This document shows positions 1 through 64,000 of a stretch of DNA of 64,000 nt, piece by piece (within the stretch, counting starts at the first letter, position 1; every line of letters starts with the position of its first letter). Both the position numbers and the translations under genes were made by a program. The notes beneath the pieces were generated by a model. The model was not told the DNA's origin. It saw nothing but the letters and a program-made list of their open reading frames with translations, and made no database searches. This DNA is from a bacterium. GTDB taxonomy: Bacteria > UBA8248 > JACPRG01 > G963555815. Where the stretch lies: the NCBI GenBank assembly GCA_965261595.1, contig CBDHDG010000006.1, forward strand, positions 32,001 through 96,000. Reading direction: 5' to 3'.

Positions 1-188
1 ATGCTCATCCCTTCTACGTGGCAGGTGTGCCGAACCCGTGCGTACAGTTCCACTGAGTACATCCTCCAGCCTCCCTTCAGGTCGTATCCTGCAAACCTGA
101 AGGAAGACCAAAGAGCGGTCCACTTTTAGACCGCCGCGGCCAGAATATCCGACCGCCTCAGTGGGACAGTTTTACACCGCCGTTTACA
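1..188 (-). mobile_element. Left end of an IS21-family element (terminal IR, internal repeat, start of istA)
   Basis: The minus strand reads TGTAAACGGCGGTGTAAAACTGTCCCAC from 188, with a second imperfect repeat at ~115-137. GGAGG precedes an ATG at 62 giving MYSVELYARVRHTCHVEGMS, a typical IstA N-terminus that runs off the window. Confidence 0.8.
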
Positions 189-513
189 CCAAGTAGAGAA
201 TCTTGGCCGTGTACCGCAACCGCTTGACTCTCCTGCCGCCATCGAATTGCGAAAGCACTGGGTCGGGGCGACCACGTTCGGACAGGACAACGGACCGCTG
301 CTGGCCCCGGCGCCATCATCACCCCACGAGCGAACGGTTATCGACAGGGACTCGCCGAGATGCGCAGGAGTTTTAACGAATCCGCTTTCATTTTGATTAC
401 GGACTGCAGAAGGCAGGTTCCGAATGAGATTGGAAATCATATATATTCTCAATAATATCAATAGGATAATAGGATCTCACGGCTGGAAAGAACGGCTTTA
501 CGGATGAATCAAG

Positions 514-915
514 ATGCAAAACGTCGTGAAGAAGGTCCGAAAGCGCAACCAGGAGGCGGTGGTCTCGGGCGCACAAAGGATCTACGAGGCCCACAGCCGC
601 CGGGCGGCCATCGCCGCCTTTTGGCGATGGGCCAAGCAGTGGCGAGGGCGGGAGCCCAAGGCGGTGGCGTGCATCGAGAGCGACCTCGAGACGTTGTTGG
701 CCCACTTCCAAGAGCCCCCCGCCCTTCGGGTCACCCTGCGCACGATAAACCCCATTGAGCGGGTCTTTCGGGAGGTGAGACGAAGAACCAGACCCATGAC
801 CGTCATGAACAACAACGAGTCCCTGGAACGCGTCGCCTACAGCGTGTTCCACCGCATTAACACCTAGTGGGAGACAAACCCTCTCTGCACTTCTACACAA
901 AACTCGTGACATTAC
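514..915 (+). pseudogene. IS256-family transposase, C-terminal fragment and right end
   Basis: LRTINPIERVFREVRRRTR motif. In-frame TAG at 865-867 is followed by WETNPLCTSTQNS*. The end sequence TACACAAAACTCGTGACATTACC is IS256-like. The 5' part is missing. Confidence 0.75.
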
Positions 916-1068
916 CCAAGTCACAGCCAACCCCGGAGGCCGACCCGGCGGCGGCGAACGGGCCGCCTTTCCGGCGCGCCAATTGCCCCGGGTGAGGGGT
1001 TTTGCTACGATTATCGCGAACAATCAACGCACCATAGAGTACATGCGGCCAGGAAAGGGGCACGGGAG

Positions 1069-2259
1069 ATGAGCGGTTCCGTTCTGATCAAGAATATCGA
1101 GACCATCGTTTCAGGCGACCTGAACGCCCCGCTTCTCGACGGCGAGGCCATCCGGATTGAAGACGGCCGGATCGCCGCCATCGGCGGCGAGTCCGACTGC
1201 GCGGGCGACGTCGAGCAGACCATCGACGCGGGCGGCATGACCGCCGCGCCGGGACTCATCGACTCCCACGTCCACACCACCCAGGGCGACTTCACCCCCC
1301 GTCAGAACACCCTCGGCTGGATCGAGAGCTGCATGAACTGCGGGATCACCGCCATGATCTCCGCGGGCGAGGTCCACACCCCCGGACGTCCCCGCGACGG
1401 CCTGGGCGCCAGGGCCATGGCCATCCTGGCCGCCAAGTCCTTCAGGAACCTCCGCCCCGGCGGGGTCAAGGTCATGGCCGGGGCCGTCATGCTGGAGCCG
1501 GGGCTGAAGCCGTCGGATTTCGACGAGCTGGACGAGGCGGGCGTGGAGCTGGTGGGCGAGGTGGGGCTGGGCGCCATCCGTGACCCCGACGAGGTCCGCC
1601 CGCTTCTCGCCGCGGCCCGGGCCAAAGGCATGCGGGTCCTCTGCCACACGGGCGGCGGGTCGATTCCCGGAAGCATGGTGGTGGACGCCGATATGATTCT
1701 GGCCGTCGGCCCGGACGTGGCCTGTCACCTCAACGGCGGCCCCACGGGTCTCGCCATGGAGGACATCGAGCGGCTGATCAAGGAATCCGACGTCACCCTG
1801 GAGCTCGTCCAAACGGGAAACCAGAAGCGCGCCGTCGAAGCGACGGACCTCTTTCTGGCGGAAGACGTCCTGGACCGGGTCATCGTGGGGACGGACATGC
1901 CCTCGGGGACGGGCGTGATCCCCTACGGCGTCATGCGGTCGGTCGCCGTGATGACGGCCTTTTCGGACCTCTCCCCCGAGGCGGCCCTCTGCACGGCCAC
2001 CGGCAACACCGCGCGGGTCCACAAGATGGACGTGGGGTTTCTCAAGGTGGGCGCCCCCGCCGACATCGCGATCCTGGACGCCCCCTGGGGCTCCACCGGA
2101 AAGGACGCGCTGGCGGCCCTCAAAGCCGGGGACACCCCTTCCCTCGGGGCCGTTCTCATCGACGGGGCGCTCCGCATGTCGAAGAGCCGGACCTCGCCGC
2201 CCTGCACCCGAACCATCCATTTCGACGGCGGACACATCCCTGCGGGGGGCGGGCATTAA
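1069..2259 (+). CDS. Enamidase-like amidohydrolase
   Basis: PGLIDSHVH, GEVGLG, HTGGGSIPGS, HLNGGPT, GTDMPSGTG and KSRTSPP motifs match enamidase (Ena) of anaerobic nicotinate degradation along the whole length. Confidence 0.85.
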   Translation: MSGSVLIKNIETIVSGDLNAPLLDGEAIRIEDGRIAAIGGESDCAGDVEQTIDAGGMTAAPGLIDSHVHTTQGDFTPRQNTLGWIESCMNCGITAMISAGEVHTPGRPRDGLGARAMAILAAKSFRNLRPGGVKVMAGAVMLEPGLKPSDFDELDEAGVELVGEVGLGAIRDPDEVRPLLAAARAKGMRVLCHTGGGSIPGSMVVDADMILAVGPDVACHLNGGPTGLAMEDIERLIKESDVTLELVQTGNQKRAVEATDLFLAEDVLDRVIVGTDMPSGTGVIPYGVMRSVAVMTAFSDLSPEAALCTATGNTARVHKMDVGFLKVGAPADIAILDAPWGSTGKDALAALKAGDTPSLGAVLIDGALRMSKSRTSPPCTRTIHFDGGHIPAGGGH

Positions 2260-2336
2260 AACCCTTCGAAGTCCGGGCTTCCCCGAAGCGGGCTTCTCCG
2301 AAGTCACGGCCGCCCCGGCATCGCGCGCCGCCGACT

Positions 2337-4075
2337 GTGAATCACCATGAGCTTTTCCTTTCCCCCAAAGTGGTGATCGCCTACATCCTTGGCCGCCGGC
2401 TGATTCCGAAGACCGCCTTCGGCCGGGCTCACCGGGAATCCGGGCGCGGGGACCTCGGGCTTCTCCTTTCGACCTTCATCGCCCTCAGCCTGATCCTCAT
2501 CATCGCCCGCTCTCTGATTTTCGTGGCGCCGGCCGCCGTCCTGCTGTTCATCGGAGGGATCCGCCTCCTGGCCGGACAACCCCGCCGGCGCGTTCAGGCC
2601 GCCGCTGCGGGGCTGGCGGGAATCCTCACGGCATAGGTGATTTGGGGACTGATTGCGCTCCCCCACGTCCGCCTGGATTACTATTATTTTATCCGGAAGG
2701 CCCCGCTGCGGAAAATCACGCGGCCCGGCAAGCTCCCCCCCCCCCCCCTCACATCATCTTCATCGTGGTGGACACCCTTCGCTCGGACCATCTGAACGCC
2801 TACGGGTATTCCAAAGACACTTCACCCGTCATCTCCCGGCTGGCCCGGGAGGGGATTCGCTTCACGAGATTCCGCGCGAATTCCAACGAGACGTCACAGA
2901 CGGTGGCCTCCCTTTTGACCGGACGGCATCCCTCGGGGCACGGTCTCCTCCGCCTGGGAGACCCCCTGCCCGAGGGCGCCCCCCTGCTCACAGAAGTCCT
3001 CCAAAACCGGGGGTGCAACACGGCGTTCTTTACGCCCCACTGGTTTATCGATGGGCGCCCCAACTTCGAACGGGGCGCGGACTACCCCTACAGCGCATGG
3101 GAAGAGACGCCGTTCCGAATGGCGGGCGCCCAACAACTCTTCGTCTGGCTCAAGTTGACGGCGGCCTGGCCCGGCCTGAGCCATGCCCTTCAATGGCTGG
3201 ACATGAAGAAGAACGACCTCCTCTTGGCCGGCCTCGGGTTGCGAGCCATGGAATCCGCCGACCGGTTCACGGACAAGGTCCTGGGTTTCATGGATTACGC
3301 CACCGGCCGGAGGGATTACGACCCGGACCGGGACCGCTTCTTCCTGTTCCTTTTCTTCCACGACCTCCACTGGCCTCGGTGCCTCCCCAAGCCTTACCAT
3401 CGGATGTACGACCCCGAATACAACGGCCCGGAAATCTGTAGGAAGGAAGGCGCGCGCGATGTCCGGGAGGCCAAAAATGAAGTCGCCCGATACAACGGCG
3501 CGCTCCGGTTCGTGGACGGCCAGGTGGGCCGACTCCTCGACAAAATGAAATCCGTAGGCTGGCTCGATCAATCACTCGTCGTGATCACCTCGGACCACGG
3601 AGAGAAATTCGGCGCCGGCGGTGAGTTCGGCCACGGCGAAACGATGTGGGAGGATCTGGTCCGGATTCCTCTGATCCTCTGGTAGCCTTCCCGCTGGAAA
3701 AACGGCCAATCCGTCGGCGGCGTCGCCGAACAGGTGGACCTGATGCCGACCCTCCTCGATCTGCTGCGCATCCCTCGCCCCGCCGGGATTCAAGGACGAA
3801 GCCTGCTCACCGATCGGGGGTCCTTCCCCGCCGCGACGAACCGTTCAACCGCTTTCGGCGAGGCCGAAACGGAAACGGGCGGGTATCATTACCTCCTGCG
3901 CGACGGGTGGAAGCTTCTCCTCGGCCTCGGAAGACCGAAGCGGCTTTTCAACCTCAAAATGGATCCCGGTGAAAAGAAAAACCTATACGGCCGCCAGCCC
4001 CGAACCGGTGATATGGAGAAAGCCCTGAAGCAACGGATCCAGCGGGCGCGCCGGGCGGCCCCAAAGGGCCCTTGA
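2337..4075 (+). pseudogene. Membrane-anchored sulfatase-like hydrolase, interrupted
   Basis: Hydrophobic N-terminus, then IVVDTLRSDHL, SLLTGRHP, ITSDHGE, GHG and VDLMPTLLDLL. Interrupted by in-frame TAG at 2634-2636 and 3683-3685 and a frameshift in the poly-C run near 2735-2748. Confidence 0.75.
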
Positions 4076-4615
4076 TTCACCGGGCGCCATTGCCTGTCAT
4101 GCGGCGCGTTTCCAATCGGGGGTCAACCGGCCCGCGTGAAGAATTTGCCGCGCGACCCCTTTTCGGAAATCACGAGCGGCGCCGGAAATCTCTTCATTAC
4201 GGACCGGCCGGCCTGTCGAAATCCCGACGGATTTCCGACATCCCGCGATGAATTCACACCAAGCGTCCGCGAAATTCAATCAACGCCCGGCGGAAATCTT
4301 CTCCAAGGCGAACACCTAACCCATTATTTCAAAATGCCTTATGAGAATTCAGGAGATCTCCCTGGCCGATTTCCAGTGCTCTGGCACAGAAATTGAACCT
4401 ACCCACAAGTATATCAGTGTCCCATTTGATGAAAATTGCCGGTCCAAGTCCGGGAATCGTGATCGATCGAGCCGATCTTCTCCACGAAAAAATCGGCTTC
4501 GAGCGAGGTCCCGGCTTCACAATTCACCTGGCCGCGGGAGCGTTTTCTTCTACCGTTGGAAGGAAGTGCGAGCCGCCCATCCCGAATCAACGGGAGAGGG
4601 GGAGGGGGAGGGGAA

Positions 4616-5446
4616 ATGCGCACCGAGGACGGCACCGGCCATGCCGGTGACATCCTATTGCAAGGGCCGGCGCGGGGCGAATCCGCGAAAGGCCTCGCCC
4701 AGGCCCGCGAGAACGGCGGACCCCTTCCCCGGCGCGAACCCGGCCGGCACGAAGCCCTTCGCCCCCAGAATCTCGGCGAGATCTCGGGCCCTTTCTGCCA
4801 CAATTTGAACAACCTACTGAATCACATCATCGGATCTCTGAACCTCATGATGACCAAGGAAGAAGGCCCGCACGAATGGGTCGAAAGCCTGGGAGAGATC
4901 GAGAAGACCGCCCAGGAGGCGGCCGAGCTCAACGGCCAGCTCGCCTCTCTCGTCCACCGCGAGGAGGGAGATCGAAAAGAACCGGTTCATCTCGGCCATC
5001 TGCTTCTGGGAGTCATCCATTTGACCGGACAATTTCCGAGCCGAAGAACCAAGCTGAATTATCACATCGAGCCGGATCTTCCGCCGGTCTATGCGAATCC
5101 GGCCGTTCTGGAGCAAGCGATCCTGTCTCTTCTTTTGGCCGCGAATCGATACGATGGGGTGAAAAGTCTGGTGTTCGCCTCAGCCGATCGAATCGACGGA
5201 GCCCTCTCATCCGAGGCGAAGGTCCGCGTCTACATCTCCCGCACCCCGGTCCGCGGAAATCCCCAGGCGTCGCCGTCCCGAAACATGCCGGAGCCGACGC
5301 CGACACACCCGAGCCTGCCGATAGTCGAGTCCATCATCCGCTCGCTCGGGGGCGAGGCGTCTTTTTCGATCACCGCCGACGAAGGGTTGGAATTCGAGAT
5401 CATCCTTCCGGCCGCGTCCCGGGACCAACCCGCAGAGCGGAACTAG
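4616..5446 (+). CDS. Histidine-kinase-like protein with degenerate ATPase domain
   Basis: The H-box CHNLNNLL and terminal GGEASF..EGLEFEIILP are present. N, G1 and G2 boxes are not recognisable. Confidence 0.65.
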   Translation: MRTEDGTGHAGDILLQGPARGESAKGLAQARENGGPLPRREPGRHEALRPQNLGEISGPFCHNLNNLLNHIIGSLNLMMTKEEGPHEWVESLGEIEKTAQEAAELNGQLASLVHREEGDRKEPVHLGHLLLGVIHLTGQFPSRRTKLNYHIEPDLPPVYANPAVLEQAILSLLLAANRYDGVKSLVFASADRIDGALSSEAKVRVYISRTPVRGNPQASPSRNMPEPTPTHPSLPIVESIIRSLGGEASFSITADEGLEFEIILPAASRDQPAERN

Positions 5447-5451
5447 CGCCC

Positions 5452-5802
5452 ATGGAAGAACACAAACACATGCGCCCCACAGTCCTCATCGTCGACGATG
5501 AATCCACAACACGGAATCTGGTCTCCAAGTTTCTCAACCGGGAGGGGTACCGAACGCTGACGGCCAAGGACGGGCCGGAAGCCCTGGAACTCTACGCGCT
5601 GAAGCAATCCGAGATTGATGTGACGCTTCTGGACGCGATGATGCCGGGAATGGACGGCTTTGAAACCATGGTCGCCATCCGGGAAATCGATCCGGATGCG
5701 GAATTCATCCTCTCCAGCGGCTTCCCGAAAGAGGTCTTCGCCGAATCGAACCTGAGCGGCGCTTTGCTGAAAAGCGCCGCCGGGTCCGGTCAGCCTCTCT
5801 GA
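5452..5802 (+). CDS. Single-domain response regulator
   Basis: VLIVDDE, LLDAMMPGMDG, ILSSG; the C-terminus is short or atypical. Confidence 0.8.
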   Translation: MEEHKHMRPTVLIVDDESTTRNLVSKFLNREGYRTLTAKDGPEALELYALKQSEIDVTLLDAMMPGMDGFETMVAIREIDPDAEFILSSGFPKEVFAESNLSGALLKSAAGSGQPL

Positions 5803-6191
5803 ACCCATCCTCGGGGCGTCCATTCCACCCCGGATTCGCGGACGGCCGTCCCGGGACCCCGCCGCGCTTGAGAGAAACCGGACCCCTGGTGAAAACCAGA
5901 GCGCGGCTCTCCGCGGCCGGACTTGCTCGACGGATGACCGGAACGCGCCCGCGCCCTTTCCCAAATTCCTGAGAAATTCGGGCTGAAATCATGTAAGATA
6001 CGTGTAGAGAAGGATCTTCCCGAGGACGGCCTGCGGGTTCTCTCACCACGGCGATTCCGGACGCCCCCCTGCCGGAGATCCAACCCATCACTCTCTCTTC
6101 CGAGCACACCGGGAGATCGCGCCCTTCCGCGCGGCCGGAATCTTTTGACACCGCCCCGGCCCCGCTCGATGGAACGGCGGCGTTCGAATCG

Positions 6192-8708
6192 ATGCGGACC
6201 GGCGTCTCCCCTCCCCCTCCCCCCTCCTGCCCCCCGCGTCCGGCCTCGCGGTTCGAAGCTCAGATTGATCTGCCCATCACCGGAATGTCCAACCTCGCGC
6301 GCGCATCCAGGCTGGAGAAAAATCTCTCGGCCACTCCGGGCGTCTCCTACGCCGGCGTGAACATCGAGACCGAGCGCGCCACCGTCCACTATGACCCGCG
6401 ATGGGTAACGGTTCTCCAGCTTGTCCGATGCGTGGAGGAAAGCGGCGGCGGCGTTGCCGCCGTCCGAACGACCCTGGCCGTTCAGGGATTGTCGTGCGGC
6501 TCCCGCGTATCGGACATCGAGCGGGCGCTCCGGGACGTCCCGGGCGTCCTGTCGGCGAACGTCAACCCGGCAACGGGCAGGGCGACGGTGGAATCCCTGC
6601 CCGGTCTTTCCGGCGAATCCGACCTGCGGGCCGCCATCAAGTCGGCCGGGCACAGTGTGTTGGAGGCCCCCGAAACGGAGCTCGCCGACCGGGAGGAGGA
6701 GGCGCGCAATCGCGAGGCCCGCTCCCTGTCCGCCGGATCTATCCTCGCCGGGACGCTTTCAGTCTTCATTGTTCTGGGGAGCATGGAGGGGGTGTCGACC
6801 CTCGTGGGGCCATGGCTCCCGAGCGTCTACCTCCTCTGGCTCTTGGCGACCCCCGTCCAGTTTTACGCCGGCCGGACCTTCTACCGGGGGGCCTGGGCGG
6901 CCGCGCGGCGCTGGGGCGCGGACGGGAACACCCTCATCGCCCTCGGGATCTCGACCGTCTACTTCTACAGCGCGGCCGCGGTTCTCTTTCCGGATTTCCT
7001 GCGCGGGATCGGCGACGAGCCCCGTCCGCATTTCGACGCCGCGGCGATCATGACCACCCTCATCCTCCTCGGCCGGCGGATCGAGGCCGCGGCCCGGGGA
7101 AGGAGCCGGGCGGCCGCCAAAAATCTCCGGGCGCTTCGGCCGAAGACCGTCCGCATTTTCCATGATGGCCGCGAGTGGGACATCCCCGCCGACCAGGTCC
7201 GGATCGAAAGCCGGGTTCTGGTCGGCCCCGGGGAGCGGGTTCCCGCGGATGGGGTCATCGTGGCGGGAGGGTCGAGTCTCGACGAATCCGGCGCGGCGGG
7301 CGGACGTCCCCCCGTGAACAAGGGCGTCGGCGACAAGGTGTTCGCCGGCGCGTTGAACATGACGGACCGCTTCCTGTTCGAAGTCCGGGCGGCCGGCCCG
7401 GAAACCGCGCTGGCCCGAACCGTCAAGCGGTTGGAAAACGCGCAAGGGCGCCCCGCCCCCATCCAGACCGCGGCTGGCCGGCCGGCCGCGGTCTTCGTTC
7501 CGGCGGTGATCGGGACGGCTCTCATCGCATTCACCCTCTGGCTGCTTCTCGGGCCGGCGCCCGCGTTCCACTCGGCGCTGTTGAGCTTTGCGGCGGTCCT
7601 GATCGTCGCCTCCCCGTGCGCTTTGGCGTTTGCGGCGCCGTCCGCCGTCCAGGTGGGCACGGGGCGCGGAGCGGAGAGCGGCATCCTGATCCGGGGCGGA
7701 GAAGCGCTGGAGGCGGCCTCCGGGATTCAAACCGTCATTTTTGAAAAGACGGGCGTCCTGACCGAGGGCAAACCCGAAGTGACGGACCTGATCACCGCCC
7801 ACGGATTCTCGGCCGAAGAGGTCCTGCGTCTCGCGGGATCCGCGGAGCGGCCATCCGGGCATCCCCTGGGGATCGCGATCTTGGACAAGGCCCGGCAGAG
7901 CGGCGTGGCCCTTACGGCCGCGGAAGGTTTCTCCGCCGTTGCGGGCCGCGGCGTCCGCGCCGCCGTGGAAGGGCGATCCATCGTTCTGGGAAACGCCGAA
8001 TTGATGGAGGCCGAAGGGGTGGACATCTCCGGCCTGCGCAACGCCATCGAAGTCCAGACCGAGAAGGGAAAGACCCCTGTGCTCCTCGCCGTCGACGGGG
8101 TTTCGGCCGCCCTGCTGGCGGCGGCGGACCCCTTGAAGGAGAGCGCCCGCGAGACCATCGAGAGACTTCACCGGATGGGTCTCGAAACCGTTCTGCTCAC
8201 CGGGGGCCACCGCCGCTCCGCCCAAGTCATCGCCGAGGAAGCGGGCGTCGGGCGCGTCCTGGCGGAGGTCCCCCCAGAGGACAAGGCCCGGGAGATCCTG
8301 CGTCTGCAGGGGGAGGGGGAGGGAAAAAGGGCGGCCATCGTAAGCAACGGCTTCCGCGAAGCCCCGGCCTCGGCGGACCTCGGAATCTCCATCGGGACCG
8401 GACCGGACGGCGGAAGAGGGAGGGATGGGGGGGTCTCGGACATCACCCTGATCGGCCGGGACCCCATGGACGTGGTGAACGCGATCCGTCTCAGCCGCCG
8501 TACGCTGAGGACCGTCAAACAGAACCTGTTTTGGGCATTCGCCTACAACGCGACCGCCATCCCCCTCGCCGCCGGCGCACTGCACCCCCTTTTCGGGTCG
8601 GCCCCGAGTCCGGTGGCGGCTTCCCTCGCCCTGGCCGCCGGCTCGGCCTTCGTCCTCTGGAACAGCCTGCGGCTGCGGCGCTTCCGGCCCGTGGAATTCA
8701 AGCCGTAA
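6192..8708 (+). CDS. CopA-like P1B heavy-metal ATPase homologue with degenerate catalytic motifs
   Basis: Two HMA-like domains, TM segments, GERVPADG, KQNLFWAFAYN and NSLRL. It has EKTGVLT in place of DKTGTLT, and other motifs are altered. Confidence 0.85.
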   Translation: MRTGVSPPPPPSCPPRPASRFEAQIDLPITGMSNLARASRLEKNLSATPGVSYAGVNIETERATVHYDPRWVTVLQLVRCVEESGGGVAAVRTTLAVQGLSCGSRVSDIERALRDVPGVLSANVNPATGRATVESLPGLSGESDLRAAIKSAGHSVLEAPETELADREEEARNREARSLSAGSILAGTLSVFIVLGSMEGVSTLVGPWLPSVYLLWLLATPVQFYAGRTFYRGAWAAARRWGADGNTLIALGISTVYFYSAAAVLFPDFLRGIGDEPRPHFDAAAIMTTLILLGRRIEAAARGRSRAAAKNLRALRPKTVRIFHDGREWDIPADQVRIESRVLVGPGERVPADGVIVAGGSSLDESGAAGGRPPVNKGVGDKVFAGALNMTDRFLFEVRAAGPETALARTVKRLENAQGRPAPIQTAAGRPAAVFVPAVIGTALIAFTLWLLLGPAPAFHSALLSFAAVLIVASPCALAFAAPSAVQVGTGRGAESGILIRGGEALEAASGIQTVIFEKTGVLTEGKPEVTDLITAHGFSAEEVLRLAGSAERPSGHPLGIAILDKARQSGVALTAAEGFSAVAGRGVRAAVEGRSIVLGNAELMEAEGVDISGLRNAIEVQTEKGKTPVLLAVDGVSAALLAAADPLKESARETIERLHRMGLETVLLTGGHRRSAQVIAEEAGVGRVLAEVPPEDKAREILRLQGEGEGKRAAIVSNGFREAPASADLGISIGTGPDGGRGRDGGVSDITLIGRDPMDVVNAIRLSRRTLRTVKQNLFWAFAYNATAIPLAAGALHPLFGSAPSPVAASLALAAGSAFVLWNSLRLRRFRPVEFKP

Positions 8709-8814
8709 CCGCGGCCGGTTCTCTCCTCCCGCGCTCTTTTGGTAGGATAACGGCCGGAGCGCAGTCCCGTTCTTCCCCCGGCCGGGCCGGGGGATTCAAG
8801 AGGATAAGGAGCCG

Positions 8815-10176
8815 ATGGCGGACGACCTGAGGGGTTTTCTGGCGGAAATGGAAGCGGGGGAGGGAGCGGGGGGGGAGCTCATCCGGGTTCGGCGCGAGAT
8901 CTCCCGCGACTTCGAGATGGCGGCCCTCGTCTCCAAGCTCGAGGCCGAGCACCGCGTCCCCGTCCTGTGGTTCGAGAAAGTCCGCGGGGCGGACTTTCCG
9001 GTTGTCGTGAACTGCTTCGCCTCCCGATCGAGGATCGCGTCCAGCCTCGGCCTCCCCTCCGGCGCCCTGCTCGCCCGGTTTCAGGAAGCCCTGGACAGCC
9101 CCATCCCGCCGGCCGAGGTGTCTTCCGCGCCTGTCCAGGAGGTCGTGATCGAGGGGGATTCGGTGGACCTGAGCCGGCTGCCCCTCATGCGATACCACGA
9201 CACGGACGCCGCCCCATACGTGACGGCGGGGATTGTCATCGCGAAGGACCCCGACACGGGCGCGTACAACCTGAGCTTCAACCGGATGATGCTCAAGGAC
9301 CGGAACCGGCTGGGGATCTTCATGACGGTGGGTAAGCACCTGAACGAAATCTACAGCCGGGCGGAAGAGCGCGGCGAGGCCCTGCCCATCGCGGTCTCGC
9401 TGGGCAATCATCCCGCCTGGGCGCTCGGGGCGTGCATGATCGGCCCCTACCAGGTGGAGGAGCCGGGCGTCATCGGCGGCCTGATGAAGCGGCCCCTGGA
9501 GATGGTCCCGGCGCGCACCGTGGACCTTCTCGTCCCGGCCCGGGCGGAGATCGTCCTCGAGGGGGAGATCGAGCCTTTCACCCGGGAGATGGAGGGCTCG
9601 TTCGCCGAGTTTCATGGTTACGCCACCCCCCCCCGGGAGCGGCAGGTGGTCCGCGTCCGGGCCGTCACTCACCGCCGGGACGCCGTCTACCAGGACCTGG
9701 TCGGGGGCGCCCACCGCGAGCACCTCGTCCTGCCCACCGTCCCGATGGAAGCCAATCTGGATCGGGCCGTTCGAGGCGCCGTGCCGTCACTGAAGGCGCT
9801 TCGCATCGCGGCCCCCTTCTGCCTGGTGGCGTCCATCCGGAAAGGACACCCGGGCCAGCCCAAGACCGTGGCCCTGGCGGCCTTCGGGGCGGAGCTCTAC
9901 CTCAAGCAGGTCATCGTCGTGGACGACGACATCGACGTAAGCGACCTCTCGCGTGTCCTGTGGGCCATGGCCACGCGCTGCCAGTGGAGCCGCGATACGT
10001 TCGTCATTCCGGACGCCCCGGGCTCCTCCCTGGACCCGTCCGCCATCACCGAGGGCCTGGTCGACAAGGTCGGAATCGACGCGACCGCCAAGCCGACCCT
10101 GGAAAGCTTTTCCCCTCTAGGCAGGATCCCCGCGGAAGTTCTCTCCCGGATGAGGCTGGAAGTCTACCTGGACTAG
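8815..10176 (+). CDS. UbiD-family (prFMN) decarboxylase
   Basis: YNLSFNRM, AEIVLEG, EGSFAEFHGY, VIVVDDDID, WAMATR, SSLDPS, KVGIDAT. Confidence 0.9.
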   Translation: MADDLRGFLAEMEAGEGAGGELIRVRREISRDFEMAALVSKLEAEHRVPVLWFEKVRGADFPVVVNCFASRSRIASSLGLPSGALLARFQEALDSPIPPAEVSSAPVQEVVIEGDSVDLSRLPLMRYHDTDAAPYVTAGIVIAKDPDTGAYNLSFNRMMLKDRNRLGIFMTVGKHLNEIYSRAEERGEALPIAVSLGNHPAWALGACMIGPYQVEEPGVIGGLMKRPLEMVPARTVDLLVPARAEIVLEGEIEPFTREMEGSFAEFHGYATPPRERQVVRVRAVTHRRDAVYQDLVGGAHREHLVLPTVPMEANLDRAVRGAVPSLKALRIAAPFCLVASIRKGHPGQPKTVALAAFGAELYLKQVIVVDDDIDVSDLSRVLWAMATRCQWSRDTFVIPDAPGSSLDPSAITEGLVDKVGIDATAKPTLESFSPLGRIPAEVLSRMRLEVYLD

Positions 10177-11011
10177 CGGCCCCCCATCAGCGGCCCGGCC
10201 GTGCTCCGGAAATACGGCCACTCCGGTTATCCGTCCAACGACCATTTTCACCGTCAAGAATCCGTTACAACTCCACGTCATCGAAATGACATACCATCCG
10301 GCCCCACGCGAGTTTCAGGTTTGGGGGGGGGGTGGAGTTCCGTTGGGAAAAAACGAGAATGAAAGGTTTCGGGCTTGGGTTCGGTCGAACGACCCTCGAC
10401 CCGGACCCGTTCATAAAGGGGAAGCCGACTAAGCATAATATACTATATAATTGTCCACTCGTCGAAATGATTATTATCTTTCATTCGTCATAAGATCCGG
10501 TATCGGAATATAAACGAAGTCAATTCCGCGCCTTTTTCCATGAATACGATTCGCGTTTTCGAGTCGAACTTTCCGGGCAATCTCTCGGAGAAGTAACTAG
10601 TTCTGAACACCTAGTCTTTTATTACTATCACAGATGGAATCTTTCGGGTAAACGAAACTCCGCATCCATCTTGATTCCCACGTCGAACGAACCCGCGGCG
10701 CCCGGCAACGGGAGGCCGCTGATGCGCCTGAACCCCGCCGTTACAACATCCGCGCCGCTTCCCGCGTTTTTTCCCCCGCACCTTCGGCAGATTGAAGCCG
10801 CCTTCCTTATGGATTCGGGTTCATCTTAAAACGGTGTACCCGTGTTGCTGGTTGGCACATCAATTGCACACAGGTTCACGCTTTAGGGGAAACCTGAAAA
10901 ACATAAAAGACTCCATCGCGGCGGGGGCTTTTTCGCGAAATGATAAGGACCCTCTTCCGCGTGGCGCTCCCCATGTCCGCGCACAAGAGGGTCGAAAGGA
11001 GAATCGGAACA

Positions 11012-13364
11012 GTGGACGACCTGTGAGAGAGTTTCTGACGGAAAGCAACGAGAATCTATCGCGGCTCAACCAGAAAATCGTCGAGATCGAAAAGTCGCCG
11101 GACGACATGGAGATTCTCAACAACATCTTCCGAACGATCCACACCATCAAGGGAACGTGCGGGTTCCTGGGCTTGGAGAGGCTTGGGTCGGTCGCCCATG
11201 CCGCCGAGAGCGTCCTGGACCAGGCCCGGGACGGACGCCTCGCGATGGACCCCCGGACCGTGACCCTCGTTCTGGCGGCCGTGGATCTGATCACATCGAT
11301 CCTCGAGGGAATAGAACAAACCGAGGAGGAGCCCACCGGCGACGACGCCGAATTGATCGGCAGACTCGAGGCGCTCCTCCAGGACGGCGCCGAGACTGAA
11401 GAATCGGAGATTCATGAGGACCCGGTGGTGAGATCGCCGGATGAAATTCTTGAGGAAATCTCGGCCGCCGTCAAAACCGGGCTGGAAGAATCCGAGGCCC
11501 TGAAAACCGTCGCCGACGCGCAAGATTCCATTGAAAACGAGATCCGGGAGCAGCTGAACGGAGAGGCCGAGCAGGCACCGGAGGAGCCGGCGCAGGTCGG
11601 GGCCGTTCCTGAAACCCAGACATCCACCAAGGTCAGTAAGGGCAACGGCGCTTCGAGCAAGGGCAACGTGAGCAATCAGACGCTTCGCGTCAACGTCGAT
11701 GTCCTCGACAGCCTCATGAACATGGTCGGAGAGCTGGTCCTTTCCCGGAACCAACTCCTTCAGCTCACCCAGACAGACGGCGAGTCCGTCTACGCCAACT
11801 CTGTTCAACACCTCAACCGGGTGACCTCGGACGTGCAGGAAGGCGTCATGAAGACGCGGATGCAGCCCATCGGCAACGCCTGGGCCAAGCTGCCGCGCCT
11901 CGTGCGGGACCTCAGCCAGTCGCAGAACAAGAAAATCGACCTGGTGATGCACGGCGCCGAGACGGAGCTGGACCGCCAGCTCCTGGAAGTCATCCAGGAT
12001 CCCCTGACCCACATCGTCCGCAATTCGGCCGACCACGGCATCGAGGGCCCCGAGGCGCGCCTCCAGGCCGGAAAGCCCGAAACGGGCACAGTCACCCTGA
12101 ACGCCTACCAGGAGAGCGGCCACATCGTCATCGAAGTCGCCGACGATGGCGCCGGAATCAACGTGGAGAAGGTGCGTCAGAAGGCCGTTCAGCAGGGTTT
12201 GGTGGAGGAGGAAGCCGCCAAGGACCTGCCTGAGGCTCAGCTCCTCCAGTTCCTTTTCGCGCCGGGCTTTTCCACGGCGGAGAAGGTCACCGCCGTCTCC
12301 GGCCGGGGTGTCGGGATGGACGTCGTCCAAAGCAACATCGAAAAGATCGGCGGAACGGTCGACATCCGCAACAAGCATGGCCAGGGCACGACGCTCAAGA
12401 TCAAGATCCCCCTAACCCTGGCCATCATTCCGGCCCTCATGGTGGAAAGCGGCGGCAACCAGTACGCCATTCCCCAGGTCAACCTGATGGAGCTGGTCCG
12501 GCTGGAGGGGGAGCGAGCCGCCAAGGGAGTTGAAATGGTTCACGGCGCTCCGGTCTATCGCCTGCGGGGCAACCTCCTGCCCCTGGTGGACCTGAACCGG
12601 GAGCTGATGATCGAAGACGAGACCGCCCAGGAGGGGACGAACGGTTCATCGGGCGCCGAGACGATCAGCATCGTCGTCCTTCAGGCCGACGACCGGCAGT
12701 TTGGACTGGTGGTGGATGGGACCAACGACACCGAGGAGATCGTCGTGAAGCCCCTGGGAAAACTCCTGAAGGGGATCCCCCTCTTCGCCAGCGCGACCAT
12801 CATGGGCGACGGGAGGGTGGCGTTGATCCTGGACGTCCTGGGCATCGCCCAGCGGGCCAACGTGATTTCCGAGAATCGGGACCGTTCGAAGTCGGACACG
12901 ACGGTCCGCGCCGGAGACACCTCCCGGGAGGTCCAGACACTGCTCCTCATCCGCGCCGGCCAAGACGGGCGGATGGCCATCCCCCTCTCTCAAGTCGCCC
13001 GGTTGGAGGAGTTTCCCCGGCACACCATCGAGCGGGCGGGAATCAAGACGTGGTGCAGTACCGGAACGAGATCCTCCCGTTGATCCTGCTCTCCGGATTC
13101 CAGCCTTCCGCTTCATCCGACGAGGCCGATCAGGGCAAATCCGTCAAGGCGGTAGTCTACTCCGACCACGGCCGGAGCGTGGGCATCGTCGTGGACCAAA
13201 TCATCGACATTGTCAAAGAGACGATCTCCATCGAGCGGAGATCCCAAACCTCGGGCGTGATCGGATCCGCCATCATTCAGGGGAACGTCACAGACCTGAT
13301 CGACGTGGAAGGCGTCATCCGCGGGGCCGATCCCACGTTCTTCGAGCAGGCCGCGCCCGCATAA
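11012..13364 (+). CDS. cheA: Chemotaxis histidine kinase CheA with an extra C-terminal CheW domain (apparent frameshifts near 11022 and 13040)
   Basis: AAGGAG then GTG at 11012 gives MDDL(V)REFLTES after a 1-nt shift. IFRTIHTIKG Hpt motif, HIVRNSADHGIE, DDGAGI, SGRGVGMDVV. The second CheW domain continues in ORF 13050-13364. Confidence 0.9.
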
Positions 13365-13392
13365 GAATCAGGTGAAAATGAGGATGGAAACC

Positions 13393-13842
13393 ATGAAAGA
13401 ACAGCAACAGTTCTGCACGTTTTTTGTGGACGACCTCTATTTCGGCGTGGACGTGCAGAAGGTCCAGGAGGTCATCCGCTACCAGAACATGACCCGCGTG
13501 CCTCTGGCGCCCCGGGAAGTCCGGGGACTGATCAACCTGCGCGGCCAGATCGTCACGGCCGTCGATCTGCGCCGCCGGTTGAGCCTGGGTGAACACCCCG
13601 AGGACCAACTCCCGATGAACGTCGTTGTCCGCAACGACGACGGGGTGGTCAGCCTGCTCGTCGACGAAATCGGTGACGTCCTGGATGTCGATGAGGACAC
13701 CTTCGAGCCCCCTCCGGAGACCCTCGACGGCCTCGCCCGCGAGTTGATTCGGGGGGCCTACAAGCTCGAGGGGCGCCTCTTGCTGGAATTGGATACCGAT
13801 AAAACGATCGCCCTGAACGGCGAAACGGCGCCAAGCGGATGA
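13393..13842 (+). CDS. cheW: Chemotaxis adaptor CheW
   Basis: FCTFFV..FGVDVQKVQEV, GLINLRGQIVT, SLLVDEIGDV. Confidence 0.95.
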   Translation: MKEQQQFCTFFVDDLYFGVDVQKVQEVIRYQNMTRVPLAPREVRGLINLRGQIVTAVDLRRRLSLGEHPEDQLPMNVVVRNDDGVVSLLVDEIGDVLDVDEDTFEPPPETLDGLARELIRGAYKLEGRLLLELDTDKTIALNGETAPSG

Positions 13843-13984
13843 AATGCGCGAACCCGCAAAGCGTCTTCTTCTCCAAAGGCCCCTTGGAGGACCCCCACCC
13901 CTGAGCCGATGCGGCTTCAGGAATGACGAGACCCAGCCGCTCATGCACGTCTGGGACGGAAAAACCCGAAAGGAGAATGGGAAG

Positions 13985-14917
13985 ATGACCTCGAGAAAAT
14001 CTTTTTTGCAGGTGGGCGTCGCCTGGTTCGCCGGAGCGATCCTCCTGGCCGGCCTGAGCGGCTGCGACGGGAGCCGCGAGCCCAAATCGGAGACCCGAAA
14101 GCAGCGGTCGTCGATCCTGGACAAGATCCAGCTGGGCGGTGTCGTCAAGGCCTCCATCGGACATGGCGCCGAGAAGGCCTCCACCGGATATCGTCCCGAG
14201 AAGGCCAGCGCCAATGGCGCGAAGAAAGGGAGCGGCGGGTTTCCGGACCGGGGACTGGTCCGCAAGAACGTACCGGCCGACTTCAATCCGGACATCGAGT
14301 CCCCCCGCGTCCATGCCTCCGCCTGGGTCGACCCCCTCTCGAGCGTGATCGGAAACGTCGAGATCGGGCGGCGCGTCTACCTGGCGCCCTTCAGCTCCGT
14401 GCGCGGGGATGAAGGTCAGCCGATCCACATCGGCAACGAGTCCAACCTCCAGGACGGCGTCGTCATCCACGCCCTGGAGACCGTCGCGTACGGAAAGCCC
14501 GTCTGGAAGAACACTTACGCGGTCAATGATCGGCGATACGCCGTCTACATCGGCGACCGCGTCTCCCTGGCCCATCAGTCCCACGTCCACGGACCCGCCT
14601 ACATCGAGGATGACGTCTTCGTCGGCATGCAGGCCATGGTCTTCATGTCCCACGTCGGCCGGGGAAGCGTCATCGAGCCGGGGGCCAAGGTGATGGGCGT
14701 CTCGATCCCGCCGGGAAGATACGTCAAAATCGGAAGCATCGTGGCCGACCAGAAGACCGCCGACAACCTTCCGGAGATCACCGAATCTTACCAGTTCCGC
14801 AACATCAACAAGGCGGTGGTCCACGTGAACACGAGTCTCGCGGACGGCTACTCCGGACGCGGCTCGAAGAAGGGCCACGCCGCGAAGCCGGGCCCCGCCG
14901 CCAAGAAAAGCCATTAG
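13985..14917 (+). CDS. Gamma-class (Cam-type) carbonic anhydrase, predicted lipoprotein
   Basis: RGDEG, SNLQDGVVIHALET, SLAHQSHVHGP and VVHVNTSLADGY match Methanosarcina Cam. The signal peptide ends in the lipobox LSGC. AGGAG at 13971. Confidence 0.9.
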   Translation: MTSRKSFLQVGVAWFAGAILLAGLSGCDGSREPKSETRKQRSSILDKIQLGGVVKASIGHGAEKASTGYRPEKASANGAKKGSGGFPDRGLVRKNVPADFNPDIESPRVHASAWVDPLSSVIGNVEIGRRVYLAPFSSVRGDEGQPIHIGNESNLQDGVVIHALETVAYGKPVWKNTYAVNDRRYAVYIGDRVSLAHQSHVHGPAYIEDDVFVGMQAMVFMSHVGRGSVIEPGAKVMGVSIPPGRYVKIGSIVADQKTADNLPEITESYQFRNINKAVVHVNTSLADGYSGRGSKKGHAAKPGPAAKKSH

Positions 14918-14950
14918 GCCATCAAACCGGAATATAAGGAGAGAAGATCG

Positions 14951-16687
14951 ATGCGGATGAACCTGACATTACGGAAGCAGCTCCTCGGCGCGTTCGGGCT
15001 GGAGTTAATCCTGTTCATAGGGCTCACTATCTTCATGCTCTGGGAGATGGGGGGGATCAACGACCACGTGGTCACGCTCCATGACAAAAACCTCCTGCCC
15101 CTCCAGGCCGCCGCCGAGGCGAACATCGAGCTGCTTGAGACGGACAAGTACCTGCTGGAGATCATCATCGAGGAGGACGCGAATAAACGCCGAGGCTTAG
15201 AGGAAAAGATGGCCCATGCCGAAAAGGCCATGTTCAAGTTCCTCAAAAAGCTCGAGGCGAGCGCGGACCGGGAGGAGCTCGAAGCGCTCGAGGCCTTTAC
15301 GGTTCCCTACCAGACCTGGGTGGGCGTCCGAAAGCGCGCCGTCGCGCTGGCGGATGCGGACAAACTCAAAGACGCCCAGCACCTCATCGAGAAAGAAGCG
15401 GAAGCACCCTTCGAGCAAGCGGACAAGATTCTGACCGGCATCATTCACCACAACGAGGAGCGTGCGGAAAAGACGTACCAAGAAAGCAGGCGGGACTACG
15501 ACCAAGTCCGATTGCTCACGCTCATGGCTTTCGCGACGGCTATCGGCCTTCTTGTAGCGATCCTGTTGACGAGAAAGATATTGACCGCAATCAGGGAGAT
15601 CGGGGAAGTCGCGGACCGCATGGCAGACGGAGACCTCACCGACTCGGAGTCCATCAGGAAGCTCACCACCCGCTCCAACGATGAGATCAGCCAAATGGCC
15701 ACGGCTCTCCAAAAGGCCATTGGGGCGATGCGATCAGCCATCCAAAGAATCGCCCAGAACGCCCAAGCCCTGACCGCGTCCTCCGAGCAAATGGGATCCG
15801 CCAGCCAACAGATGGCCGCTAACTCGGAGGAGACCTCCGCTCAGGCCAACTCCGTCTCGGCGGCCTCCGAGGAAGTCAGCCGAAACCTTCAAACGGTCGC
15901 CAACGCCGCCGAGGAGATGGGCGCCAGCATCAAGGAGGTCGCCCAAAACGCCGGCGAGGCCGCCCGCGTGGCCACCTCCGCCGTCTCGGTCGCCGATTCC
16001 ACCAATGAAAAAGTCGCCCGGCTCGGGGAGAGCAGCGCCGAGATCGGCAAGGTCATCAATTCCATCGCCGAGCAGACCAACTTGCTGGCGCTCAACGCCA
16101 CCATCGAAGCGGCCCGGGCCGGAGAGGCCGGCAAAGGGTTTGCCGTCGTCGCCAACGAGGTGAAAGAACTGGCCAAGCAGACCGCCCGGGCCACCGAGGA
16201 CATCAGCAAAAAGGTCGAGGCCATCCAGACCGATGCCTCGGGAGCCGTGGAGGCCATCGGTCAAATCGGCGCCGTCATCAACCAGGTCAATGATATCTCA
16301 AGCACCATCGCCGGCGCCGTTGAGGAACAAAGCGCGACGACGCAGGAAATCGGCCGGAATGTCGCCGAGGCGGCCAAAGGCAGCACTGAGATCGCCGAGA
16401 ATATCGCACGCGTGGCCGGGGCCTCCAATTCCACTTCGGACGGCACCACCGAGATCCAGGGCGTGACGAACGAGCTGTCCCGCATAGGGGCGGGGCTTCA
16501 GCAACTCATCGCGCAGTTCAACTTCGGCGACGATCAGGCAAGCGCTCCGCGAAAGGCGGTCGAGAAGAAACATGAAATTGCGGCCGGCCCACAACCTTCT
16601 TTGAAGGCGGAGCACGTCGTTGTCGCTCCGGACTACCGCCTACCCGCAATGATCGCGAGCGAACTCGCTTCGAACGGGGACAGCTAA
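14951..16687 (+). CDS. Methyl-accepting chemotaxis protein (four-helix-bundle sensor, HAMP, signalling domain)
   Basis: Two TM helices flank a helical domain; [37 protein letters not shown]. Confidence 0.95.
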
Positions 16688-17011
16688 GGCCGGAGTTGCC
16701 CGAAGCCGTCATAGGCCGGGCGGTGACGCCCTGCTGGCTTATGCCTGCTTCGGCCGCATCCGGTGTGAGTTCGCGCCGATAGGCGACGGGCTCACACCTC
16801 GCCAAGAGTTCGGAGCGTGGAAACCGGGGATGAGAACCTCGAGCCGGATTGCACGGGATCGTCCGAGACGAGGGCGGTCACGTCGTTTTCCTCCGGACAA
16901 AGTACATTGCGGCGATTCTCTGGCTGGCAAACGACTTTCGGGCCAGCCGGGCAACAGGAGTCAATGAGTCCATGCAAGTTGGCCTGAGAATCACACCGCC
17001 CAGAGAAACCC

Positions 17012-18226
17012 ATGAATGCCCCTTCCACGCTGTCGCCGTTCGCCATGAGTGAAGCGCGCGACTCAGGGATCGAACAAAGCCGGCTCGCGACCCGAATTGC
17101 CCACGCCAAGGCTGAATGGGAGGCGACCGTGGACGCAGTGTCAGCCCCAATCGCCCTGCTCGACCATGCGGACATCGTGGTCCGATGCAACCGCGCCCTG
17201 GGACGCCTTGCCGGGCGCGATCTGCGTAAATGCCTGGGCCGGCGCTGGGCCGATTTGTTCCCCGGCCTGCCGCTTCCCATGCCCGGAGACCTTCCGCTGG
17301 AATGGACTCACCCTCCTTCCGGCCGGACCTTCTTCCTGACCAATCGATCTGTCGAAACATCGGACGGAGACGCGGACCCGAAGAAGGTGGTGGCGATGAT
17401 GGACATTTCGGCGCAGCGTCGGAAGGAGGTCGAGGTGATGGCGCGCGTCGACCGCTGGGCCACCCTGGGCGCGCTGGCCATGACCACCGCACATGAGATC
17501 AACAATCCGCTGGCGGGTCTGCGCCTGCAAGCCAACAACCTCGAAACCCTGATCCCGCCCTATCTGGAAGATCCCCCCGGGGGGGCGTCGGACGGACCCC
17601 CCGACCGAGCCAACCTGCGGCGCCAGGTTTCCGAGTGCCTGTCGGGGATCCTCTCCGCGTCGGAGCGCATCGGCGCCATCGTCGACGAATTGCGCCGGTT
17701 CGGCCGCCCGCAGGACGCCCCCGCGAAACCGGTTGATGTCCGGGAAGTGGTCAAATCGGCGCTCATGCTGCTCGGGCCGAAACTCAAAAACATCCGGGTG
17801 ACGACAAACCTCGCGGCTGAACTGACGCCGATCATGGCCAATCCCATCAAGGTCGAACAAGTCCTCATCAACCTGATTTCCAACGCCGCGGACGCCTTCG
17901 ACGAAAACGGCGGCCGTGAGAGAAGGGATCTCTCCATCTCGGCCGTCGACCGCCGGGGAGGGGTCACCCTGGAAGTGGCCGACACCGCGGGGGGGATTCC
18001 TCCAGACGTTGCGGACAAGATCTTCAAAACCTACGTCAGCACCAAACCGGTCGAGCGGGAGACCGGACTCGGTCTGATGATCACCCGGGCGAATGTTCAG
18101 GCTCTCGGCGGCGAGATCACATTCACCACACAACCGGAGCGGGGAACAACGTTCACCATTTTCCTTCCCCGCTCCGAAGTCCCCAACCAGGAGAGTGCCC
18201 ATGACCGCACCGATTCTCATCGTTGA
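17012..18226 (+). CDS. PAS-domain sensor histidine kinase (cytoplasmic)
   Basis: WEATVDAV PAS-like N-terminus, AHEINNPL, EQVLINLISNAADA, DTAGGI, TGLGL. Confidence 0.9.
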   Translation: MNAPSTLSPFAMSEARDSGIEQSRLATRIAHAKAEWEATVDAVSAPIALLDHADIVVRCNRALGRLAGRDLRKCLGRRWADLFPGLPLPMPGDLPLEWTHPPSGRTFFLTNRSVETSDGDADPKKVVAMMDISAQRRKEVEVMARVDRWATLGALAMTTAHEINNPLAGLRLQANNLETLIPPYLEDPPGGASDGPPDRANLRRQVSECLSGILSASERIGAIVDELRRFGRPQDAPAKPVDVREVVKSALMLLGPKLKNIRVTTNLAAELTPIMANPIKVEQVLINLISNAADAFDENGGRERRDLSISAVDRRGGVTLEVADTAGGIPPDVADKIFKTYVSTKPVERETGLGLMITRANVQALGGEITFTTQPERGTTFTIFLPRSEVPNQESAHDRTDSHR

Positions 18227-18632
18227 CGGCGATCCGGATCTGCTGAGCGCGCTCAATACATTCCTGGAGCTCAGAGGGTTTCAGGCGGATGCCGAGCCCG
18301 ATCCCCGACGGGCCGCCGAGCGCATCCGGGAGGGAGACTATCGCGTGGCCCTTTTGGACATCGTCATGCCGGAGATGGATGGTCTCGAGCTGCTCCAGAT
18401 CATTCGCAGGGAGCGGCCGGAGATTGAGGTCGTCATGCTCACGGCCAACAGCACCCGGCAGCGGGTTTGGGCCGCCCGGGAGTTGGGCGCGGCCGATTTC
18501 GTCCTGAAACCGTTTTCCGACTTCGAGATGACCGGTCACGTCGTGATGCTGGCCCTGGAGCGGTCCAACCGCTGGCTCGATGTCATCCAAAAGAGTCCAT
18601 CCGAACCCTGGCAGGAGGTTTCTCTGAAATGA
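18201..18632 (+). CDS. Single-domain response regulator
   Basis: LLDIVMPEMDG, VVMLTA, FVLKPF; AGGAG upstream. Confidence 0.9.
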   Translation: MTAPILIVDGDPDLLSALNTFLELRGFQADAEPDPRRAAERIREGDYRVALLDIVMPEMDGLELLQIIRRERPEIEVVMLTANSTRQRVWAARELGAADFVLKPFSDFEMTGHVVMLALERSNRWLDVIQKSPSEPWQEVSLK

Positions 18633-18996
18633 AGGCTCTGCTCATCGTTGAAGATTCCAAGTCCATCCGCACCGCCATCCGCCGCATCCTCGAGCCCCTC
18701 GGCTTCCAGGTCAGCGAGGCGGCCGACGGCGAGGAGGCGCTGGCGCACTGCACGAACAACGGCCTGCCCGACGGCATCCTGCTCGACATTGACATGCCGG
18801 TCATGGACGGCATCACCTTTCTCAAGGCGATACGCCAAAACCAGAGTTACGACGGGGCATCGGTCATCATGTGTACAACGCACAACTCCCTCGAAAAGAT
18901 CACCGAGGCCATGGAAGCCGGCGCCAACGAGTACGTCATGAAACCTTTCGACGAGGACATCATCCGCGGAAAACTCGAAGCGGGGGACTTCTCTGA
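18629..18996 (+). CDS. cheY: CheY-like response regulator (apparent 1-nt loss in a G run near 18982)
   Basis: LIVEDS, LLDIDMPVMDG, MCTT, EYVMKPF. Restoring one G gives ...EAGGLL-TGA overlapping the cheB ATG (TGATG). Confidence 0.85.
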
Positions 18997-20053
18997 TGAA
19001 TTCAACCCAAAAACCCATCCGCGTGATGGTGGTGGACGACTCCGCCGTCATCCGGGGCCTGCTCATAAGGCTTATCAGAAAAGAACCGGATATGTGCGTC
19101 AGCGCGACGTCTTCGAACGGACAATCCGCCCTGACCGCCCTGCGGACGAATCCGACCGACGTGGTCCTTCTGGACATTGAGATGCCCGTCCTGGACGGAC
19201 TCTCCACCATCCCCCACCTCCGGCGCGATTTTCCGCACGTCCACATCATCATGGTCAGCACCCTGACTCAAAAAGGGGCGCGGGAGACGATGCGGGCCCT
19301 GTCTTCGGGGGCGACCGACTACGTTTCCAAACCGACTTTGATGCAGAGTGGAAAGGGATTGCAGCAGATCGAGGACGATCTCTTGTCCAAGATCCGGGCC
19401 CTGAAGCCCCGGGCCTCGGAAACCCCCTTGGGTCAGTCGTACACCTTGCAGCCTCCGCCCGATCCCGCATGGACGCCTTGCGTCTTGGCGGTGGGCGCCA
19501 GCACGGGCGGGCCCAACGCCCTGGTGGAGCTGTTGTCGGCCCTGCCGAGCGCCATAACCTTGCCCATCCTCATCGTCCAGCACATGCCTCCCATCTTCAC
19601 GACCCTGCTCGCGGAGCGGCTGGGGAAAATCACCGGCCGGACCGCCCTGGAGGCCACCGAAGGCCGGACCATCGAGCCGGGCTGGATCTATGTCGCCCCT
19701 GGAGATCACCACATGATGGTGAGGGAGCGCGGAGGAGAACGGATCCTCCGGCTGAACCAGGCCGCCCGCGAGAACTTCTGCCGGCCCGCGGTGGACCCCC
19801 TCTTTCGTTCGGCGGCGGAGACCTACGGCCGGGAGGTTTTGTCCGTGGTCCTCACCGGCATGGGACAAGACGGTCAAAAAGGGAGCGAATCCATCATCCA
19901 CCACGGGGGGTCGTTCTGGCGCAAGACGAGGCAAGCAGCGTGGTCTGGGGGATGCCGGGCGCGATCGCGGAAGCCGGGCTCGCCACCGCCATACTCCCCC
20001 TTTCCGACCTCCCGTCCCACATCATGCGTTATTGCGAGGTGTCCGTCCGATGA
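18996..20053 (+). CDS. cheB: Chemotaxis methylesterase CheB (frameshift at G run near 19905-19910)
   Basis: Receiver domain plus [26 protein letters not shown]. It continues [14 protein letters not shown] in another frame. Confidence 0.92.
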
Positions 20054-20853
20054 AGCCTCAAGACTACGAGTTCCTGGTAGACCAAAGCGGGCTGTCCTTG
20101 AACGCGGAAAAGGAATATCTGATGACCAGCCGCCTGAACCCGGTGGCCGCTTCCCTCGGTCTCACCGATCTCGAGGGCCTCATCCGGCGTCTGAGGTTTC
20201 AAGCCGACCCCGACCTGGTCCGTACGGTCACCGAGGCCATGAACACCCATGAGTCCTACTTCTTCCGTGACGTCAAACCCTTCGACACCCTGCGGGAGGA
20301 CGTCCTGCCGACGCTCATGGAGGCGCGGCGGAAGACGAGCCGCCTGCGAATCTGGTGCGCCGCCTGTTCGACCGCCCAGGAGCCTTACTCGATTGCCATG
20401 TTGATCGCCGCGGACTTCCCCGAACTGAAAAACTGGCGGCCGGAGATCCTCGGGACCGACATTTACAAGAAAATTCTCGATCGAGCCAGCGCCGGTCTGT
20501 ATAGCCACCTGGAGGTTCAACGGGGCCTTCCGGTGACCATGCTGGTCCGGTTTTTCCGTCAATGTGGCCGGGACTGGCAGATTGACCCGAAAATCCGTGA
20601 GATGGTCGACTTTAAGCAGGTCAACCTCCTTGAGCCGTACACAAATCTGGGCCAATTCGACGTCATTTTCTGTCGAAATGTCCTCATCTACTTCGACGGA
20701 ACCACCAAAACCGATGTACTGAATCGCATGGCGCGGGCCCTCGCGCCGGATGGCTATCTTTTCCTCGGCGGCGCCGAGACGGTGCTGGGACTTTCATCCG
20801 AGTTCGAGCGAAACGATTCAAGGGGGTTGTACTATAAAAAACGCCAAACCTAG
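20050..20853 (+). CDS. cheR: Chemotaxis methyltransferase CheR
   Basis: [49 protein letters not shown]. Confidence 0.95.
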
Positions 20854-21010
20854 GTCCCATCATCCGGCACCAAGCAAGAAGCCGCCGCCGGCTAAACGCA
20901 AATCCCGCTTGACCCGTGAAATCACTCCGATTCTTCCTTCATACCCAATTGTTCGGGATTGGGCGCCAAAGGAAAGGCTTTTCATTGAAATCATTTAAAG
21001 GTACAATCGA

Positions 21011-21028
21011 CTAGGTGATAACACCTAG
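21011..21028. promoter_or_regulatory. Palindromic operator-like site CTAGGTG-ATAA-CACCTAG
   Basis: Perfect 7-4-7 inverted repeat just downstream of TACAAT (21002-21007) and upstream of the original response-regulator start. Confidence 0.5.
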
Positions 21029-21089
21029 CTCCTTAGTCCGGTATTTTTAGAGGCGGATCCCGCCCCAGGAGGGCTCAAGGCATGGCGAA

Positions 21090-22532
21090 GAGGGTGTCCC
21101 GAATTCAGTTGAAGGTTTGAGGCGGCGGTCCGTGTGTGGTTCACCTTATGCGACCTCCTCTCGGGTGTCAAAGCGGGGCTCGTCCAGAACGGCCTTCAGG
21201 ATCCACAGGTCCCGGTAGCCGTCCAGGCGACGGAAGTTCTTCTCGGTGGCGAGGAAGGCGGAAGCGGCCCACCTTTTCACCATCGCCCCGTCCCGCCAGC
21301 GGCCGACGCGCCGGGTGCGCATCCGCACCCCCGAACAGGGACTCTCGATCAGGTTCGTGCTCACCAGGCAGCGCCGAAGGCCGGGCGGAAGAGCCAAGCG
21401 GTTGACGGTGAAGATCTCCTCCAGACCCTCCAAAAGGCTGGCGGCCGCGTCCGGATGCTCGATCTGAAGCCACCGGGCCTGCTTGCGCAGACGGGCAATC
21501 CCCTCCTTCGGCGCCAGCCGCCAGGCCGCCTTCATCGTCGCCTTCACCGGATCCTTCAACTCCTCGGGCAGGTGGTCCATCACGTTCTTCACCTTGTGGT
21601 TGCGGCACCGCTGCACCGGATTGTCGTCCCCGTACACCCGGTCAATCGCCGCACGAAGCGCCCTCGAGCCGTCGATGACAAAAAGCCGACGCCGCCCGGG
21701 CCGCACGCCGCGCTCCACCAACTCCTCAAGAAGCGCCGTCACGACCGTGGCGTTCTCGGTGGCGCCCGACCTCAGGCCCAGAACGTGCTTTTGGCCCCGT
21801 GTGTCCACCCCAACGGCCACGATGACGTGATGCGCGCCGAAGCGCAGACCGTCCAGGTAGAGGATGAGGAGGTCGATGTCGTCAAAACGCCGCTCACAAA
21901 GACGCCGCAGCTTCGCCTCGGCCGCCTCGATGCTCTCCCGGCTCACGGCCGACTTCGACACCCCCACCGTCTCGGCCAGCTCGGGAAGAACGGCCGCGTA
22001 GTTCCGCGTCGAGACCCCTCGCATCAGCAAATCCAGCATCCGCTCCCCCAGCCCGGGGTCGGCCTGCATGGCCGCATACGCCGGCACCTCCACCTCCCCG
22101 CCCCGACCCTGGCCCCGGCGGCGAAGCCGCGGCTTTCTCACCTTCAGCTTGCGCCCCTTCAGGGTCACCCGGCCCCCCTGGCTGCCGTGCCGGCGGACCT
22201 CGCCACCCCGCTTGCCTGGATGCGGCGCGCCCGTCAAGCCCTTGGCCGACAGCAAAAGCACGGCCTCCAGGCCCGCCCGGCCCATGACGTCCATCAGGTC
22301 CTCCACCGCCAGTTGGGACTGCTCCACCAGCGACACCAGAGGAAAAAACGCCTGCCCATGCTCCGCCACAAAGGCGGCCAACCTTTGGGTCTCTTTCTTC
22401 TCGATGATCTGGTAAGCTTCACTCATGGCGGTTCCTCCTCTTTGAATGTTTGCCAACCCGATTCTAACCGAGTCGGCAGGAGTGAACCGCCACCTCTTTT
22501 TCTCAACCTTCAACTATGAATGGGACAGGCTC
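21090..22532 (-). mobile_element. Complete IS256-family element
   Basis: Imperfect IRs GAGGGTGTCCCGAATTCAGTTGAAGGTT and GAGCCTGTCCCATTCATAGTTGAAGGTT. Flanking duplication TGGCGAA at 21083-21089 and 22533-22539. Confidence 0.9.
21146..22426 (-). CDS. IS256-family transposase
   Basis: LYLDG, FVIDGSRAL, VQRCRNHK, STNLIES; start taken at MSEAYQ. Confidence 0.92.
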   Translation of the reverse strand: MSEAYQIIEKKETQRLAAFVAEHGQAFFPLVSLVEQSQLAVEDLMDVMGRAGLEAVLLLSAKGLTGAPHPGKRGGEVRRHGSQGGRVTLKGRKLKVRKPRLRRRGQGRGGEVEVPAYAAMQADPGLGERMLDLLMRGVSTRNYAAVLPELAETVGVSKSAVSRESIEAAEAKLRRLCERRFDDIDLLILYLDGLRFGAHHVIVAVGVDTRGQKHVLGLRSGATENATVVTALLEELVERGVRPGRRRLFVIDGSRALRAAIDRVYGDDNPVQRCRNHKVKNVMDHLPEELKDPVKATMKAAWRLAPKEGIARLRKQARWLQIEHPDAAASLLEGLEEIFTVNRLALPPGLRRCLVSTNLIESPCSGVRMRTRRVGRWRDGAMVKRWAASAFLATEKNFRRLDGYRDLWILKAVLDEPRFDTREEVA

Positions 22533-23275
22533 TGGCGAACGCGGGGCGCGTCCTCATTGCTGATGATGAAGAAACGATTCTCGAATTAACGGCCGAGGTG
22601 CTGCGCCAGGAAGGATACGAGTGCGATTGCTCCCCGGACGCCCTCATGGCGACGCAACTGCTCGAGAGGGCAGCGTACGACTTGGTGATCACCGACATTC
22701 AGATGCCCGGCAACTCGAACCTGGAGTTCGTCAAGAGGATTCCGCATCTTGCCGAGGGGGTGCCCGTCATCCTGGTAACCGGCTATCCATCGCTGAATTC
22801 CGCGATGGAGTCGATTCAGCTGCCTGTGGTGGCCTACCTGATCAAACCGGTGGATTTCGAGTTGTTGTTGGAGAAGGCCCGGGTTGCGGTGAAGGGTTTC
22901 CAGGCCTTTCAGACCGCCCGCGAGATGCGCCGGCTTGTGCAGAGATGGAAGGATGACCTTTCCGAGGTCGAGGACGCGTTGAAAATCCCTTCCCCATCCG
23001 CCGCCTCGACCACCCCCATCGACGCCTTCCTTCAACTGACGTTTCAAAACATTGTCGGCTCCCTGTCCAACATCATGCGCCTGTCCGGAACCCTCGCCGC
23101 CGACAAAGGACTCACCGAAGCCTGCCACATCCTCAATTGCCCCAGACATCGGGATTTGAACGAGGCCCTGGGGGAGACCATCGAGGTCCTGAAAAAACCG
23201 AAAGCCGCGCTCAAGTCCAAGGAGTTGGGGACGCTGCGCGCGAAGCTGGAACAACTCCTCCGGAACGAGAGATGA
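22520..23275 (+). CDS. Response regulator with uncharacterised helical C-terminus
   Basis: VLIADDE, VITDIQMPG, ILVTGYP, YLIKP. The current ATG lies inside the IS256 end. Confidence 0.85.
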   Translation: MGQALANAGRVLIADDEETILELTAEVLRQEGYECDCSPDALMATQLLERAAYDLVITDIQMPGNSNLEFVKRIPHLAEGVPVILVTGYPSLNSAMESIQLPVVAYLIKPVDFELLLEKARVAVKGFQAFQTAREMRRLVQRWKDDLSEVEDALKIPSPSAASTTPIDAFLQLTFQNIVGSLSNIMRLSGTLAADKGLTEACHILNCPRHRDLNEALGETIEVLKKPKAALKSKELGTLRAKLEQLLRNER

Positions 23276-23393
23276 AGAAGCCGGCCGCCCCGGTTTTCCG
23301 TTCGGCGACGCTGTCGATTTGAACGGCCTCTCTACGAGGGGGCGCCCTCCAAGAGGGGACGCCCTCCGAGAGAGCCTCCACCCCCCCTCCCCC

Positions 23394-24377
23394 CTATAAA
23401 CCCAGCAGCCCGCGGGCCGTCCCGCCCAGGATCTTCTCCTTGTCTTCCGGCGAGAGCGCCGTCGCCTCGATGCTCGACACCGCCCGGCTCAGGTCTCCGC
23501 TCAGGAAGGGATAATCGCTTCCCAGCACCATGTGGTCCGCCCCGGCGAAGGCATGGGCGCACTCCACGGCCGGAGGATAAAAGGAGACCGTATCCCAGTA
23601 CAAGCGCTTGAAGTATTCCTTCGGCGGTTTCGGGATCGTCTTCCGGACCTCCGGAAACCGATAACCCCGCTCCAGCCGATCCGCCAGGAAGGGGATCGAC
23701 CCGCCCAGGTGGTTGAAGATCAGCTTGAGGCGGGGATGCTCCTCCAACAGGCCGTCGAAGACAAGCGTCGTCGCCACAAGCGTCGTCTCGAACATAAACC
23801 CGACCAGCGCCGCCAGGTGGAATCTCTCCAGGGCGGGATCCGCCGCGGAATTGAGCGGGTGAATGAAAACGGGCAGGTCCAGGGCTTCGGCCTCGGCGAA
23901 GAACGGACGGAACCGCCGGTCGCTCAGGTTGACGCCGTCCACGTTGGTGAAGGTCGAGAACCCCTTCAGCCCCAGCTCCCGGGCGCCGCGCCGCATCTCT
24001 TCCACGGCCGCGTCCAGGTCTTTCAAGCCGATGCAGGCGAAGCCGGCCAGCCGGTCGGGACGCATCCGGACCATTTCGGCGATGGCGTCGTTGATGGCCC
24101 GCATGAGGGGGACGCCGTCTTCGGCCTCGAACAGGTCGATGCTGGGGTTTCCCATGGTCAGGACCTGGAAATCGATGTTGGCGGCGTCCAGGTCGGCCAG
24201 ACGCGGTGCGGGGTCGACGCCGGTGGCAGAGATGGGGCCGAAGTCGAAACCCCGGTGGTAGAAGCGGATGCGGCCCTGCTCATCCTCCTCCAATCGGAGG
24301 CTGTAGCGCCCTTGGACCTCCTTGAGGGTTTCCAGATAGACCTGCGGGTAGACATGGGCGTGGAAGTCGATATTCAC
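23394..24377 (-). CDS. Amidohydrolase_2 / ACMSD-like decarboxylase-hydrolase
   Basis: IDFHAH, VFIHP, HLGGSIPF, GSDYPF, KILGGTA. Confidence 0.9.
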   Translation of the reverse strand: MNIDFHAHVYPQVYLETLKEVQGRYSLRLEEDEQGRIRFYHRGFDFGPISATGVDPAPRLADLDAANIDFQVLTMGNPSIDLFEAEDGVPLMRAINDAIAEMVRMRPDRLAGFACIGLKDLDAAVEEMRRGARELGLKGFSTFTNVDGVNLSDRRFRPFFAEAEALDLPVFIHPLNSAADPALERFHLAALVGFMFETTLVATTLVFDGLLEEHPRLKLIFNHLGGSIPFLADRLERGYRFPEVRKTIPKPPKEYFKRLYWDTVSFYPPAVECAHAFAGADHMVLGSDYPFLSGDLSRAVSSIEATALSPEDKEKILGGTARGLLGL

Positions 24378-24417
24378 GGAACAAGTTCCTTTTTCTTTTT
24401 CGGAAAGGGTCAGCGGT

Positions 24418-25266
24418 TCATTTGATCGCCCCGACGGTGAATCCGGCGATAAAGCGATCCACAAACAGATTATAGAGGATGGCGATTGGAACACTGGCGA
24501 TAAAGCACGCCGCCATCAGGGAGCCCCAGAAGTAGACGTCCCCCCGGACGAGGAAGGTCGGCACGCCGACGCTCACCGTGAACGAGGAGGATGAGGTGAT
24601 AAAGGTCAGAGCGTACACGAACTCCTGCATCACCAGCGTGAGCGAGAAGATGACCACCGTCAGGATGCTGGCGAACGAAACCGGGATCACGATTTTCACG
24701 AACGCCCCGAACCGGCTGTGGCCGTCGATCATGGCCGCTTCTTCCAGGTCCTTGGGGATGGCCTTGAAAAATCCCATCAGCAGCCAAGTGGAAAAGGGGA
24801 CGGTGAAGCTGGGATAGACGAGCACCAGCGACCACAGGGAATCCTGCAACCCGAGGGTGGCGATCACCCGCGAGAGGGGGATGAACAAAAGGGTCGGCGG
24901 AACGAGATAGGTCAAAAAGATCCCGATGCCCATCCGCTCCCCCCATCGTCCCGAAAGCCGGGCGAGGCTGTACCCCGCCGGGATGGCGAGGACCAGCGTG
25001 ATCGCGACCACCGCGACGCCCACAAGGGCCGTGTTCAAGAGCCATTGGCCGTACAGGGTTTCATAGGACAGGAACTTCACGTGATCCAGCGTGGGCGGCT
25101 CATTGTACAGAAACGGGTTGTTCTTGGGATTGAGTAAATCCCGCGTCTTCTTGAAAGACGTGGTCAGCATCCACAGGAAGGGAAAGGCGGCGAACAGGGC
25201 GAACAGCGCCACCAAGCCGTAGTGGGCGGCGGTCCCGGCCCCCCTCAAGAAGCGACGGCTCCGCAT
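24418..25266 (-). CDS. CUT1 (carbohydrate-type) ABC permease
   Basis: EAA motif IPKDLEEAAMIDG; TM helices. Confidence 0.92.
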   Translation of the reverse strand: MRSRRFLRGAGTAAHYGLVALFALFAAFPFLWMLTTSFKKTRDLLNPKNNPFLYNEPPTLDHVKFLSYETLYGQWLLNTALVGVAVVAITLVLAIPAGYSLARLSGRWGERMGIGIFLTYLVPPTLLFIPLSRVIATLGLQDSLWSLVLVYPSFTVPFSTWLLMGFFKAIPKDLEEAAMIDGHSRFGAFVKIVIPVSFASILTVVIFSLTLVMQEFVYALTFITSSSSFTVSVGVPTFLVRGDVYFWGSLMAACFIASVPIAILYNLFVDRFIAGFTVGAIK

Positions 25267-25267
25267 C

Positions 25268-26173
25268 TCAGGTCACCTCCGAGCACCGGGCGATCCGCAG
25301 CATCAGGAACGCCACAGCCACCAGCAGGGGGAAGAGGAACAGGGCGATGGCCGCCCCCTCGGCCAGGTCCCCCCCGTCAATCCCCGTGTAAAACGCCAGG
25401 CTCGCCAGAACTTGCGTCGAGTCGAAGGGACCTCCGCCCGTCAAGACATAGATGACGATCATGTCGGTGAAGGCGAAGACCAGGCCGAACAGAACGGCGA
25501 CGCTCAGGATGGGTCGGAGCATCGGGATCGTGATCTCGAACTCCCGCCGCCAGAACCCGGCCCCGTCCACGCTCGCCGCGTCGTGAATTTCCTGGGGAAT
25601 GGAGGAAAGCCCCGCAAGAAGAATCACTGTCGCCAGCGGGAGCAGACGCCAGACGTGAATGACGATGATGGTGGATATGGCCAGGGCCGGGAAGCCCAGC
25701 TACATGGGCCAGGTGTCGGGGCCGAAAATCCCCACGGCCCGCAATCTCCAGTTGATGATGCTGTAAATGGAGTCCAGGATCCACATCCACCCGATGGCAC
25801 CCAGGGAGATGGGTGCCACCCAGGGCAGCATAATCAGTCCCCGAACCACCCACTTGCCCCGGAAATCCTTCAACAGCAGCAGCGCCAGGGTCTTGGCCAG
25901 GACCAGAACAATGGCCTGCGGGGCGAAGGCGAAGATGAAGGTGATCTTGACGGCGACCCGGAAGGCGGGCGTAGAAAAGATTTGCTTGAAGTTTTTCAGG
26001 CTGACGAAATTGAGACTCGTGCTTCCCACGGTGATGTCGCTCACGCTGTAGGAAAGCGTGAGAAGAAAGGGAAGGCCGATGATCGCCGCGATGTAGAGAA
26101 CGGCGGGCGAGATCATCAAGCGCCCGAGCCAATCCTCCCGGTCGAGAAGGTACGCAAATCGTCCCGCCGCCAA
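25268..26173 (-). CDS. CUT1 ABC permease with in-frame TAG at 25700-25702
   Basis: AGGAGG then TTG at 26173. MLPWVAP...WPM*LG...[20 protein letters not shown] is all one frame. Confidence 0.8.
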
Positions 26174-26205
26174 GTGACGCGCCTCCTGCTCTCCCCGGCC
26201 CGCGG

Positions 26206-26805
26206 TCAGAGCGGCTGGGGTTCCGTTCGCAATCCCGTCGTCTTGTCGAAAAACCGAAGGTCTTCCCTTGCCACCGCGAACACGTGGCTCTCCCCGGTTC
26301 GAAAAGAGAGGGAAACCGTCGAGGGAAGCTTGGCGACGGCCTTCTGATCCTGGAAGTGGCCGCCCAGGGAGCCGTAGAGCAGCCGGTCGGCGCCCAAGGA
26401 CTCGACGCGCGTCCACCCGGAACGGAAGGCGAATCGTGTCTTCCCTCCGGGGATGAACCGCCTCCGGAAGCAAGCTCTCCGGGCGAAACCCCACGGTCCC
26501 GCCCCCCCCCTTCGTCGAAGAGATTCATGGGCGGAGATCCCAGGAAACCGGCGACGAAGGTGTCGGCGGGGTCGTCGTAAATCTCTTGGAGGAGACCGAG
26601 CTGTCTGAGCTTTCCCGCGTTCATCACGGCGATCCGGTCGCCCATGCCCATGGCCTCCACCTGGTCATGGGTCACGTAGATGGTGGTGGTTCCGACGCGC
26701 CGATGCAACTCAAGAAGATCCTCCCGGGCATCCGCCCGAAGCTTGGCGTCCAGGTTGGACAAGGGCTCATCCAACAGGAAAACATTCGGCGCCCGGCGAA
26801 GGGCG
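26206..26805 (-). pseudogene. 5'-truncated CUT1 ABC ATPase (C-terminal half, two frameshifts)
   Basis: Begins at [15 protein letters not shown], then [10 protein letters not shown] and FLGSPPMN. No Walker A or signature motif upstream. Confidence 0.8.
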
Positions 26806-26828
26806 ATTCAGGTCCGCAAGAAGGCGGC

Positions 26829-27359
26829 TCAGCGGGGAATCAGCGAGATCTCGAAATCATACCAGGCCGGATTGGGCGGGATATCGTTCGTCTCGACCAC
26901 AACCCGAAAACCGTTTCCGATCCTGGGCTCCTCGACGACGGTGATCTCCCCGCGGCCCTCCAGCTTCCGGAGTCGAACGCCCATCGGCCGCTGCGGCGCC
27001 CTGAACCCATCGAGCTTCAGAACGGAGGAGTCGCACCGGCAGTGGAGGCCTTCCCCCTTGCCGAAAGGCCACTCGGGATACCAGGCTTTGCCGTTTACGA
27101 ACGTCGGCAAATTTCGGTTCTCCCACCTCCCGGGCGCAACCCACTCCAGATGGCGGATCCACAGAATCCCCCCCCGAAGCGCGAACCAGCTCCGGCCGTC
27201 GATGAAGCTTCGGATTCGAAGGGTCCGGACGGAAATACCCGGCTTCGGGCCGCTTTTGGAGGGAGGTTGCGCATGCGCCGGCGTCAGGCAGATCAAAGCC
27301 GACAGACCCACCCCAAAAACCGTACGATGAAAAAACCCTCTGCGGCCCGCGACAACCAT
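26829..27359 (-). CDS. Hypothetical exported protein
   Basis: Signal-peptide-like N-terminus (..LICLTPAHA) followed by a beta-rich domain. Confidence 0.6.
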   Translation of the reverse strand: MVVAGRRGFFHRTVFGVGLSALICLTPAHAQPPSKSGPKPGISVRTLRIRSFIDGRSWFALRGGILWIRHLEWVAPGRWENRNLPTFVNGKAWYPEWPFGKGEGLHCRCDSSVLKLDGFRAPQRPMGVRLRKLEGRGEITVVEEPRIGNGFRVVVETNDIPPNPAWYDFEISLIPR

Positions 27360-27519
27360 GGCTCGGATCCGGATGACGGAAGCCTCCCGGAACACCGGTG
27401 AAAACGGGCGAGGCGACAAGCCGTCCCGCCGCGGAGAGGCTTCCTTCCTCTTCCTCTCCCCCCTCGACCCCACGGACTTCAGAATCGTTGAAGGCTGGAG
27501 CGACGCCGGGTCCGATTGC

Positions 27520-28482
27520 TCAATCTTGTTCCGAAACCCGGCCGATCTCGCCCTCCACAAGCTCTCCCGGGAGCTGGAAGACCACATTTTCATCCGGGCC
27601 TTCAGACTCCCGGACCTCCCGGATTCCTCTTTTCCTGAGGGTGTCGACGAGCTCCTTGACCAGGAACTCCGGCGTCGAGGCGCCGGCTGTGATCCCGACC
27701 CTCTCGGCCCCGTCGAACCAAGCCGGGTCGAGGTCCGCCACCCCGTCGATCAGGTAGGCCCGGACGCCGACGGACTCGGCCACCTCTTTGAGGCGCATGG
27801 AGTTCGAGCTGTTCTGCGACCCCAACACCAGGAACAGGTCCACCTGTCCGGCCATCTCCCTGACCGCCTTCTGGCGGTTCGTGGTCGCATAGCAGATGTC
27901 CTCCTTGGCCGGAAGCGTGAGGTCCGGAAATTTCCTTTTGAGGGCCGAGACGACTTCGGCGGTGTCGTCCACGCTGAGCGTCGTCTGCGTCAGGCAGACC
28001 ACCTTTTGGGGATCGGGGACGGCCAGCCCATCCACCTCCTCGGCCTGGTGGATCACGGTGATGTGGTCCGGGGCCTCCCCGTACGTTCCGATCACTTCAT
28101 CGTGATCCATGTGGCCGACCAGGATGATGGAAAACCCGTCGCGGACGTAGCGCCGGACTTCGCTGTGGACCTTCGTGACCAGCGGGCAGGTGGCGTCCAG
28201 GGCCTTGAGGTTTCGCCGACCGGCCTCTTCCACCACCGATGGCGCGATGCCGTGGGCGCTGAAGATGGTGATGGCCCCTTCCGGCACTTCGTCCAACTCC
28301 TCGACGAAAATAGCCCCCTTCTTTTTCAGGTCTTCCACGACATGTTTGTTATGGACGATTTCCTTCCGGACGTAAATGGGCGTCCCGTAGATATCCAGGG
28401 CCCGCTCCACCACCTCGATGGCGCGGTCCACCCCGGCGCAGAATCCCCTCGGTTTCGATAAAACCAGCTCATGAAACGCCAT
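27520..28482 (-). CDS. ispH: 4-hydroxy-3-methylbut-2-enyl diphosphate reductase
   Basis: PRGFCAGV, IVHN, SAHG, DATCPLV, TQTTLS, DICYATTNRQ, NSSNS, TAGASTP. Confidence 0.97.
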   Translation of the reverse strand: MAFHELVLSKPRGFCAGVDRAIEVVERALDIYGTPIYVRKEIVHNKHVVEDLKKKGAIFVEELDEVPEGAITIFSAHGIAPSVVEEAGRRNLKALDATCPLVTKVHSEVRRYVRDGFSIILVGHMDHDEVIGTYGEAPDHITVIHQAEEVDGLAVPDPQKVVCLTQTTLSVDDTAEVVSALKRKFPDLTLPAKEDICYATTNRQKAVREMAGQVDLFLVLGSQNSSNSMRLKEVAESVGVRAYLIDGVADLDPAWFDGAERVGITAGASTPEFLVKELVDTLRKRGIREVRESEGPDENVVFQLPGELVEGEIGRVSEQD

Positions 28483-28657
28483 CAAAAACTCCTTCTCGGC
28501 CCGCACCGGCCGGGCGCGCCATCGTTCACCGAATCCCCAATTATTTTACCATGAGTTCCGGAATTCATCCCACGGCGCTCCCGATTGGTAGTGGTCTAGT
28601 GGAGTTGACCCGGTTTGGTGGACACCTGATGATTTGGGGGTAAAGGAGGTGTTCACG

Positions 28658-28972
28658 ATGCCACAGACTCACCCACGCTATCCAATGGAGTTCCGCTGCC
28701 AGATGGTAGAGTTGGTCCGGGCGGGACGCACGCCCGAGGCGCTGGCGCACGAGTTCGAGCCCTCGGCGCAGACGATCCGCACCTGGGCCCATCAAGCCGA
28801 CGTTGACGAGGGGCGTCGCAAAGACGGGCTCACGAGCGATGAGCGGGAGGAGTTGCGCCGACTTCGCCGCGAGAACCGACAGCTCCGCCAGGAGCGGGAG
28901 ATCTTAGCAAAAGCCGCGGCCTGGTTTGCTCGGGATACCGATTCGATCCCGTCCGGATCTACGGGTTCGTGA
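28658..28972 (+). CDS. IS3 transposase OrfA
   Basis: HTH plus EELRRLRRENRQLRQEREILAKAAAWF. Slippery AAAAG at 28909-28913. Confidence 0.9.
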   Translation: MPQTHPRYPMEFRCQMVELVRAGRTPEALAHEFEPSAQTIRTWAHQADVDEGRRKDGLTSDEREELRRLRRENRQLRQEREILAKAAAWFARDTDSIPSGSTGS

Positions 28973-29817
28973 GGGCGAACCAGGCCATGTATCGGACCGC
29001 CACCATGTGCCGGGTGCTGGGCGTCTCCTCCAGCGGCTACTACGCGTGGCGCAGGCGCGCGCCGTGTGCCCGCTCGTGTGCCGATCGGGCGCTCACCAAA
29101 CGCATTCAGGCGATCCACGAGCGTTCTCGGGGGACTTACGGCGTGCCGCGCGTCCATGCCGAGTTGGAGGCTGAGGGAGTGCGTGTGGGCCGCAAGCGCG
29201 TCGCCAGGCTGATGCGTGGGGCGGGACTTGCGGGCGTCAGTCGGCGCAAGGGAGCGCGCACGACGCAGCGCCGGCAGGAGGCGCGGCCGGCCCCTGATCT
29301 GGTGGACCGCAACTTCACGGCCGAGGCCCCCGACCGGCTGTGGGTGGCCGACATCACCTACGTTCCGACATGGGCGGGGTTTTTGTATCTGGCCGTGGCG
29401 CTCGATGCGTTCAGCCGGCGCATCGTGGGGTGGTCGATGGCCACACACCTGCGGGCCGAGTTGGTGCTCGACGCGCTCGACATGGCGCTGTATAAGCGCC
29501 GTCCCCGGGCCGTCATCCACCACTCCGACCAGGGCACGCAGTACACCTCGGTCGCCTTTGGGCAGCGCTGCCGGCAGGCGGGCGTGCGTCCCTCCATGGG
29601 TTCGGTCGGGGACTGCTACGACAACGCGCTGTGTGAGAGCTTTTTCGCCACGCTGGAGTGCGAGCTCCTCGCTCGCCACAGTTTCCGCACCCGGGCCGAG
29701 GCGCGCATGGAGGTGTTCGGGTTCATCGAGGGCTTCTACAACCCGCATCGTCGGCACTCCTCCATCGACAACCTGTCACCCGTTAACTACGAAAGGAGAC
29801 AACAACGCACACCCTGA
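28969..29817 (+). CDS. IS3 transposase OrfB (DDE)
   Basis: WVADITY, HHSDQGTQY, DNALCESFF, YNPHRRHS. Confidence 0.93.
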   Translation: MRANQAMYRTATMCRVLGVSSSGYYAWRRRAPCARSCADRALTKRIQAIHERSRGTYGVPRVHAELEAEGVRVGRKRVARLMRGAGLAGVSRRKGARTTQRRQEARPAPDLVDRNFTAEAPDRLWVADITYVPTWAGFLYLAVALDAFSRRIVGWSMATHLRAELVLDALDMALYKRRPRAVIHHSDQGTQYTSVAFGQRCRQAGVRPSMGSVGDCYDNALCESFFATLECELLARHSFRTRAEARMEVFGFIEGFYNPHRRHSSIDNLSPVNYERRQQRTP

Positions 29818-29859
29818 AAACCCAAGTGCTTAACTCTCCACGAAACCGGGGTAAGTCCA

Positions 29860-29939
29860 CCATGGCTGCCGCCATATTTTCTGATTACATTGTCGTGAGA
29901 ATCAAGAACGTTCTGGACAGTCAAAAAAAATGGGGTCAT
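29860..29939 (-). pseudogene. N-terminal stub of a Doc/Fic-family toxin, cut by IS3
   Basis: ATG at 29939 gives MTPFFLTVQNVLDSHDNVIRKYGGSHG, matching the Doc N-terminus pattern (FLT...V..H...I..YGG..G). The frame enters the IS3 end at 29859. Not in the ORF track. Confidence 0.7.
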
Positions 29940-29948
29940 TTGGGCCGA

Positions 29949-29984
29949 AAAAAGGCCACAGCGAACACTCGCTGTGGCCTTTTT
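29949..29984. terminator. Perfect 16-bp hairpin with A/T tails between the antitoxin and toxin genes
   Basis: AAAAAGGCCACAGCGA-ACAC-TCGCTGTGGCCTTTTT. Confidence 0.75.
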
Positions 29985-30000
29985 CTCCTTCCTGGGAAAT

Positions 30001-30543
30001 CTATTTGGCTAGTGCCTCGAAATCCTTCCTGTATCTTGTGTGGATTTTCTCTCGGGCCCTTTCCAAAACCAATTCCCTTTGCTTTTTCATAACACCAGAA
30101 ACATCAAGGGGTTGATATTGCTCAGAACTCTTCATCGGGGCAGTCCCATAGACCTGTTGTAGGAATAGTCCAAATGAAAGGTGCCAAGTCTGACTAATCA
30201 ACTTCTTGAGCATGTCCCTAACCTCTTCAGGAAGATGTAAATCCTCTGGGGGTTTGGGAGCGATCCACTCATACCAACGTTTCCGTGTCCCAAATGGGGT
30301 CGTATCTGCCCAGACTTTTACTTTCTCTTCTTTTTCAAGGGTTTTCACGGACCCATCTGCGTCTGGAACAAATGGGCCGTAATCATCCCAAAACCATTGA
30401 ATATCTGTGAGTTGTTCCCCACGTCTCCATGCCCATTCGACATCGGCGAGATAGAGTAGTTTTGTAAGTCGAGCCCTGGTAAGCTCATCCGGCTTCGGGT
30501 ACTCTGAGATCACGAACGCCACCAAATCCTTTAACGTTGCCAT
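30001..30543 (-). CDS. Panacea (DUF4065/SocA/GepA) antitoxin with Phd-like C-terminal helix
   Basis: RLTKLLYLAD, WDDYGPF, VYGTAPM; C-terminus REKIHTRYRKDFEALAK. Confidence 0.85.
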   Translation of the reverse strand: MATLKDLVAFVISEYPKPDELTRARLTKLLYLADVEWAWRRGEQLTDIQWFWDDYGPFVPDADGSVKTLEKEEKVKVWADTTPFGTRKRWYEWIAPKPPEDLHLPEEVRDMLKKLISQTWHLSFGLFLQQVYGTAPMKSSEQYQPLDVSGVMKKQRELVLERAREKIHTRYRKDFEALAK

Positions 30544-30630
30544 TTGCCGACCCCTCCTAAATTCAATAGTAGTCCTCAAATTCAAGGCACGTCAAATCAT
30601 TTTCTGCATTGCGAAAAGAATATGGATATT

Positions 30631-30673
30631 TAGATACGTATCTATTGACAGGCAATATGTAATGGGCTATATT
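30631..30673 (+). promoter_or_regulatory. Sigma70 promoter with abutting palindromic operator
   Basis: TTGACA (30645-30650), 17-nt spacer, TATATT (30668-30673). Perfect palindrome TAGATACGTATCTA at 30631-30644. Confidence 0.75.
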
Positions 30674-30698
30674 GGTTATCGACACTGGGAGAAAAATC

Positions 30699-31139
30699 AT
30701 GAATTTCCTTGAATCCGTAGAAGCTCAAATCAAAATCCTCAAACACGAGGAAGCCATTGTCCTGAAAGAGATGGCACCGCTCCAGAACAAACTTGAGTTA
30801 ATGAGGCTCCAAATAGCCCACCTGGATGGGTATTTGACTACCCTTGGTTCAGGGGTGCTAGGCGGGGCAACCACTGAAAAAGAACCCATTACCGAAAAGA
30901 TTGTTCGTGTCTTTGAGCGTTCGAAAAGCCCCCTCCACTACATGGAGGTCATGGATTTGCTTGAAACGCAAGAGGGCTTCGTGCTGGGCGGTAAAGACCC
31001 CAAAGCCAATATGACCGCTAAGCTCGCTGGAAGCGCCAAGTTCAAGCGCCTGGAGCGTGGAGTCTATATCCTGTCGGAGTGGGCGGAAAAAGAGGAATCC
31101 CCAGCAAGTGAGGAACCTGCTGGGGATTCCAATGATTAG
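30699..31139 (+). CDS. Coiled-coil plus winged HTH (HARE-HTH-like) protein
   Basis: Heptad-rich N-terminus; KSPLHYMEV...GKDPKANMTAKL...FKRLERGVYILSEW; GGGAG RBS. Confidence 0.75.
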   Translation: MNFLESVEAQIKILKHEEAIVLKEMAPLQNKLELMRLQIAHLDGYLTTLGSGVLGGATTEKEPITEKIVRVFERSKSPLHYMEVMDLLETQEGFVLGGKDPKANMTAKLAGSAKFKRLERGVYILSEWAEKEESPASEEPAGDSND

Positions 31140-31140
31140 C

Positions 31141-31233
31141 GGCGGGGTGGCTGAGTGGCTTATAGCGTGGGATTTATAATCCCTTGGTCGGTGCTTACCC
31201 ACCGGCACGCAGGTTCGAATCCTGTCCCTGCCG
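31141..31233 (+). tRNA. Class-II (long variable arm) tRNA-like gene, anticodon UAU, Ser-like body
   Basis: Acceptor GGCGGGG/CCCTGCC; D arm GCT-GAGTGGCTTAT-AGC; anticodon arm (T)GGGA-TTTATAA-TCCC(T) with TAT at 31175-31177; variable stem GTCGGTG/CACCGGC; T arm GCAGG-TTCGAAT-CCTGT; discriminator G followed by CCT. Confidence 0.85.
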
Positions 31234-31247
31234 CCTATAATTTCTAG

Positions 31248-31282
31248 TGGGTCTCAAGGGTGCAGACACACCCAAGAGACCC
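31248..31282 (+). other. Stem-loop downstream of the tRNA-like gene
   Basis: GGGTCTC-aa-GGGTG-cagaca-CACCC-aa-GAGACCC. Confidence 0.5.
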
Positions 31283-31409
31283 TTGGTCACACCATCCGGG
31301 AGCACCCGAACAATGCAACCCGACACCCCTCAAGATACTCCTTTAAATCTGGAGAATCAAGCGGAATGTGACGGGCATTGCTCCTGGACCACCAAGGGAG
31401 CATCCGTCA

Positions 31410-32228
31410 ATGAACCGCCTTCACCGATCTCGACAGGTCCAGATTCTCTCAATGCTCACTGAGGGTGTGAGCATCTGCGCCATCTCCCGAATCACCGGAG
31501 TCCACAAGGTCACGATTCTCAAGCTCTTGAAGGAAACGAGCGAGAAGTGTGAGGCTCTGCTGGATTCCAAGATGCGGGATATCCCGGCAAAGGAAATCCA
31601 GGCCGACGAAATCTGGACGTACGTTGCTAAGAAGCAACGAAAAGTCCGAAGTTCCGATGGACGGGGGGTAGGCGATCAATTCATCTTCGTGGCCCTGGAA
31701 GCGGAAACCAAGCTCGTCCCTTGCTACGCCGTGGGGAAACGGGACGCCCTCACCGCCACTCGGTTCATGATGGATCTGCGACGACGGATTCAGGGCAGGG
31801 TGCAGTTGACCACGGATGCTTTCCGCCCCTATCCCGATGCCGTTGAAAGGGCTTTCGGGGCGGATGTGGATTACGCCCAACTCATAAAGGCGTTCCGGTC
31901 CAATGGATTCACAAGGGAGGTCTACAACCCAAGCGATATAATTGAGACAATCCCGATAACCATAATGGGAAACCCGAACAAGCGGTCAATCTCAACCAGC
32001 TACATTGAGCGGCAGAATTTGACCATGCGGATGCAGATGCGCCGCCTCACTCGGCTGACGAATGGATTCAGCAAAAAGCTGGATAACTTGAAGGCGGCCT
32101 TGGCGTTACACTTCGCCTGGTACAATTTCGGGCGGATTCATCAGACCTTGAAGGTCACGCCCGCGATGGAATCGGGGATCACGGACCATCTGTGGGGATG
32201 GGAAGATATCATGGATTGGTCAAACTAG
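31410..32228 (+). CDS. IS1-family transposase (single ORF)
   Basis: N-terminal HTH, IQADEIWTYV, VGKRD, LTTDAF, STSYIERQNLTMR..RRLTRLTNGFSKK; the stop lies in the right IR. Confidence 0.92.
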   Translation: MNRLHRSRQVQILSMLTEGVSICAISRITGVHKVTILKLLKETSEKCEALLDSKMRDIPAKEIQADEIWTYVAKKQRKVRSSDGRGVGDQFIFVALEAETKLVPCYAVGKRDALTATRFMMDLRRRIQGRVQLTTDAFRPYPDAVERAFGADVDYAQLIKAFRSNGFTREVYNPSDIIETIPITIMGNPNKRSISTSYIERQNLTMRMQMRRLTRLTNGFSKKLDNLKAALALHFAWYNFGRIHQTLKVTPAMESGITDHLWGWEDIMDWSN

Positions 32229-32284
32229 ACCACTACCTCCCGATTCTCCGGCTTGCCGGGAAGGCGTCCGACCCACGCCGAAAG

Positions 32285-32926
32285 TCACGCCCCGGGGCGG
32301 CCTGACGGGGGCATGCGCGTCAGCCTGAAAAGAACCAACAATCCCTCTTCCCAGCGCTCGATCCCCAGCCCCCGCGCGGGCAGCGTATCGACGGCTTCGG
32401 CGACCGTCATCGGACCCGTCTCGTGGAGGCCGCCGAACTCGGCGTGGACCTCGGCCAACAGGTCGAGACCGGCGGGGTTCATGTCCGCCACGACGACCCG
32501 CCCCCCCGGGCGGCAGACGCGAATCATTTCCCCGACGGCCCGGGCGGGCTCAGTCATGTGGTGAATCAGGTTCGCCGACGCCACCAGGTCGAAGCTTTCT
32601 TCCGGAAAAGGCAGCCGCGCGGCGTCCCCCTGGAGAAAGCGAATCCGGTCCTCCACCCCGGCCGCCCGCGCGTTGCGCCGGGCGACCTCGATCCCCTCCC
32701 CTTCGAACTCGATGGTGGCGACCCCCGCCCCCCCCCTCCCTCCCTCTTTCGCGAGAAGAATGGCCAGACGCCCCGGCCCGGTTCCCACGTCCAGAACCTC
32801 GCCCGCCACCGGCCGGCCGCATTCGACCACGCGGGACCGCATCGCGTCCACGTCGTAGCCCCGCTGCCGGAGCACGCGACGGCGGTCCTCCTGGTCGCCG
32901 AATCCCTTTTCCACGCTATCGGCCAT
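32285..32926 (-). CDS. Class I SAM-dependent methyltransferase
   Basis: VLDVGTGPG, GDAARLPFPEESFDLV, EMIRVCRPGG. Confidence 0.9.
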   Translation of the reverse strand: MADSVEKGFGDQEDRRRVLRQRGYDVDAMRSRVVECGRPVAGEVLDVGTGPGRLAILLAKEGGRGGAGVATIEFEGEGIEVARRNARAAGVEDRIRFLQGDAARLPFPEESFDLVASANLIHHMTEPARAVGEMIRVCRPGGRVVVADMNPAGLDLLAEVHAEFGGLHETGPMTVAEAVDTLPARGLGIERWEEGLLVLFRLTRMPPSGRPGA

Positions 32927-33197
32927 TCTCACTCCCTCACCCCGCGTTCGGCGGGCTTTCATCGACATGAAACTTCGGCCGCCCCTCATTCACGTATTGA
33001 CGCGGGACGCCGCTCCCCTTTACCGTTATTGATTGTGCCCGAATCGCCCGCAAACGGCAATCCGCCGCTCCCGGACGCGGATCCCGGCGGCCGGGCTCCA
33101 TCAGCGGACCCACCATCCGGCGGGCCGGGCCGGGTCCTTTGTGATTCGGGGGTCCACGTCCGCCCAATCCCCATCGCCTGGAAGGACCCATCCAAAG

Positions 33198-34061
33198 ATG
33201 TTCGGCCTTGATCTCCCGCTCTTCCTGGCCCTGTTCGCGTTCTCTTTCCAGGGCACGAGCGATTTCTTCCTCAAAAGCGGCGTCGTCCGGAAAGGAGACC
33301 CCTTTTCGATCATGGCGATGACGGTGCCGTCATTCATCCTGACATCGGCGGTTTTCGGCGCGGCCCTGGGCGCCCTCGAGTTCAACCGCACAACCTTTCT
33401 CTATGGGCCGATCACCGGCGTCATTTCTTTCATCGCGATGAACCTGTTCGTCACCAGCCTGAAGCACGGCGAGGCGTCGGTGAACACGATGCTGTTCCGG
33501 CTGAGCTTCATTGTCACATCTTTTCTCACCATCGGCTTTCTGGGGGAATCCGCCGGGTGGTCCAAGTGGCTGGGTCTCGCCCTGGCGACGGGGGCGGTTT
33601 GTTCCGTCGCCCTCGGGGGCGGCGCGTTGAGGGTCGGTTCCAACAAGGCGATCACCCTCGCTGTCGCCGCCCTTGTGAGTTATGGGATCAACGCCTTCTT
33701 TTTCAAGCTCGCCGCGCTGAACGGCGTCCAGGCGCCCGCGTTTTCGGTGGTGACCTCGACCTGCTTCGGACTGGTTTCAATCATCCTGCACTTCCTGCCG
33801 TTGAGGGGCTTCCGGTTCCAGGCCTCGCCCGCGGTTTTCCGGTACGGGCTGTTGACGGGATTTCTGATGGCGGTGATGTTCAATTGCATTGTCTGGGCGA
33901 TGTCCCTCGGCGCGGAGGCCAGCGTGGTCATGCCCATCCTTCAGCTCAGCTTTGTTCTGACCACCGCCATGGCCGTCATCAGTCTGAAAGAACCGGTGAA
34001 CGGCCGCAAAGCACTGGGTTTCGCGCTGGCGATTGCCGCCCTGATCGTCTTTGCCCTGTGA
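33198..34061 (+). CDS. DMT/EamA-family transporter
   Basis: About 10 TM helices in two repeats (GEASVNT and AEASVVMPI..LKEP). Confidence 0.88.
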   Translation: MFGLDLPLFLALFAFSFQGTSDFFLKSGVVRKGDPFSIMAMTVPSFILTSAVFGAALGALEFNRTTFLYGPITGVISFIAMNLFVTSLKHGEASVNTMLFRLSFIVTSFLTIGFLGESAGWSKWLGLALATGAVCSVALGGGALRVGSNKAITLAVAALVSYGINAFFFKLAALNGVQAPAFSVVTSTCFGLVSIILHFLPLRGFRFQASPAVFRYGLLTGFLMAVMFNCIVWAMSLGAEASVVMPILQLSFVLTTAMAVISLKEPVNGRKALGFALAIAALIVFAL

Positions 34062-34071
34062 GCGCCGGCGC

Positions 34072-35274
34072 ATGAACCGCCATCTCCTCATCCCGGTGCT
34101 CACCCAAACCGCCGTGGGCGGCCTGTTCATCAATCTGGCCCCCGTGACCCCGCATCTCATCCGCGAGCTGGGCGCCACGTACGCCGATGTGGGCATGGTG
34201 ACCACCCTGTTCATCCTCGGCCAGGTCCTGGCCGGCCTTCTCGCCGGATATTTCTCCGACCGATTCGGCGTCAAGCGGATCTACGTGGCCGCGAACGTCT
34301 GCACCGTCCTTCTGGCCGTCCTCCTGGCCGGGGCGCAAACCATTCAACAAATCCTGTTCCTGCGGTTTTTTCTGGGGTTCGCGATGGGGACGCAGTTTGT
34401 CTTCGGGAGCAGTTACCTCGCCTTCTGGAGCCCGCCGGAGAAGACCGCGCTCTACCAGGGGATCTATGGAGGCGGGTTCAATTTCGGAATCGCCCTGTCC
34501 TTCTTCCTGGCGGCCCCGCAGGTGAGCTGGCTGGGCTGGCGCGGGGTGTACCTCGTCCCCGGCGTCGCCTGCTTCCTCTCCACCCTCTATCTCTGCGCGG
34601 CGGGCCGCGAGCCGGCGGACAAGCCGTCCGGGCAGACCCTTTCGCCGCGCGATTTTCGGCGCCTGCCGATTCAGTCGCTGTGTCTGCTCGGGGTGGGCAT
34701 GACCACGGCGTGGGCGACCTTTATCGTCCTGGGCGCCTGGCTGACAGAGTATCTGATGCTCGCCCAGCGGAGCGCATTCTGGCTGAGCTCGGTCCTGACG
34801 GGGATCAACGTGGCCGGAAGCGGGGTCGGGAGGATCCTGGGAGGGGCGGTGGCCCGCCCGGGACGGGAGACCCGGGCGGTTCTCTGGTTTTACGCCATCG
34901 TGATCGCGGCGGCCGCGGCGCTGCTGTTCTCCTCATCCGTTGTCGTCATTCTCATATTGGCGGCTCTCGTGGCGATGGTTTCCTCGATGGGTTTCGCCCC
35001 ATTGATGCGTCTGGCCATCCAGGTGGGCGGACCCCGCCTTCAGGGGACGGCGGTGGGGCTCGTCCTGGCGCTGGGGATGCTCATCGGGTCGGTCTTGCCG
35101 ACGCTGTTCGGCTGGGTCGTGGGAGTCACCGGCTCCTTCACGACGGGCTTTCTGGTGGTCCTCTCCGCCCCCTTGACGGGATTTCTGGCGATGCTTCGGT
35201 TTCAGTCCCGGTGCGCGCCCCCCCCCCCGGGCGAAAAGGGCCCTGATCCGGAGCTCCGGCCAAGCAAGTTGTGA
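34072..35274 (+). CDS. MFS transporter
   Basis: Motif A GYFSDRFGVKR; about 12 TM helices. Confidence 0.9.
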   Translation: MNRHLLIPVLTQTAVGGLFINLAPVTPHLIRELGATYADVGMVTTLFILGQVLAGLLAGYFSDRFGVKRIYVAANVCTVLLAVLLAGAQTIQQILFLRFFLGFAMGTQFVFGSSYLAFWSPPEKTALYQGIYGGGFNFGIALSFFLAAPQVSWLGWRGVYLVPGVACFLSTLYLCAAGREPADKPSGQTLSPRDFRRLPIQSLCLLGVGMTTAWATFIVLGAWLTEYLMLAQRSAFWLSSVLTGINVAGSGVGRILGGAVARPGRETRAVLWFYAIVIAAAAALLFSSSVVVILILAALVAMVSSMGFAPLMRLAIQVGGPRLQGTAVGLVLALGMLIGSVLPTLFGWVVGVTGSFTTGFLVVLSAPLTGFLAMLRFQSRCAPPPPGEKGPDPELRPSKL

Positions 35275-35467
35275 AGTGTCCATCTATTTTGGAGGGTCTA
35301 CACCAGCGGTGAGACTTCAGGTTCCGCCGGTTTTCTGATCGGTGCCTGGGGGGAGGGGGAGGAGACTTAGGTTCATCCGGCGTCTCCCCGATGAAGATCG
35401 GATTCGCGGCGGGATTGAACCGAAACGAGCGTCACAACCTCATCGCAATCAATTTTTCACCGACCCG

Positions 35468-35872
35468 CTATATCTCGACGTAGACGTCCCCGTCGCGCAA
35501 CGTGACCTCGAACTTCCGCAACCGCATCTTCCGGTTCGCCGGAAAAGCGCCCGTTTCGATGTCGTATTCGTATCCATGCCACGGGCAGACGATGTGGGTG
35601 TGCTCCTCTGAGAATTTCATGCCCAGGCTGGTCCTGTCGGGTGCCAGATTCTCTTCCACTCTCTGAAAGAGCTGACCCTGGCAAACCGGCCCTCCCTGGT
35701 GAGCGCAATGGTTCTCATATGCATAAAAATTCCCGTTCACGCGGAAGACGCCTATCTCCAAGGCGTCTTTCACGATGACTTTCCGGCTCCGCTCATCGAA
35801 ATCCGCTTCACTCCCCACATAAAGGTCGGGCACGTCGGGTCCTCCTCCGGTTCTCCGCTTCTGAAGTGACAA
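35468..35872 (-). CDS. Rieske [2Fe-2S] ferredoxin
   Basis: CAHQGGP and CPWHGYEYD; exact start uncertain. Confidence 0.9.
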   Translation of the reverse strand: MSLQKRRTGGGPDVPDLYVGSEADFDERSRKVIVKDALEIGVFRVNGNFYAYENHCAHQGGPVCQGQLFQRVEENLAPDRTSLGMKFSEEHTHIVCPWHGYEYDIETGAFPANRKMRLRKFEVTLRDGDVYVEI

Positions 35873-35943
35873 CTGTGGCGTCCCGCCCCCTCCTCCGCCG
35901 CTCTCCGCTTTACGGGGTCACGGGGAGGGGGGGGGGAGGCGGG

Positions 35944-37152
35944 TCATTTGCCGTCCGGTCTGTCCAGATGAAAAAGTTTCAACGCCGTCTCGCCCAGGAT
36001 GTTTCGCTTGGCCTGATCGGAAAGGAAGGGCAGATCGAAGATCGTACTGGGCAAATCAAAATCCTGATGCGGCCAATCCGAGGCGTAGAGCAACTGGGTC
36101 TCGGCCTTCATCATCTTCATCGTCAGCTCGAGCGCCTCCAGGTTGTGCCGCTCCATCGGCTGGGAGGAAAAAAACATCTCGCGGATATACTCGCTCGGCA
36201 GCCGTTTCAGCGCCGGGGCCTCCGAGGAGCGCAACATGTACTCGCTGTCGAGCCTTTGCATGATGAAGGGGATCCAGGACAGGCCGCTCTCGAGCCAGAT
36301 GACCTTGAGCTTGGGAAAGCGCTCCGGGAGGCCGTTGAGCACCCAGTTGACCAGATGCACGAGGTTCCACAAAACGAAGGCCACGCAGTGCATGCCGACG
36401 AACTGGTTGAACAGCGCCATGGCCGGCTCATGCCAATAGTACCCCCCGTGGAAGGCGAGCGGCAGACCCCGCTCCTCCAGCGCCGCGTACACCTTCATGT
36501 ATTGATTTTCCTGGATGGCCTTGTTCCGCACGCTGGTCACCATGAACCCGATGACACCGGGCTCCTCGCCGAATTCCTCGATCACCTTCAGGGACGCCAC
36601 CGGATCGCTGATGGGCAGGTAGAGCATCGATTTGATCCGGTTATCGGCCTTGAGGAGATTCTCCACCATCCACCGGTTGTGCGCCCGTCCCAGGAGGACC
36701 TCCATGTGGAGCTGCGGGTGCGTGCCGAGGCTCAGCATCGGCGTCGGGAAAACAACCTGGTAGTCGAGGCCCATGCTCTCCATGGCGCGCCGGGTGAGGA
36801 CAACGTCGCGGTGGACGTCCGTCTCCTCGACGGTTTCATTCCGGGCCGTGTCGTGGGGGATGCGGCCGCCGACATCCTGGTAGGTCATTCCGCGATCGCC
36901 GATCAGGCCGTAGGGATTGGCCTTCTGCGACGTGACGGCCTGGGAGCGAATCACCGGATCTTCGATATACTCGCAAATCTCGCCCCAGTGGACGGTCTCG
37001 ATGTGGTGGGCGTCAACATCGAAGATCACGTAGTCCTGATAATTCCGCTCTTCCGCCTGCTGCCTGGCGTTCGCCAGGATCTCGCGCGTGTCCGTGTGGA
37101 CGTCGATCTGCTGGATCGGGACCTCATGGATCTTTTCGGTTCGTTGAGCCAT
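35944..37152 (-). CDS. Amidohydrolase-fold metalloenzyme
   Basis: DVDAHH, AFHGG, WLESGLSW, ASDWPHQD. Confidence 0.88.
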   Translation of the reverse strand: MAQRTEKIHEVPIQQIDVHTDTREILANARQQAEERNYQDYVIFDVDAHHIETVHWGEICEYIEDPVIRSQAVTSQKANPYGLIGDRGMTYQDVGGRIPHDTARNETVEETDVHRDVVLTRRAMESMGLDYQVVFPTPMLSLGTHPQLHMEVLLGRAHNRWMVENLLKADNRIKSMLYLPISDPVASLKVIEEFGEEPGVIGFMVTSVRNKAIQENQYMKVYAALEERGLPLAFHGGYYWHEPAMALFNQFVGMHCVAFVLWNLVHLVNWVLNGLPERFPKLKVIWLESGLSWIPFIMQRLDSEYMLRSSEAPALKRLPSEYIREMFFSSQPMERHNLEALELTMKMMKAETQLLYASDWPHQDFDLPSTIFDLPFLSDQAKRNILGETALKLFHLDRPDGK

Positions 37153-37333
37153 CTTCCTCTCCCCACACAACCTCACACACCCGCCTTGCCTTTGCCCATC
37201 CGAGGCCCCAGGCGGTCCCTACCCCCACGAGGTGATTCTATCCCAGGGGCCTCTTCGGCACGAGGATTTCTTCCTCATCAAAAAACGCGGCGCCGGGCAA
37301 ACATCCCGGTACCGCGCCCCCTCCATCTCCATC

Positions 37334-38335
37334 TCAGTCCTTTGCGATGAAGTCGTTCGTATAGTAGCTATCCAGCGGCATCACCTTCTTGAGCTTGCCG
37401 ACCTTCGTCAAAAGGGCCAGCGTGTCTTTCCAGTCGGCCCGGGACATCCAGCCGAGGGGCTTGCCTTTCGACCGCTTTGTATGCAGGTCATTCAACCCCC
37501 CCACCAGGATCTTCGTGGCGGTTTTCCGGTTGCCAATCGTGAGGGGGGCCCGCTTCATGAGGATTGTCACGGTCTCCTTCGGATTCGCCATGGACCGCTT
37601 GAACCCCCTTGCGGTGGCCCGGACGAACTTCCGGATCATCCCGGCCCTCTCCTTGAGCGTCTTCTCAGTCGCCATGAGGCCGGCGCCGAGGGCGTTCACA
37701 TTGTAGTCGGCGTACCGCATGGGGCTGACTTTCCCACCCGCGGCGCGGAGCTGGGGGACGCCGGTGGCGGGATATGCGACCAGGGCGTCCACATCGCCGG
37801 TGAGGATGAGCTTGTTGCGGGCCGACGGCTGCGCGCTCACCAGGGTGATCTTCTTCATGTCCACGCCGTTGACTTTGGCGAAGACGGGGAACAGGAGCCA
37901 TCCGCTGTCCGCCGGCGAGAAAGCGAGACGTTTCCCTTCCAGGTCTTTGGGGGTTTTGATCGCGGCCTTCGTCAGGGTGATGATCCCCAACGGGCTTCGC
38001 TGGAGGTAGCAGAAGAACCCCTTGATCGGGATATTCCGGGAGATGGCCATGGACATCGCCCCGAAGTCGGAGATGCCGATGTCCATCTTTCCGGCCGCGA
38101 CCATCTGGATAGCGTGCGCCGACCCCTTGCCCACGGGGAAATCGACGTCCAGACCCTCCGCCTTGTAGTAGCCGTTCTCCAGGGCGGTCAGGAAGGGGCC
38201 TACATTGGCCGTAACGACCCAGTAGTTCTGGAACGTGACCTTCTCCGCCGAATGAGCGGAGACCCCCAGGGCGAGGACCAGTCCGAAAATGAGCGTCCCG
38301 AAGACCCGTGCGAATCCGCCTCTCGCGTATTTCAT
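37334..38335 (-). CDS. NMT1/THI5-like ABC substrate-binding protein
   Basis: Signal peptide, GYYKAEGLDV, GKGS, PKDLEGK, YYTNDF. Confidence 0.88.
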   Translation of the reverse strand: MKYARGGFARVFGTLIFGLVLALGVSAHSAEKVTFQNYWVVTANVGPFLTALENGYYKAEGLDVDFPVGKGSAHAIQMVAAGKMDIGISDFGAMSMAISRNIPIKGFFCYLQRSPLGIITLTKAAIKTPKDLEGKRLAFSPADSGWLLFPVFAKVNGVDMKKITLVSAQPSARNKLILTGDVDALVAYPATGVPQLRAAGGKVSPMRYADYNVNALGAGLMATEKTLKERAGMIRKFVRATARGFKRSMANPKETVTILMKRAPLTIGNRKTATKILVGGLNDLHTKRSKGKPLGWMSRADWKDTLALLTKVGKLKKVMPLDSYYTNDFIAKD

Positions 38336-38604
38336 GTCGATACCCCCTCTTTTGTTCGACTGAAAGAAACCGATCCTTCCACCTGAAGCGTTACCACGCG
38401 GAGAACCTTTGCGCGTTGCAAACCGGGAGAATTCATCCGCGAATCCCGGCCCCTTGCCAGGGGAATCCCCGCTTCCCATCCGCCCTCCTGTCGCCCATGC
38501 GGTGTGGTCCAATGATAAGGGTTTCCTCCCGACTGTCAACCATCTTTCCACCAGTGCGGACCTTCCCGGCCCGACCCGTCATGGGTGTTCACCCCTCTTC
38601 CGGC

Positions 38605-39455
38605 TCATGCGGACGATGTCTCGGGCGGGTCGGTCCGCCGATAGGTCTCCAAACCCGGACGGTATTCGCCCGTCATGAACTGTCCGACGCCCTCCTTCAG
38701 CCATTCGCCCTTCTGAAGGTGCGTGACCTCCCGGCTTTTCGTCAACGCCAGGGACAGGGCTTCGTCGTAGCCCATGTTCAGGCTCAGCTTGAAAAGCTCC
38801 TTGGCGGCCCGCATCGCGACGGGATTTTTGCTCTTGAGGAGGCCGGCCAGTTTCCGGACCTCCCCGGGAAGCTCCCGGGGGGAACCGCTTCGTTCACCAG
38901 GCCCATCTCGGCCGCCCGCCGTCCACCGAAGCTTTTCCCGGTCAACCCGATGTAATACAGCGCATCACGCGGGCGCATGCACTCCCCGACGACCTTCGCC
39001 ACCGGGCCGGCGGGGATGCCGCCGAAGTTGATCTCCGAAATCCCGAACACCGCCTCCTCGGCGGCGATGGCCAGATCACAGGCCGCGACGATGGGGATCC
39101 CGCCGCCGAAGCACCATCCGTTGACGACGGCGATGGTGGGTTTGGGGAACATCCGCAGCTTCTCGCCCCGCCACTCCTGGGCCATGTTCTGCATCCGGTC
39201 CCATTCGATCGGGTTGTCCTGGAGATCCTGGAAGCACTCTTTCAGGTCCATCCAGGCGCAGAAGCTGTCGCCCGCCCCCATGAGGATCAGGACCTGGGCG
39301 GCCGGATCGTAGCGGAGCCGGTCCAAAACGCTCAGCATCTCTTCGTTCAGCGCGGGATTCAAGGCGTTCTTCTTCTCGGGCCGGTTCAAGGTGATCGTGG
39401 CGACGCCGTCGTCCATCGCCAGCCGGATGGTCTGATAATCCGGATGCGTTTCCAT
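38605..39455 (-). CDS. Hydroxycinnamoyl-CoA hydratase/lyase-like crotonase (frameshift near 38877-38882)
   Basis: LNRPEKKNA, MDLKE, KPTIAVVNGWCFGGG, SEINFG, RDALYY; C-terminal YRPGLETYRR in a second frame. Confidence 0.8.
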
Positions 39456-39512
39456 GATTTGAAAGCCCCCTCTTTCTCGGTTGTTCAGTCATCAAATCGA
39501 AGGGCGCCGGCC

Positions 39513-41057
39513 TCAGCCTTCGGGATCAACGCTCTTCTTCAGCGTCTCGATGGAGACCTTCCCCAGGTTCCCGCGGGGGAGCCCGGCCATCACATGAATC
39601 CGCTTCGGGCGCTTGAAGCGCGACAACTGGGCGGCGCAGTGCTCCAGCAGGTCTTCCGGCGACAGCGTCTCGCCCCGCTTGGGCGCAACGGCCGCGTGAA
39701 CCGCCTCGCCCCACTTGGGGTCCGGAACCCCGAAGACGGCGGCCTCCCGGACGTGGGGATGGGCCAGGAGCGCGGCCTCGATTTCGTCCGGAAAGATGCT
39801 GCGACCCCCGGACTTGATGAGGTTCTTGATCCGGCCGCGCACGTAAACGTATCCCTCCCGGTCAACGCACCCGACATCTCCGGTCCTGAACCACTCGCCG
39901 AAGAACGCGGCGGAGGCGGCCTCGGGATTCCGGTAATAGCCATCGGAAGCGAGCGGCCCCCGGCAGACGATCTCCCCGATCTCCCCGGCGGGGAGGTCCC
40001 GCCCGTTCGGGTCCGCGATCTTCAGCTCCATCCCCCAGATGGCCCGGCCCGCCCGCGTCGGATCGCCTTCCATCTCCTCGGGCCGCAGGACCGTCATGAT
40101 GCCGGTGTCCACGGAGGCATAGGTTTGATAGAGGTTCGGGCTGATCTTCCCCCGAATCTCCCGCCGCAAATCCATCGGGATCGACGACCCGGTGTTTCTC
40201 ATCGACCGAAGCGCGCTTCCGTCGAAATCCACCGAATCCACCGCATCCACGAGGGATTGAAAGGCCGTGGGGACCAGGCTGAACGTCGTCACCTTCTCGC
40301 GCGTCACGATATCGAGGAACCGGACGGGATCGAATCTGGGCTCCAGGATAACGCTCGCCCCGAGCGCCAGGCAGGCGAAGGTCGATCCCCGGCCGGCCCC
40401 GAGAAAAAGCGGCAGCCCCACCACCTCCAACTCATCGGAACCCATCTTGAATTCCGCCGAGTAGGAGATACACCGGTAGAGGTAAGCCCCGTGACTGACA
40501 ACGCACCCCTTCGGCGTCCCCGTCGTCCCCGAGGTCAGCATGACCATGAAGGGGTCCCGCTCGGAGACGGTCACCTCGGGCGGGCTGTCCTCCTCCCGCT
40601 CAATCAGGTCTTCATGCCGAAGGCCGGCGTCTTGGGTCCGGTCCCCGACGACGACAAGGTTGAAGGCGTCCGCACCGCGCCCCCCGGCCCCTCCCTTCCC
40701 CTCCCCCTCCAGGCTCCGGAGAAGATTCTCCGCCGCCGCCTCTTCGACCACGAACGTCGAGACGCCGAAGAATACGGCCAAGCGGGAGAATTCGGCCGCT
40801 GTCCCGGCCGGGTCGATCGGAACGCCGACCGCGCCGGCCTTGGCCACGGCGAACGCCGCCTCCAGGTGCTCGACCCGGTTGCCGAGAACGATCCCGACCA
40901 GGTCCCCTTTGCGAACGTTCAAGGACAAAAGACCCCGGGCGAGACGGTTGGCGCGACGCTCGAGGGCTTCGTAGGTGACCGACCGCCGGGGATCCCGCGC
41001 GGCCATTTTCTCCGGAAACCGGGCTGCGTGAATTCTGGGCAAGAGACCGATGTGCAC
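39513..41057 (-). CDS. Acyl/aryl-CoA ligase (AMP-binding)
   Basis: TSGTTGTPKG, WFRTGD, GRIKNLIKSGG, GVPDPKWGE, LGKV. Confidence 0.92.
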   Translation of the reverse strand: MHIGLLPRIHAARFPEKMAARDPRRSVTYEALERRANRLARGLLSLNVRKGDLVGIVLGNRVEHLEAAFAVAKAGAVGVPIDPAGTAAEFSRLAVFFGVSTFVVEEAAAENLLRSLEGEGKGGAGGRGADAFNLVVVGDRTQDAGLRHEDLIEREEDSPPEVTVSERDPFMVMLTSGTTGTPKGCVVSHGAYLYRCISYSAEFKMGSDELEVVGLPLFLGAGRGSTFACLALGASVILEPRFDPVRFLDIVTREKVTTFSLVPTAFQSLVDAVDSVDFDGSALRSMRNTGSSIPMDLRREIRGKISPNLYQTYASVDTGIMTVLRPEEMEGDPTRAGRAIWGMELKIADPNGRDLPAGEIGEIVCRGPLASDGYYRNPEAASAAFFGEWFRTGDVGCVDREGYVYVRGRIKNLIKSGGRSIFPDEIEAALLAHPHVREAAVFGVPDPKWGEAVHAAVAPKRGETLSPEDLLEHCAAQLSRFKRPKRIHVMAGLPRGNLGKVSIETLKKSVDPEG

Positions 41058-41238
41058 GGGTCATCGCCTCCGTAAAACCCGGATCTTGGGTCATCAAAGG
41101 AAGGAGAGGCCCTCACGGGCGAGCCACAGCCGGGGCCGCGTCCCGGGGCGGAAAATTCGGTCCGCCAACCGAACGGTCCTCCGACCGGAACGGTCCACCG
41201 ACCGGGGGCACCCTCCGGAGGAGGCCCTGCGTGAAAGA

Positions 41239-42432
41239 TCAGGAAACCGCCGAGCCCTCCGGCTCCTCGCCCACGGCGTCGTCGCCGCGCGCCCGCTTCT
41301 TGGCGGTGGGGGCGTAGCCCCCCGACTTCATCTTCGAGGCCACGTCCAGGATCGCCTTCATCGAGTCCGGCACGCCGCCCGGGTAGGCGTCGTCCGGACA
41401 CCGGCTGTCGCGCATGTACGTGCACGGACGGCACTCGATGCAGCGGAGGATTTCATCCCCCCTTCCGGCGAGCGCCTTGCGGGTATAGTGCGGGTCGGTC
41501 AGCATCCCTCGCGCGACGGCGACGAAGTCCGCCTCCATCTCCATGTACCCCTCGATCCGGCCGGGGTCGAAGGCCGCCCCGTTGGCGACGAGGGGAACGT
41601 CCACGGTCCGGCGGAGCCGGGCGAACGCCGGGTTGTAGAGATCCGGGCCGACGGGGACGCCGACGCGGGCGTTCCGGGAGCAGTGGAGGATGTCCACCCC
41701 GGCCTCGACCAGCGCCGGGGCCAACGCCAGGGTGTCCTCGACGGTGTAGCCGTCCTCCCAGGGCTCCAGCAGGCCCAGGCGGTAGCTGATGACCATGTCC
41801 TCCCCGGCGGCCTCCCGGACGGCCCGGGCCACTTCGAGCGGGAAGCGCATCCGGTTCTCCAGGCCGCCGCCGTACTCGTCCGTCCGCCGGTTGGACGCGG
41901 GCGAGAAGAACTGCTGGCAGAGGTACCAGGTGGCGCCGTGGATTTCGACCACCTCGATCCCCGCCTCCCGGGCCCGCCGGGCGGCCTCGCCGTAAGCGGC
42001 CACGGCGGTTTTCACCTCTTCCGTGGAGAGCTCGCGGGGAACCTCGTCTTCGGTGGGATGGGGAATGGGAGAAGGCCCGACGATCGGCATCCCCGATATG
42101 GCGCTCAAGGCCGTCCGGCCGGCGTGGAAGATCTGCAGCCCCAAAGGCGCGTCCGCCGTCCGGACCTCCTCCGCCAACCGCTTCAGGGGGGGGACGAGGG
42201 CGTCGTCGTGCGCGCCGAGCTGATCGGGAAAGCCCTTCCCTTCCGGGGTGACATGGACGGCTTCGGTGAAGCAAACGGCGGCGGCGCCGCGCGCCCGTTC
42301 CGTGTAATGGGCGAACGTCCAGTCCGACGGACTGCCGTCCTTGTTGGCCCGGGAGGTCGTCATGGCGGACATGAGGATGCGATTCTTCAGCCGAAGACCG
42401 CGGATCTCTATGGGGTCGGTGAACTTCGCCAT
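41239..42432 (-). CDS. NADH:flavin oxidoreductase (OYE-like) with Fe-S cysteine motif
   Basis: LKNRILMSAM, EIHGA, NRRTDEYGG, CIECRPC. Confidence 0.9.
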   Translation of the reverse strand: MAKFTDPIEIRGLRLKNRILMSAMTTSRANKDGSPSDWTFAHYTERARGAAAVCFTEAVHVTPEGKGFPDQLGAHDDALVPPLKRLAEEVRTADAPLGLQIFHAGRTALSAISGMPIVGPSPIPHPTEDEVPRELSTEEVKTAVAAYGEAARRAREAGIEVVEIHGATWYLCQQFFSPASNRRTDEYGGGLENRMRFPLEVARAVREAAGEDMVISYRLGLLEPWEDGYTVEDTLALAPALVEAGVDILHCSRNARVGVPVGPDLYNPAFARLRRTVDVPLVANGAAFDPGRIEGYMEMEADFVAVARGMLTDPHYTRKALAGRGDEILRCIECRPCTYMRDSRCPDDAYPGGVPDSMKAILDVASKMKSGGYAPTAKKRARGDDAVGEEPEGSAVS

Positions 42433-42515
42433 CGATGCCTCCTCTCACTGCCTCGGGGACGAATTCCGGCGGCGGAGCGCGGAAGGCGATGGCCGCAACT
42501 TCCCCCCGGATTCCC

Positions 42516-43103
42516 TCATCGCCGGTCCGGAGCGAGCCGGTCGAGCGGGAGGGGACAGACGCCGTTCACGTCGACGCGCAGGGCGCCGTTGAACTTGCTG
42601 TGATAGTTCTGCATGGCGATGGCCGAGGTGAGGCTGACAATCTCGGCGTCGTCGAAGTGTCCGCGGACTTCCTCGAAGCAGGCGTCGTCCACCTCGAGGC
42701 GGGTGTCCGTCATCCGTTCGGCGTATTCCAGGGCGGCCCGTTCCCGCTCGGTGAAGAGCGGACTCCCGCGGAACCCGGCCAGGGCCGACACCTTCTCCGC
42801 CGCGGGGCCCTCGACGCCTCCTCCTTCCGTTTTCAGCCACCTGGCCGAATGGAGGTCGATTCAGTGAAGACAGCCGTTGATCTGCGAGACGCGGATGTTG
42901 ACGAGCGTCCTAAGGCCGTCCGGGATGCGGGGGTCGGTCTCGGTGGCCTGGATCATCACCGTGACCGCCTTCAGGATCCCGGGCGCATGGGCGCGGGCCC
43001 GGGTTGTGGTCAGCACCCTCCCCAGATGTTCCTTCTGCGCGTCGTAGACGCTCCGGACCTCCTCGGGGGCGTCTTCATATTCAATCAGGGGCACTCGGGC
43101 CAT
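42516..43103 (-). CDS. AhpD/carboxymuconolactone-decarboxylase-family protein with in-frame TGA (probable selenocysteine)
   Basis: VSQINGCLH-TGA(42861-42863)-IDLHS continues in frame to FTERERAALEYAERMT; SECIS-like hairpin follows. Confidence 0.82.
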
Positions 43104-43246
43104 TTCCCATCCTCCCCACCGGCGCTCTCGGCCCGGTCCGAGAGCCGCCCATTGTCGCTCAGGCCCAGCCAAGCGGGCGGAGACGGAACCCGGTCCCGCT
43201 CACGGCCCGGCGGTCTTGAAATTGTCCGGGAATGCGGCTCAAAGGA

Positions 43247-43829
43247 TCAAAAGGCGGCAACCGCTTCACCGCGCAGTGCGGCGACGGCGTCCTCCAGCGA
43301 CATGACTCGGGTTCCGTAGAATCTCCGCATGTAGCTCAGCGCGCTTCGATGGTCTTCCTCCGACGGACTGGAAACGGCGTCTTCCACCACGGCCGTCCGG
43401 TAACAAAGGCTCCAGGCGTCCATCACCGTGTGCTGCACCGCAGGCGTCCGTCCAGGTCCCGCCGAAGTAAAGCTCCGTGACGCCCAGCTCCCGCAGAACC
43501 AGGTCCAATCGGGTTCCCTGAAACCCGCTGTACCGCTTCTTGCGGATCTGGAAGTCGCCCGGCCGGGGGTCGAGCGCGTCCAAAACCTCCGCGTCCGGCG
43601 TGCCGACGATGCAATGGGGGCCGAAAATCTTGAAATGGATGTCGATGTCCACTTCTTCCGGCCAAAAGTTGTCCTTGATGAAAATGACGGCGACGCCCGC
43701 CTCCCGGACCGCCTCGATGAGCGCCCGGTTGGCCTCGATGAGCCGGCCGGAATTCAAGGGCGCCGGAACGGGATCTCCCTTGAAGAATCCCTTGAGCATA
43801 TCGACAATGACAACGGCCGGCCTCGCCAT
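43247..43829 (-). CDS. Isochorismatase/cysteine hydrolase (frameshift near 43440)
   Basis: IVDML, HCIVGT, KKRYSGF, GTWTDAC then VQHTVMDA. Confidence 0.85.
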
Positions 43830-43929
43830 GGGGGGGGGGTCTCCTCTGGAGGGGGCGGACGGCGAGCGGCGCGCGAGGCACCGTGTGGAGACCGAATCTC
43901 CGGATGACTTCCCCGGGAATCGGGAGGGG

Positions 43930-45039
43930 TCAGGAGGCCGTCCGCACCGCGCCCGCGGGCCGCAGGCGGCTCTCATCGGCGCCAAAGTAATAAAGCCTAT
44001 CCTGCTGCAGATGAACGCTGACGGCGGCGCCCGTCTGGAAATTGCGGTGTCCCTCGACCACGGCGATGAGGTTTTTCTCGCTCCCATAATCCAGGTAGAG
44101 CAGGATATCCTTCCCGAGGGGCTCCACCAGAACGATTTTCGCGCTGAAATCCTTGTCTCCCGCACTCCCCGCATCACCGACGGCCATGTGCTCCGGCCGG
44201 ATTCCGAGGGTGACCGGCCCCTCCACCTCCGGGACGGAACCGCTGAGGTGGACGATGAACTCGCCCGCCCGGAAGGACGGCGCTCCGTTCTCCCGGTGGA
44301 TCTCCCCCTCCAGGAGGTTCATCGGGGGAGACCCGAAGAAGTCCGCGACAAACAGGTTGACCGGGTCGTGGTAGATCTCCAGCGGGGTTCCCACCTGATC
44401 GATGTGCCCGTCCCTCATGACGACGATCCGGTCGGCCAGCGTCATGGCCTCTTCCTGATCGTGGGTGACGTAGACGAAGGTCGTCCCCAGCTCTTTGTGC
44501 AGGCGGTCGACCTCGGCCCGCATCTCCTTCCGGAGCTTCGCGTCCAGGTTGCTCAGGGGCTCATCCAGCAGAAACACCTGCGGTTGGGTGATCAATGTCC
44601 GAGCGAGGGCGACGCGCTGCGCCTCGCCCCCTGAGAGCTGCCCCGGAAGCTTGGACAGAAGCGGATGAATCCGGACCATCCGGGCCACGTCCTCTACGAG
44701 GCGTCGGCGCTCTTCCGGGTCCACCTTCTTCATCTTGGGCCCGAAACCGATGTTGTCGAAGACGTTCATGTGGGGAAACAGGGCCAGGTTCTGGAAGACG
44801 AGCCCGATGTCCCGCGCACCCGGTTCCAGGTCGTTGACGCGCACGGCGCCAATATAGATATCTCCCCGGGTGGGCTCCTCGAGACCGGCGATCATCCGCA
44901 GGGTCGTCGTCTTCCCGCACCCCGACGGGCCGACCAAGACGACGAACTCCTCTTCTTCGATCGTCAGGTTGGTATTCGCGACAGCGACCACGCCGCCGCC
45001 GAACTCCTTGCGAAGATTTTCCAGACGAATGCTTCCCAC
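43930..45039 (-). CDS. CUT1 ABC ATPase
   Basis: [27 protein letters not shown]. Confidence 0.95.
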   Translation of the reverse strand: MGSIRLENLRKEFGGGVVAVANTNLTIEEEEFVVLVGPSGCGKTTTLRMIAGLEEPTRGDIYIGAVRVNDLEPGARDIGLVFQNLALFPHMNVFDNIGFGPKMKKVDPEERRRLVEDVARMVRIHPLLSKLPGQLSGGEAQRVALARTLITQPQVFLLDEPLSNLDAKLRKEMRAEVDRLHKELGTTFVYVTHDQEEAMTLADRIVVMRDGHIDQVGTPLEIYHDPVNLFVADFFGSPPMNLLEGEIHRENGAPSFRAGEFIVHLSGSVPEVEGPVTLGIRPEHMAVGDAGSAGDKDFSAKIVLVEPLGKDILLYLDYGSEKNLIAVVEGHRNFQTGAAVSVHLQQDRLYYFGADESRLRPAGAVRTAS

Positions 45040-45042
45040 GCC

Positions 45043-45927
45043 TTATTGCCTCCGTATCATCCCAAAGGAGAATCCGCGAACCAGGTGTTTGTGAATCAAG
45101 ATCCCGATGACGATGAGGGGGATGGTCACGCCGATGGACATGGCGGACTGGAGTCCGTAGAGCCTTCCCTCGCTCGCCCCCTCGAACTTGCTGAGCTGCA
45201 CCGGCATGGTTTGCGCATCGGCCGCCGTCATGACCAGGGCCAGGAGATACTCGCTCCACGTCAAGATGAGAATGAACATGCACGTCGCCACAATACCTGA
45301 CCGGATCAGAGGGACGACGATGGTGAAAAACGCCCGGAGCTTGCTCGCCCCCAGGAGCTGGGCGGCCTGCTCCATCTCCTCCGGCACCTCATCGATGAAG
45401 GACTTGGTCATCCAGGCCGCGTAAGGGATGGTCGTGATCGTGTAGATGATGATCATCCCGTGCCAGGTGTCCAGAAATTTCAGCGTCGAATACCAGATCA
45501 CGAGGGGGATGGCGATGACGATGGGGGGCATCATCCGGAGTATGAGGAGGTTGAACATCCGCCTTTCCGGGATGATCTGGTAGCGCGAGACCCCATAGGC
45601 CAACAGGAGTCCGATGGCCACGGAAAGGAGGGTCGCACTGCCCGCAATGACGACGCTGTTCCCCAGAGCCAGGAGGGGATCCAGGTTGATGGTGGGCAAT
45701 ACGATGCCCGGACGCGGGATCATCTGGTATCCCATCCAGGTGACGTAGAAGTTCTCCAATGTAGGCGGAGATGGAAACCAAGTGGGCGGCCAGGTGTACC
45801 ACTGCTCCGGGAGCTTGAATGCGGTCGTCACCATCCAATAGATGGGGAGGATCGATATGAGCAGCCACAAAGAGAGCAGGGCATGTCGGACGCTTAAGAA
45901 AACCTTCCTCCGTGTGTCTCGTCTCAA
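45043..45927 (-). CDS. CUT1 ABC permease
   Basis: VPEEMEQAAQLLGA EAA motif. Confidence 0.92.
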   Translation of the reverse strand: MRRDTRRKVFLSVRHALLSLWLLISILPIYWMVTTAFKLPEQWYTWPPTWFPSPPTLENFYVTWMGYQMIPRPGIVLPTINLDPLLALGNSVVIAGSATLLSVAIGLLLAYGVSRYQIIPERRMFNLLILRMMPPIVIAIPLVIWYSTLKFLDTWHGMIIIYTITTIPYAAWMTKSFIDEVPEEMEQAAQLLGASKLRAFFTIVVPLIRSGIVATCMFILILTWSEYLLALVMTAADAQTMPVQLSKFEGASEGRLYGLQSAMSIGVTIPLIVIGILIHKHLVRGFSFGMIRRQ

Positions 45928-45931
45928 GATT

Positions 45932-46858
45932 TCAGCCCTCCGTCTTCGCGAACATCACGTCCAGGGACTGTTTCTGCCGCAGCAACGTCCGGATGGCGAA
46001 GTAGATGATGGTCCCCACGAGCAGGAGGACGATGTAGCTCATGGCCGCCGCATGCGAGACGTTCGCATACTCCCAGGCCGTCAGGTAGAGGTAGACAGGG
46101 ATGGTCTCCGTGGCGGTTCCCGGCCCCCCTTGGGTGATGGTCCAGAACTTGGGGAACTCGGCCAGGGCTTCCAGGAATCTCAAGATGATCGCCAATAAAA
46201 TGACCGGTTTCAGAAGGGGCAGCGTCACGTGGGCGAAGATCTGCCACCGGCTGGCACCCAGGACCTGGGCGGCCTCGACGGGCTCCTTCGGCATGCTCAC
46301 CAACCCCGCCAGCAGGATGATCATGACAAAGGGGGTCCAGTTCCAGGTCTCGATCAGGACCATGCTGGCAAAGGCCGCGGTGGGGTCCCCCAGCCAGGAG
46401 AGCCGGATGTCCCCGGGGACAAAGAGGCTCAGGATCTGGTTGATGGGGCCGTCCTGGTAGAGAAGCATCTGAAAGGTGAAACCGATGACCACGGGAACCG
46501 TGAGCATCGGGATGATGAAGATCATGTAGTAAAAGCCCCGGCCGCGGAAGGGTTTTTGAAGGAGATAGGCCAGGCCGAAGCCGAGGAGGAGAGTGAGGAG
46601 GGTCGAGAGCCCCGCGAAGATGAAAGACCTGGCCAGCGCCAGAAGGAATCGCTCCTCGGTGAGGGCCTCCCAAAAGACCTCGAGACCAACGAATTCCGCG
46701 CTCCACCAGGGTCCCAGGTAGGCCGTCCACTGGTGGAGGGTGAGATAGATTTGGAGGAGGAGGACAGGGATCATAAACAGGAGGGCGAGAACAATGGGGG
46801 TGAGCGCCCCCCAACGGAGGAGCCCGCCCTTTCGCCTGACCGGGGTTGCCTGGACCAT
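45932..46858 (-). CDS. CUT1 ABC permease
   Basis: WNWTPF, PKEPVEAAQVLGA, GGPGTATET; start uncertain. Confidence 0.9.
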   Translation of the reverse strand: MVQATPVRRKGGLLRWGALTPIVLALLFMIPVLLLQIYLTLHQWTAYLGPWWSAEFVGLEVFWEALTEERFLLALARSFIFAGLSTLLTLLLGFGLAYLLQKPFRGRGFYYMIFIIPMLTVPVVIGFTFQMLLYQDGPINQILSLFVPGDIRLSWLGDPTAAFASMVLIETWNWTPFVMIILLAGLVSMPKEPVEAAQVLGASRWQIFAHVTLPLLKPVILLAIILRFLEALAEFPKFWTITQGGPGTATETIPVYLYLTAWEYANVSHAAAMSYIVLLLVGTIIYFAIRTLLRQKQSLDVMFAKTEG

Positions 46859-46936
46859 CTTTCTCCAACTCAAATAAGAGCGTAGGCCCGGGGACCCCAA
46901 GGCCCCCGGGCCTACGTCAGCTACATCGCTTCAGCC

Positions 46937-48397
46937 CTACTTCGGAACATCGACCTTGGGCATCGCGGCGCGGTACGACTTCACGTCCTTCTTCATCCGC
47001 GCTTTCCCGACCCGGCGGATGATTTTGTGCCAGTCTTTCTCGATCTGCTTCAAGGCCTCTCGGGGTTTGACGAGCCCGAGCCAGGCGTTCGAGATGTTCT
47101 TGTCGAGGGTGTCGTTAAACTCCTGCGCCCCTGTCGTACGGACCATCGGGGAGTTGATCTGCTGGTTGAGGTAAATGGCGTCCGTGCCGGCGGGCGTGTA
47201 GGCCTTGCGGACTTCGGGGTCTGTGAAGTGCTCCTCCCGCCAGGGGTCGTGCACGGGGCTGATAGACCCGCCGACGATGTAGGTGGAGTTGCGCTTTGAT
47301 GTCCACCACATGGCCAAGTGGGCCGCCGCGGCCTTGTTCTTGCCAAAGTCATTCACCACAACGAGGGGCGGGCCGGCCGCACACGTCCGGGCGATCTTCC
47401 TCCCATCCGGCATCTCGTTCGCGGGCACGGCACCATGGGCCCACTTCCCGGCCGACTTCGACTTCTTGGCGTTCTCCAGGATGGGCAGAACGCCTCCCCA
47501 GTAGATGCTCTGGTAGCCCTTCGCCCCGCCGAGATGCAGCCACATCTGGGCGGTCCCCCAGTTGTCGAGGTCCTTCGTAACGTACTTCTTCTCCGCGAGA
47601 TAGGCCCCGAGGGCCGCTTCGGCGGTGTCGTTGTCGAAGTTCAAGGAAAGGTCGTCGTTGAAGGGGAAGAGCCCGTGGTTGTAGTAGTTGATGAAGAACC
47701 ACCAAAACCCCCAGCGCCTCGCCCGAAGGTTCCCGAAGCCGGTCATCTTGTTCGGGTCCGATCCGAAGTACGCGCCCTGATTGAGGTACTCCTTCCAGGT
47801 GGTGGCGAACTTCAGGGGGACGCCGTACTTGTCCGCGTAGCGCTTCTGGTGATCCGGATCTTCCAGGAGGTCTTTGCGGACAAAATACGTGTGGCAGTTT
47901 CCGTCCGTCACCAGCCCGATGGTCTTTCCATCGATCTGAGACATCTCGACGAACGTCCCCACGCTCGAATAGTCGAATTTGGCCGACTCCATGTAATCAT
48001 TGAGCGGTGCCGCGAGACCCCCGGTGTACAGGGTCGGGACGGTGTCGCTGTGGACGTGCAACAGGTCGATCTTCCCGGAGCGCGACACCATCTCCGCCAT
48101 GGCCCGCGAGGACAGCTGGGGGAACCCGATGTCGATGGGTTTCCCGAGGCCGATCCCCGTACGCTTCTTGAAGGCGGCCGCCAGCTCCACCATTTCACCC
48201 TTGGAGTGGCCGCCCCAGGCGACAAAGCTCAGGTCTACGTTCTTATTCAGCTTTTTCGCTGACTCGATGATGCGCTCTTCATCGGGCCCTGGATCAGGCA
48301 CACTTGTGTAGGCGTCGGCCTTGGTGTGAACAAAGGGGCCCGCCGCAGCCATCGCCCCCGCCGCCATTGTTCCCTTGAGAAACGTTCTGCGCTTCAT
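46937..48397 (-). CDS. Tat-exported extracellular solute-binding protein
   Basis: MKRRTFLK twin-arginine signal; SBP_bac_1-like body. Confidence 0.9.
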   Translation of the reverse strand: MKRRTFLKGTMAAGAMAAAGPFVHTKADAYTSVPDPGPDEERIIESAKKLNKNVDLSFVAWGGHSKGEMVELAAAFKKRTGIGLGKPIDIGFPQLSSRAMAEMVSRSGKIDLLHVHSDTVPTLYTGGLAAPLNDYMESAKFDYSSVGTFVEMSQIDGKTIGLVTDGNCHTYFVRKDLLEDPDHQKRYADKYGVPLKFATTWKEYLNQGAYFGSDPNKMTGFGNLRARRWGFWWFFINYYNHGLFPFNDDLSLNFDNDTAEAALGAYLAEKKYVTKDLDNWGTAQMWLHLGGAKGYQSIYWGGVLPILENAKKSKSAGKWAHGAVPANEMPDGRKIARTCAAGPPLVVVNDFGKNKAAAAHLAMWWTSKRNSTYIVGGSISPVHDPWREEHFTDPEVRKAYTPAGTDAIYLNQQINSPMVRTTGAQEFNDTLDKNISNAWLGLVKPREALKQIEKDWHKIIRRVGKARMKKDVKSYRAAMPKVDVPK

Positions 48398-48504
48398 TCC
48401 ATTCCCTCCTCCCGTTGGCCGCTCCCCCCAGAAGGACCCCCCTCCTGGCGAATAAGAGCGGCAGGCTCAAGACTTCGCAGGTCGTACAGACGCCACCGCT
48501 ACCT

Positions 48505-48548
48505 CATGGACGTTTGGAGTACACCCCATGGACGTTTGGAGTACACCC
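48505..48548. repeat. Perfect 22-bp tandem duplication
   Basis: CATGGACGTTTGGAGTACACCC twice (48505-48526 and 48527-48548). Confidence 0.9.
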
Positions 48549-48640
48549 CAGTCGGCAACTCCGCCACAACTCCGTTTCCCATGACCGGCCTTCCTGCGTC
48601 GCTTTTGCCGCCCAGGCGGGACGAAGCCGGAACCCCATCC

Positions 48641-49381
48641 TCAATCAGGCCCCTTGGCCTCGGCGCCCGCCGCGATCTTCTCCTTGAACTCCTCGTTGGT
48701 CAGTGTCCATCCCAGGCACCGGGCGACGTTCTGGAGGCCCAGGACGTGGAGGTCGTCGCCGTACATGCTGGCGACGCAATCGGACATCACGATCACCCGA
48801 TAATCTTTGTTGAAAGCGGTGAAGGCCGTGTTCATCACGCAGGTGTTCGTGTTGATGCCCATGAGACAAACGTTCTCAACGCCCAGGGACAAGAGCAAGC
48901 CTTCCAAATCCGTCCCCATGAAACAGTCCAGGCGCTTTTTGTTGTCGATCACGTAGTCGCCTTCGGCGTAGAGGCTGGGGATGATCTCCGTCTGGACCGA
49001 GCCCATGATGTTGTGGTCGTCCACGGTGCTTTTGCGCCCGGGGCTCAGCCGGTTCTTTTCGTCCTGGATATCGTGGAGCGCCTTCCAGAAGGGGACCCGC
49101 ATCCCCTCGCTCCCCAGGCCGGGAATCTTGCGGAAGACCAGCTTCACATGGACGATGGGAACGCCGTGGACGCGGGCGAAGTCGATGACGTCCTCAGCGG
49201 CCTTGATCACCCGCTCGGCGTCCTCCGCCGAGGCGGGCATGGTGGCCACCTCCGGGTCCAGGTGCCCCCGGTGCATGTCGATGGTCACAATGGCCGATTT
49301 CTCGGGCTCCAAGGTCAGCATCGACGCAAGCTGATCTCTCATCTCGGAACGATCGACGATCTCAACGGTCGCCATGTTCAC
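48641..49381 (-). CDS. Isochorismatase/cysteine hydrolase
   Basis: VTIDMH, KKRLDCF, GINTNTCV, SDCVAS. Confidence 0.9.
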   Translation of the reverse strand: MNMATVEIVDRSEMRDQLASMLTLEPEKSAIVTIDMHRGHLDPEVATMPASAEDAERVIKAAEDVIDFARVHGVPIVHVKLVFRKIPGLGSEGMRVPFWKALHDIQDEKNRLSPGRKSTVDDHNIMGSVQTEIIPSLYAEGDYVIDNKKRLDCFMGTDLEGLLLSLGVENVCLMGINTNTCVMNTAFTAFNKDYRVIVMSDCVASMYGDDLHVLGLQNVARCLGWTLTNEEFKEKIAAGAEAKGPD

Positions 49382-49810
49382 ACCTCCTCCAGATTAGGGC
49401 GGGGATCCATCTCTCCCCCAGGAAACGGCAGAAGCGGCATTCACAACCCAAAGAACCAAAATTCCATGACAGCGAATGGATCGTAAAACCGATGGGTGCG
49501 CCGAGCCCCCCACTCCGGCCATCGGTTGACTGGTTATCCCCTATTGGTGCGTTGGGCGTGCCCCGGTCGGATCAAACTGCACATTGCATCATTTTACCAC
49601 ATCAAAGACGAATGTCAAGCGGGCCAGATTCGGAAATCATTTAAAGGAGGATTCTCCGGTCCGGGACCCCCCGGCTCACGGGTGCCAGAACCAGACCTGA
49701 TGCATTAAATCGCCGCGGCCGTTCACCCGGGCGCGAACCTGTTCGTACCAGAGGATCTTCCCGTCGGCGGTCTTGATCTCGACCGTCGCCTTTCCCAGCC
49801 GCACTCTCCG

Positions 49811-50106
49811 TTACTCGGAGCGTCCCTCCAGCCAATCGCACAGGGCGTCCAGGGCATAGAGATATCCCTTCTCCTTGAAACCCATGATCACCCCGATCGC
49901 GCTCTTCGCGAGGACCGAGCGGCCTCCGCGGGCCTCCAGGTTCTTCATGTGGACCTCCACGCAGGGGATGCCCGTCATCCGCGGGGTCTCCTCGGCGGCC
50001 GGCGAGCTGCGGGTGTGAAACCCCCGGGGTTCATGACGAGACCGTCCCAGCCTTTCAAGAACGCCTCCTGAATCAGGTCGATGCGCCCGCCCTCATGGTT
50101 GGTGTA
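49811..50106 (-). pseudogene. Type II dehydroquinate dehydratase (AroQ-like) remnant
   Basis: TNHEGGRIDLIQ..LVMNPGGF, frameshift, then IPCVEVHMKNLEAR..GVIMGFKEKGYLYAL. The N-terminus is missing. Not in the ORF track. Confidence 0.75.
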
Positions 50107-50307
50107 ACGGACCGAAATTCGTCGGACCGGATCAAAGCGGCGCGGGGTGATTGCGCGAAACGGAATTTACCCTTATAACGTTTCAACAACCTTGAAATTA
50201 TCGGTCGGATTGAAATTCGGAAATCGGCTGTTCGGAGATGCGCGGGCGGTCGGAGGGGCGCCGCGGCGCTTCCGCGCGCGGATGAAACACGACGGGGAGG
50301 GTGGCTC

Positions 50308-51474
50308 ATGATCAAGCGAATTTATGGAATGGCGGTCGGAGCGCTGTTGATCGCGGCGCCGGCCTTTTCCGCCGGGCCCGTCGAGATCGGCATGATCACC
50401 ACGCTCTCGGGCGGCGGCAGCGCCATCGGGATTGACGTCCGGGACGGGTTCATGCTGGCCGTCGACCAGGAGGGCGGAAAGCTCGGCGGCCATCGGGTCA
50501 AGGTGCTGATCGAGGACTCCGCCCGCAAGCCGGGCAGGGGCAAGCAGATCTCCGACCGCTTCGTGAAGCGCGACAAGGTCGACATCATGACCGGGATCAT
50601 CTGGTCCAACATCGCCATCGCCGTCGTCCCGAAAGTCGTGCGCAAGGGAATCTTCTACATCAGCCCCAACGCCGGCCCGTCCTATCTCGCGGGGAAGAAT
50701 TGCCACAAGAATTACTTCAACGCCTCCTGGCAGAACGACAACCTGCCCGAGGCCATGGGGCAGTATCTTCAAAAGAAAGGGCTCAAGCGGATCTATCTCA
50801 TCTCGGTCAACTACCCGGCGGGCAAGGATATGCTGAAGGGGTTCCGCCGATTCTACAAGGGCCAGCCGGTGGCCGAGGTGTACGCCAAGTTGGGACAGAA
50901 AGACTACGCGGCGGAAATCGCGGCCGTCCGCAACGCCAACCCGGAAGCGGTGTTCTTCTTCCTGCCGGGCGGGATGGGGATCAGCTTCCTCAAACAGTGG
51001 GGCCAGGCGGGGCTCACGGGAAAGATCGCCCTGTACGGGCCGGGGTTCTCCTTCGACCAGACCATCCTCAAGGCCGCCGGCAAGGCCGCGCTGGGGGTGG
51101 TCAACTCCACCCAGTGGAACAAGGACCTCCCCAACGCGGCGAACAGGCGCTTCGTCGCCGATTTCAAAAAGAAGTTCGGGCGTCTGCCTTCGCTCTTCGC
51201 CAGCCAGGGGTATGACACCGCGCGGCTGATCGCAAGCGCCATCCGGGCCGTCGGCGGGGACATGTCCAGGAAGAACGACTTCCGCGAGGCGCTCCGCAAA
51301 GCCGACTTCGAGGCGGTCCGGGGCAACTTCAAGTTTTCCGACAACCATCACCCGATCCACGACATCTATATCCGGGTGGTGGTGGAAGAGAACGGCGTCG
51401 TCACGAACAAAACCATCGGCAAGGCAATGGCCATGCGCTCCAACGCTTACATCGATCAATGCAAAATGAAGTAG
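50308..51474 (+). CDS. Branched-chain-type (HAAT) ABC substrate-binding protein
   Basis: IGMITTLSG, TGIIWSN, SPNAGPS, QGYDTA. Confidence 0.92.
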   Translation: MIKRIYGMAVGALLIAAPAFSAGPVEIGMITTLSGGGSAIGIDVRDGFMLAVDQEGGKLGGHRVKVLIEDSARKPGRGKQISDRFVKRDKVDIMTGIIWSNIAIAVVPKVVRKGIFYISPNAGPSYLAGKNCHKNYFNASWQNDNLPEAMGQYLQKKGLKRIYLISVNYPAGKDMLKGFRRFYKGQPVAEVYAKLGQKDYAAEIAAVRNANPEAVFFFLPGGMGISFLKQWGQAGLTGKIALYGPGFSFDQTILKAAGKAALGVVNSTQWNKDLPNAANRRFVADFKKKFGRLPSLFASQGYDTARLIASAIRAVGGDMSRKNDFREALRKADFEAVRGNFKFSDNHHPIHDIYIRVVVEENGVVTNKTIGKAMAMRSNAYIDQCKMK

Positions 51475-51483
51475 GCGGAAAAG

Positions 51484-51520
51484 GGGCGGCGGGGGTTAAC
51501 GTCCCCGCCGCCTTTTTTTT
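51484..51520 (+). terminator. Intrinsic terminator / RNA-stabilising hairpin after the SBP gene
   Basis: GGCGGCGGGG...CCCCGCCGCC followed by a T run. Confidence 0.7.
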
Positions 51521-51544
51521 GACCCGCTTCGGCGGACGCGGCCG

Positions 51545-52465
51545 ATGAGCTCCCTGCTGGTCCTGGAACAGGTCCTGAACGGTCTTCAGTTCGGGGTGAT
51601 GCTGTTTCTGATGGCGGCCGGGCTGACGCTGGTGTTCGGGATCATGGATCTCCTGAACCTGGCGCACGGCTCCCTTTACATGGTGGGGGCCTATCTGGCC
51701 GCTACGGTCTTTCAGGCCACCGGGTCGTTCCTTCTGGGCCTTGTGGTGGCGCTTCCCGGCACGGCCCTGGTCGGGATGGCGGTGGAAGTCCTTACGCTGC
51801 GCACCCTGTACAGCCGCGATCATCTCGACCAGGTGCTCGTGACCTTCGGCCTCATCCTCTTCTTCAACGAGCTGACGAAGATCGTCTGGGGGCCCCAGGC
51901 CTTGTTTCTCGATGTGCCCGACGCCCTGTCGGGCACCGTGGAGATCCTCCCCGGGGCGCCGTATCCGGCGTTCCGGCTGGCGATCATCGGGGTGGGAATC
52001 GGGGTCGCGGCGGGGCTTTATTTCCTGATCACCAAGACCCGGCTCGGCATGCTGATCCGCGCCAGCGCGACCCATCGGGAGATCGTCGGCGCGATGGGGA
52101 TCAACGTAGGGCGGCTCTACACGCTGGTCTTCGGCCTGGGCGCCATGCTGGCCGGTCTGGCGGGCGTGATGGCCGGGCCCATCTACGCCGTGGAAGTCGG
52201 GATGGGCGAAGACATCCTGATCCTGACCTTCGTCGTCATCGTCATCGGCGGGATCGGCTCGATCCGCGGGGCCTTGCTGGGGGCGGTTCTCGTCGGTCTG
52301 ATCGACACGCTGGGCCGCGCCTTCCTCCCTACGATTCTGAAGCTCTTCACCGACGCGGCCACGGCCGACGGGGTGGGGGCGTCCCTCGCCTCGATGCTGA
52401 TCTACATTCTGATGGCCCTCGTGCTGGCGTGGAAACCCCGGGGGTTGCTCCCGGCCCATGCGTAA
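51545..52465 (+). CDS. HAAT ABC permease (LivH-like)
   Basis: GLTLVFGIMDLLNLAHG, GGIGSIRGA. Confidence 0.93.
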   Translation: MSSLLVLEQVLNGLQFGVMLFLMAAGLTLVFGIMDLLNLAHGSLYMVGAYLAATVFQATGSFLLGLVVALPGTALVGMAVEVLTLRTLYSRDHLDQVLVTFGLILFFNELTKIVWGPQALFLDVPDALSGTVEILPGAPYPAFRLAIIGVGIGVAAGLYFLITKTRLGMLIRASATHREIVGAMGINVGRLYTLVFGLGAMLAGLAGVMAGPIYAVEVGMGEDILILTFVVIVIGGIGSIRGALLGAVLVGLIDTLGRAFLPTILKLFTDAATADGVGASLASMLIYILMALVLAWKPRGLLPAHA

Positions 52466-53456
52466 GCTCCAACCCACGCTGAAGACATGGGTCCTCCTCG
52501 GCGGTCTGGTTTTCCTGGCGGGGCTGCCGCCCGCGGCCTCCTCGATGGACCAGCCTTTCTTGATCAGCCTCTTCAGCCGAATCCTGATCTACGCCCTGGT
52601 CGCGCTGAGCCTGGACCTGATCCTCGGGTTCGGCGGCATGGTGAGCCTCGGGCACGCGGCCTTTTTCGGCGCCGGCGCTTACGTCGTCGCCATCCTCGCC
52701 TTCCACGGCGCGGAGGGATCGGCCTTGTTCGGGTTGCCCATCGGGATCACCGGCACAGAAAGCGCGATCATTTCCTGGCCGGCGGCCATCGGGGTCTCGG
52801 CGGCCCTGGCCTTCGTCATCGGGGCCATCAGCCTGCGGACGAGCGGCGTCTACTTCATCATGATCACCCTGGCCTTCGCCCAAATGATGTATTTCTTCTT
52901 TATTTCACTCGAAAAATACGGCGGGGACGACGGATTGAGCATGGTCCGGCGGAACGACTTCGTGGGGCTCGATCTGTCCGATGACGCCGCGTTCTACTAT
53001 GTCTGTCTCGGCCTGCTCCTGTTGTCCTTTGCCTTCAGCCGCCGATTGGTGAAGTCCCGGTTCGGGATGGTCATCCGCGGCTGCAAGGAGAATGAACGGC
53101 GGATGCGCGCCCTCGGGTTTCCCGTCTACCGGTACAAGCTGGCCTGTTTCGTGATCGCCGGCGCCCTGGCCGGACTGGCCGGGGGCCTGATCGCGAACCA
53201 GACCGAGTTTGTCAGCCCGAACCTGATGCACTGGACCGTTTCCGGGGAAATCATGATCATGGTGATCCTGGGGGGGATGGGCACGCTGTTCGGTCCCATT
53301 TTCGGCGCCGCCGCGTATCTTCTGCTCGAAGAAGCGCTGTCCATCTACACCGAGCACTGGATGCTCTTTCTCGGACCCGCCCTGATCGCGGTCGTCCTGT
53401 TCGCCCGGCGGGGTCTCGCCGGCTGGCTCGAGGAGCGGGAGAACCGAGATGCCTGA
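52458..53456 (+). CDS. HAAT ABC permease (LivM-like)
   Basis: SLGHAAFFG, GVYFIMITLAFAQM, LGGMGTLFGP. Confidence 0.93.
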   Translation: MRKLQPTLKTWVLLGGLVFLAGLPPAASSMDQPFLISLFSRILIYALVALSLDLILGFGGMVSLGHAAFFGAGAYVVAILAFHGAEGSALFGLPIGITGTESAIISWPAAIGVSAALAFVIGAISLRTSGVYFIMITLAFAQMMYFFFISLEKYGGDDGLSMVRRNDFVGLDLSDDAAFYYVCLGLLLLSFAFSRRLVKSRFGMVIRGCKENERRMRALGFPVYRYKLACFVIAGALAGLAGGLIANQTEFVSPNLMHWTVSGEIMIMVILGGMGTLFGPIFGAAAYLLLEEALSIYTEHWMLFLGPALIAVVLFARRGLAGWLEERENRDA

Positions 53457-54198
53457 GCCTTTGCTTCTCACCGAAGGGATGACCAAGGCCTTCGGCGCGC
53501 TCCGGGCGACGGACGGGTTGTCCCTCGCCGTCCTGCCCGGCGAGATCCACGCCGTCATCGGTCCCAACGGCGCGGGCAAGACAACGGCCATCGCCCAAAT
53601 CTCCGGCGAGCTCATCCCGGATTCGGGCGCCGTCCGTTTCCAGGGCCGGGACATCACGGGCCTTCCCGTCCACGCCCGCTCCCATCTGGGTCTCGCCCGG
53701 TCTTTCCAGATCACCTCGCTTTTCCTCGGCTTCACGGCGGAGGACAACGTGGCGATGGCCCTCCAGGCGCACGACGGACATTCCTTCCGGTTCTGGCGTG
53801 ACGCCCGGACCGATCCACGCCTGCGGGGCCCGGCCCGGGAGGTCCTCGACCGCATGGGCTTGGGGGCCAGGGCCGCCGTCCCCGCCGCAAACCTCGCCCA
53901 CGGAGAGCAGCGTCAGCTGGAGCTCGCGGTGGCGCTGGCCACGGAGCCGTCCCTCCTCCTGTTGGATGAGCCGATGGCGGGCATGGGTCCGGAAGATTCG
54001 GTCCGGATGGTGGAATTGCTGAAGACCCTCAAGGGAAAGGTGACGATCCTTCTGGTCGAGCATGACATGGACGCCGTGTTCGCGCTGGCGGATCGCGTCA
54101 CGGTCCTGGTGTACGGCAAGGCGATCGCCACGGGCGCGCCCGAGGAGATCCGCGCCGACCCCCACGTGCTCCAGGCCTATCTCGGCGAGGAGGCGTGA
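53449..54198 (+). CDS. HAAT ABC ATPase (LivG-like)
   Basis: GPNGAGKTT, LLDEPMAG, VEHDM, AYLG. Confidence 0.93.
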   Translation: MPEPLLLTEGMTKAFGALRATDGLSLAVLPGEIHAVIGPNGAGKTTAIAQISGELIPDSGAVRFQGRDITGLPVHARSHLGLARSFQITSLFLGFTAEDNVAMALQAHDGHSFRFWRDARTDPRLRGPAREVLDRMGLGARAAVPAANLAHGEQRQLELAVALATEPSLLLLDEPMAGMGPEDSVRMVELLKTLKGKVTILLVEHDMDAVFALADRVTVLVYGKAIATGAPEEIRADPHVLQAYLGEEA

Positions 54199-54899
54199 TG
54201 CTTCAGATCTCGGACATCGAAACCTTCTACGGCCGAAGCCGGGTTCTGTTCGGCGTCAGCTTCGAGGTCGGCCCGGGCGAGGTGGTGACCCTGATGGGCC
54301 GGAACGGGATGGGAAAGACGACGACGGTGCGCTCCATCATGGGCCTGACACCGCCGAGGTCCGGCCGGATCCGCTTCGAGGGGGTGGAGATTCAAAACCG
54401 GCCCAGCCATGAGGTGGCGCGCGCGGGCCTGGCGCTGGTCCCCGAGGGCCGGCAGGTGTTCCCGACCCTGACCGTCCGGGAAAACCTGATCGCCACGGCG
54501 GCCAACCGGTCCAGCGCGGAAAATCCCTGGACGGTCGAGCGCGTCTTCGAGATGTTTCCCATGCTGGAAGAGCGGCGAAATTCCATGGGAAGAACCTTGT
54601 CGGGCGGGGAACAGCAGATGCTCGCGATCGGGCGGGCGTTGATGCTCAATTCGAAGGTCCTCATCCTGGACGACGCGACGGAGGGGCTCGCGCCGCTGAT
54701 CCGCGCGGAGATCTGGCGGTGCCTGGAGCGCCTCAAAGAGGCCGGGCAGTCAATCCTGGTCATCGACAGAAGCCTCGATGCCCTGACGCGCATCGCCGAC
54801 CGGCATTACATCATGGAGAAGGGGAAGGTGGTCTGGTCCGGGGATTCGGCCGCCCTCGCCGCCCAACAGGAGTTGCGGCTCCGGTACCTGGGCGTCTAG
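54195..54899 (+). CDS. HAAT ABC ATPase (LivF-like)
   Basis: GRNGMGKTT, LSGGEQQM, ILDDATEGLAP. Confidence 0.92.
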   Translation: MMLQISDIETFYGRSRVLFGVSFEVGPGEVVTLMGRNGMGKTTTVRSIMGLTPPRSGRIRFEGVEIQNRPSHEVARAGLALVPEGRQVFPTLTVRENLIATAANRSSAENPWTVERVFEMFPMLEERRNSMGRTLSGGEQQMLAIGRALMLNSKVLILDDATEGLAPLIRAEIWRCLERLKEAGQSILVIDRSLDALTRIADRHYIMEKGKVVWSGDSAALAAQQELRLRYLGV

Positions 54900-55159
54900 T
54901 CCGCTTTGTCCACGGAGAACTGCGTGAGCTGTAGCGCCTCCTTAACGGTTTTTCCCGTAGCAAGGGACAAACCACCCCCCTGGTGGTCTGTCCATATGAA
55001 CGAGCAAAAATGACGCCTAAAGCGTCCCCATTTTGAGGATTTTTTAAATAAAAAGCATTAAATACAATAGGCTAGATATAATTTCGCGATTGATTCATCC
55101 GAGGGAAAACCCGTCGGCGGGAAATGTGGGGGACGCGGCGATGACGAAGTTGGGGGCCC

Positions 55160-55945
55160 ATGGTGATTAAGCGAATCGCCGTCGTTGCGGCCGCGGCGTT
55201 TTTGCTCTGGGCGGGGGTTGAACCGGCCCGGGCGTATTTTTCAGACAGTTGGACAGAGGGGTACGGACTGCTTCTTCGCCGGTATGTGAGTCCCGGATCG
55301 CGAAACGGCGTCACCTGCAATCTGGTGGATTACGAGGGACTGCGCGAGGACCGCCGATTCATGAAGCTCCGTAGAGGATTGGCCCGGCTGCCCTCTTTTT
55401 CAACGCTTCCCGAGCGGAAGCGCCTGGCCTTGTGGCTCAATATTTATAATTTCCTCGTGCTTTCATTGGTCGTGGATCACCCCGGGTTGAAGAACCTGCT
55501 GGAAATCCGGAAGGGAACAACATCCGTCTGGCATCTGGCCGCAGGAGAGGTGGCGGGAAAAACCCATTCGTTACATGGGATCGATCGCGTGATTCTGCGG
55601 AACAAGTTCAAGGATCCGCGCGTTCATTTCGCACTCACCAAAGGGATGGTGAGCTCGCCAGACCTGAGACCGGAGCCTTATCAAGCGGACAAGCTGGATG
55701 ACCAGCTCAGAGAACAGGTGAAGTCCTTTTTCAGCAACTCCGGGAAGGGAAAGCGCATCGAGCGCGCCGCGACCGGAGGCGTCCTCCACATCTCGACCTT
55801 CTTCGACTGGTTCAAACGCGACTTCGGGAACGACCCGAGGACATGGCTGTTGAACCGTCAACTCATTACCCCCGATGACGCCCGTCTTCCCCTGCGATTC
55901 CTGACGTTCGACTTCACCTTGAACGCCCAGCCGGACCGGAACTGA
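55160..55945 (+). CDS. DUF547-family exported protein
   Basis: Signal peptide, VDYEGL, LALWLNIYN, DPRVHFAL, STFFDWFKRDF, FDFTLN. Confidence 0.85.
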   Translation: MVIKRIAVVAAAAFLLWAGVEPARAYFSDSWTEGYGLLLRRYVSPGSRNGVTCNLVDYEGLREDRRFMKLRRGLARLPSFSTLPERKRLALWLNIYNFLVLSLVVDHPGLKNLLEIRKGTTSVWHLAAGEVAGKTHSLHGIDRVILRNKFKDPRVHFALTKGMVSSPDLRPEPYQADKLDDQLREQVKSFFSNSGKGKRIERAATGGVLHISTFFDWFKRDFGNDPRTWLLNRQLITPDDARLPLRFLTFDFTLNAQPDRN

Positions 55946-55995
55946 GCCGCCCGTCACCCTCCCCTCCACACGCTTTGACTTCGCGCGAGATTTCC

Positions 55996-56193
55996 AGGGC
56001 GAACTTGTACAAATGCATTGACTGCGTAGTGATGCATGAGCTCTGCCACCTTAAGTGCCCCGACCACAGTCTTAGATTCCGCCAACTATTTTCTCAGTGT
56101 ATGCCCGATTGGAAGCTTTACCAAGCGAGATTGCGGACACGAGGTACAACTCCTGTAATCGGAGAGGGAGTTGGCTTATTCTGGGACAAATAG
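55996..56193 (+). pseudogene. C-terminal fragment of a YgjP/M48-like zinc metallopeptidase
   Basis: IDCVVMHELCHL..DHS..F....MPDWK; no N-terminus. Confidence 0.7.
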
Positions 56194-56243
56194 TCTCAGA
56201 ATCGTATGCTAGAGGGCAAATATTTCGCCGTGGATTTTCAACA

Positions 56244-56953
56244 ATGGCAACCATCGACATCCTGAATTCAGACGGTTATCTAACCATTCCACTCTATCAC
56301 GGTACGAGCACGATCTTTTGGGATTCTATCAAGACCCATGGAGTAGGCGGACGGAACATGATCAAAGAATGGCAGGTACTGGATTTATTCGCTATCGCAA
56401 AAAACATGTGATGAGGCTACCTCCAGGGTCCAAAGCATTGGAATCGGTTGCACTTCAGATTGGGATGTACGAACACATGGAAAAGCAACAGGTAAATCGT
56501 TTTAATTGGCGGCACGGGTCGGCATTTTTAGCAGCAAACATAAGGCGTGCGGTCTCTTACGGAACGAAGAGCTATGGATCAGAATTGATAAGGGAAACTT
56601 TCACTTTGCTCGATCTGTTGGACGAGGAAACACCTGGTCGATCGGAGGACCTCCTCGAGAACTATCCTGAGGTGGCGGAATTGCGCCCGATTTCGTCGTG
56701 TCCACTTCTGATCAGGCTGGATCGCGTCCCTGTGTCGGAGTTGAAAGACGAACATGGTGGGGATCCCAACGGAATGATCGAATGGGCAAGTTCCATAGAT
56801 TCGGAGATTTTTCGGCCTTTTAGCCAAGCCTTGAACTTCGAGTTGGTGACGCCAGTACCGTCGATTCGCCTGTGCGCCTTCCGGGTCGTCAATTGTACCA
56901 ATGAATACTTCGACGGCGCACCGGAGGAATTCGAATTAGATCCGATTGATTGA
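56244..56953 (+). CDS. AT-rich hypothetical protein, possible ADP-ribosyltransferase-like fold (frameshift at A run near 56400)
   Basis: PLYHGTS..SIKTHG in frame 56097 joins ORF 56318-56953 (AFLA...AVSYG). Confidence 0.55.
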
Positions 56954-56987
56954 GATGCCGCAGCCTCTCAGCACACAAGCTACGCCC

Positions 56988-57734
56988 TTACGGCCCGGGC
57001 GGCGGCGCACGGCGCTTGACGAGCTTTTCGAACGCGTTCAACCGGGCCGGGTCCAGGCCCTCGATCTTCCGGATTTTTTCGAGAAAACCGTCAGCGTCCC
57101 GGTGGGCCATTCGGCTCAAATCGGGCGCGATGCGGTAGGCCCCCGTCAGCTTGTCCTCGAAAGCCTTCCGAACCAGCGGCGCGATGATCCGAAACACCCA
57201 GTCCAGGATAACGTTCTCGACGTGCAGATAGGCGCGGATCGCGACGGACCCGGACGGGCCGGATTTTCCCGGAGCGGCCCACGGGAAATCCTCCACCACA
57301 AAGGAACGCGCGCGGACGACGATCCCGAGCCAGGCGAAGGCGGGATTCTCGTAGACGCCCTTCGCCAGATACGCCGCCCGGCCGGGTCGGCGCTCCGCCG
57401 CCCAGAAAACGCCCCGGGCATGCCCGTGGAAGATGCGATAGCGGCCCCTCTCTGGCAGGATGCGGAACCGGTCATGGCCGATCCCCCGGCTGACGGCCGC
57501 CGCGAAATCGGGCTGGTCGATCAGGAACCGGAAGACATCGGGGTCCGCCCGGAAGGTCAGCTTCCGGGCCGCCTGAAAGGTCGGCCGGTCGACAATCGCG
57601 GCGGCCATCTCCCTGTCCCCGGGGGAATACCCCTCAACCGAAGGCGGGATCGCCCTTTCAGCGGCGAAGGCGGATTCGCCCAAGAGAACGAGCGCTCCCA
57701 GGAAGAGAACCGCCGTCCTTTGAATCCATGCCAT
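56988..57734 (-). CDS. Hypothetical exported protein
   Basis: Signal-peptide-like N-terminus MAWIQRTAVLFLG..SAFA; host-like codon usage. Confidence 0.6.
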   Translation of the reverse strand: MAWIQRTAVLFLGALVLLGESAFAAERAIPPSVEGYSPGDREMAAAIVDRPTFQAARKLTFRADPDVFRFLIDQPDFAAAVSRGIGHDRFRILPERGRYRIFHGHARGVFWAAERRPGRAAYLAKGVYENPAFAWLGIVVRARSFVVEDFPWAAPGKSGPSGSVAIRAYLHVENVILDWVFRIIAPLVRKAFEDKLTGAYRIAPDLSRMAHRDADGFLEKIRKIEGLDPARLNAFEKLVKRRAPPPGP

Positions 57735-57995
57735 GGTTTCCGGGCGGATCGTCAAGAGACCCCCTTCACCGATCCGAAAGCGCGCTTCCAACCCCTGGGG
57801 GACTCCACTGTCCCCGGTCGCAGTATCTCCGATAGGGGGGGAGGGTTTCCAGCGGCCGGAAGGTGACCGCACCGGCGTCGGATGAAAAAAATCGATGAGA
57901 CATTCAGTGGGGAATCAATGGATGGAGGATGAGCGTTGATACACGCTCTTGGAACATGGCTTCGGCGGGGTGAAGCCGCGTGAGGGCGCCCATCC

Positions 57996-58727
57996 TTACA
58001 CGCCCAGATAATATTTCTTGACGAGCTCGTGATTGCTGAGCTCCTCGGTGCTTTTTCCCTCGAAGGCGATCTTCCCTTCCACGATGATATAGCCCCGATC
58101 GGCGATCTTGATGGCCTGATTGAAGTTCTGCTCCGCCATGAGGACCGTCAGGTTGTATTCGTCCTTCAGCTCCCGGATCTTGGCGATCACCCGGCTGACG
58201 AGGATGGGGGCCAGGCCCACGGAGGGCTCATCGATGAGGAGGACCTTGGGCGAGGACATGAGCGCCCGGGCGATGGCCAGCATCTGCTGCTCGCCCCCGC
58301 TCATGCTGCCCGCCTGTTGGCCTCGGCGCTCTTCCAGGATGGGGAAGGCCTCGAAGCAGAACCGCTTGTTGGCGTCGAGGCGGCTCCTCGCTTCCGGACG
58401 GTAAGCGCCCAGCTCGAGATTCTCCTCCACGGTCAGCATCGGGAACAGCCGGCGGCCTTCCGGGACCAGGGTGACGCCGAGGCTCACGATCTCCTCGGCG
58501 GGCTTCCCCACCAGGTCGATTCGATCGCCGTCGGACTCGAAATAGATCTCGCCGCTGTCGGGCGGGACCAGCCCCATGATGCACTTGAGCAGCGTGCTCT
58601 TGCCGTTGCCGTTCGTCCCGAGGAGCGCGACGGTTTCCCCGTCCTGAACGTCCACCGAGACGCCGTGGAGGACCTTCACCGCTCCGTACCCGGCCCTCAG
58701 GTTTTTGACGATGATGCTATTCCCCAA
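57996..58727 (-). CDS. HAAT ABC ATPase (LivF-like)
   Basis: GTNGNGKST, MSGGEQQM, IDEPSVGLAP. Confidence 0.93.
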   Translation of the reverse strand: MGNSIIVKNLRAGYGAVKVLHGVSVDVQDGETVALLGTNGNGKSTLLKCIMGLVPPDSGEIYFESDGDRIDLVGKPAEEIVSLGVTLVPEGRRLFPMLTVEENLELGAYRPEARSRLDANKRFCFEAFPILEERRGQQAGSMSGGEQQMLAIARALMSSPKVLLIDEPSVGLAPILVSRVIAKIRELKDEYNLTVLMAEQNFNQAIKIADRGYIIVEGKIAFEGKSTEELSNHELVKKYYLGV

Positions 58728-59448
58728 GATAGGCCCTCTCCACTTCCGGGTTGGCCACGACCTCCTCGGGCGCGCCCTCGGCGATCTTCTTTCCCGCGTC
58801 CAGGACGGCGATCCTTTCCGAGAAGCTCATCACGGCCCGCATGATGTGCTCGATCATGATGATCGTGATGCCGCGCTCGTTGAGGCGGAACAGCATCTCG
58901 ATGATCTCGTCCACCTCCGAGCCCGACAAGCCCGCCATGGCCTCATCCAGGATGAGGAGCTTCGGCTCAGCCGCCAGGGCCCTGGCGAGCTCCAGCTTCC
59001 GCATCTCGATTTGGGTCAGGCCGCCGGGTTTCGCGTCGGCCTTTCCGTCGAGACCGACGAGCCGAAGGATCTCTTCCGCTTCCTTATGGATGTGGAGCCC
59101 GTGGTGGGACTTGTAGTGCGCCGCGTACTCCAGCGGGATGCAGAGGTTCTCCAGGACCGTCATGCTGGTGAACGGCTTTGGAATCTGGAAGCTTCTCACC
59201 AGCCCCATCCGAGCCCGCTTGTAGCCGGCCGTGGTCGTGATGTCCTTTCCGCCGAAGACGACCCTTCCCCCGTCGCACGGCAGGGCGCCGGAGACGGAGT
59301 TGATGAGGGTGGTCTTTCCGGAGCCGTTGGGACCGATCAGGCCGAACCGCTCGCCGGCGTTGACGTGAACACTGACTTCCGTCAGGGCGTGAAACCCGCC
59401 GAAGCGCTTCGACACGCCTTGGATGTCGAGAAGCCGTTCGTCCGCCAT
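58717..59448 (-). CDS. HAAT ABC ATPase (LivG-like)
   Basis: GPNGSGKTT, LDEAMAGL, IEHIM, AYLGE. Confidence 0.93.
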   Translation of the reverse strand: MADERLLDIQGVSKRFGGFHALTEVSVHVNAGERFGLIGPNGSGKTTLINSVSGALPCDGGRVVFGGKDITTTAGYKRARMGLVRSFQIPKPFTSMTVLENLCIPLEYAAHYKSHHGLHIHKEAEEILRLVGLDGKADAKPGGLTQIEMRKLELARALAAEPKLLILDEAMAGLSGSEVDEIIEMLFRLNERGITIIMIEHIMRAVMSFSERIAVLDAGKKIAEGAPEEVVANPEVERAYLGE

Positions 59449-60389
59449 CAGGTCTTCTTCCCGATCACCTTGCGAAAGAGCCCGACGAGCCCCTCGGGGG
59501 CGAGGATGACGAACCCGATCAGGACGACGCCCACGAAGAACAGCGCCCACTCTGATGAGATCGTGACGGTCAGAATCTGCTGCGCGGTCGCCAACAGGAC
59601 CGCCCCGACCACGGGACCCAGCCACGTGGTGGTCCCGCCGATCAACGGCATGGCCAGGCTGTTCACGGCGTAGTCGAGGCTGAAAGCGGAAGTCGGATCC
59701 AGGTACGTGATGTAGTACGGGAACGGGGCGCCGGCCACCCCCATCAGGAACCCGCTCACCGTCGTGGCGAACAGCTTCAGCTTCAGGATCGGCACGCCCA
59801 TGCACTCGGCCGCCTCATCATCATCCCGGATGGCGGCGAGCCCCCTCCCGATCCGGGAGTTCTCGATGAACCAGGCGACGGCCACGGAGAGGACGGCGAG
59901 GACCACCATCAAGGCGAAGAGGAATTCCACATAGTTGCTGAAGAAGGGAACCTCTCTCGGCCGGAGGATGTACATCCCCCTCGCCCCGCCCACAAACTCC
60001 CAATTGTCGACCACGGTCTTCAAGACGATCGCAAGCGCCAGCGTGGCGATGGCGAAGAACACCCCGTGAAGCCTCATCGTCAGATACCCGATCCCCAGCC
60101 CCAGGAGGCCCGAAACAACGCCTCCGCAGAGGATCATGAGGAGGATATTGATCTTGTACGCCTTGAGGAGAGCCACGGCCGTGTAGGCGCCGACGGCGAA
60201 GAAGCCGGCCGTGCCGAAGTTCACATAGCCGGTGTATCCCCCCAGGATGTTCCACGCGGTGGCGAGGACGATGTACTGGAGGACGACGTAGGAGGCGAAA
60301 TAGTAATACTGGTTCTGCATGATGCCGGTCAGAATGAAGCCCGCGGCGATGATGGCGGCCGCCGTCAACAAGAGCCATTTGTTTCTCAA
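59448..60389 (-). CDS. HAAT ABC permease (LivM-like)
   Basis: WNILGGYTGYVNFG, GVFFAIATLA, AIRDDDEAA. Confidence 0.93.
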   Translation of the reverse strand: MRNKWLLLTAAAIIAAGFILTGIMQNQYYYFASYVVLQYIVLATAWNILGGYTGYVNFGTAGFFAVGAYTAVALLKAYKINILLMILCGGVVSGLLGLGIGYLTMRLHGVFFAIATLALAIVLKTVVDNWEFVGGARGMYILRPREVPFFSNYVEFLFALMVVLAVLSVAVAWFIENSRIGRGLAAIRDDDEAAECMGVPILKLKLFATTVSGFLMGVAGAPFPYYITYLDPTSAFSLDYAVNSLAMPLIGGTTTWLGPVVGAVLLATAQQILTVTISSEWALFFVGVVLIGFVILAPEGLVGLFRKVIGKKT

Positions 60390-60392
60390 GGA

Positions 60393-61265
60393 CTACCTCC
60401 CGAACAGACCCGATGGCCGGACCGCCAGCACGATCAAGAGGATTCCGAACGAAACGGCCAGCGACCAGGAAGGGCCGTAGAACGTCGAGGTGAGACTCTC
60501 CAGCACCCCCAGGATCAAAGCGGCCACCAGCGTCCCGCCGACGCTCCCCATCCCGCCCAGGACGACGATGGCGAAAACCCGTCCGATGTACTCCCGGTTG
60601 ATGGAAGGCTCGACGGTGGCGAGGATGATCAGCAGCGCGCCCGCGAGGCTGGCCGTGGCGATGGCGATTCCGAAGGCGATGGACTTGATCTTGACGGGGT
60701 CGGCCCCCATGAGCCGGAGGGCGAGACCGTCCTGGGAAACCCCCATGATGGCCTTGCCGTAAAAGCTCCTGGAGAGGAAGAAGTGAAGCGACAGCGTCAT
60801 GATCACCCCACCGAGAAAGGGCACAAGCAACCGGGTGGCGATCCCGACGACGCCGATATGGATGGATTTACCGATGTAGGACGGCTCGAGCAGGCGGTAG
60901 TCCACGCCGTACACGATGATCAGCGAAACCTCGATGATGAAGAGAAGGCCGAAGAAGAACACCAGCCCCCGCAGAGACTCCGTCCCCTTCTTCTCGAAGC
61001 TGTTGTAATAGATCCGGTAGACCCCGACCCCGAGCAGATAGAAGACGGGGGTAAAGATCAGCCCCGCGACGATGGGGTCGATCCCGAGGCCTTCATACAA
61101 CATGAAGGCCACATAAGAGCCCAGGATGACGAAGACGGGGTGGGCGATGTTCACCACGTCCAGCAGTCCGAAGGCCAGGGAAAGCCCCAGGGCGACGGCC
61201 GCGTAGAATCCGCCCACCAAAAGACCCGCGACGATGGCGTTCAGCAGCAGATCGAAGGAGAACAC
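60393..61265 (-). CDS. HAAT ABC permease (LivH-like)
   Basis: GLSLAFGLLDVVNIAH, LGGMGSVGG, VRPSGLFG. Confidence 0.93.
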   Translation of the reverse strand: MFSFDLLLNAIVAGLLVGGFYAAVALGLSLAFGLLDVVNIAHPVFVILGSYVAFMLYEGLGIDPIVAGLIFTPVFYLLGVGVYRIYYNSFEKKGTESLRGLVFFFGLLFIIEVSLIIVYGVDYRLLEPSYIGKSIHIGVVGIATRLLVPFLGGVIMTLSLHFFLSRSFYGKAIMGVSQDGLALRLMGADPVKIKSIAFGIAIATASLAGALLIILATVEPSINREYIGRVFAIVVLGGMGSVGGTLVAALILGVLESLTSTFYGPSWSLAVSFGILLIVLAVRPSGLFGR

Positions 61266-61343
61266 GAAGCGCCTCCCGACATGGAACAAGGGCGCGCGCC
61301 CTCCCCGGGGCGCGGCCCTTGTTCCATAAAGGGACAGGTTATG

Positions 61344-61756
61344 TTACCGGGCTTTGGCGTAAGGGTAAATCACCTTGCCCGATTTCCACTCCTCAGGATA
61401 GAGCACCACCCGCTTCCCGGGCTTCCTGAACTGATCGACATTGGAGCCCTTGATGCCCTGGAACTGAATCATGAGCGCCCGGGTCTTCGCCCACTCGCCG
61501 TTGGGAGCGAACTTGACCTTGCCGACGATGGTGTTGAACGTGTTGGCGCGGATGTATTCGCCCACCTTCTTCTGGTCCGTGCTCTTCACGGCCTCGATGG
61601 CCTGTCCGAGGATCTGGACGTAGGCGTAGGCCCAGGGCGGCAGGTAGTGGCCCAGGGGATCCACGCCCGCCTTCTTCGCCTGCGCCTGGTACTTCTTCAG
61701 GAAGGCCTCGATCCCCGGGAACTTCAGGGTGCGCTCGGGCACCCAGAAGTCGTAAT
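61344..61756 (-). pseudogene. 3' part of a HAAT substrate-binding protein gene, truncated by IS1380
   Basis: YDFWVPE..AYAYVQILGQA..TIVGKVKF. The 5' end abuts the IS1380 IR, and the remainder is not found beyond the IS. Confidence 0.8.
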
Positions 61757-63453
61757 CCCGCATTTCCCATATGGATGATAATTTTTAACGCCCCGAAGGC
61801 CGTTTTCTCGTGTAAAATCAAGGTGTTGGCCTCTCCCTGCCATCATCTTGCGAGGGGACCCGATGGGTGAAGCGAAAAAGAGGCCGTTGAGGCTCCAATT
61901 CGACGGTCGGCTCAGGCTGGAGTTTCACGGAGCAAAGGTTACGAGTGACGCCGGTTTGCTTGCCTATCGTGAACTGGATGAGGTGTTGGGGCTGACGAAG
62001 GCGGCCGAGGGGTTTCTGTCCGATTCACGGACGGGCGGGAACACCCGGCACAGCCTCACCGCTTTGGTGCGCCAGTCGGTCTACAGCCGCCTGGCAGGAT
62101 ATAAAGACACCAATGATGCCGAGCGGCTCTGTGTCGATCCCGCCATGCGTCAGGTGGTTGGGGGGCGAGCGAAGTATCACACCGCTGCCTCCACCAGCCA
62201 GATGAGCCGATTCGAGACGCAGACCCTCACCCGGCCCCTTAACCCCTCAAGGCGCTGAGCGGTCTGCCCGGTGTGTTGGTGGATCGTGTCCGCAAACGCA
62301 AGCCGATTCGCAAGCTGATCCTGGACATGGACAGTTCGGTCAGCCCGACCCACGGTGAGCAGGAAGGCTCTTCCTACAACGGCCACTTCGGCTGCACCTG
62401 CTATCACCCACTGTTTTGCTTCAACCAGTTTGGCGATCTGGAGCGGGCGCTGTTGCGCAACGGCAAGGTCCACAGCGCTGATGACTGGTGGTCTGTATTG
62501 GAGCCGGTGGTAGCTCGCTACCGGGATGCGAAGGTCTGTCGGTTTTTTCGAGGCGACGCGGCATTTGCCAAGCCGGAGGTGTACCGATACCTTGAGGCGG
62601 AGGGCTACTCCTATGCGATTCGGCTTCCGGCCAACGCCATCTTGTACAGGGACATCGAATGCCTTCTGACCCGGCCGGTTGGCCGACCGCCCAAAAGGCC
62701 CATTATCTTCTACCACAGCGTCTCCCCTATCAGGCGGCTAGTTGGGAGAAGCCTCGCCGGGTGGTGGTGGCGGTCGAGTGGCACCAGGGCGAGTTGTTTC
62801 CAAGAGTCAGCTTCATCGTGACCAACCTGCACTGGCGGGAAGAGAACGTCGTGAGGTTCTACAACCAGCGTGGGACGGCGGAGCAGTGGATCAAGGAGGG
62901 CAAGTACGCCCTGAACTGGACGCGCCTGTCCTGCCACGGCTTTGAAGAGAACCAGGTTCGCTTGCAACTATTTGCCTTGGCGTACAACCTGGCAAACTTC
63001 CTGCGGCGGCTGGCGTTGCCCAGAGCGGTGAAGCACTGGTCGCTGACGACGTTACGCGAGAAGCTGATTAAGATTGGGGCCAAGGTGGTCACCCACGCCC
63101 GGCACACCACCTTCCAGATGGCCGAGGTGGCCGTGCCGCGTCAACTGTTCAGGGCAATCCTTGAACGAATTCGACGGTTGTGGTTACCGCCTCCCGTACC
63201 AGATACCGGATGACGGAGCAGATGGCCCGGAAGCTTAGTGACGTGGTGGAGACGGGGGATCAGTCTGTGCCGAACTCCCCTGAGTGTGCCGGTAGAGCTG
63301 GGTTTTCAAGGGATTGCGGCTTTAGGACGGCCGTTGCCCCTCGATTGAGCAGAGGGTTCTGCAAAGAGACCCTGAATCTGTAGTAAAATGGGGTACTTTG
63401 ATGACACAGGAGGACCACAGGATGGCTAAGAGTGGTCATCTGGGAAATCCCGG
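61757..63453 (+). mobile_element. IS1380-family element; transposase 61863-63213 with two frameshifts
   Basis: IRs CCCGCATTTCCCATATG and CATCTGGGAAATCCCGG. TSDAGLL, LDMDSS, RGDAAF, YNQRGTAEQWIKEGK. No clear TSD. Confidence 0.9.
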
Positions 63454-63689
63454 TTTAAATCAAGACAACTCTTGTATTGACCACCCGTTGCTCTTTAACT
63501 CAATTAGAGCCCTCTTTACCGGGGCTGTCAACACCATTTCGGGCGCCTGAAACCCTGATCGGAGCGGTATCCGCCATTGGAAAACCATGTCAGCGCCGGC
63601 GTGTAAACGGGCTTGACCACCAGGTTTGGAGTCTTCGTCATTTTGCCCTTGTGTGGACTCCGCTTAGGGTCGCTAGACAGGCACCGGGC

Positions 63690-63956
63690 ATCATCGCTTG
63701 ATTCTCTCCAAGATAAGGGCAAATGTCTTCCTGGATACACCGACCTCGGCCAACTGGAAGGTGATGTGGCGGGCGTACCGCACGAGCCGGCCGCCCATTT
63801 TGAGGAGCTTAAGCTGAAGGCCGCGTAACGACCAGTGCTTGATCCCTCTCGGCAGGCCAGCAATCCCGCATCCGAAGTCATTCTGGTTCCGTGAAACTCA
63901 AGCCTCAGCCGACGCTCAAAACGGACCTTCAACGCCCACTTTTTCGCTTCACCCAT
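63690..63956 (-). pseudogene. Internally deleted IS1380-family transposase
   Basis: [23 protein letters not shown] is joined directly to C-terminal KHWSL..LKLLKMGGRLVRHARHITFQLAEV. Confidence 0.8.
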
Positions 63957-64000
63957 TGGATTACCCCGCGAGAGGATGGCTCGGGGAGGCTCATGCATTG

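What the first reader, a model, noticed from the sequence alone, without database searches (positions are those of the whole stretch)
13393..16687. Lipoprotein gamma-carbonic anhydrase embedded between cheW and a chemoreceptor
Seen: gene order cheA-cheW-CA-MCP on one strand, with only 33 nt between CA and MCP. The CA keeps the three Zn/Fe His ligands and the Cam-type catalytic residues (RGDE, QD, HALE, VN). It has a lipobox and a Tat-like SRKSFL motif. Known: CAs interconvert CO2 and bicarbonate plus a proton, and are not standard chemotaxis components. Inference: the periplasmic CA may convert CO2 into a bicarbonate or pH signal, or bind the four-helix sensor domain directly, giving a CO2-sensing chemosensory pathway.
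Basis: partly seen in the sequence, partly recalled or inferred. Interest (0 to 1): 0.75.

Follow-up and report, generated by a model that had tools for sequence, protein, structure and literature searches.

The report
Exported carbonic anhydrase inside a chemotaxis operon
A lipid-anchored, apparently active carbonic anhydrase really is encoded between cheW and a chemoreceptor gene, but no relative whose gene neighbourhood could be read shares this layout, so a role in sensing CO2 stays an untested idea.

Summary
On the + strand lie cheA, cheW (13393-13842), a 310-aa Cam-type gamma-carbonic anhydrase (13985-14917) and a 4HB-HAMP chemoreceptor (14951-16687). The CA-MCP gap is 33 nt. No terminator-like site was found before 16857. 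The CA matches Methanosarcina Cam at E 1e-63. It keeps all three His ligands and the Cam catalytic residues, and it has a lipobox (LSGC, Cys27). The "Tat-like" motif is RK, not RR, and no relative conserves it.

The linkage is not conserved. Of 80 loci encoding Cam-type relatives, 0 have cheA, cheW, cheB or cheR within 8 kb. Three have an MCP-like gene, none in an operon with the CA. Of the 20 exported or anchored forms, 0 have any of these. The closest lipoprotein relatives (57-63% identity) could not be placed in their genomes.

The region is rich in IS elements and carries nonsense-split genes. cheA and cheB have frame breaks, and the MCP has odd in-frame deletions.

My best reading (0.5) is an ordinary periplasmic CA that landed in this operon in one narrow lineage. 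The CO2-to-bicarbonate/pH converter idea remains open (about 0.3).

The parts
10853..10868 (+). sigma-54-type -24/-12 element TGGCACatcaaTTGCA in the AT-rich 600-nt region upstream of cheA; candidate operon promoter
   Evidence: the only exact match in the window. Allowing up to 1 mismatch there are 2 matches against 1.13 expected. The consensus is recalled. Sequence.
11023..13364 (+). cheA (Hpt, dimerisation, HATPase_c, CheW-like, then a second CheW-like domain). The reading frame breaks near 13040-13050 and the last domain continues in ORF 13050-13364. The GTG 11023 start is inferred.
   Evidence: Pfam (proteins 1 and 2); three-frame translation; sequence.
13393..13842 (+). cheW (149 aa from ATG 13393, the length of its 94-99% identical homologues; the longest ORF starts at GTG 13372)
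   Evidence: Pfam CheW 1.1e-32; homologues P0127-P0130 are 149 aa.
13843..13984 (+). 142-nt cheW-CA spacer. No sigma-70-like promoter or terminator-like site was found. It has mild predicted structure in which UUCUUCUCC pairs with the CA ribosome-binding site.
   Evidence: no + strand site here; z -2.07.
13985..14065 (+). CA signal peptide (residues 1-26) ending in lipobox L-S-G-C27, followed by Asp at +2
   Evidence: sequence; hydrophobic segment at residues 6-24; lipobox Cys shared with P0005-P0009, P0011-P0013 and P0049.
14066..14257 (+). low-complexity Lys/Ala/Gly/Ser-rich linker (residues 28-91) that includes a 27-nt tandem repeat at 14138-14191
   Evidence: sequence; repeat D1; region poorly conserved.
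14258..14854 (+). Cam-type gamma-carbonic anhydrase catalytic domain (residues 92-290). Metal ligands are H162, H197 and H202. R140, D142, E143, Q156, D157, E165 and N282 are also present.
   Evidence: E about 1e-63 to Cam structures, alignment shown; invariant columns; NF040597 at 269 bits, below its cutoff of 380; Hexapep.
14855..14917 (+). basic C-terminal tail ending in His, then stop codon TAG
   Evidence: many homologues end in His; TAG is an ordinary stop in this window.
14918..14950 (+). 33-nt CA-MCP spacer with AAGGAG at 14936-14941; no terminator
14951..16687 (+). MCP, 578 aa: TM1 residues 11-29; periplasmic 4HB sensor residues 33-186 (15047-15508); TM2 residues 188-206; HAMP 15563-15718; MCPsignal 15935-16426
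   Evidence: Pfam; hydropathy; model with pLDDT 74 and four long helices; best fold matches are 4HB chemoreceptor ligand-binding domains, MCP2201 at TM 0.78.
16857..16879 (+). first terminator-like hairpin on the + strand after cheA, inside a strongly structured stretch (16690-16880); probable end of the cheA-cheW-CA-mcp transcription unit
   Evidence: (z -3.97, 0 of 200 shuffles fold as well).
17012..20853 (+). second part of the cluster: PAS-HisKA-HATPase kinase (17012-18226), two receiver proteins (about 18201-18632 and from about 18629), cheB (from 18996, frame break in a G6 run at 19904-19909, continuing to 20053), cheR (20032-20853)
   Evidence: Pfam; sequence.
21146..22513 (-). IS256-family transposase directly after cheR
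   Evidence: NF033543, 212 bits, cutoff 150.

Best explanation
The gene encodes a genuine, probably active Cam-type gamma-carbonic anhydrase. It is exported by the Sec/lipoprotein route and tethered by its N-terminal lipid and a linker of about 60 residues to a membrane facing the periplasm. There it interconverts CO2 and HCO3- + H+. This is the general inorganic-carbon and proton role that exported Cam has at the outer face of the Methanosarcina membrane.

In one narrow lineage the gene came to lie inside the first transcription unit of a chemosensory cluster (sigma-54-like promoter, cheA, cheW, CA, mcp, terminator-like hairpin), so it is expressed together with that unit. Nothing beyond this co-expression is needed to explain the arrangement. 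On this reading the CA is a passenger, not a dedicated part of the sensor.

Shown: the enzyme family and catalytic residues, the lipobox, gene order and spacing, the absence of detectable terminators, and the non-conservation of the context.

Inferred: export and lipidation, enzymatic activity, co-transcription, and the absence of a sensory role.
For: Identity and competence:
- Cam structures match at E about 1e-63, and all ligand and catalytic residues are conserved.

Export:
- lipobox and hydrophobic signal.
- 45 of 58 close database homologues have a hydrophobic N-terminal extension, and 13 of those have a lipobox. Exported forms are therefore a common, stand-alone type.

Context is not conserved:
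- of 80 relatives' loci (up to 8 kb on each side), 0 have cheA, cheW, cheB or cheR. Three have an MCP-like gene: L062 and L072 convergent with the CA, L045 about 5 kb away.
- all three of those CAs are the cytoplasmic type, so 0 of 20 exported or anchored forms sit near any che or MCP gene.
- relatives sit in unrelated contexts. 33 of 80 lie directly after coaE in a valS-nadC-birA-coaX-coaE housekeeping row. 5 Gemmatimonadota loci lie beside a kinase and a GGDEF gene. Nitrospirota and Chloroflexota contexts differ again.
- At least 561 GTDB species-representative loci encode a relative, and chance adjacency to an MCP is about 2 in 80. One lineage with an in-operon copy is therefore not surprising.

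Literature and genomic setting:
- No paper on a CA in a che operon was found in four full-text searches.
- the surrounding region is in flux, with five IS elements or fragments and two genes split by nonsense codons.
Against: - Operon membership is normally a good predictor of shared function. The CA sits between two core chemosensory genes, 33 nt from the MCP, with no terminator before 16857.
- Both proteins face the same compartment.
- GC3 of the CA ORF (0.83) equals that of its neighbours (0.80-0.83), and no flanking repeats mark a recent insertion.
- The MCP's sensor domain is itself rare: 19 hits at E <= 1e-3 among 1.84 billion representatives. A dedicated CA-receptor pair would therefore be expected to be narrow too.
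- The cheW-CA junction recurs in a second assembly. CheW P0128 and CA P0002 both report a 1784-bp contig.
- The context of the closest lipoprotein relatives was never seen.
Confidence: 0.5

Rival explanations
1. Signal converter. The tethered periplasmic CA keeps CO2, HCO3- and H+ at equilibrium on a millisecond scale right next to the receptor. The adjacent 4HB chemoreceptor senses bicarbonate or pH, so it reports CO2 fast enough for temporal gradient sensing. This would be most useful where the cell's own metabolism or a nearby source keeps CO2 and bicarbonate out of equilibrium.
For: - Same transcription unit, 33-nt spacing, and no terminator until after the MCP.
- Same compartment.
- All catalytic residues kept.
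- A rare, lineage-specific sensor domain that is conserved at 83-85% and 56-58% identity in two other lineages.
- Exported Cam in M. acetivorans is proposed to hand protons to a neighbouring membrane protein, AceP (bioRxiv 10.1101/2024.04.24.590269, passages read).
- Bicarbonate is a known bacterial chemoeffector (H. pylori TlpA, abstract seen).
- Recalled, not checked here: tethered extracellular CAs serve CO2 sensing in animal sour-taste cells and squid sperm.
Against: - 0 of 20 exported relatives and 0 of 80 relatives overall show the linkage.
- No CA cluster representative among the best 120 hits carries the 363,351-bp contig length shared by the closest CheW (94%) and MCP (85% in the sensor) orthologues. 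This is weak evidence, because contig figures seem to describe only cluster representatives.
- The sensor's best structural matches bind organic acids or amino acids, and none scores E <= 0.001.
- The periplasm exchanges small solutes with the medium, so a CA changes nothing when the outside is already at equilibrium (inference).
- cheA and cheB are frame-broken, and the MCP has a 3-residue deletion in its conserved tip region.
Confidence: 0.3
2. Co-receptor. The CA trimer docks on the periplasmic tip of the receptor, as periplasmic binding proteins do on Tar or Trg, and transmits a substrate-dependent change directly.
For: Only the gene adjacency and the shared compartment, plus the threefold symmetry shared by Cam trimers and receptor trimers-of-dimers (recalled; speculative).
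Against: - No conserved linkage.
- The enzyme keeps a full catalytic set and shows no sign of being turned into a binding protein.
- Cam is a rigid beta-helix trimer with no known ligand-induced domain closure (recalled).
Confidence: 0.07
3. Decaying cluster (not exclusive of the readings above). In this strain the chemosensory cluster is being lost. Whatever the CA once did there, the pathway no longer signals, and the arrangement has no present function.
For: - A cheA frame break near 13040-13050 and a cheB frame break in a G6 run at 19904-19909.
- An IS256 directly after cheR, and four further IS elements or fragments in the window.
- Two other genes split by in-frame TAG codons, although TAG is a normal stop here (11 of 46 genes end in TAG).
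- The MCP lacks 3 residues next to the conserved [12 protein letters not shown] tip, relative to P0123, P0125 and PDB 2ch7. It also lacks 2 residues in TM2 relative to its 99% twin P0122.
- Related database entries look damaged. CA P0052 lacks residues 61-121 and has an unrelated tail. MCP P0124 lacks its N-terminal 123 residues.
Against: - Both frame breaks are single-base differences in base runs, which is also the signature of assembly error.
- The CA and MCP reading frames are intact, and the CA is 308 of 310 identical to P0002.
- Metagenome-derived entries are often fragmentary for technical reasons.
Confidence: 0.25

Closest known systems
Cam, the gamma-class carbonic anhydrase of Methanosarcina thermophila (PDB 1thj, 1qrg and others) and M. 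acetivorans
   Same: - E about 1e-63 over 199-201 residues.
- Same three His ligands, and the same Arg59, Asp61, Glu62, Gln75, Asp76, Glu84 and Asn202 equivalents (alignment; the numbering is recalled, and the offsets agree).
- Also made with an N-terminal export signal and located at the outer face of the membrane (passages).
   Different: - Bacterial, with a lipobox Cys and a low-complexity tether of about 60 residues instead of a simple cleaved leader.
- Basic C-terminal tail ending in His.
- Encoded in a chemosensory operon.
- Scores 269 bits against NCBIfam NF040597, below its cutoff of 380.
Exported or membrane-anchored bacterial Cam-type CAs (Gemmatimonadota, Myxococcota, Nitrospirota, Chloroflexota and unnamed metagenome proteins P0005-P0013)
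   Same: - 50-64% identity over the whole alignment.
- Same catalytic residues.
- N-terminal signal or anchor, in 20 of 78 genome loci and 45 of 58 database hits.
- In a neighbour-joining tree the window protein sits with the lipobox-bearing subgroup.
   Different: None of the 20 exported forms with readable context lies near che or MCP genes.
Bicarbonate and acid chemoreception by H. pylori TlpA, and indirect chemoreception through periplasmic binding proteins (MBP-Tar type)
   Same: These are precedents that bicarbonate and pH are chemoeffectors (abstract in the listing). They also show that a separate periplasmic protein can feed a 4HB receptor (recalled).
   Different: TlpA has a dCache sensor and no linked CA. 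Binding proteins are not enzymes. No enzyme-plus-receptor pair of this kind turned up in the four literature searches.
CcmM N-terminal gamma-CA domain of beta-carboxysomes
   Same: Second-best group of solved relatives (3kwc, 3kwd; E about 1e-39 to 1e-40). NF053794 matches at 176 bits.
   Different: CcmM is cytoplasmic and carboxysomal and carries RbcS-like repeats. Here there is an export signal and no such repeats, and the score is far below the cutoff of 550.

Membership tests
Cam-type gamma-class carbonic anhydrase | Left-handed beta-helix built of hexapeptide repeats | tested here: met
   Pfam Hexapep at 7.7e-16; end-to-end alignment to Cam structures.
Cam-type gamma-class carbonic anhydrase | Three His metal ligands (Cam His81, His117, His122) | tested here: met
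   H162, H197 and H202 align to them and are invariant in 33 sequences.
Cam-type gamma-class carbonic anhydrase | Cam-subclass catalytic and proton-shuttle residues (Arg59, Asp61, Glu62, Gln75, Asp76, Glu84, Asn202), which set Cam apart from the CamH/YrdA-type proteins | tested here: met
   R140, D142, E143, Q156, D157, E165 and N282 are present and invariant or nearly invariant. YrdA/PaaY-type relatives score only E 1e-6 to 1e-11.
Cam-type gamma-class carbonic anhydrase | Homotrimer with active sites at subunit interfaces; measurable CO2 hydration | not testable with these tools
   Inferred from about 55% identity to Cam.
Bacterial lipoprotein (signal peptidase II substrate) | Basic n-region, hydrophobic core, and lipobox [LVI][ASTVI][GAS]C near residues 15-35 | tested here: met
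   MTSRKSFLQVGVAWFAGAILLAGLSG-C27; hydrophobic segment at residues 6-24; lipobox Cys shared by 9 close relatives. The pattern is recalled. No SignalP-type tool was on hand.
Tat (twin-arginine) substrate | S/T-R-R-x-F-L-K motif with two consecutive arginines, conserved among orthologues | tested here: not met
   The motif here is S-R-K-S-F-L. Relatives read MNSKVSTLR, MHSNTSLFR, MKSIISLVR and MKGTTLFFR, and the 83%-identical P0052 also has RK.
Transmembrane methyl-accepting chemotaxis protein (4HB class) | TM1, periplasmic four-helix bundle, TM2, HAMP, and MCP signalling domain with the conserved hairpin | tested here: met
   Pfam 4HB_MCP_1 at 2.9e-20, HAMP, and MCPsignal at 3.3e-29; two TM segments; model and fold matches. 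Caveat: a 3-residue deletion just before the conserved tip.
Complete chemosensory (Che) gene cluster | cheA, cheW, MCP, cheY-type receiver, cheB and cheR together, all intact | tested here: inconclusive
   All the domains are present, but cheA and cheB each carry a frame break. Whether these are real or assembly errors cannot be decided here.
   0 of 80 loci with cheA, cheW, cheB or cheR. 3 of 80 with an MCP-like gene, none co-oriented and adjacent. 0 of 20 exported forms. The closest lipoprotein relatives and the MCP orthologues could not be examined.

The most novel reading that the evidence does not exclude
A membrane-tethered periplasmic carbonic anhydrase works as the front end of a bacterial chemoreceptor. 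It turns CO2, which no known bacterial receptor reads directly, into bicarbonate or protons at the receptor. That would give a sigma-54-controlled CO2-taxis (or CO2-responsive Che-like) pathway. It would be a bacterial counterpart of the tethered-CA logic that animals use for CO2 sensing, and the first enzyme-coupled chemoreceptor of this kind.
Probability: 0.3. Interest if true: 0.8.

Novelty: new member of a known kind. Interest (0 to 1): 0.4.

Why it matters
If the CA only rides along, this is one more exported Cam-type carbonic anhydrase, a widespread but little-studied bacterial group. The useful lesson would then be that position in an operon alone is weak evidence in an IS-rich, rearranging region.

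If the CA does feed the receptor, it would show how bacteria can follow CO2 gradients. It would also add a new design principle to chemoreception: an enzyme that makes the ligand at the receptor. The idea is cheap to test, because both parts are small, soluble periplasmic domains.

Tried and rejected
- **Tat export.** Rejected: the motif is RK, not RR, and is not conserved.
- **TAG read as a sense codon.** Two genes in the window are interrupted by in-frame TAG. The CA and MCP frames coincide, separated only by TAG plus 11 sense codons. Rejected because 11 of 46 genes end normally in TAG. A CA-MCP fusion would also put the receptor's sensor on the wrong side of the membrane.
- **Recent mobile insertion of the CA.** No flanking direct or inverted repeats beyond chance-sized matches. 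GC3 equals that of the neighbours.
- **Own promoter or terminator around the CA.** None found by the simple scans. No Rfam family in the spacers; the only Rfam hit in the window is a tRNA at 31141-31233.
- **A parallel CA-plus-sensor theme in Gemmatimonadota** (GGDEF gene beside the CA in 5 loci). The GGDEF proteins have no credible membrane or periplasmic part: 0 or 1 weak hydrophobic segment. They do not support periplasmic sensing.
- **Sensor ligand from structure.** The model is an ordinary 4HB ligand-binding domain. The best matches are MCP2201, Vc1313, Tsr, PcaY and Tar, none at E <= 0.001. There is no sequence match to any solved sensor. The Atlas returned only generic 4HB clusters.
- **Cluster-member look-up.** The database was switched off.
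- **Maximum-likelihood tree.** The tree programs could not be loaded. A neighbour-joining tree was used instead.
- **Contig-length coincidences as a proxy for linkage.** This gave one positive: CheW P0128 and CA P0002 both report 1784 bp. It also gave one weak negative: no CA reports 363,351 bp. The figures seem to describe cluster representatives only, so absences carry little weight.
Full report
**What is there.** On the + strand the window carries cheA (ORF to 13083), cheW (13393-13842; longest ORF from 13372) and an ORF at 13844-14917 with hexapeptide repeats. After it comes a 578-aa chemoreceptor at 14951-16687 with 4HB_MCP_1, HAMP and MCPsignal domains. Then follow a PAS histidine kinase, two receiver proteins, cheB and cheR. 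The gap between the hexapeptide ORF and the MCP is exactly 33 nt and contains AAGGAG.

**The carbonic anhydrase.**
- The likely start is ATG 13985, 7 nt after AAAGGAG. This gives 310 aa, the same start as a 99%-identical database protein that matches at 308 of 310 positions.
- Residues 92-290 match Methanosarcina thermophila Cam structures at E 2e-64 to 1.5e-63.
- In that alignment R140, D142, E143, Q156, D157, H162, E165, H197, H202 and N282 fall on the Cam residues I recall as Arg59, Asp61, Glu62, Gln75, Asp76, His81, Glu84, His117, His122 and Asn202. The printed offsets agree with that numbering.
- All of these residues are invariant or nearly invariant in an alignment of 33 homologues.
- NCBIfam's Cam model scores 269 bits, below its cutoff of 380. 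The protein is therefore a diverged Cam-type enzyme, not an equivalog.
- The N-terminus (MTSRKSFLQVGVAWFAGAILLAGLSG-C27) has a basic start, a hydrophobic core and a lipobox, with Asp at +2.
- A low-complexity linker of about 60 residues follows, containing a 27-nt tandem repeat. The C-terminus is a basic tail ending in His.
- The "Tat-like" SRKSFL has R-K, not R-R. The close relatives read quite differently at this spot, and the 83%-identical P0052 also has RK. I reject Tat export in favour of the Sec/lipoprotein route.
- No signal-peptide predictor was available, so this rests on reading the sequence.

**Transcription units.**
- Upstream of cheA lies a 600-nt AT-rich region with an exact TGGCAC-N5-TTGCA element at 10853-10868. 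It is the only exact match in the window.
- Between cheA and the end of the MCP, the simple scans find no sigma-70-like promoter and no terminator-like hairpin on the + strand.
- The first terminator-like hairpin is at 16857-16879, inside a stretch that folds far better than shuffles (z -3.97).
- The 142-nt cheW-CA spacer is only mildly structured (z -2.07). Rfam finds nothing there.
- cheA-cheW-CA-mcp therefore looks like one transcription unit. This is inferred, not shown.

**The receptor.**
- It has two membrane segments that flank residues 33-186.
- A model of that part (pLDDT 74) is a four-helix bundle. Its best structural matches are ligand-binding domains of MCP2201, Vc1313, Tsr, PcaY and Tar, none at E <= 0.001.
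- No solved sensor matches it by sequence.
- The sensor is rare. Among 1.84 billion representatives only 19 proteins reach E <= 0.001 and 2 reach 1e-30 (P0123 at 85%, P0248 at 58%).
- The word-based search found 5 hits in all.
- The ligand cannot be read from any of this.

**Is the linkage conserved?** A scan of one genome per GTDB species returned 561 confirmed loci encoding a relative, and the best 80 were kept, at up to 67% identity.
- Searching those 80 loci (up to 8 kb on each side) with the window's own proteins gave cheA 0, cheW 0, cheB 0, cheR 0, and the MCP sensor 0.
- The MCP signalling domain hit 3 loci. L062 and L072 are convergent with the CA, and L045 is 5 kb away.
- 58 of the 78 recovered CA ORFs have no N-terminal extension and are cytoplasmic forms. 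All three MCP-neighbouring loci are among them.
- 20 ORFs have a hydrophobic extension, and 0 of those 20 lie near any che or MCP gene.
- What the relatives do sit next to differs by phylum. 33 of 80 follow coaE in a valS-nadC-birA-coaX-coaE row. Five Gemmatimonadota loci lie between a kinase-GGDEF pair and an HD-domain gene. Nitrospirota and Chloroflexota have other neighbours.
- The GGDEF proteins are not membrane sensors.

**The gap in that test.**
- In a neighbour-joining tree the window's CA groups with lipobox-bearing metagenome proteins (P0005-P0013), not with any of the 80 loci.
- As a proxy I compared the contig lengths printed with the hits.
- CheW P0128 (97%) and CA P0002 (99%) both report a 1784-bp contig, which is long enough for cheW + spacer + CA. 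The junction therefore recurs in a second assembly.
- CheW P0130 (94%) and MCP P0123 both report a 363,351-bp contig, but none of the 120 listed CA hits does.
- This hints that a sister lineage keeps cheW and the receptor without an intact CA. The figures appear to describe cluster representatives only, so I give this little weight.

**State of the region.**
- The window holds an IS256 directly after cheR, another IS256 fragment, an IS3, an IS1 and an IS1380 fragment.
- An arylsulfatase and an ABC permease are each split by an in-frame TAG. TAG is an ordinary stop here: 11 of 46 genes end in it.
- cheA changes frame near 13040-13050, inside its second CheW-like domain. cheB changes frame in a G6 run at 19904-19909.
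- The MCP lacks three residues immediately before the conserved [12 protein letters not shown] tip, relative to P0123, P0125 and PDB 2ch7. It also lacks two residues in TM2 relative to its 99% twin.
- Two related database entries look damaged (P0052, P0124).
- Either the assembly has indel errors or the cluster is decaying. The nonsense codons argue that at least some of the damage is real.

**How it most likely works.** The enzyme and its export are well supported. The open question is whether it serves the receptor.
- For coupling: operon position, shared compartment, a rare sensor, and the precedent that exported Cam is thought to hand protons to a neighbouring transporter (bioRxiv 10.1101/2024.04.24.590269, passages).
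- Against coupling: no recurrence in any readable relative, and a large family (at least 561 loci) in which 2 of 80 members sit by an MCP by chance. The region is also rearranging, and a periplasmic CA changes local chemistry only when CO2 and bicarbonate are out of equilibrium.
- I put the passenger reading at 0.5, the CO2-to-bicarbonate/pH converter at 0.3, and direct docking at 0.07.
- Decay of the whole cluster (0.25) can overlap with any of these.

**Literature.**
- Four full-text searches listed no paper on a carbonic anhydrase in a che operon or on a bacterial CO2 chemoreceptor.
- From these searches I saw only listings and abstracts, plus one passage of PMC3543383, which concerns a formate dehydrogenase cluster and is irrelevant here.
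- H. pylori TlpA is described as sensing bicarbonate and acid (abstract).
- The animal parallels (tethered CA in sour-taste cells and squid sperm), the +2 Asp rule, and the Tat and sigma-54 consensus sequences are recalled, not checked.

**Verdict.** On the best-supported reading this is a new member of a known kind in an unusual place. Interest is 0.4. The bold reading keeps about 0.3 probability and would be worth about 0.8 if shown.

Still unchecked: the neighbourhoods of the closest relatives, a complex prediction (tool unavailable), a signal-peptide predictor, and the identity of the organism. The only hint to the organism is that the named CheW hits at 72-74% identity are from Gemmataceae.

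Noticed in passing
window 13000-13364: cheA changes reading frame near 13040-13050. Frame 0 ends ...IERAGIKTWCSTGTRSSR*, while another frame continues NQDVVQYRNEILPLI... as a second CheW-like domain (ORF 13050-13364). This is either a real frameshift or an assembly indel.
   Followed up: partly
window 19860-20053: cheB changes frame inside a run of six G at 19904-19909. The conserved C-terminal [17 protein letters not shown]... continues in ORF 19469-20053.
   Followed up: partly
window 3683-3685 and 25700-25702 (minus strand): An arylsulfatase and a UgpA-like ABC permease are each split by a single in-frame TAG. TAG is nevertheless a normal stop here: 11 of 46 genes end in TAG, 25 in TGA and 10 in TAA. 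These look like true nonsense pseudogenes.
   Followed up: yes
window 514-867, 21146-22513, 28634-29817, 31368-32228, 62659-63213: Five IS elements or fragments (IS256 twice, IS3, IS1, IS1380) in 64 kb. One IS256 lies directly after cheR, separating it from a receiver-domain gene at 22520-23275. A low-GC stretch (0.505) at 30-32 kb holds the IS1 and a tRNA (31141-31233).
   Followed up: partly
window 10853-10868: An exact sigma-54-type -24/-12 element (TGGCACatcaaTTGCA) lies about 155 nt upstream of the likely cheA start, in a 600-nt AT-rich intergenic region that also contains a run of ten G near 10325.
   Followed up: partly
window 16054/16055 and 15523/15524: The MCP lacks 3 residues just before the conserved [12 protein letters not shown] hairpin region, relative to P0123, P0125 and PDB 2ch7. 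The deletion is shared with P0122 and P0124. The window copy also lacks 2 residues (IL) in TM2 relative to P0122. A non-heptad deletion at this place is unusual, and its effect is unknown.
   Followed up: partly
window 14915-14953: The CA and MCP reading frames are the same, separated only by TAG and 11 sense codons. Read-through would fuse them, but the fusion would invert the receptor's membrane topology, so I take this as coincidence.
   Followed up: yes
alignment A1, C-termini: Roughly 20 of 33 exported or anchored Cam-type homologues, including the window protein, end in a C-terminal His after a variable low-complexity tail. I know of no explanation.
   Followed up: no
L002, L004, L005, L010, L057 (about 4000-9400 in L002, L004 and L005): In five Gemmatimonadota loci the anchored Cam-type CA lies in a conserved row: Ser/Thr kinase, GGDEF protein on the opposite strand, CA, then an HD_4-domain gene in L004 and L005. 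The GGDEF proteins have no clear membrane segments.
   Followed up: partly
L013-L076, Syntrophales and relatives (33 of 80 loci): Cytoplasmic Cam-type CAs of about 204 aa sit directly after coaE. In about 14-19 of these loci the full valS-nadC-birA-coaX-coaE-CA housekeeping row is present.
   Followed up: partly
window 13865-13980 and 16690-16880: In the predicted fold of the cheW-CA spacer, UUCUUCUCC pairs with the CA ribosome-binding site (z -2.07). The 190 nt after the MCP stop fold much better than shuffles (z -3.97) and end in a terminator-like hairpin.
   Followed up: partly
P0052 and P0124 (database proteins): P0052 is a CA variant with the same lipobox. It lacks residues 61-121, has Ala for the Asp142 equivalent, and has an unrelated tail after residue 233. 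P0124 is a 97%-identical MCP that lacks its first 123 residues and a further 15 residues. They may be damaged copies in related strains or assembly artefacts.
   Followed up: partly
P0014 (database protein): A 309-aa Cam-type homologue is listed with a precomputed MHYT domain (PF03707, a membrane sensor module) next to its hexapeptide repeats. This is a possible natural fusion of this CA type to a signalling-type membrane domain.
   Followed up: no

What the first reader, a model, noticed from the sequence alone, without database searches (positions are those of the whole stretch)
28587..32237. IS1-family cargo transposon carrying a Panacea-Doc toxin-antitoxin pair, an HTH gene and a UAU-anticodon tRNA-like gene
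Seen: 13-bp IRs and an 8-bp TSD (TCCCGATT) delimit one insertion. Inside it are two divergent units: leftward Panacea antitoxin then Doc-like toxin, and rightward sigma70 promoter, coiled-coil/HARE-HTH gene, tRNA-like gene and transposase. Known: Panacea antitoxins pair with diverse toxins including Doc, which targets EF-Tu. Inference: this is a compact mobile module acting on translation (toxin plus unusual tRNA), possibly for phage defence or element maintenance. A tRNA gene as cargo of an IS1-type element is unusual.
Basis: partly seen in the sequence, partly recalled or inferred. Interest (0 to 1): 0.92.

Follow-up and report, generated by a model that had tools for sequence, protein, structure and literature searches.

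The report
IS1 transposon carrying an odd tRNA
A 3.65-kb IS1-family mobile element, later broken by a second insertion sequence, carries a lone Panacea-domain gene, a small DNA-binding protein gene and an unusual long-armed tRNA that reads the rare AUA codon; there is no Doc toxin.

Summary
The boundaries are real. A perfect 14-nt inverted repeat and an 8-bp target duplication (TCCCGATT) delimit window 28587-32237.

Confirmed inside:
- an intact IS1-family transposase;
- a tRNA with anticodon UAU (95 nt, long variable arm, Rfam tRNA 54 bits);
- a coiled-coil/winged-helix gene (HARE-HTH only below threshold);
- a Panacea-domain gene;
- a near-consensus sigma-70 promoter.

The "Doc-like toxin" does not exist. 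That stretch is a 1,260-bp IS3-family element on the + strand. It sits 14 nt inside the left inverted repeat and has no target duplication of its own. So there is no toxin-antitoxin pair, and the Panacea gene is solitary.

A tRNA in this position is recurrent. Of 80 relatives of the transposase, 14 have a same-strand tRNA within 700 nt upstream, against about 0.5 expected. Seven of the 14 carry stop-codon anticodons. Sixteen relatives are repeat-bounded cargo elements of 2.0-4.7 kb.

Mukai et al. 2017 had already loosely linked irregular soil-bacterial tRNAs, including allo-tRNA(UAU), to transposable elements and toxin-antitoxin loci. This tRNA has a canonical 7/5 form and is not in their list.

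I read it as selected recoding cargo, probably charged with serine. That function is inferred, not shown.

The parts
28579..28586 (.). Left copy of the 8-bp target-site duplication TCCCGATT
   Evidence: Read directly. It pairs with 32238-32245 and was the only repeat-plus-duplication hit.
28587..28600 (+). Left terminal inverted repeat of the IS1-family element, GGTAGTGGTCTAGT. It is cut after nt 14 by the IS3 insertion.
   Evidence: 100% complementary to 32224-32237 (pair I6). Relatives have 17-25-nt repeats of the form GGTAGTGnnnnAnTTTGA. Here the match stops at nt 14.
28600..29859 (+). Nested IS3-family insertion sequence (1,260 bp). Its ends are imperfect inverted repeats, TGGAGTTGACCCGGTTTGGTGGAC / ...GTCCA. 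orfA is 28658-28972 and orfB is 28969-29817. It has no target duplication (flanks CTAG | CCAT).
   Evidence: Pfam HTH_Tnp_1, HTH_21, rve, rve_3 and rve_2. NCBIfam transpos_IS3 at 353.7 bits, cut-off 160. Ends aligned. G+C is 66% against 48% for the cargo.
29860..29948 (.). 89-nt remnant between the IS3 end and the terminator. It does not continue the left inverted repeat, so DNA next to the IS3 element was probably deleted.
   Evidence: The expected continuation ...TTTGA of the repeat is absent.
29949..29984 (.). Perfect 16-bp hairpin flanked by A-run and T-run. It reads as a bidirectional terminator-like site, 16 nt after the Panacea stop codon.
   Evidence: pair I2 (100% complementary, 4-nt loop). 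The consensus scan did not list it, so I read it as a terminator by eye.
30001..30543 (-). Solitary Panacea (SocA/DUF4065) domain gene, 180 aa, with AGGAGG before the ATG.
   Evidence: PF13274 at 30.0 bits, cut-off 25.7. Only 3 homologous clusters were found in the 5.8-billion-protein set. No PADLOC or NCBIfam hit.
30566..30673 (.). Divergent promoter region. The + strand has TTGACA-17-TATATT at 30645-30673. The - strand has TTGACG-18-TACTAT at 30595-30566.
   Evidence: 11 of 12 and 9 of 12 matches. Four sites were found in the region against 1.6 expected.
30699..31139 (+). 146-aa coiled-coil plus winged-helix (HARE-HTH-like) protein gene. GGGAG lies 7 nt before the ATG. The stop codon TAG ends 1 nt before the tRNA.
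   Evidence: HARE-HTH is sub-threshold in all 4 family members (13.2-24.2 bits, cut-off 25.9). The AlphaFold2 model has pLDDT 73.6, a helix at 3-50 and a winged helix at 64-130. The top PDB fold matches are RNA polymerase delta N-domains, but E is at least 0.035.
31141..31235 (+). Class-II (long variable arm) tRNA with anticodon UAU. It has a 7-bp acceptor stem, a 5-bp T stem, a 7-bp variable-arm stem and discriminator G73. CC of the CCA end is encoded.
   Evidence: ARAGORN. Rfam RF00005 at 54.2 bits, E 4.4e-10. U8, A14, GG in the D loop, U33, A37 and the TTCGAAT T loop were read directly.
31410..32228 (+). IS1-family single-ORF DDE transposase, 272 aa and intact. AGGGAG precedes the ATG. The stop codon TAG lies inside the right inverted repeat.
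   Evidence: PF03400. The best NCBIfam family is IS1, at 72.9 bits and below its cut-off of 100. All 8000 scored candidates matched at E<=1e-3, many named IS1 family transposase. It carries the invariant D66, D136 and E200 of alignment A1.
32224..32237 (-). Right terminal inverted repeat. The full repeat probably reaches about 18 nt: GGTAGTGGTCTAGTTTGA on the - strand.
32238..32245 (.). Right copy of the target-site duplication TCCCGATT

Best explanation
SHOWN:
- Window 28587-32237 is one insertion of an IS1-family cargo-carrying insertion sequence. It has a single-ORF DDE transposase, GGTAGTG... terminal inverted repeats and an 8-bp target duplication. It lies between ispH and a methyltransferase gene.
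- Its rightward unit is a near-consensus sigma-70 promoter, a coiled-coil/winged-helix (HARE-HTH-like) gene, a class-II tRNA(UAU), then the transposase. No terminator-like site was found on that strand.
- Its leftward unit is a solitary Panacea-domain gene that ends at a hairpin terminator.
- The supposed Doc toxin is an IS3-family element that landed 14 nt inside the left inverted repeat.

INFERRED, structure:
- The IS3 element has no target duplication, and the sequence after it does not continue the repeat. So it probably deleted adjoining cargo and crippled the host element.

INFERRED, function:
- The tRNA is a real, structurally canonical tRNA transcribed together with the HTH gene and the transposase.
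- By established identity rules (recalled), a long variable arm plus G73 marks a SerRS substrate whatever the anticodon. LeuRS and TyrRS want A73, and no class-II tRNA-Ile is known.
- It would therefore read AUA, the rarest Ile codon of this 62% G+C host, as Ser at some low level.
- It belongs to the irregular mis-sense and nonsense-suppressor tRNAs of soil bacteria. In this IS1 clade such tRNAs occupy a recurrent, strand-fixed slot just upstream of the transposase.
- I read it as selected, translation-active recoding cargo of the element, not as the partner of a toxin.
- The HTH protein is most likely the element's own DNA-binding accessory or regulator, since HTH-plus-transposase alone makes up the smallest relatives.

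My odds:
- Architecture as described: about 0.9.
- tRNA matured and aminoacylated: about 0.6.
- Serine, given charging: about 0.7.
For: Architecture.

The tRNA slot recurs:
- ARAGORN at default thresholds finds a same-strand tRNA within 700 nt upstream of the transposase in 14 of 80 relatives (75 have that much sequence). It finds 0 on the opposite strand. The background is 20 tRNAs in 1.02 Mb, or 0.007 per 700 nt per strand.
- 10 of these 14 also pass the Rfam tRNA gathering score, at 31-58 bits.
- The tRNA lies inside the inverted repeats in the window, L003 and L073. Irregular tRNA-like sequences lie inside them in L031, L043 and L049.

The anticodon is under selection, not drifting:
- 6 of the 14 are UUA and 1 is CUA. 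By my reading of the alignment and pairwise identities, these fall on three dissimilar scaffolds.
- Within the L012/L029/L031 type, both CUA and UUA occur.
- In the three Leu-like UUA tRNAs, 9 of 24 base pairs show compensatory double changes while the anticodon arm is invariant.
- Mukai et al.'s supplement lists near-identical 'tRNA2, tRNALeu (7/5)' UUA sequences from soil metatranscriptomes, so they are transcribed.

Canonical features of the window tRNA: and direct reading.

AUA is rare in host-proxy ORFs: 48 of 13,634 codons, 3.5 per 1000.

The HTH gene as a core accessory:
- A family HMM was searched against all 5,292 ORFs of 60 aa or more in the 80 loci.
- Its 8 hits at E<0.05 all lie on the transposase strand. 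Seven lie 177-721 nt upstream. The eighth is the second copy of the L059 tandem duplication, 1,867 nt upstream.
- L015 is a 1,966-bp bounded element holding only an HTH-like ORF and the transposase.
- In L010 the HTH-like gene directly abuts host efp and mreB.
Against: - No homologue of the window's own tRNA could be fetched. Its structure therefore has no covariation support, and its fold energy alone is not exceptional (z -1.63).
- Its anticodon stem has a U-U mismatch.
- Mukai et al. found that none of six allo-tRNA(UAU) species, converted to CUA, suppressed amber codons in E. coli, and two were toxic. Those are 8/4 structures unlike this one, but the result warns that UAU tRNAs may not translate.
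- The element's own transposase uses ATA 4 times. Two of these (codons 177 and 185) are at conserved hydrophobic positions. Efficient Ser insertion there would hurt the element.
- 4 of the 14 upstream tRNAs fail the Rfam threshold. Those that pass score below host tRNAs in the same loci (31-58 against 66-75 bits).
- Some UUA carriers sit in A+T-rich loci (L029 and L031, 37% G+C upstream). An active ochre suppressor would be costly there.
- No in-frame stop codon in any transposase of the UUA or CUA loci needs suppression.
- There are no expression or charging data.
- The serine assignment rests on recalled identity rules, not on a test.
Confidence: 0.45

Rival explanations
1. The tRNA is not used for decoding. 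It is a tRNA-shaped RNA-processing or insulating module between the upstream gene and the transposase. RNase P and 3' trimming would cut the HTH-tRNA-transposase transcript. That would uncouple transposase expression from upstream transcription and leave a short-lived transposase mRNA.
For: - Orientation and position are strict: 14 same-strand against 0 opposite-strand, always between cargo and transposase.
- No + strand promoter-like site lies between the tRNA and the transposase, and no terminator-like site lies between the promoter at 30645 and the transposase.
- The HTH stop codon ends 1 nt before the tRNA.
- Rfam scores are lower than for host tRNAs, and 4 of 14 fall below threshold.
- Further irregular tRNA-like sequences keep only a good T arm: L018, L031, L043, L049.
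- Mukai et al. found six allo-tRNA(UAU) variants inactive in translation.
Against: - A pure processing signal should let the anticodon drift. Instead 7 of 14 are stop-codon anticodons on three scaffolds, and the anticodon arm is invariant while the stems covary.
- The window tRNA keeps U33, A37 and all the tertiary-contact nucleotides that processing alone would not need.
Confidence: 0.25
2. The tRNA supplies ordinary decoding capacity, as phage tRNAs do. It would be charged with Ile and help translate the element's A+T-richer genes in a G+C-rich host where the AUA decoder is scarce.
For: - ATA makes up 4 of 273 transposase codons (14.7 per 1000) and 1 of 147 HTH codons. Host-proxy ORFs have 3.5 per 1000.
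- Two transposase ATA codons sit at conserved hydrophobic positions, so the element needs AUA read as Ile.
- The cargo is 48% G+C in a 62% host.
- In relatives, some slot tRNAs have a body that fits their anticodon: class-II GGA (Ser) in L013, class-II GUA (Tyr) in L059, class-I UUG (Gln) in L004.
- The anticodon is the main IleRS identity element (recalled).
Against: - Its class-II architecture and G73 do not fit any known tRNA-Ile (recalled rules). A73 is an Ile identity element in E. coli.
- The Panacea gene has no ATA codon at all.
- This does not explain the UUA and CUA tRNAs in the same slot of relatives.
Confidence: 0.12
3. The element is a compact translation-targeting module: a Panacea antitoxin with a Doc toxin acting on EF-Tu, plus an unusual tRNA, serving phage defence or element maintenance.
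For: - The Panacea domain is real.
- Kurata et al. 2022 (PMC8832971, passages read) show Panacea antitoxins paired with Fic/Doc and with tRNA-modifying toxSAS toxins, often near transposases.
- Relatives of the element do carry toxin-antitoxin and defence-type cargo: Gp49+XRE, PIN, NYN, a restriction-modification pair, Schlafen/AlbA_2.
- The IS3-linked deletion could have removed cargo on the left.
Against: - There is no Fic/Doc domain anywhere in the element. The proposed toxin region is an IS3 transposase read on the wrong strand.
- The Panacea gene is followed after 16 nt by a strong hairpin and preceded by a divergent promoter. No operon partner exists or is likely to have existed.
- There are no PADLOC hits.
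- No Panacea relative was found in any of the 80 related loci.
Confidence: 0.05
4. The tRNA is a functionless hitch-hiker or a decaying pseudogene captured with neighbouring DNA, in an element that is itself dead.
For: - The element is single-copy in the window, and its left repeat is truncated by IS3.
- tRNA presence is patchy on the transposase tree. At least 10 gains or losses are forced, and only 23 of 500 shuffles are as clustered.
- Mukai et al. describe an allo-tRNA(UAU) pseudogene overlapping a transposon-related ORF.
Against: - The excess is about 27-fold over background, with complete strand bias.
- The window tRNA has an intact cloverleaf and conserved nucleotides.
- The Leu-like group shows compensatory changes.
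- The transposase, HTH and Panacea ORFs are all intact.
Confidence: 0.1

Closest known systems
allo-tRNA(UAU) and the 'irregular' or polycistronic tRNAs of soil Acidobacteria (Mukai et al., Nucleic Acids Res 2017, PMC5389517; passages, section 16 and parts of the supplementary table read)
   Same: - It has a long variable arm, G73 and the non-serine anticodon UAU.
- It is linked to a transposable element and to a toxin-antitoxin-type gene.
- The UUA tRNAs in relatives L003, L044 and L073 closely match their 'tRNA2, tRNALeu (7/5)' entries.
   Different: - The window tRNA has the canonical 7/5 acceptor/T arrangement, not 8/4 or 9/3.
- Its anticodon-arm string is absent from their table. The loop string TTTATAA occurs there once, in an unlike sequence.
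- Their text names no IS family. The words 'IS1' and 'transposase' do not occur in the supplement.
- The fixed slot upstream of an IS1-family transposase and the HTH companion are not described there.
IS1 family insertion sequences, single-ORF subgroup with passenger genes (the ISfinder 'ISMhu11' group; name recalled, and no paper with that word is in the library)
   Same: - Pfam IS1 DDE domain.
- GGT... terminal inverted repeats.
- 8-9-bp target duplications.
- One transposase ORF with an N-terminal HTH.
- Length above 2 kb because of passenger genes.
   Different: - Classical IS1 is about 770 bp, with insA and insB' joined by a frameshift, and has no cargo.
- Here the passenger set includes a tRNA and a dedicated upstream HTH gene.
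- I found no description of tRNA genes as IS1-family passengers.
PanA/Panacea (DUF4065, SocA) antitoxins (Kurata et al., PNAS 2022, PMC8832971; passages read)
   Same: - The Panacea domain scores above the Pfam threshold.
- It lies on a mobile element next to a transposase, a neighbourhood those authors remark on.
   Different: - There is no adjacent toxin gene and no operon partner. The family of this protein is tiny (3 clusters).
- Antitoxin function is therefore unsupported here.
tRNA and suppressor-tRNA genes carried by phages and other mobile elements (general knowledge, recalled)
   Same: A mobile element brings its own tRNA. Relatives bring stop-codon-reading tRNAs.
   Different: - The carrier is a 2-5-kb DDE insertion sequence, not a phage.
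- No recoded genes are seen: there are no in-frame stops in the transposases.
- blastn found no phage match to this tRNA.

Membership tests
IS1 family insertion sequence | DDE transposase with the IS1-type catalytic domain | tested here: met
   - Pfam PF03400 at 27.5 bits, cut-off 24.1.
- All 8000 scored candidates matched, many named IS1 family transposase.
- D66, D136 and E200 are invariant in A1.
- The NCBIfam IS1 equivalog is the best family but scores below its cut-off (72.9 against 100).
IS1 family insertion sequence | Terminal inverted repeats beginning GGT and an 8-9-bp target duplication | tested here: met
   The same repeat type with a perfect 8-9-bp duplication occurs in 13 relatives.
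IS1 family insertion sequence | insA/insB' two-frame arrangement with programmed frameshift (classical IS1) | tested here: not met
   It has a single uninterrupted 272-aa ORF. It therefore belongs to the single-ORF branch of the family, not to classical IS1.
IS3 family insertion sequence (nested element 28600-29859) | orfA (HTH) and orfB (rve integrase core) overlapping in the -1 frame, with TG...CA ends | tested here: met
   orfA ends at 28972, orfB starts at 28969, and the ends are TGGAG...GTCCA.
IS3 family insertion sequence (nested element 28600-29859) | 3-5-bp target duplication | tested here: not met
   The flanks are CTAG and CCAT. I interpret this as an adjacent deletion or recombination after insertion.
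PanAT (Panacea antitoxin-toxin) type II system | Panacea/DUF4065 domain in the antitoxin | tested here: met
   PF13274 at 30.0 bits, cut-off 25.7.
PanAT (Panacea antitoxin-toxin) type II system | Cognate toxin gene adjacent in the same operon | tested here: not met
   Upstream lies the divergent promoter and the HTH gene. Downstream lies a hairpin terminator after 16 nt, then 89 nt, then IS3.
PanAT (Panacea antitoxin-toxin) type II system | Neutralisation of the toxin by direct binding | not testable with these tools
   There is no toxin candidate to test.
Fic/Doc toxin | Fic domain with its catalytic motif | tested here: not met
   No Fic/Doc hit for any ORF of the element at E up to 10. The region is IS3.
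HARE-HTH domain (PF05066) | Profile match above the curated threshold | tested here: inconclusive
   - The four family members score 16.3, 13.2, 20.0 and 24.2 bits, all over the same region, against a cut-off of 25.9.
- The fold model gives a winged helix.
- RNA polymerase delta N-domains are among the top fold matches, but 0 matches have E<=0.001.
- One of the three nearest Atlas clusters has HARE-HTH on 14% of its members.
Canonical tRNA | Cloverleaf scoring above the Rfam gathering score, with conserved tertiary nucleotides | tested here: met
   RF00005 at 54.2 bits, cut-off 29. ARAGORN cloverleaf. U8, A14, G18G19, U33, A37, T54-psi55-C56 and A58 were read directly.
allo-tRNA (Mukai et al. 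2017) | 12-bp acceptor branch arranged 8/4 or 9/3 | tested here: not met
   Both Rfam and ARAGORN align it as 7/5. An eighth acceptor pair would be U-U. An alternative C(-1):G73 pair would give 8/5, which is not an allo-tRNA form.
allo-tRNA (Mukai et al. 2017) | Long variable arm, G73 and a non-serine anticodon | tested here: met
   and direct reading.
Genuine tRNA-Ile(UAU) | Class-I body with A73 (recalled identity rules) | tested here: not met
   Class-II body with a 7-bp variable-arm stem, and G73.
tRNA charged by SerRS | Long variable arm, G73, G2:C71, C11:G24 (recalled rules); aminoacylation with Ser | not testable with these tools
   The sequence features are present by direct reading. 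Charging needs an experiment.

The most novel reading that the evidence does not exclude
A widespread clade of IS1-family elements in soil and sediment bacteria acts as a mobile carrier of active genetic-code-altering tRNAs. These include Leu-type ochre suppressors, amber suppressors and, here, a Ser-type AUA reader. They are expressed in one unit with a dedicated winged-helix protein and the transposase. The recoding would itself be the element's tool, either for addiction or against invading A+T-rich DNA. The toxin-antitoxin-type cargo (Panacea here, Gp49/XRE in L073) would modulate the translational stress it causes.
Probability: 0.15. Interest if true: 0.9.

Novelty: new variant of a known kind. 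Interest (0 to 1): 0.6.

Why it matters
Since 2017 it has been an open question what the many irregular, mis-sense and nonsense-suppressor tRNAs of soil bacteria are for. The only published hint is a loose link to transposable elements and toxin-antitoxin loci.

This window and its relatives turn that hint into a defined, testable unit. It is an IS1-family element, bounded by inverted repeats and a target duplication, with a fixed tRNA slot just upstream of the transposase. Often a small winged-helix gene lies in front of it.

If the tRNAs are active, insertion sequences would be spreading small changes of codon meaning between phyla. If they are processing signals, this would be a new way for an insertion sequence to control its transposase. 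Either result would interest people working on the genetic code and on mobile DNA.

For the window itself the lesson is also corrective. The striking 'Panacea-Doc' pair is an artefact of reading a G+C-rich IS3 transposase on the wrong strand.

Tried and rejected
- **Doc/Fic toxin.** Searched with Pfam at E up to 10 on both strands of 28600-29859. Nothing found.
- **In-frame stops needing suppression.** I asked whether the slot tRNAs rescue stop codons in the transposase. There are none in the 7 UUA/CUA loci of the default set or in irregular L031. Transposase stop-codon usage does not differ clearly: TAA in 6 of 15 with a tRNA against 23 of 65 without.
- **Sequence relatives of the window's HTH and Panacea proteins.** BLASTP against the cargo ORFs of 29 loci found none. 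A Panacea HMM and tblastn over all 80 loci found none. A domain-only HTH HMM was less sensitive than the full-length one (2 hits).
- **Relatives of the tRNA.** blastn found no match in phages or in E. coli genomes.
- **Plasmids.** There are 8 weak transposase matches (at most 48% identity). The four inspected have other cargo and too little room (about 45-125 nt) for a tRNA before the transposase. The HTH protein has no match.
- **Extra tRNA-like candidates.** L018, L031, L043, L049 and L061 came from a T-loop motif and relaxed ARAGORN. All fail the Rfam gathering score. I kept them out of the main count.
- **A covariance model of my own.** The MAFFT alignment of the 16 slot tRNAs (A3) misaligns the anticodon and variable arms, so I did not build a model from it.
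- **Inverted repeats in 12 further tRNA-bearing loci.** A blastn-short search found none. Most Acidobacterial copies have no recognisable ends.
- **Literature.** The word ISMhu11 has 0 papers. A search for suppressor tRNA with insertion sequence and transposase listed nothing relevant among the 15 shown of 107. A search for IS1 family with passenger genes gave nothing relevant.

Full report
**Observation.**
- GGTAGTGGTCTAGT at 28587-28600 is perfectly complementary to 32224-32237, so the repeat is 14 nt, not 13.
- TCCCGATT abuts both ends, at 28579-28586 and 32238-32245.
- A scan for an inverted repeat joined to an 8-9-bp direct repeat gave this as the only hit for the window.
- The insertion lies between ispH (27520-28506, - strand, LYTB at 322 bits) and a methyltransferase gene (32285-32989, - strand). 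It interrupts no gene.
- The element occurs once in the window.
- Its interior is compositionally foreign. The cargo has 48% G+C and the transposase gene 55%, against 62% for the window.

**Anatomy, left to right.**
1. After only 14 nt of the left repeat comes a 1,260-bp IS3-family insertion sequence on the + strand (28600-29859).
   - It has imperfect inverted repeats with TG...CA ends.
   - orfA (28658-28972) has HTH_Tnp_1. orfB (28969-29817) has HTH_21, rve, rve_3 and rve_2.
   - NCBIfam IS3 scores 353.7 bits against a cut-off of 160.
The long - strand ORF there (28792-29757) is a shadow frame in 66% G+C DNA and matches nothing in Pfam at E up to 10.
   - The IS3 element has no target duplication (flanks CTAG | CCAT). 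The DNA after it does not continue the repeat, which in relatives runs 17-25 nt as GGTAGTGnnnnAnTTTGA.
   - I infer an IS3-associated deletion of unknown length. The host element is probably now immobile.
2. Next come 89 nt and a perfect 16-bp hairpin between A and T runs (29949-29984).
3. Then comes a 180-aa Panacea-domain gene on the - strand (30001-30543; PF13274 at 30.0 bits, cut-off 25.7).
4. A 155-nt divergent control region follows.
   - The + strand has TTGACA-17-TATATT, 11 of 12 matches.
   - The - strand has a weaker site, 9 of 12.
5. The 146-aa HTH gene is at 30699-31139.
6. One nucleotide after its stop codon, the tRNA begins (31141-31235).
7. The transposase is at 31410-32228, and its stop codon lies inside the right repeat.

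No terminator-like site was found on the + strand between the promoter and the end of the transposase gene. I therefore take HTH-tRNA-transposase as one transcription unit. This is an inference.

**No toxin-antitoxin pair.**
- The Panacea gene has a promoter region upstream and a hairpin 16 nt downstream. It has no operon partner.
- No Fic/Doc domain exists in the element, and PADLOC finds nothing.
- The protein is rare. Three clusters were found in the 5.8-billion-protein set, one of them 97% identical on a 3-kb contig.
- No relative of it occurs in any of the 80 related loci.
- Kurata et al. 2022 (PMC8832971, passages read) validated Panacea antitoxins next to their toxins and note frequent transposase neighbours. 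A solitary Panacea gene does not meet that definition.
- The lost left part could have held other cargo, but not an operon partner of this gene.

**The tRNA.**
- ARAGORN and Rfam agree on a tRNA (54.2 bits against a gathering score of 29, E 4.4e-10).
- It is 95 nt long. It has a 7-bp acceptor stem (one G-U), a 4-bp D stem, an anticodon stem with a U-U mismatch, the loop UUUAUAA (anticodon UAU, U33, A37), a 7-bp variable-arm stem, a 5-bp T stem, a TTCGAAT loop and discriminator G73 followed by CC.
- It is thus a class-II tRNA with the canonical 7/5 arrangement. It is not an 8/4 or 9/3 allo-tRNA.
- Its anticodon arm is absent from the sequence table of Mukai et al..
- From recalled identity rules, not tested here: LeuRS and TyrRS need A73, IleRS substrates are class I with A73, and SerRS reads the long arm and G73 and ignores the anticodon. 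Serine is therefore the likeliest charge. That would make this a Ser-inserting reader of AUA.
- AUA is rare in host-proxy ORFs, at 3.5 per 1000 over 32 ORFs and 13,634 codons.
- The transposase itself uses ATA four times, two of them at conserved hydrophobic positions. The HTH gene uses it once and the Panacea gene never. This cuts against efficient Ser insertion and is the main support for the Ile-supply rival.
- The fold energy alone is unremarkable (z -1.63). No homologue of this particular tRNA could be obtained for a covariation test. The nearest slot tRNAs are only 51-62% identical.

**The HTH protein.**
- Only 4 clusters match at the word-index level.
- A profile of these four, searched against 1.84 billion representatives, finds 288 clusters at E<=1e-3 and 34 at E<=1e-10. 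Most are 130-180 aa and align end to end.
- All four close members hit HARE-HTH over the same C-terminal region but below threshold (13.2-24.2 bits against 25.9).
- The AlphaFold2 model has pLDDT 73.6 and pTM 0.41. It shows one long N-terminal helix (3-50, pLDDT 86-95) and a winged helix (64-130).
- Foldseek against the PDB puts RNA polymerase delta N-domains and forkhead domains on top, but no match reaches E<=0.001.
- 'Coiled-coil plus HARE-HTH-like winged helix' is therefore a fair description, short of a family assignment.

**Relatives.** The transposase belongs to a very large IS1-family group. All 8000 scored candidates matched. It returned loci at 43-58% identity from Acidobacteriota, Pseudomonadota, Verrucomicrobiota, Thermodesulfobacteriota, Methylomirabilota and others. 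It did not return the 66-90% relatives seen as proteins. Four results follow.

1. **These are cargo elements.**
   - 13 loci have GGTAGTG-type repeats with a perfect 8-9-bp duplication. Two more have 7 of 8, and one lies at a contig edge. Lengths run from 1,966 to 4,727 bp.
   - Their cargo is varied and mostly of the defence or toxin-antitoxin kind. It includes PIN, NYN, Schlafen/AlbA_2, a Tsp45I restriction-modification pair, P63C, Gp49 with XRE, M78 peptidase with XRE, and a ClpP-like protease.
2. **The tRNA slot.**
   - At ARAGORN's default thresholds, 14 of 80 loci have a tRNA within 700 nt upstream of the transposase on its strand. None has one on the other strand. The background is 0.007 per 700 nt per strand, so about 0.5 is expected over the 75 loci with enough sequence.
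   - Ten of the 14 pass the Rfam gathering score (31-58 bits). L012, L028, L029 and L059 do not.
   - The anticodons are UUA six times, then CUA, GGA, GGC, UAC, GCU, GUA, ACA and UUG once each.
   - By my reading, the stop-codon anticodons sit on three unrelated scaffolds.
   - The Leu-like trio (L003, L044, L073) shows compensatory changes in 9 of 24 pairs with an invariant anticodon arm.
   - That trio matches the 'tRNA2, tRNALeu (7/5)' UUA entries that Mukai et al. recovered from soil metatranscriptomes.
   - Four more loci have irregular tRNA-like sequences that fail Rfam.
3. **The HTH gene recurs in front of the slot.**
   - An HMM built from 121 of the 154 family sequences on hand (those of 100-215 aa) was searched against all 5,292 ORFs of the loci.
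   - It hit only ORFs on the transposase strand, in L046, L013, L038, L049, L059, L010 and L078. Seven of the eight hits lie 177-721 nt upstream. The eighth is the second copy of the L059 duplication.
   - By eye, similar helix-plus-HTH ORFs precede the transposase in L003, L004, L015, L024, L028 and L048. Pfam gives them nothing significant.
   - L015 (1,966 bp) holds only such an ORF and the transposase. In L010 it abuts host efp and mreB.
   - I therefore regard the HTH gene as an accessory of the element rather than as cargo.
4. **tRNA presence is patchy on the transposase tree.**
   - At least 10 changes are forced by well-supported branches. Three loci were dropped for stop codons or short length.
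   - The window groups with P0002, P0004, P0005, L022 and L050. L050 carries a class-II tRNA with UAC, one base away from UAU.

**Mechanism.** The strand-fixed slot argues that the tRNA is expressed with the transposase. The excess of stop-codon anticodons on different scaffolds, and the stems that covary around a fixed anticodon arm, argue that the anticodon is used. I therefore favour a translation-active recoding tRNA, here Ser at AUA. My odds are about 0.6 that it is charged and about 0.7 that the amino acid is Ser if so.

The chief rival is a tRNA-shaped processing or insulating signal between the upstream gene and the transposase. That reading fits the weak Rfam scores, the degenerate variants and the inactivity of six allo-tRNA(UAU) variants in E. 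coli reported by Mukai et al..

No transposase in the UUA or CUA loci has an in-frame stop to be read through. What the element gains is therefore open. The options I cannot separate are least-harm drift towards codons rare in the host, an effect on A+T-rich invaders, and interplay with ribosome-dependent toxins such as Gp49 in L073. UUA carriers in A+T-rich loci (L029, L031) fit none of them neatly.

**What is known and what is new.**
- Mukai et al. 2017 reported that allo-tRNA(UAU) is the commonest allo-tRNA. [quoted passage not shown] The 2020 review PMC7609411 (passages read) repeats this.
- IS1-family elements with passenger genes are known from ISfinder. This is recalled; no paper with the word ISMhu11 is in the library.
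- I found nothing in print on three points: that the carrier is an IS1-family clade, that the tRNA occupies a fixed slot upstream of the transposase, often behind a winged-helix gene, and that canonical 7/5 class-II tRNAs with UAU occur there. The words 'IS1' and 'transposase' are absent from Mukai's supplement.
- Subscription journals and the figures of Mukai et al. (Figure 4A, Figure S5) were not visible to me and may bear on this.

**Limits.**
- The empty site could not be sought.
- The close relatives could not be fetched.
- The cluster look-up was off.
- The 80 loci are the best of 505 confirmed hits of a truncated scan, not a census.
- Host codon usage comes from 32 long ORFs chosen mechanically.
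- All statements about charging and processing are inference.

Noticed in passing
window 28600-29859 and flanks: The nested IS3-family element has good TG...CA inverted repeats but no 3-5-bp target duplication (flanks CTAG | CCAT). The sequence after it does not continue the IS1-type repeat. This suggests an adjacent deletion of unknown size. No second copy of this IS3 lies in the window.
   Followed up: partly
window 31094-31130: A 16-bp near-perfect hairpin (GGAATCCCCAGCAAGT / ACCTGCTGGGGATTCC) lies inside the last 15 codons of the HTH gene, just before the tRNA. On the - strand it is followed by a T-rich run and scores as terminator-like. It may block antisense transcription or take part in processing.
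   Followed up: no
window 30001-32228 (three element genes): The HTH, Panacea and transposase genes all end in TAG. Of 32 host-proxy ORFs, 21 end in TGA, 6 in TAA and 5 in TAG.
   Followed up: no
L024 about 7870-7910, L038 about 7960-7995, L048 about 7950-7990: Upstream of the transposase, several relatives share a TTGACA-type promoter overlapping a palindrome of the form TGCTTGA-n-TCAAGCA. It looks like an operator. The window has no such palindrome.
   Followed up: no
L059 5754-6280 and 7428-7954: There is a tandem duplication of a module holding an XRE HTH gene, an MT-A70-like methyltransferase ORF, the coiled-coil HTH gene and a 93-nt class-II tRNA(GUA). A truncated transposase copy (6327-6728) lies between the two.
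   Followed up: no
L049 6155-6266 (element 3351-8077, duplication TTGACGCT): An irregular tRNA-like sequence of about 112 nt lies inside a bounded element. It has a Ser-like acceptor (GGAGAGG...CCTCTCC, G73), a good T arm and an oversized extra region. It recalls the 'five-stem-junction' forms mentioned by Mukai et al. It fails the Rfam threshold.
   Followed up: partly
L043 4512-6324; L031 5285-5818; L008 5880-6467; L017 4896-6311: Relatives of the element carry defence-type cargo. L043 has a Tsp45I-like restriction enzyme with an N6/N4 methylase, L031 a NYN RNase, L008 a PIN protein and L017 a Schlafen/AlbA_2-HATPase protein. The clade looks like a shuttle for small defence and toxin-antitoxin genes.
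   Followed up: partly
protein P0005 (residues 1-68): This 66%-identical transposase was annotated with a 68-aa N-terminal extension. It contains ...GTNP... 60 codons before the true start. In the window, the same frame reads GSNP across the tRNA T arm 66 codons before the start. That genome, which also encodes HTH relative P0124 on a contig of the same length, may therefore hold a tRNA-like sequence in the slot.
   Followed up: no
L019, L048, L055, L058, L064, L073, L076 (small + strand ORFs near the left end): A small ORF (about 80-95 aa) with an N-terminal motif like KRPRDLNQLA recurs as cargo next to the left inverted repeat in at least 7 relatives (BLASTP cluster). It has no Pfam match.
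   Followed up: no

Follow-up and report, generated by a model that had tools for sequence, protein, structure and literature searches.

An IS1-type insertion in the window (the whole 64,000-nucleotide stretch analyzed) carries, upstream of its transposase gene, a tRNA gene that combines a serine-type body with the anticodon UAU, and the four AUA codons of that transposase (159, 177, 183, and 185) all fall within a single β-hairpin (residues 153 to 186). By miscoding the transposase encoded alongside it, the tRNA may hold transposition back, a tentative reading to which we give nearly an even chance. If true, a transposon controls itself by deliberate mistranslation.

The inverted repeat (IR) GGTAGTGGTCTAG at positions 28587 to 28599 and its complement ending at 32237 (right IR, 32224 to 32237, minus strand) are the 13-bp repeats claimed in the preliminary description, and an 8-bp target site duplication (TSD), TCCCGATT, flanks them at 28579 to 28586 and 32238 to 32245. 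Within the whole 6.17-Mb genome, GGTAGTGGTCTAG has only two matches with one mismatch or fewer, both at the ends of the element. The IRs of the related elements L001 and L097 match at 19/24 and 18/24 bases, respectively. A nested IS3 element has shortened the left IR to 13 bp. The insertion sits between a methyltransferase gene and ispH. The unoccupied site is seen both in a related genome and among strains that co-occur: a genome of the same genus (G001) has a single target copy, GCCCGATT, identical at 7 of 8 letters, and a contig in two of four runs joins position 28577 to 32237, skipping 3,659 letters, i.e., the element plus one TSD. One IS1-type insertion with passenger genes, as first proposed, is correct.

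Terminal IRs of the IS1 family start with GGT, and its target duplications measure 8 to 9 bp. The element shares such IRs with the family, together with the 8-bp duplication and empty site. The transposase gene (31410 to 32228, plus strand) is a single open reading frame (ORF) of 272 amino acids, and the InsA/InsB frameshift of classical IS1 is absent. Its assignment as IS1 type agrees with a Pfam match (PF03400, 27.7 bits; cut-off, 24.1), and the best NCBIfam match is IS1 at 72.9, under the cut-off of 100. Residues D66, D136, and E200 are invariant across 102 alignment rows, and the fold predicted by an alignment-based model matches DDE transposases (the single-sequence fold was useless, pLDDT 33). 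Passenger-carrying IS1 subgroups exist, e.g., ISMhu11. In enclosing passengers within the IRs of a single insertion sequence, the element also resembles transporter IS (tIS), which the TnCentral preprint, in the part consulted, confines to IS1595 and IS66; tRNA cargo, present here, is undescribed in the portions of the literature examined on IS1-family and tIS passengers.

Relatives were drawn from the best 80 of 525 genome and best 80 of 539 metagenome matches. IRs and TSDs bound 29 of 173 loci, with the passengers inside one insertion sequence of 1.8 to 5.6 kb. Off-code tRNAs or tRNA-like genes, labeled by hand, precede the transposase at 46 of 156 related loci (no tRNA was detected at the other 110), and protein cargo varies. 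The gene order panA-doc/HTH-tRNA-transposase recurs intact in L097. A single translation module of toxin plus tRNA is not supported: panA-doc occurs in 1 of 24 annotated IR-bounded relatives. L001, the closest relative among the matches listed (90% transposase identity), has a UAU tRNA and lacks toxin-antitoxin genes, and other relatives carry Gp49/HTH toxin-antitoxin-like operons or restriction-modification genes. Comparison across the relatives shows a constant core of HTH gene, tRNA slot, putatively antisense-controlled leader, and transposase, with exchangeable leftward protein cargo.

The rightward sigma70 promoter (TTGACA-17-TATATT; 30645 to 30673, plus strand) was correctly recognized at the outset; it has 11/12 matches and would serve the HTH, tRNA, and transposase genes. 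The coiled-coil and winged-HTH gene (30699 to 31139, plus strand) probably encodes a regulator. Its naming as HARE-HTH is weak, as the gene scores 16.2 bits against a profile cut-off of 25.9 bits; its counterpart in two related elements passes that cut-off. No relatives of the HTH protein were found in the viral contigs searched.

The preliminary description united the Doc toxin and the tRNA in one translation-targeting defense or addiction module, a highly improbable reading that is largely refuted for this copy. It overlooked a 1,260-bp IS3-family element inside the insertion (28600 to 29859, plus strand; NCBIfam IS3, 353.7 bits; cut-off, 160), with orfA at 28658 to 28972 and orfB at 28969 to 29817. 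This element lacks a target duplication and directly adjoins base 13 of the left IR. The host genome contains 31 full-length IS3 copies (97.6 to 100% identity), 19 of them without a TSD. Only 26 codons of doc (29939 to 29862) are left before IS3 takes over; this 5′ stump (29860 to 29939, minus strand) aligns with the N terminus of Doc from L097, where the gene is intact (Pfam Fic, 43.1 bits), and the remainder was not found in the host genome (tblastn; best E, 0.6). With doc interrupted by IS3 behind codon 26 and its remainder deleted, this copy has no working toxin-antitoxin pair. Misassembly is unlikely to explain the break, as contigs from two studies cross from IS3 into the doc stump; one contig leads from ispH across the IR and into IS3. 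Contigs at the break enter the IS3 repeat by only 27 to 29 letters, against a bridging rule of 31, and there are 247 loose ends besides the contig ends listed, so an intact doc allele may persist in the population. The passenger-carrying IS1-family element inserted first, and the abundant host IS3 struck later, taking most of doc and the inner left IR, presumably by deletion.

The Panacea antitoxin gene was identified correctly (panA; 30001 to 30543, minus strand; ATG at 30543 behind AGGAGG; Pfam SocA_Panacea, 29.7 bits; cut-off, 25.7) and is now an orphan. It is 44% identical to the panA of genome G005 and follows a weak promoter-like site, TTGACG-18-TACTAT (30566 to 30595, minus strand), whose 9/12 matches are near chance level. 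A terminator-like 16-bp perfect hairpin with a T-run (29949 to 29984, minus strand) lies between panA and doc, which abut in L097. The order, Panacea gene then doc-type gene, is that of PanAT systems with Fic/Doc as described in the part of PMC8832971 consulted, where PanA-Doc pairs are validated in other systems; here, by contrast, the toxin is a 26-codon stump, and the hairpin splits the genes. The Panacea domain is accompanied by an adjacent intact toxin gene in L097 but not in this copy, and PADLOC returned no match for either intact cargo protein of this copy (PanA and HTH). Validated pairs elsewhere and the intact order of L097 favor a joint Doc-tRNA module, but the tRNA of L097 is of another kind (allo-type in appearance, anticodon UAA, matching the tRNA-Sec model), L001 has its UAU tRNA without toxin-antitoxin genes, and, of 51 genomes from the phylum, 2 (the host being one) yielded panA homologues. 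The tRNA follows the transposase, not the toxin, and the toxin-antitoxin part is ordinary, and dead in this copy.

The tRNA gene (31141 to 31236, plus strand) was called by ARAGORN and Rfam (54.2 bits), in agreement with the UAU anticodon noted earlier, but its serine-type body had been missed. It specifies a well-folded class II tRNA with a 7/5 fold and a canonical 7-nt anticodon loop, and it has the serine-identity set of long variable arm, G73, G1-C72, and G2-C71. The gene ends in CCT and so encodes the CCA tail only in part. Among UAU copies, the long arm, G73, and G1-C72 are found in 6/6 and G2-C71 in 5/6. Population variants A31207C and T31229C repair the two weak pairs of the tRNA, and the fold is under selection, as 13 of 20 pairs vary on both sides while 97.5% of cells remain paired. 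Serine identity is independent of the anticodon, according to the part of PMC9976931 consulted. Among host tRNAs, tRNA-Ser(UGA) scores highest, with a narrow lead (75 versus 73). Judged by these identity elements, the host SerRS most likely charges the tRNA with serine. RNA run X16 yielded contigs on portions of the leader, panA, and the HTH gene and none on the tRNA, and is uninformative on expression.

The isoleucine discriminator is A73. Charging with isoleucine, by which the tRNA would aid translation of the AUA cluster and increase transposase synthesis, is very unlikely. All four AUA positions read as Ile in mostly hydrophobic or variable columns, U12-A23 is present in 5/6 and C29-G41 in 3/6 UAU copies, and Ile-charged UAU tRNAs have been reported from lactic acid bacteria in the source portions seen. 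Against this, G73, G4-U69, and G29-C41 of this tRNA conflict with the Escherichia coli Ile set as given in the part of the source consulted (C4-G69 and C29-G41), and sister elements have Ser-, Leu-, or Arg-type bodies (typed by eye) with other nonmatching anticodons. The host carries tilS and three CAU tRNAs and reads AUA without need for the element's tRNA; extra AUA supply for a lysidine-less host is ruled out by the presence of tilS.

The placement of codons bears on serine miscoding. In 15 elements, codons cognate to each element's own tRNA number 31 within residues 153 to 186, against 15.2 expected, with a sliding-window family-wise P of 0.005; the elements are related and hence not independent samples, and P is 0.009 with 11 elements (one per clade) and 0.025 with 10, the element of this window being left out. 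Cognate codons outside the hairpin are scarce (15 versus 30.3 expected; 13 versus 22.8 without L108), and the whole-gene count is null (34 versus 29.1; permutation P, 0.16). L001 keeps 4/4 of the AUA codons and 12/16 of the other Ile codons. Four elements (L111, L097, L005, and L007) have no cognate codons in the hairpin, and HTH genes (n = 5) have no consistent cognate-codon pattern. Homologues without a detected tRNA already have elevated AUA in the hairpin (99/332 Ile codons versus 130/1,265 outside), and a Bacteroidota clade in which most members have no detected tRNA commonly has AUA at 177. Serine is absent from the commonest residues listed at the four AUA columns and therefore is not the native residue; a transposase that requires serine there was rejected on this ground.

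A Ser-charged tRNA would read AUA as serine between catalytic residues D136 and E200, sparing the remainder of the transposase, as the element keeps its AUA codons in the hairpin. The likely product would be a transposase that is impaired yet keeps its DNA-binding N terminus intact and could act as a brake on all copies, and selection would have to retain the self-harming codon.

A codon match also favors the miscoding reading in a separate clade, whose tRNA-like RNAs are short (loop UUACA): 25/25 members have GTA as codon 159, and no other codon in the 36 conserved fourfold columns is invariant; GTA 159 is also found in 3/3 further carriers and in 1/5 clade members without a detected tRNA-like RNA. 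That these RNAs lack a normal D arm, yet GTA 159 is kept and followed by the invariant K160, would suit an uncharged or slow tRNA mimic. Its pairing with the hairpin codons would stall the ribosome or shift its reading frame, so that a short repressor resembling InsA is made, or it would serve only to mark where RNase P/Z cuts to release the transposase leader. The enlarged anticodon loop of L002 and the degenerate copies in L060, L071, and L137 point the same way, and Mukai et al. prefer nontranslational roles for allo-tRNA(UAU) in the part of PMC5389517 consulted. We nevertheless regard a mimic as unlikely: this element's tRNA has a canonical loop, intact serine elements, and covarying stems, and a cut mark would have no need of a matching anticodon.

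A second layer of control over the transposase may be provided by a minus-strand RNA. An antisense promoter, TTGATT-17-TATCTT (31332 to 31360, minus strand), would give an RNA of ~240 nt that extends across the tRNA from about 31325 to 31088; such promoters occur in 65 of 156 related leaders, compared with a mean of 15.9 and maximum of 25 in shuffles. The leader also contains a conserved hairpin (GGTG...CACC; 31249 to 31282, plus strand), a copy of the transposase ribosome-binding site (RBS) and start region (repeat 1; 31292 to 31315, plus strand) whose complement lies within the predicted RNA, and a hairpin hiding the RBS itself (repeat 2; 31370 to 31412, plus strand; −15.7 kcal/mol). The predicted RNA-RBS duplex of this element outscores 73/73 control windows, and the RNA is also predicted to anneal over the tRNA precursor. 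Small opposite-strand RNAs that block an RBS, with repeated target sites, are known from IS10 (RNA-OUT) and P1/P4 (C4/CI); unlike those, the RNA predicted here misses the RBS, reaches it through the repeat, and spans a tRNA gene. In Rfam, neither the leader nor the antisense RNA could be placed in a family; of 9 matches at E ≤ 10, the tRNA alone exceeded its gathering score.

An intrinsic terminator on the minus strand (31094 to 31130; −29 kcal/mol) lies directly 5′ of the tRNA gene, as in 5/6 tRNA-bearing members of this element's group. The overlap of the tRNA with the predicted antisense RNA recalls all-RNA (type VIII-like) toxin-antitoxin systems, in which light Ser-tRNA(UAU) would be an RNA toxin or defense agent that mistranslates AUA-rich genes of phages, plasmids, or AT-rich newcomers and is restrained by the antisense RNA. 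In a heuristic ORF set of the host, AUA occurs at 12.9 per 1,000 codons in low-GC3 ORFs versus 0.9 in high-GC3 ORFs, and the 14 rarest codons include every one of TTA, CTA, AGT, ATA, CCA, and GTA, which tRNAs of the family read. Serine allo-tRNAs with Leu anticodons are lethal to E. coli (PMC5389517, part consulted), and cargo is frequently toxin-antitoxin or restriction-modification. Such a role is nonetheless improbable, as it leaves the codons fixed at one transposase spot unexplained, the antisense RNA ends at a terminator before the tRNA in L132, L124, L005, and L007, no minus-strand terminator was found in L099, L111, L217, and L004, and most related loci lack a detected tRNA.

Miscoding of the transposase could also be part of a wider scheme, somewhat more doubtful than the brake itself, in which each IS1-family element maintains its own exchangeable patch to the genetic code, made up of mismatched tRNA body and anticodon, hairpin codon, avoidance elsewhere, and an antisense gate, and miscoding determines how much of the transposase is active and how much inhibitory. 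If so, a transposon would encode missense decoding that is both natural and purposeful. To our knowledge, allo-tRNAs and other off-code bacterial tRNAs have been without a function since 2017. The defined carrier, an IR-bounded IS1-type element, with its predicted target of a few transposase-hairpin codons and predicted RNA switch, makes the question of function testable by simple reporters.

Odd UAU tRNAs near transposons and toxin-antitoxin loci have been published (Mukai 2017, PMC5389517). In the part of that study consulted, 6/6 allo-tRNA(UAU) variants were inactive as amber suppressors and two were lethal, whereas missense serine insertion was demonstrated for allo-tRNAs with other anticodons. 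The tRNA described here resembles allo-tRNA(UAU) in its long variable arm, G73, nonserine UAU anticodon, and transposon/toxin-antitoxin neighborhood, but its canonical 7/5 fold and tRNA-Ser D loop differ from the 8/4 or 9/3 fold and tetraloop D arm. The same part mentions neither an IS family nor a codon match nor an antisense RNA, and "transposase," "IS1," and "antisense" have 0 matches in the supplement. Nematode nev-tRNAs (PMC3333845, part consulted) likewise have class II bodies with another amino acid's anticodon but are eukaryotic, chromosomal, and leucine type. ARAGORN labels the present gene tRNA-Ile, and if the miscoding reading is true, annotation tools mislabel such genes. ARAGORN made four further long calls in the host genome, which looked spurious on inspection.

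The element (28587..32237) is a single 3,651-bp insertion. As the preliminary description had recognized, its inverted repeat (GGTAGTGGTCTAG) is found at both ends, and the target duplication TCCCGATT lies at either end. The repeat is present nowhere else in the 6.17-Mb genome. The empty site also exists: the flanks join over one GCCCGATT in a genome of the same genus, contigs from two of four sequencing runs omit exactly the element and one duplication, and filled and empty forms coexist in run X3. The insertion point is between a methyltransferase gene and ispH. An extended −10-like site, TGGTAAAAT (28530-28545, minus strand), lies immediately upstream of ispH, and this gene therefore probably still has a promoter of its own after the insertion. 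The host genome also carries fragments of related IS1-type transposases elsewhere (C6:1074345, C6:1542113, C7:658750, C7:792598, C4:217654, and C5:174857).

An IS3 element (28600-29859; NCBIfam, 353.7 bits), previously overlooked, lies between base 13 of the left inverted repeat and codon 26 of doc. What is left of doc aligns to the beginning of a Fic/Doc protein that is intact (146 aa) in a related element (L097), and a search of the genome did not find the remainder, which was presumably lost through IS3-driven deletion. Pairing of PanA with Doc is already known (PMC8832971), and of the Panacea-Doc pair first described here, the Panacea gene is intact, yet orphan. The original proposal that Doc and the tRNA form one module directed at translation is accordingly very improbable. 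IS3 is very active, with 31 full copies in the genome as a whole (97.6 to 100% identity). Target duplications are absent from 19 of the 31, including that inside the element, suggesting that IS-driven rearrangements have been numerous.

To sample relatives, the 80 best hits were taken from genomes (of 525) and likewise from metagenomes (of 539), along with every viral hit (17) and further loci within the phylum; duplicate removal left 173 loci (156 with ≥450 bases upstream). Inverted repeats and 7- to 8-bp duplications bound 29 of the 173, with lengths of 1.8 to 5.6 kb. The cargo of 24 annotated bounded relatives (67 of 118 ORFs scanned) includes Gp49/HTH toxin-antitoxin-like operons, restriction-modification genes, and many unknowns. 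Recurrence of the whole cargo, for which the preliminary description proposed a test, holds for L097 (2,868 bp), which has an identical gene order with an allo-type tRNA(UAA), but panA-doc occurs in only one of the 24, and L001 (1,772 bp; 90% transposase identity) carries the HTH gene, a truncated tRNA, and a UAU tRNA without toxin-antitoxin genes. A toxin or defence role of the tRNA is unlikely. Several bounded elements share other cargo. A conserved protein of ~100 aa (motif YAWSSP...RRYYAVL) is found in many, e.g., L004:4477-4782, L010:4876-5187, and L014:3884-4183, and a Pfam scan of two copies gave no match. A Gp49-like toxin gene, an XRE-type HTH gene, and a gene for a ~220-aa protein without known identity occur together at L002:1540-3183, L014:4183-5744, L020:4223-5760, and L099:2130-3791 (Gp49-like Pfam match in two of four). 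L006:4949-5752 encodes a proteasome-subunit-like protein (Pfam E value of 2e-6, in L006 only), and similar ORFs are present in L004 and L011.

By manual classification, 46 of the 156 loci have an upstream tRNA or tRNA-like gene, 21 full length (some degenerate) and 26 short, with both at one locus. The window's group has eight members (SH-aLRT 91, not starred), six with a tRNA and four different anticodons among them. The window tRNA is a 7/5 class II molecule. Its variable arm is long, it has G73, G1-C72, and G2-C71, and its UAU loop is canonical. The fold is kept in six UAU copies: 13 of 20 pairs show compensatory changes in an alignment fitted to our own fold model, which four of the six copies had built, and two population variants repair the two weak pairs of the window copy. 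Serine identity is set by the arm and G73 and does not need the anticodon (PMC9976931), so the window tRNA would be charged with serine. Supply of isoleucine is a highly improbable alternative; the host encodes tilS and three CAU tRNAs. Allo-tRNAs, the off-code class II tRNAs of Mukai et al., include an allo-tRNA(UAU) near transposon and toxin-antitoxin genes, and those with Leu anticodons insert serine; six UAU variants were inactive as amber suppressors, two of them lethal (PMC5389517; restated in a review, PMC7609411). Allo-tRNAs are 8/4 or 9/3, whereas the window tRNA is 7/5 and therefore is not itself an allo-tRNA, although it is allo-tRNA-like in predicted action.

Codons read by an element's own tRNA cluster in one β-hairpin of the 272-aa transposase (residues 153 to 186; structure model pLDDT of 89). 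All four AUA codons of the window transposase lie there, and none of the 15 Ile codons outside is AUA. Across 15 elements with readable sense anticodons (excluding two UUA-anticodon elements, three degenerate copies, L026, and the partial L105), 31 cognate codons were observed in this stretch versus 15.2 expected. Because the stretch was chosen after inspection, the test was repeated as a sliding window; the best position was 155 to 188, with family-wise p values of 0.005, 0.009 (11 elements), and 0.025 (10 elements, without the window's). Outside the hairpin stretch, cognate codons are scarce (15 versus 30.3; 13 versus 22.8 without L108), and the whole-gene count is not significantly raised (34 versus 29.1; p of 0.16; 12 elements). 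As counterevidence, enrichment of AUA and CCA in the hairpin is also seen where there is no tRNA, four elements have no cognate match there, and the related elements are not independent of one another. CTA stands at both 158 and 216 in all three UAG elements and in two loci without a detected tRNA. Another, distinct clade carries short tRNA-like RNAs, and its transposase codon 159 is invariably GTA (25 of 25); where no tRNA was detected, 12 of 56 Val codons are GTA. That the tRNA is a stalling or processing mimic is unlikely.

In 65 of 156 loci, a minus-strand promoter-like site lies ≤130 bases from where the transposase gene starts; shuffles gave a mean of 15.9 (maximum of 25), and the counts were 5 inside the gene and 36 at 300 to 430 bases upstream. 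In the window (TTGATT-17-TATCTT), only 8 of 12 consensus letters are present, and a stock promoter scan consequently missed it. The next minus-strand terminator is directly 5′ of the tRNA, which predicts a ~240-nt antisense RNA covering the tRNA. The predicted pairing of its 5′ part with the transposase ribosome binding site outdoes 73 of 73 control windows and ranks first in five of seven group members. In the favoured, though tentative, reading, with a somewhat less than even chance of being right, the tRNA would take serine and miscode the hairpin, the miscoded product would be an inhibitory transposase, and the antisense RNA would control the system. The component parts (passenger-carrying IS, PanAT, allo-tRNA, and antisense control) are of known kinds, and their coupling appears to be undescribed in print; a literature search, with most subscription journals outside its reach, found no publication describing IS-borne tRNAs that match codons of the transposase.

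Other tRNA forms accompany related transposases. In the short tRNA-like RNA, which lies about 35 to 110 bases before the transposase (L004, L014, L020, L022, L024, L029, L039, and others), the D arm is reduced and the loop reads UUACA; this RNA matched no Rfam family at the gathering score. Ochre-reading UUA-anticodon tRNAs lie upstream of the transposase at L115:3068-3150 and L128:4407-4491, where the transposase stop codons are TAG and TAA, respectively. L098:6509-6596 (minus strand) combines a leucine-type body with a proline UGG anticodon, and all three CCA codons of its transposase lie within the hairpin. Arginine-like bodies, as judged by eye, carry ACU, CGA, or CGU anticodons (L005:5728-5803, L007:5789-5861, L026:5141-5214, and L108).
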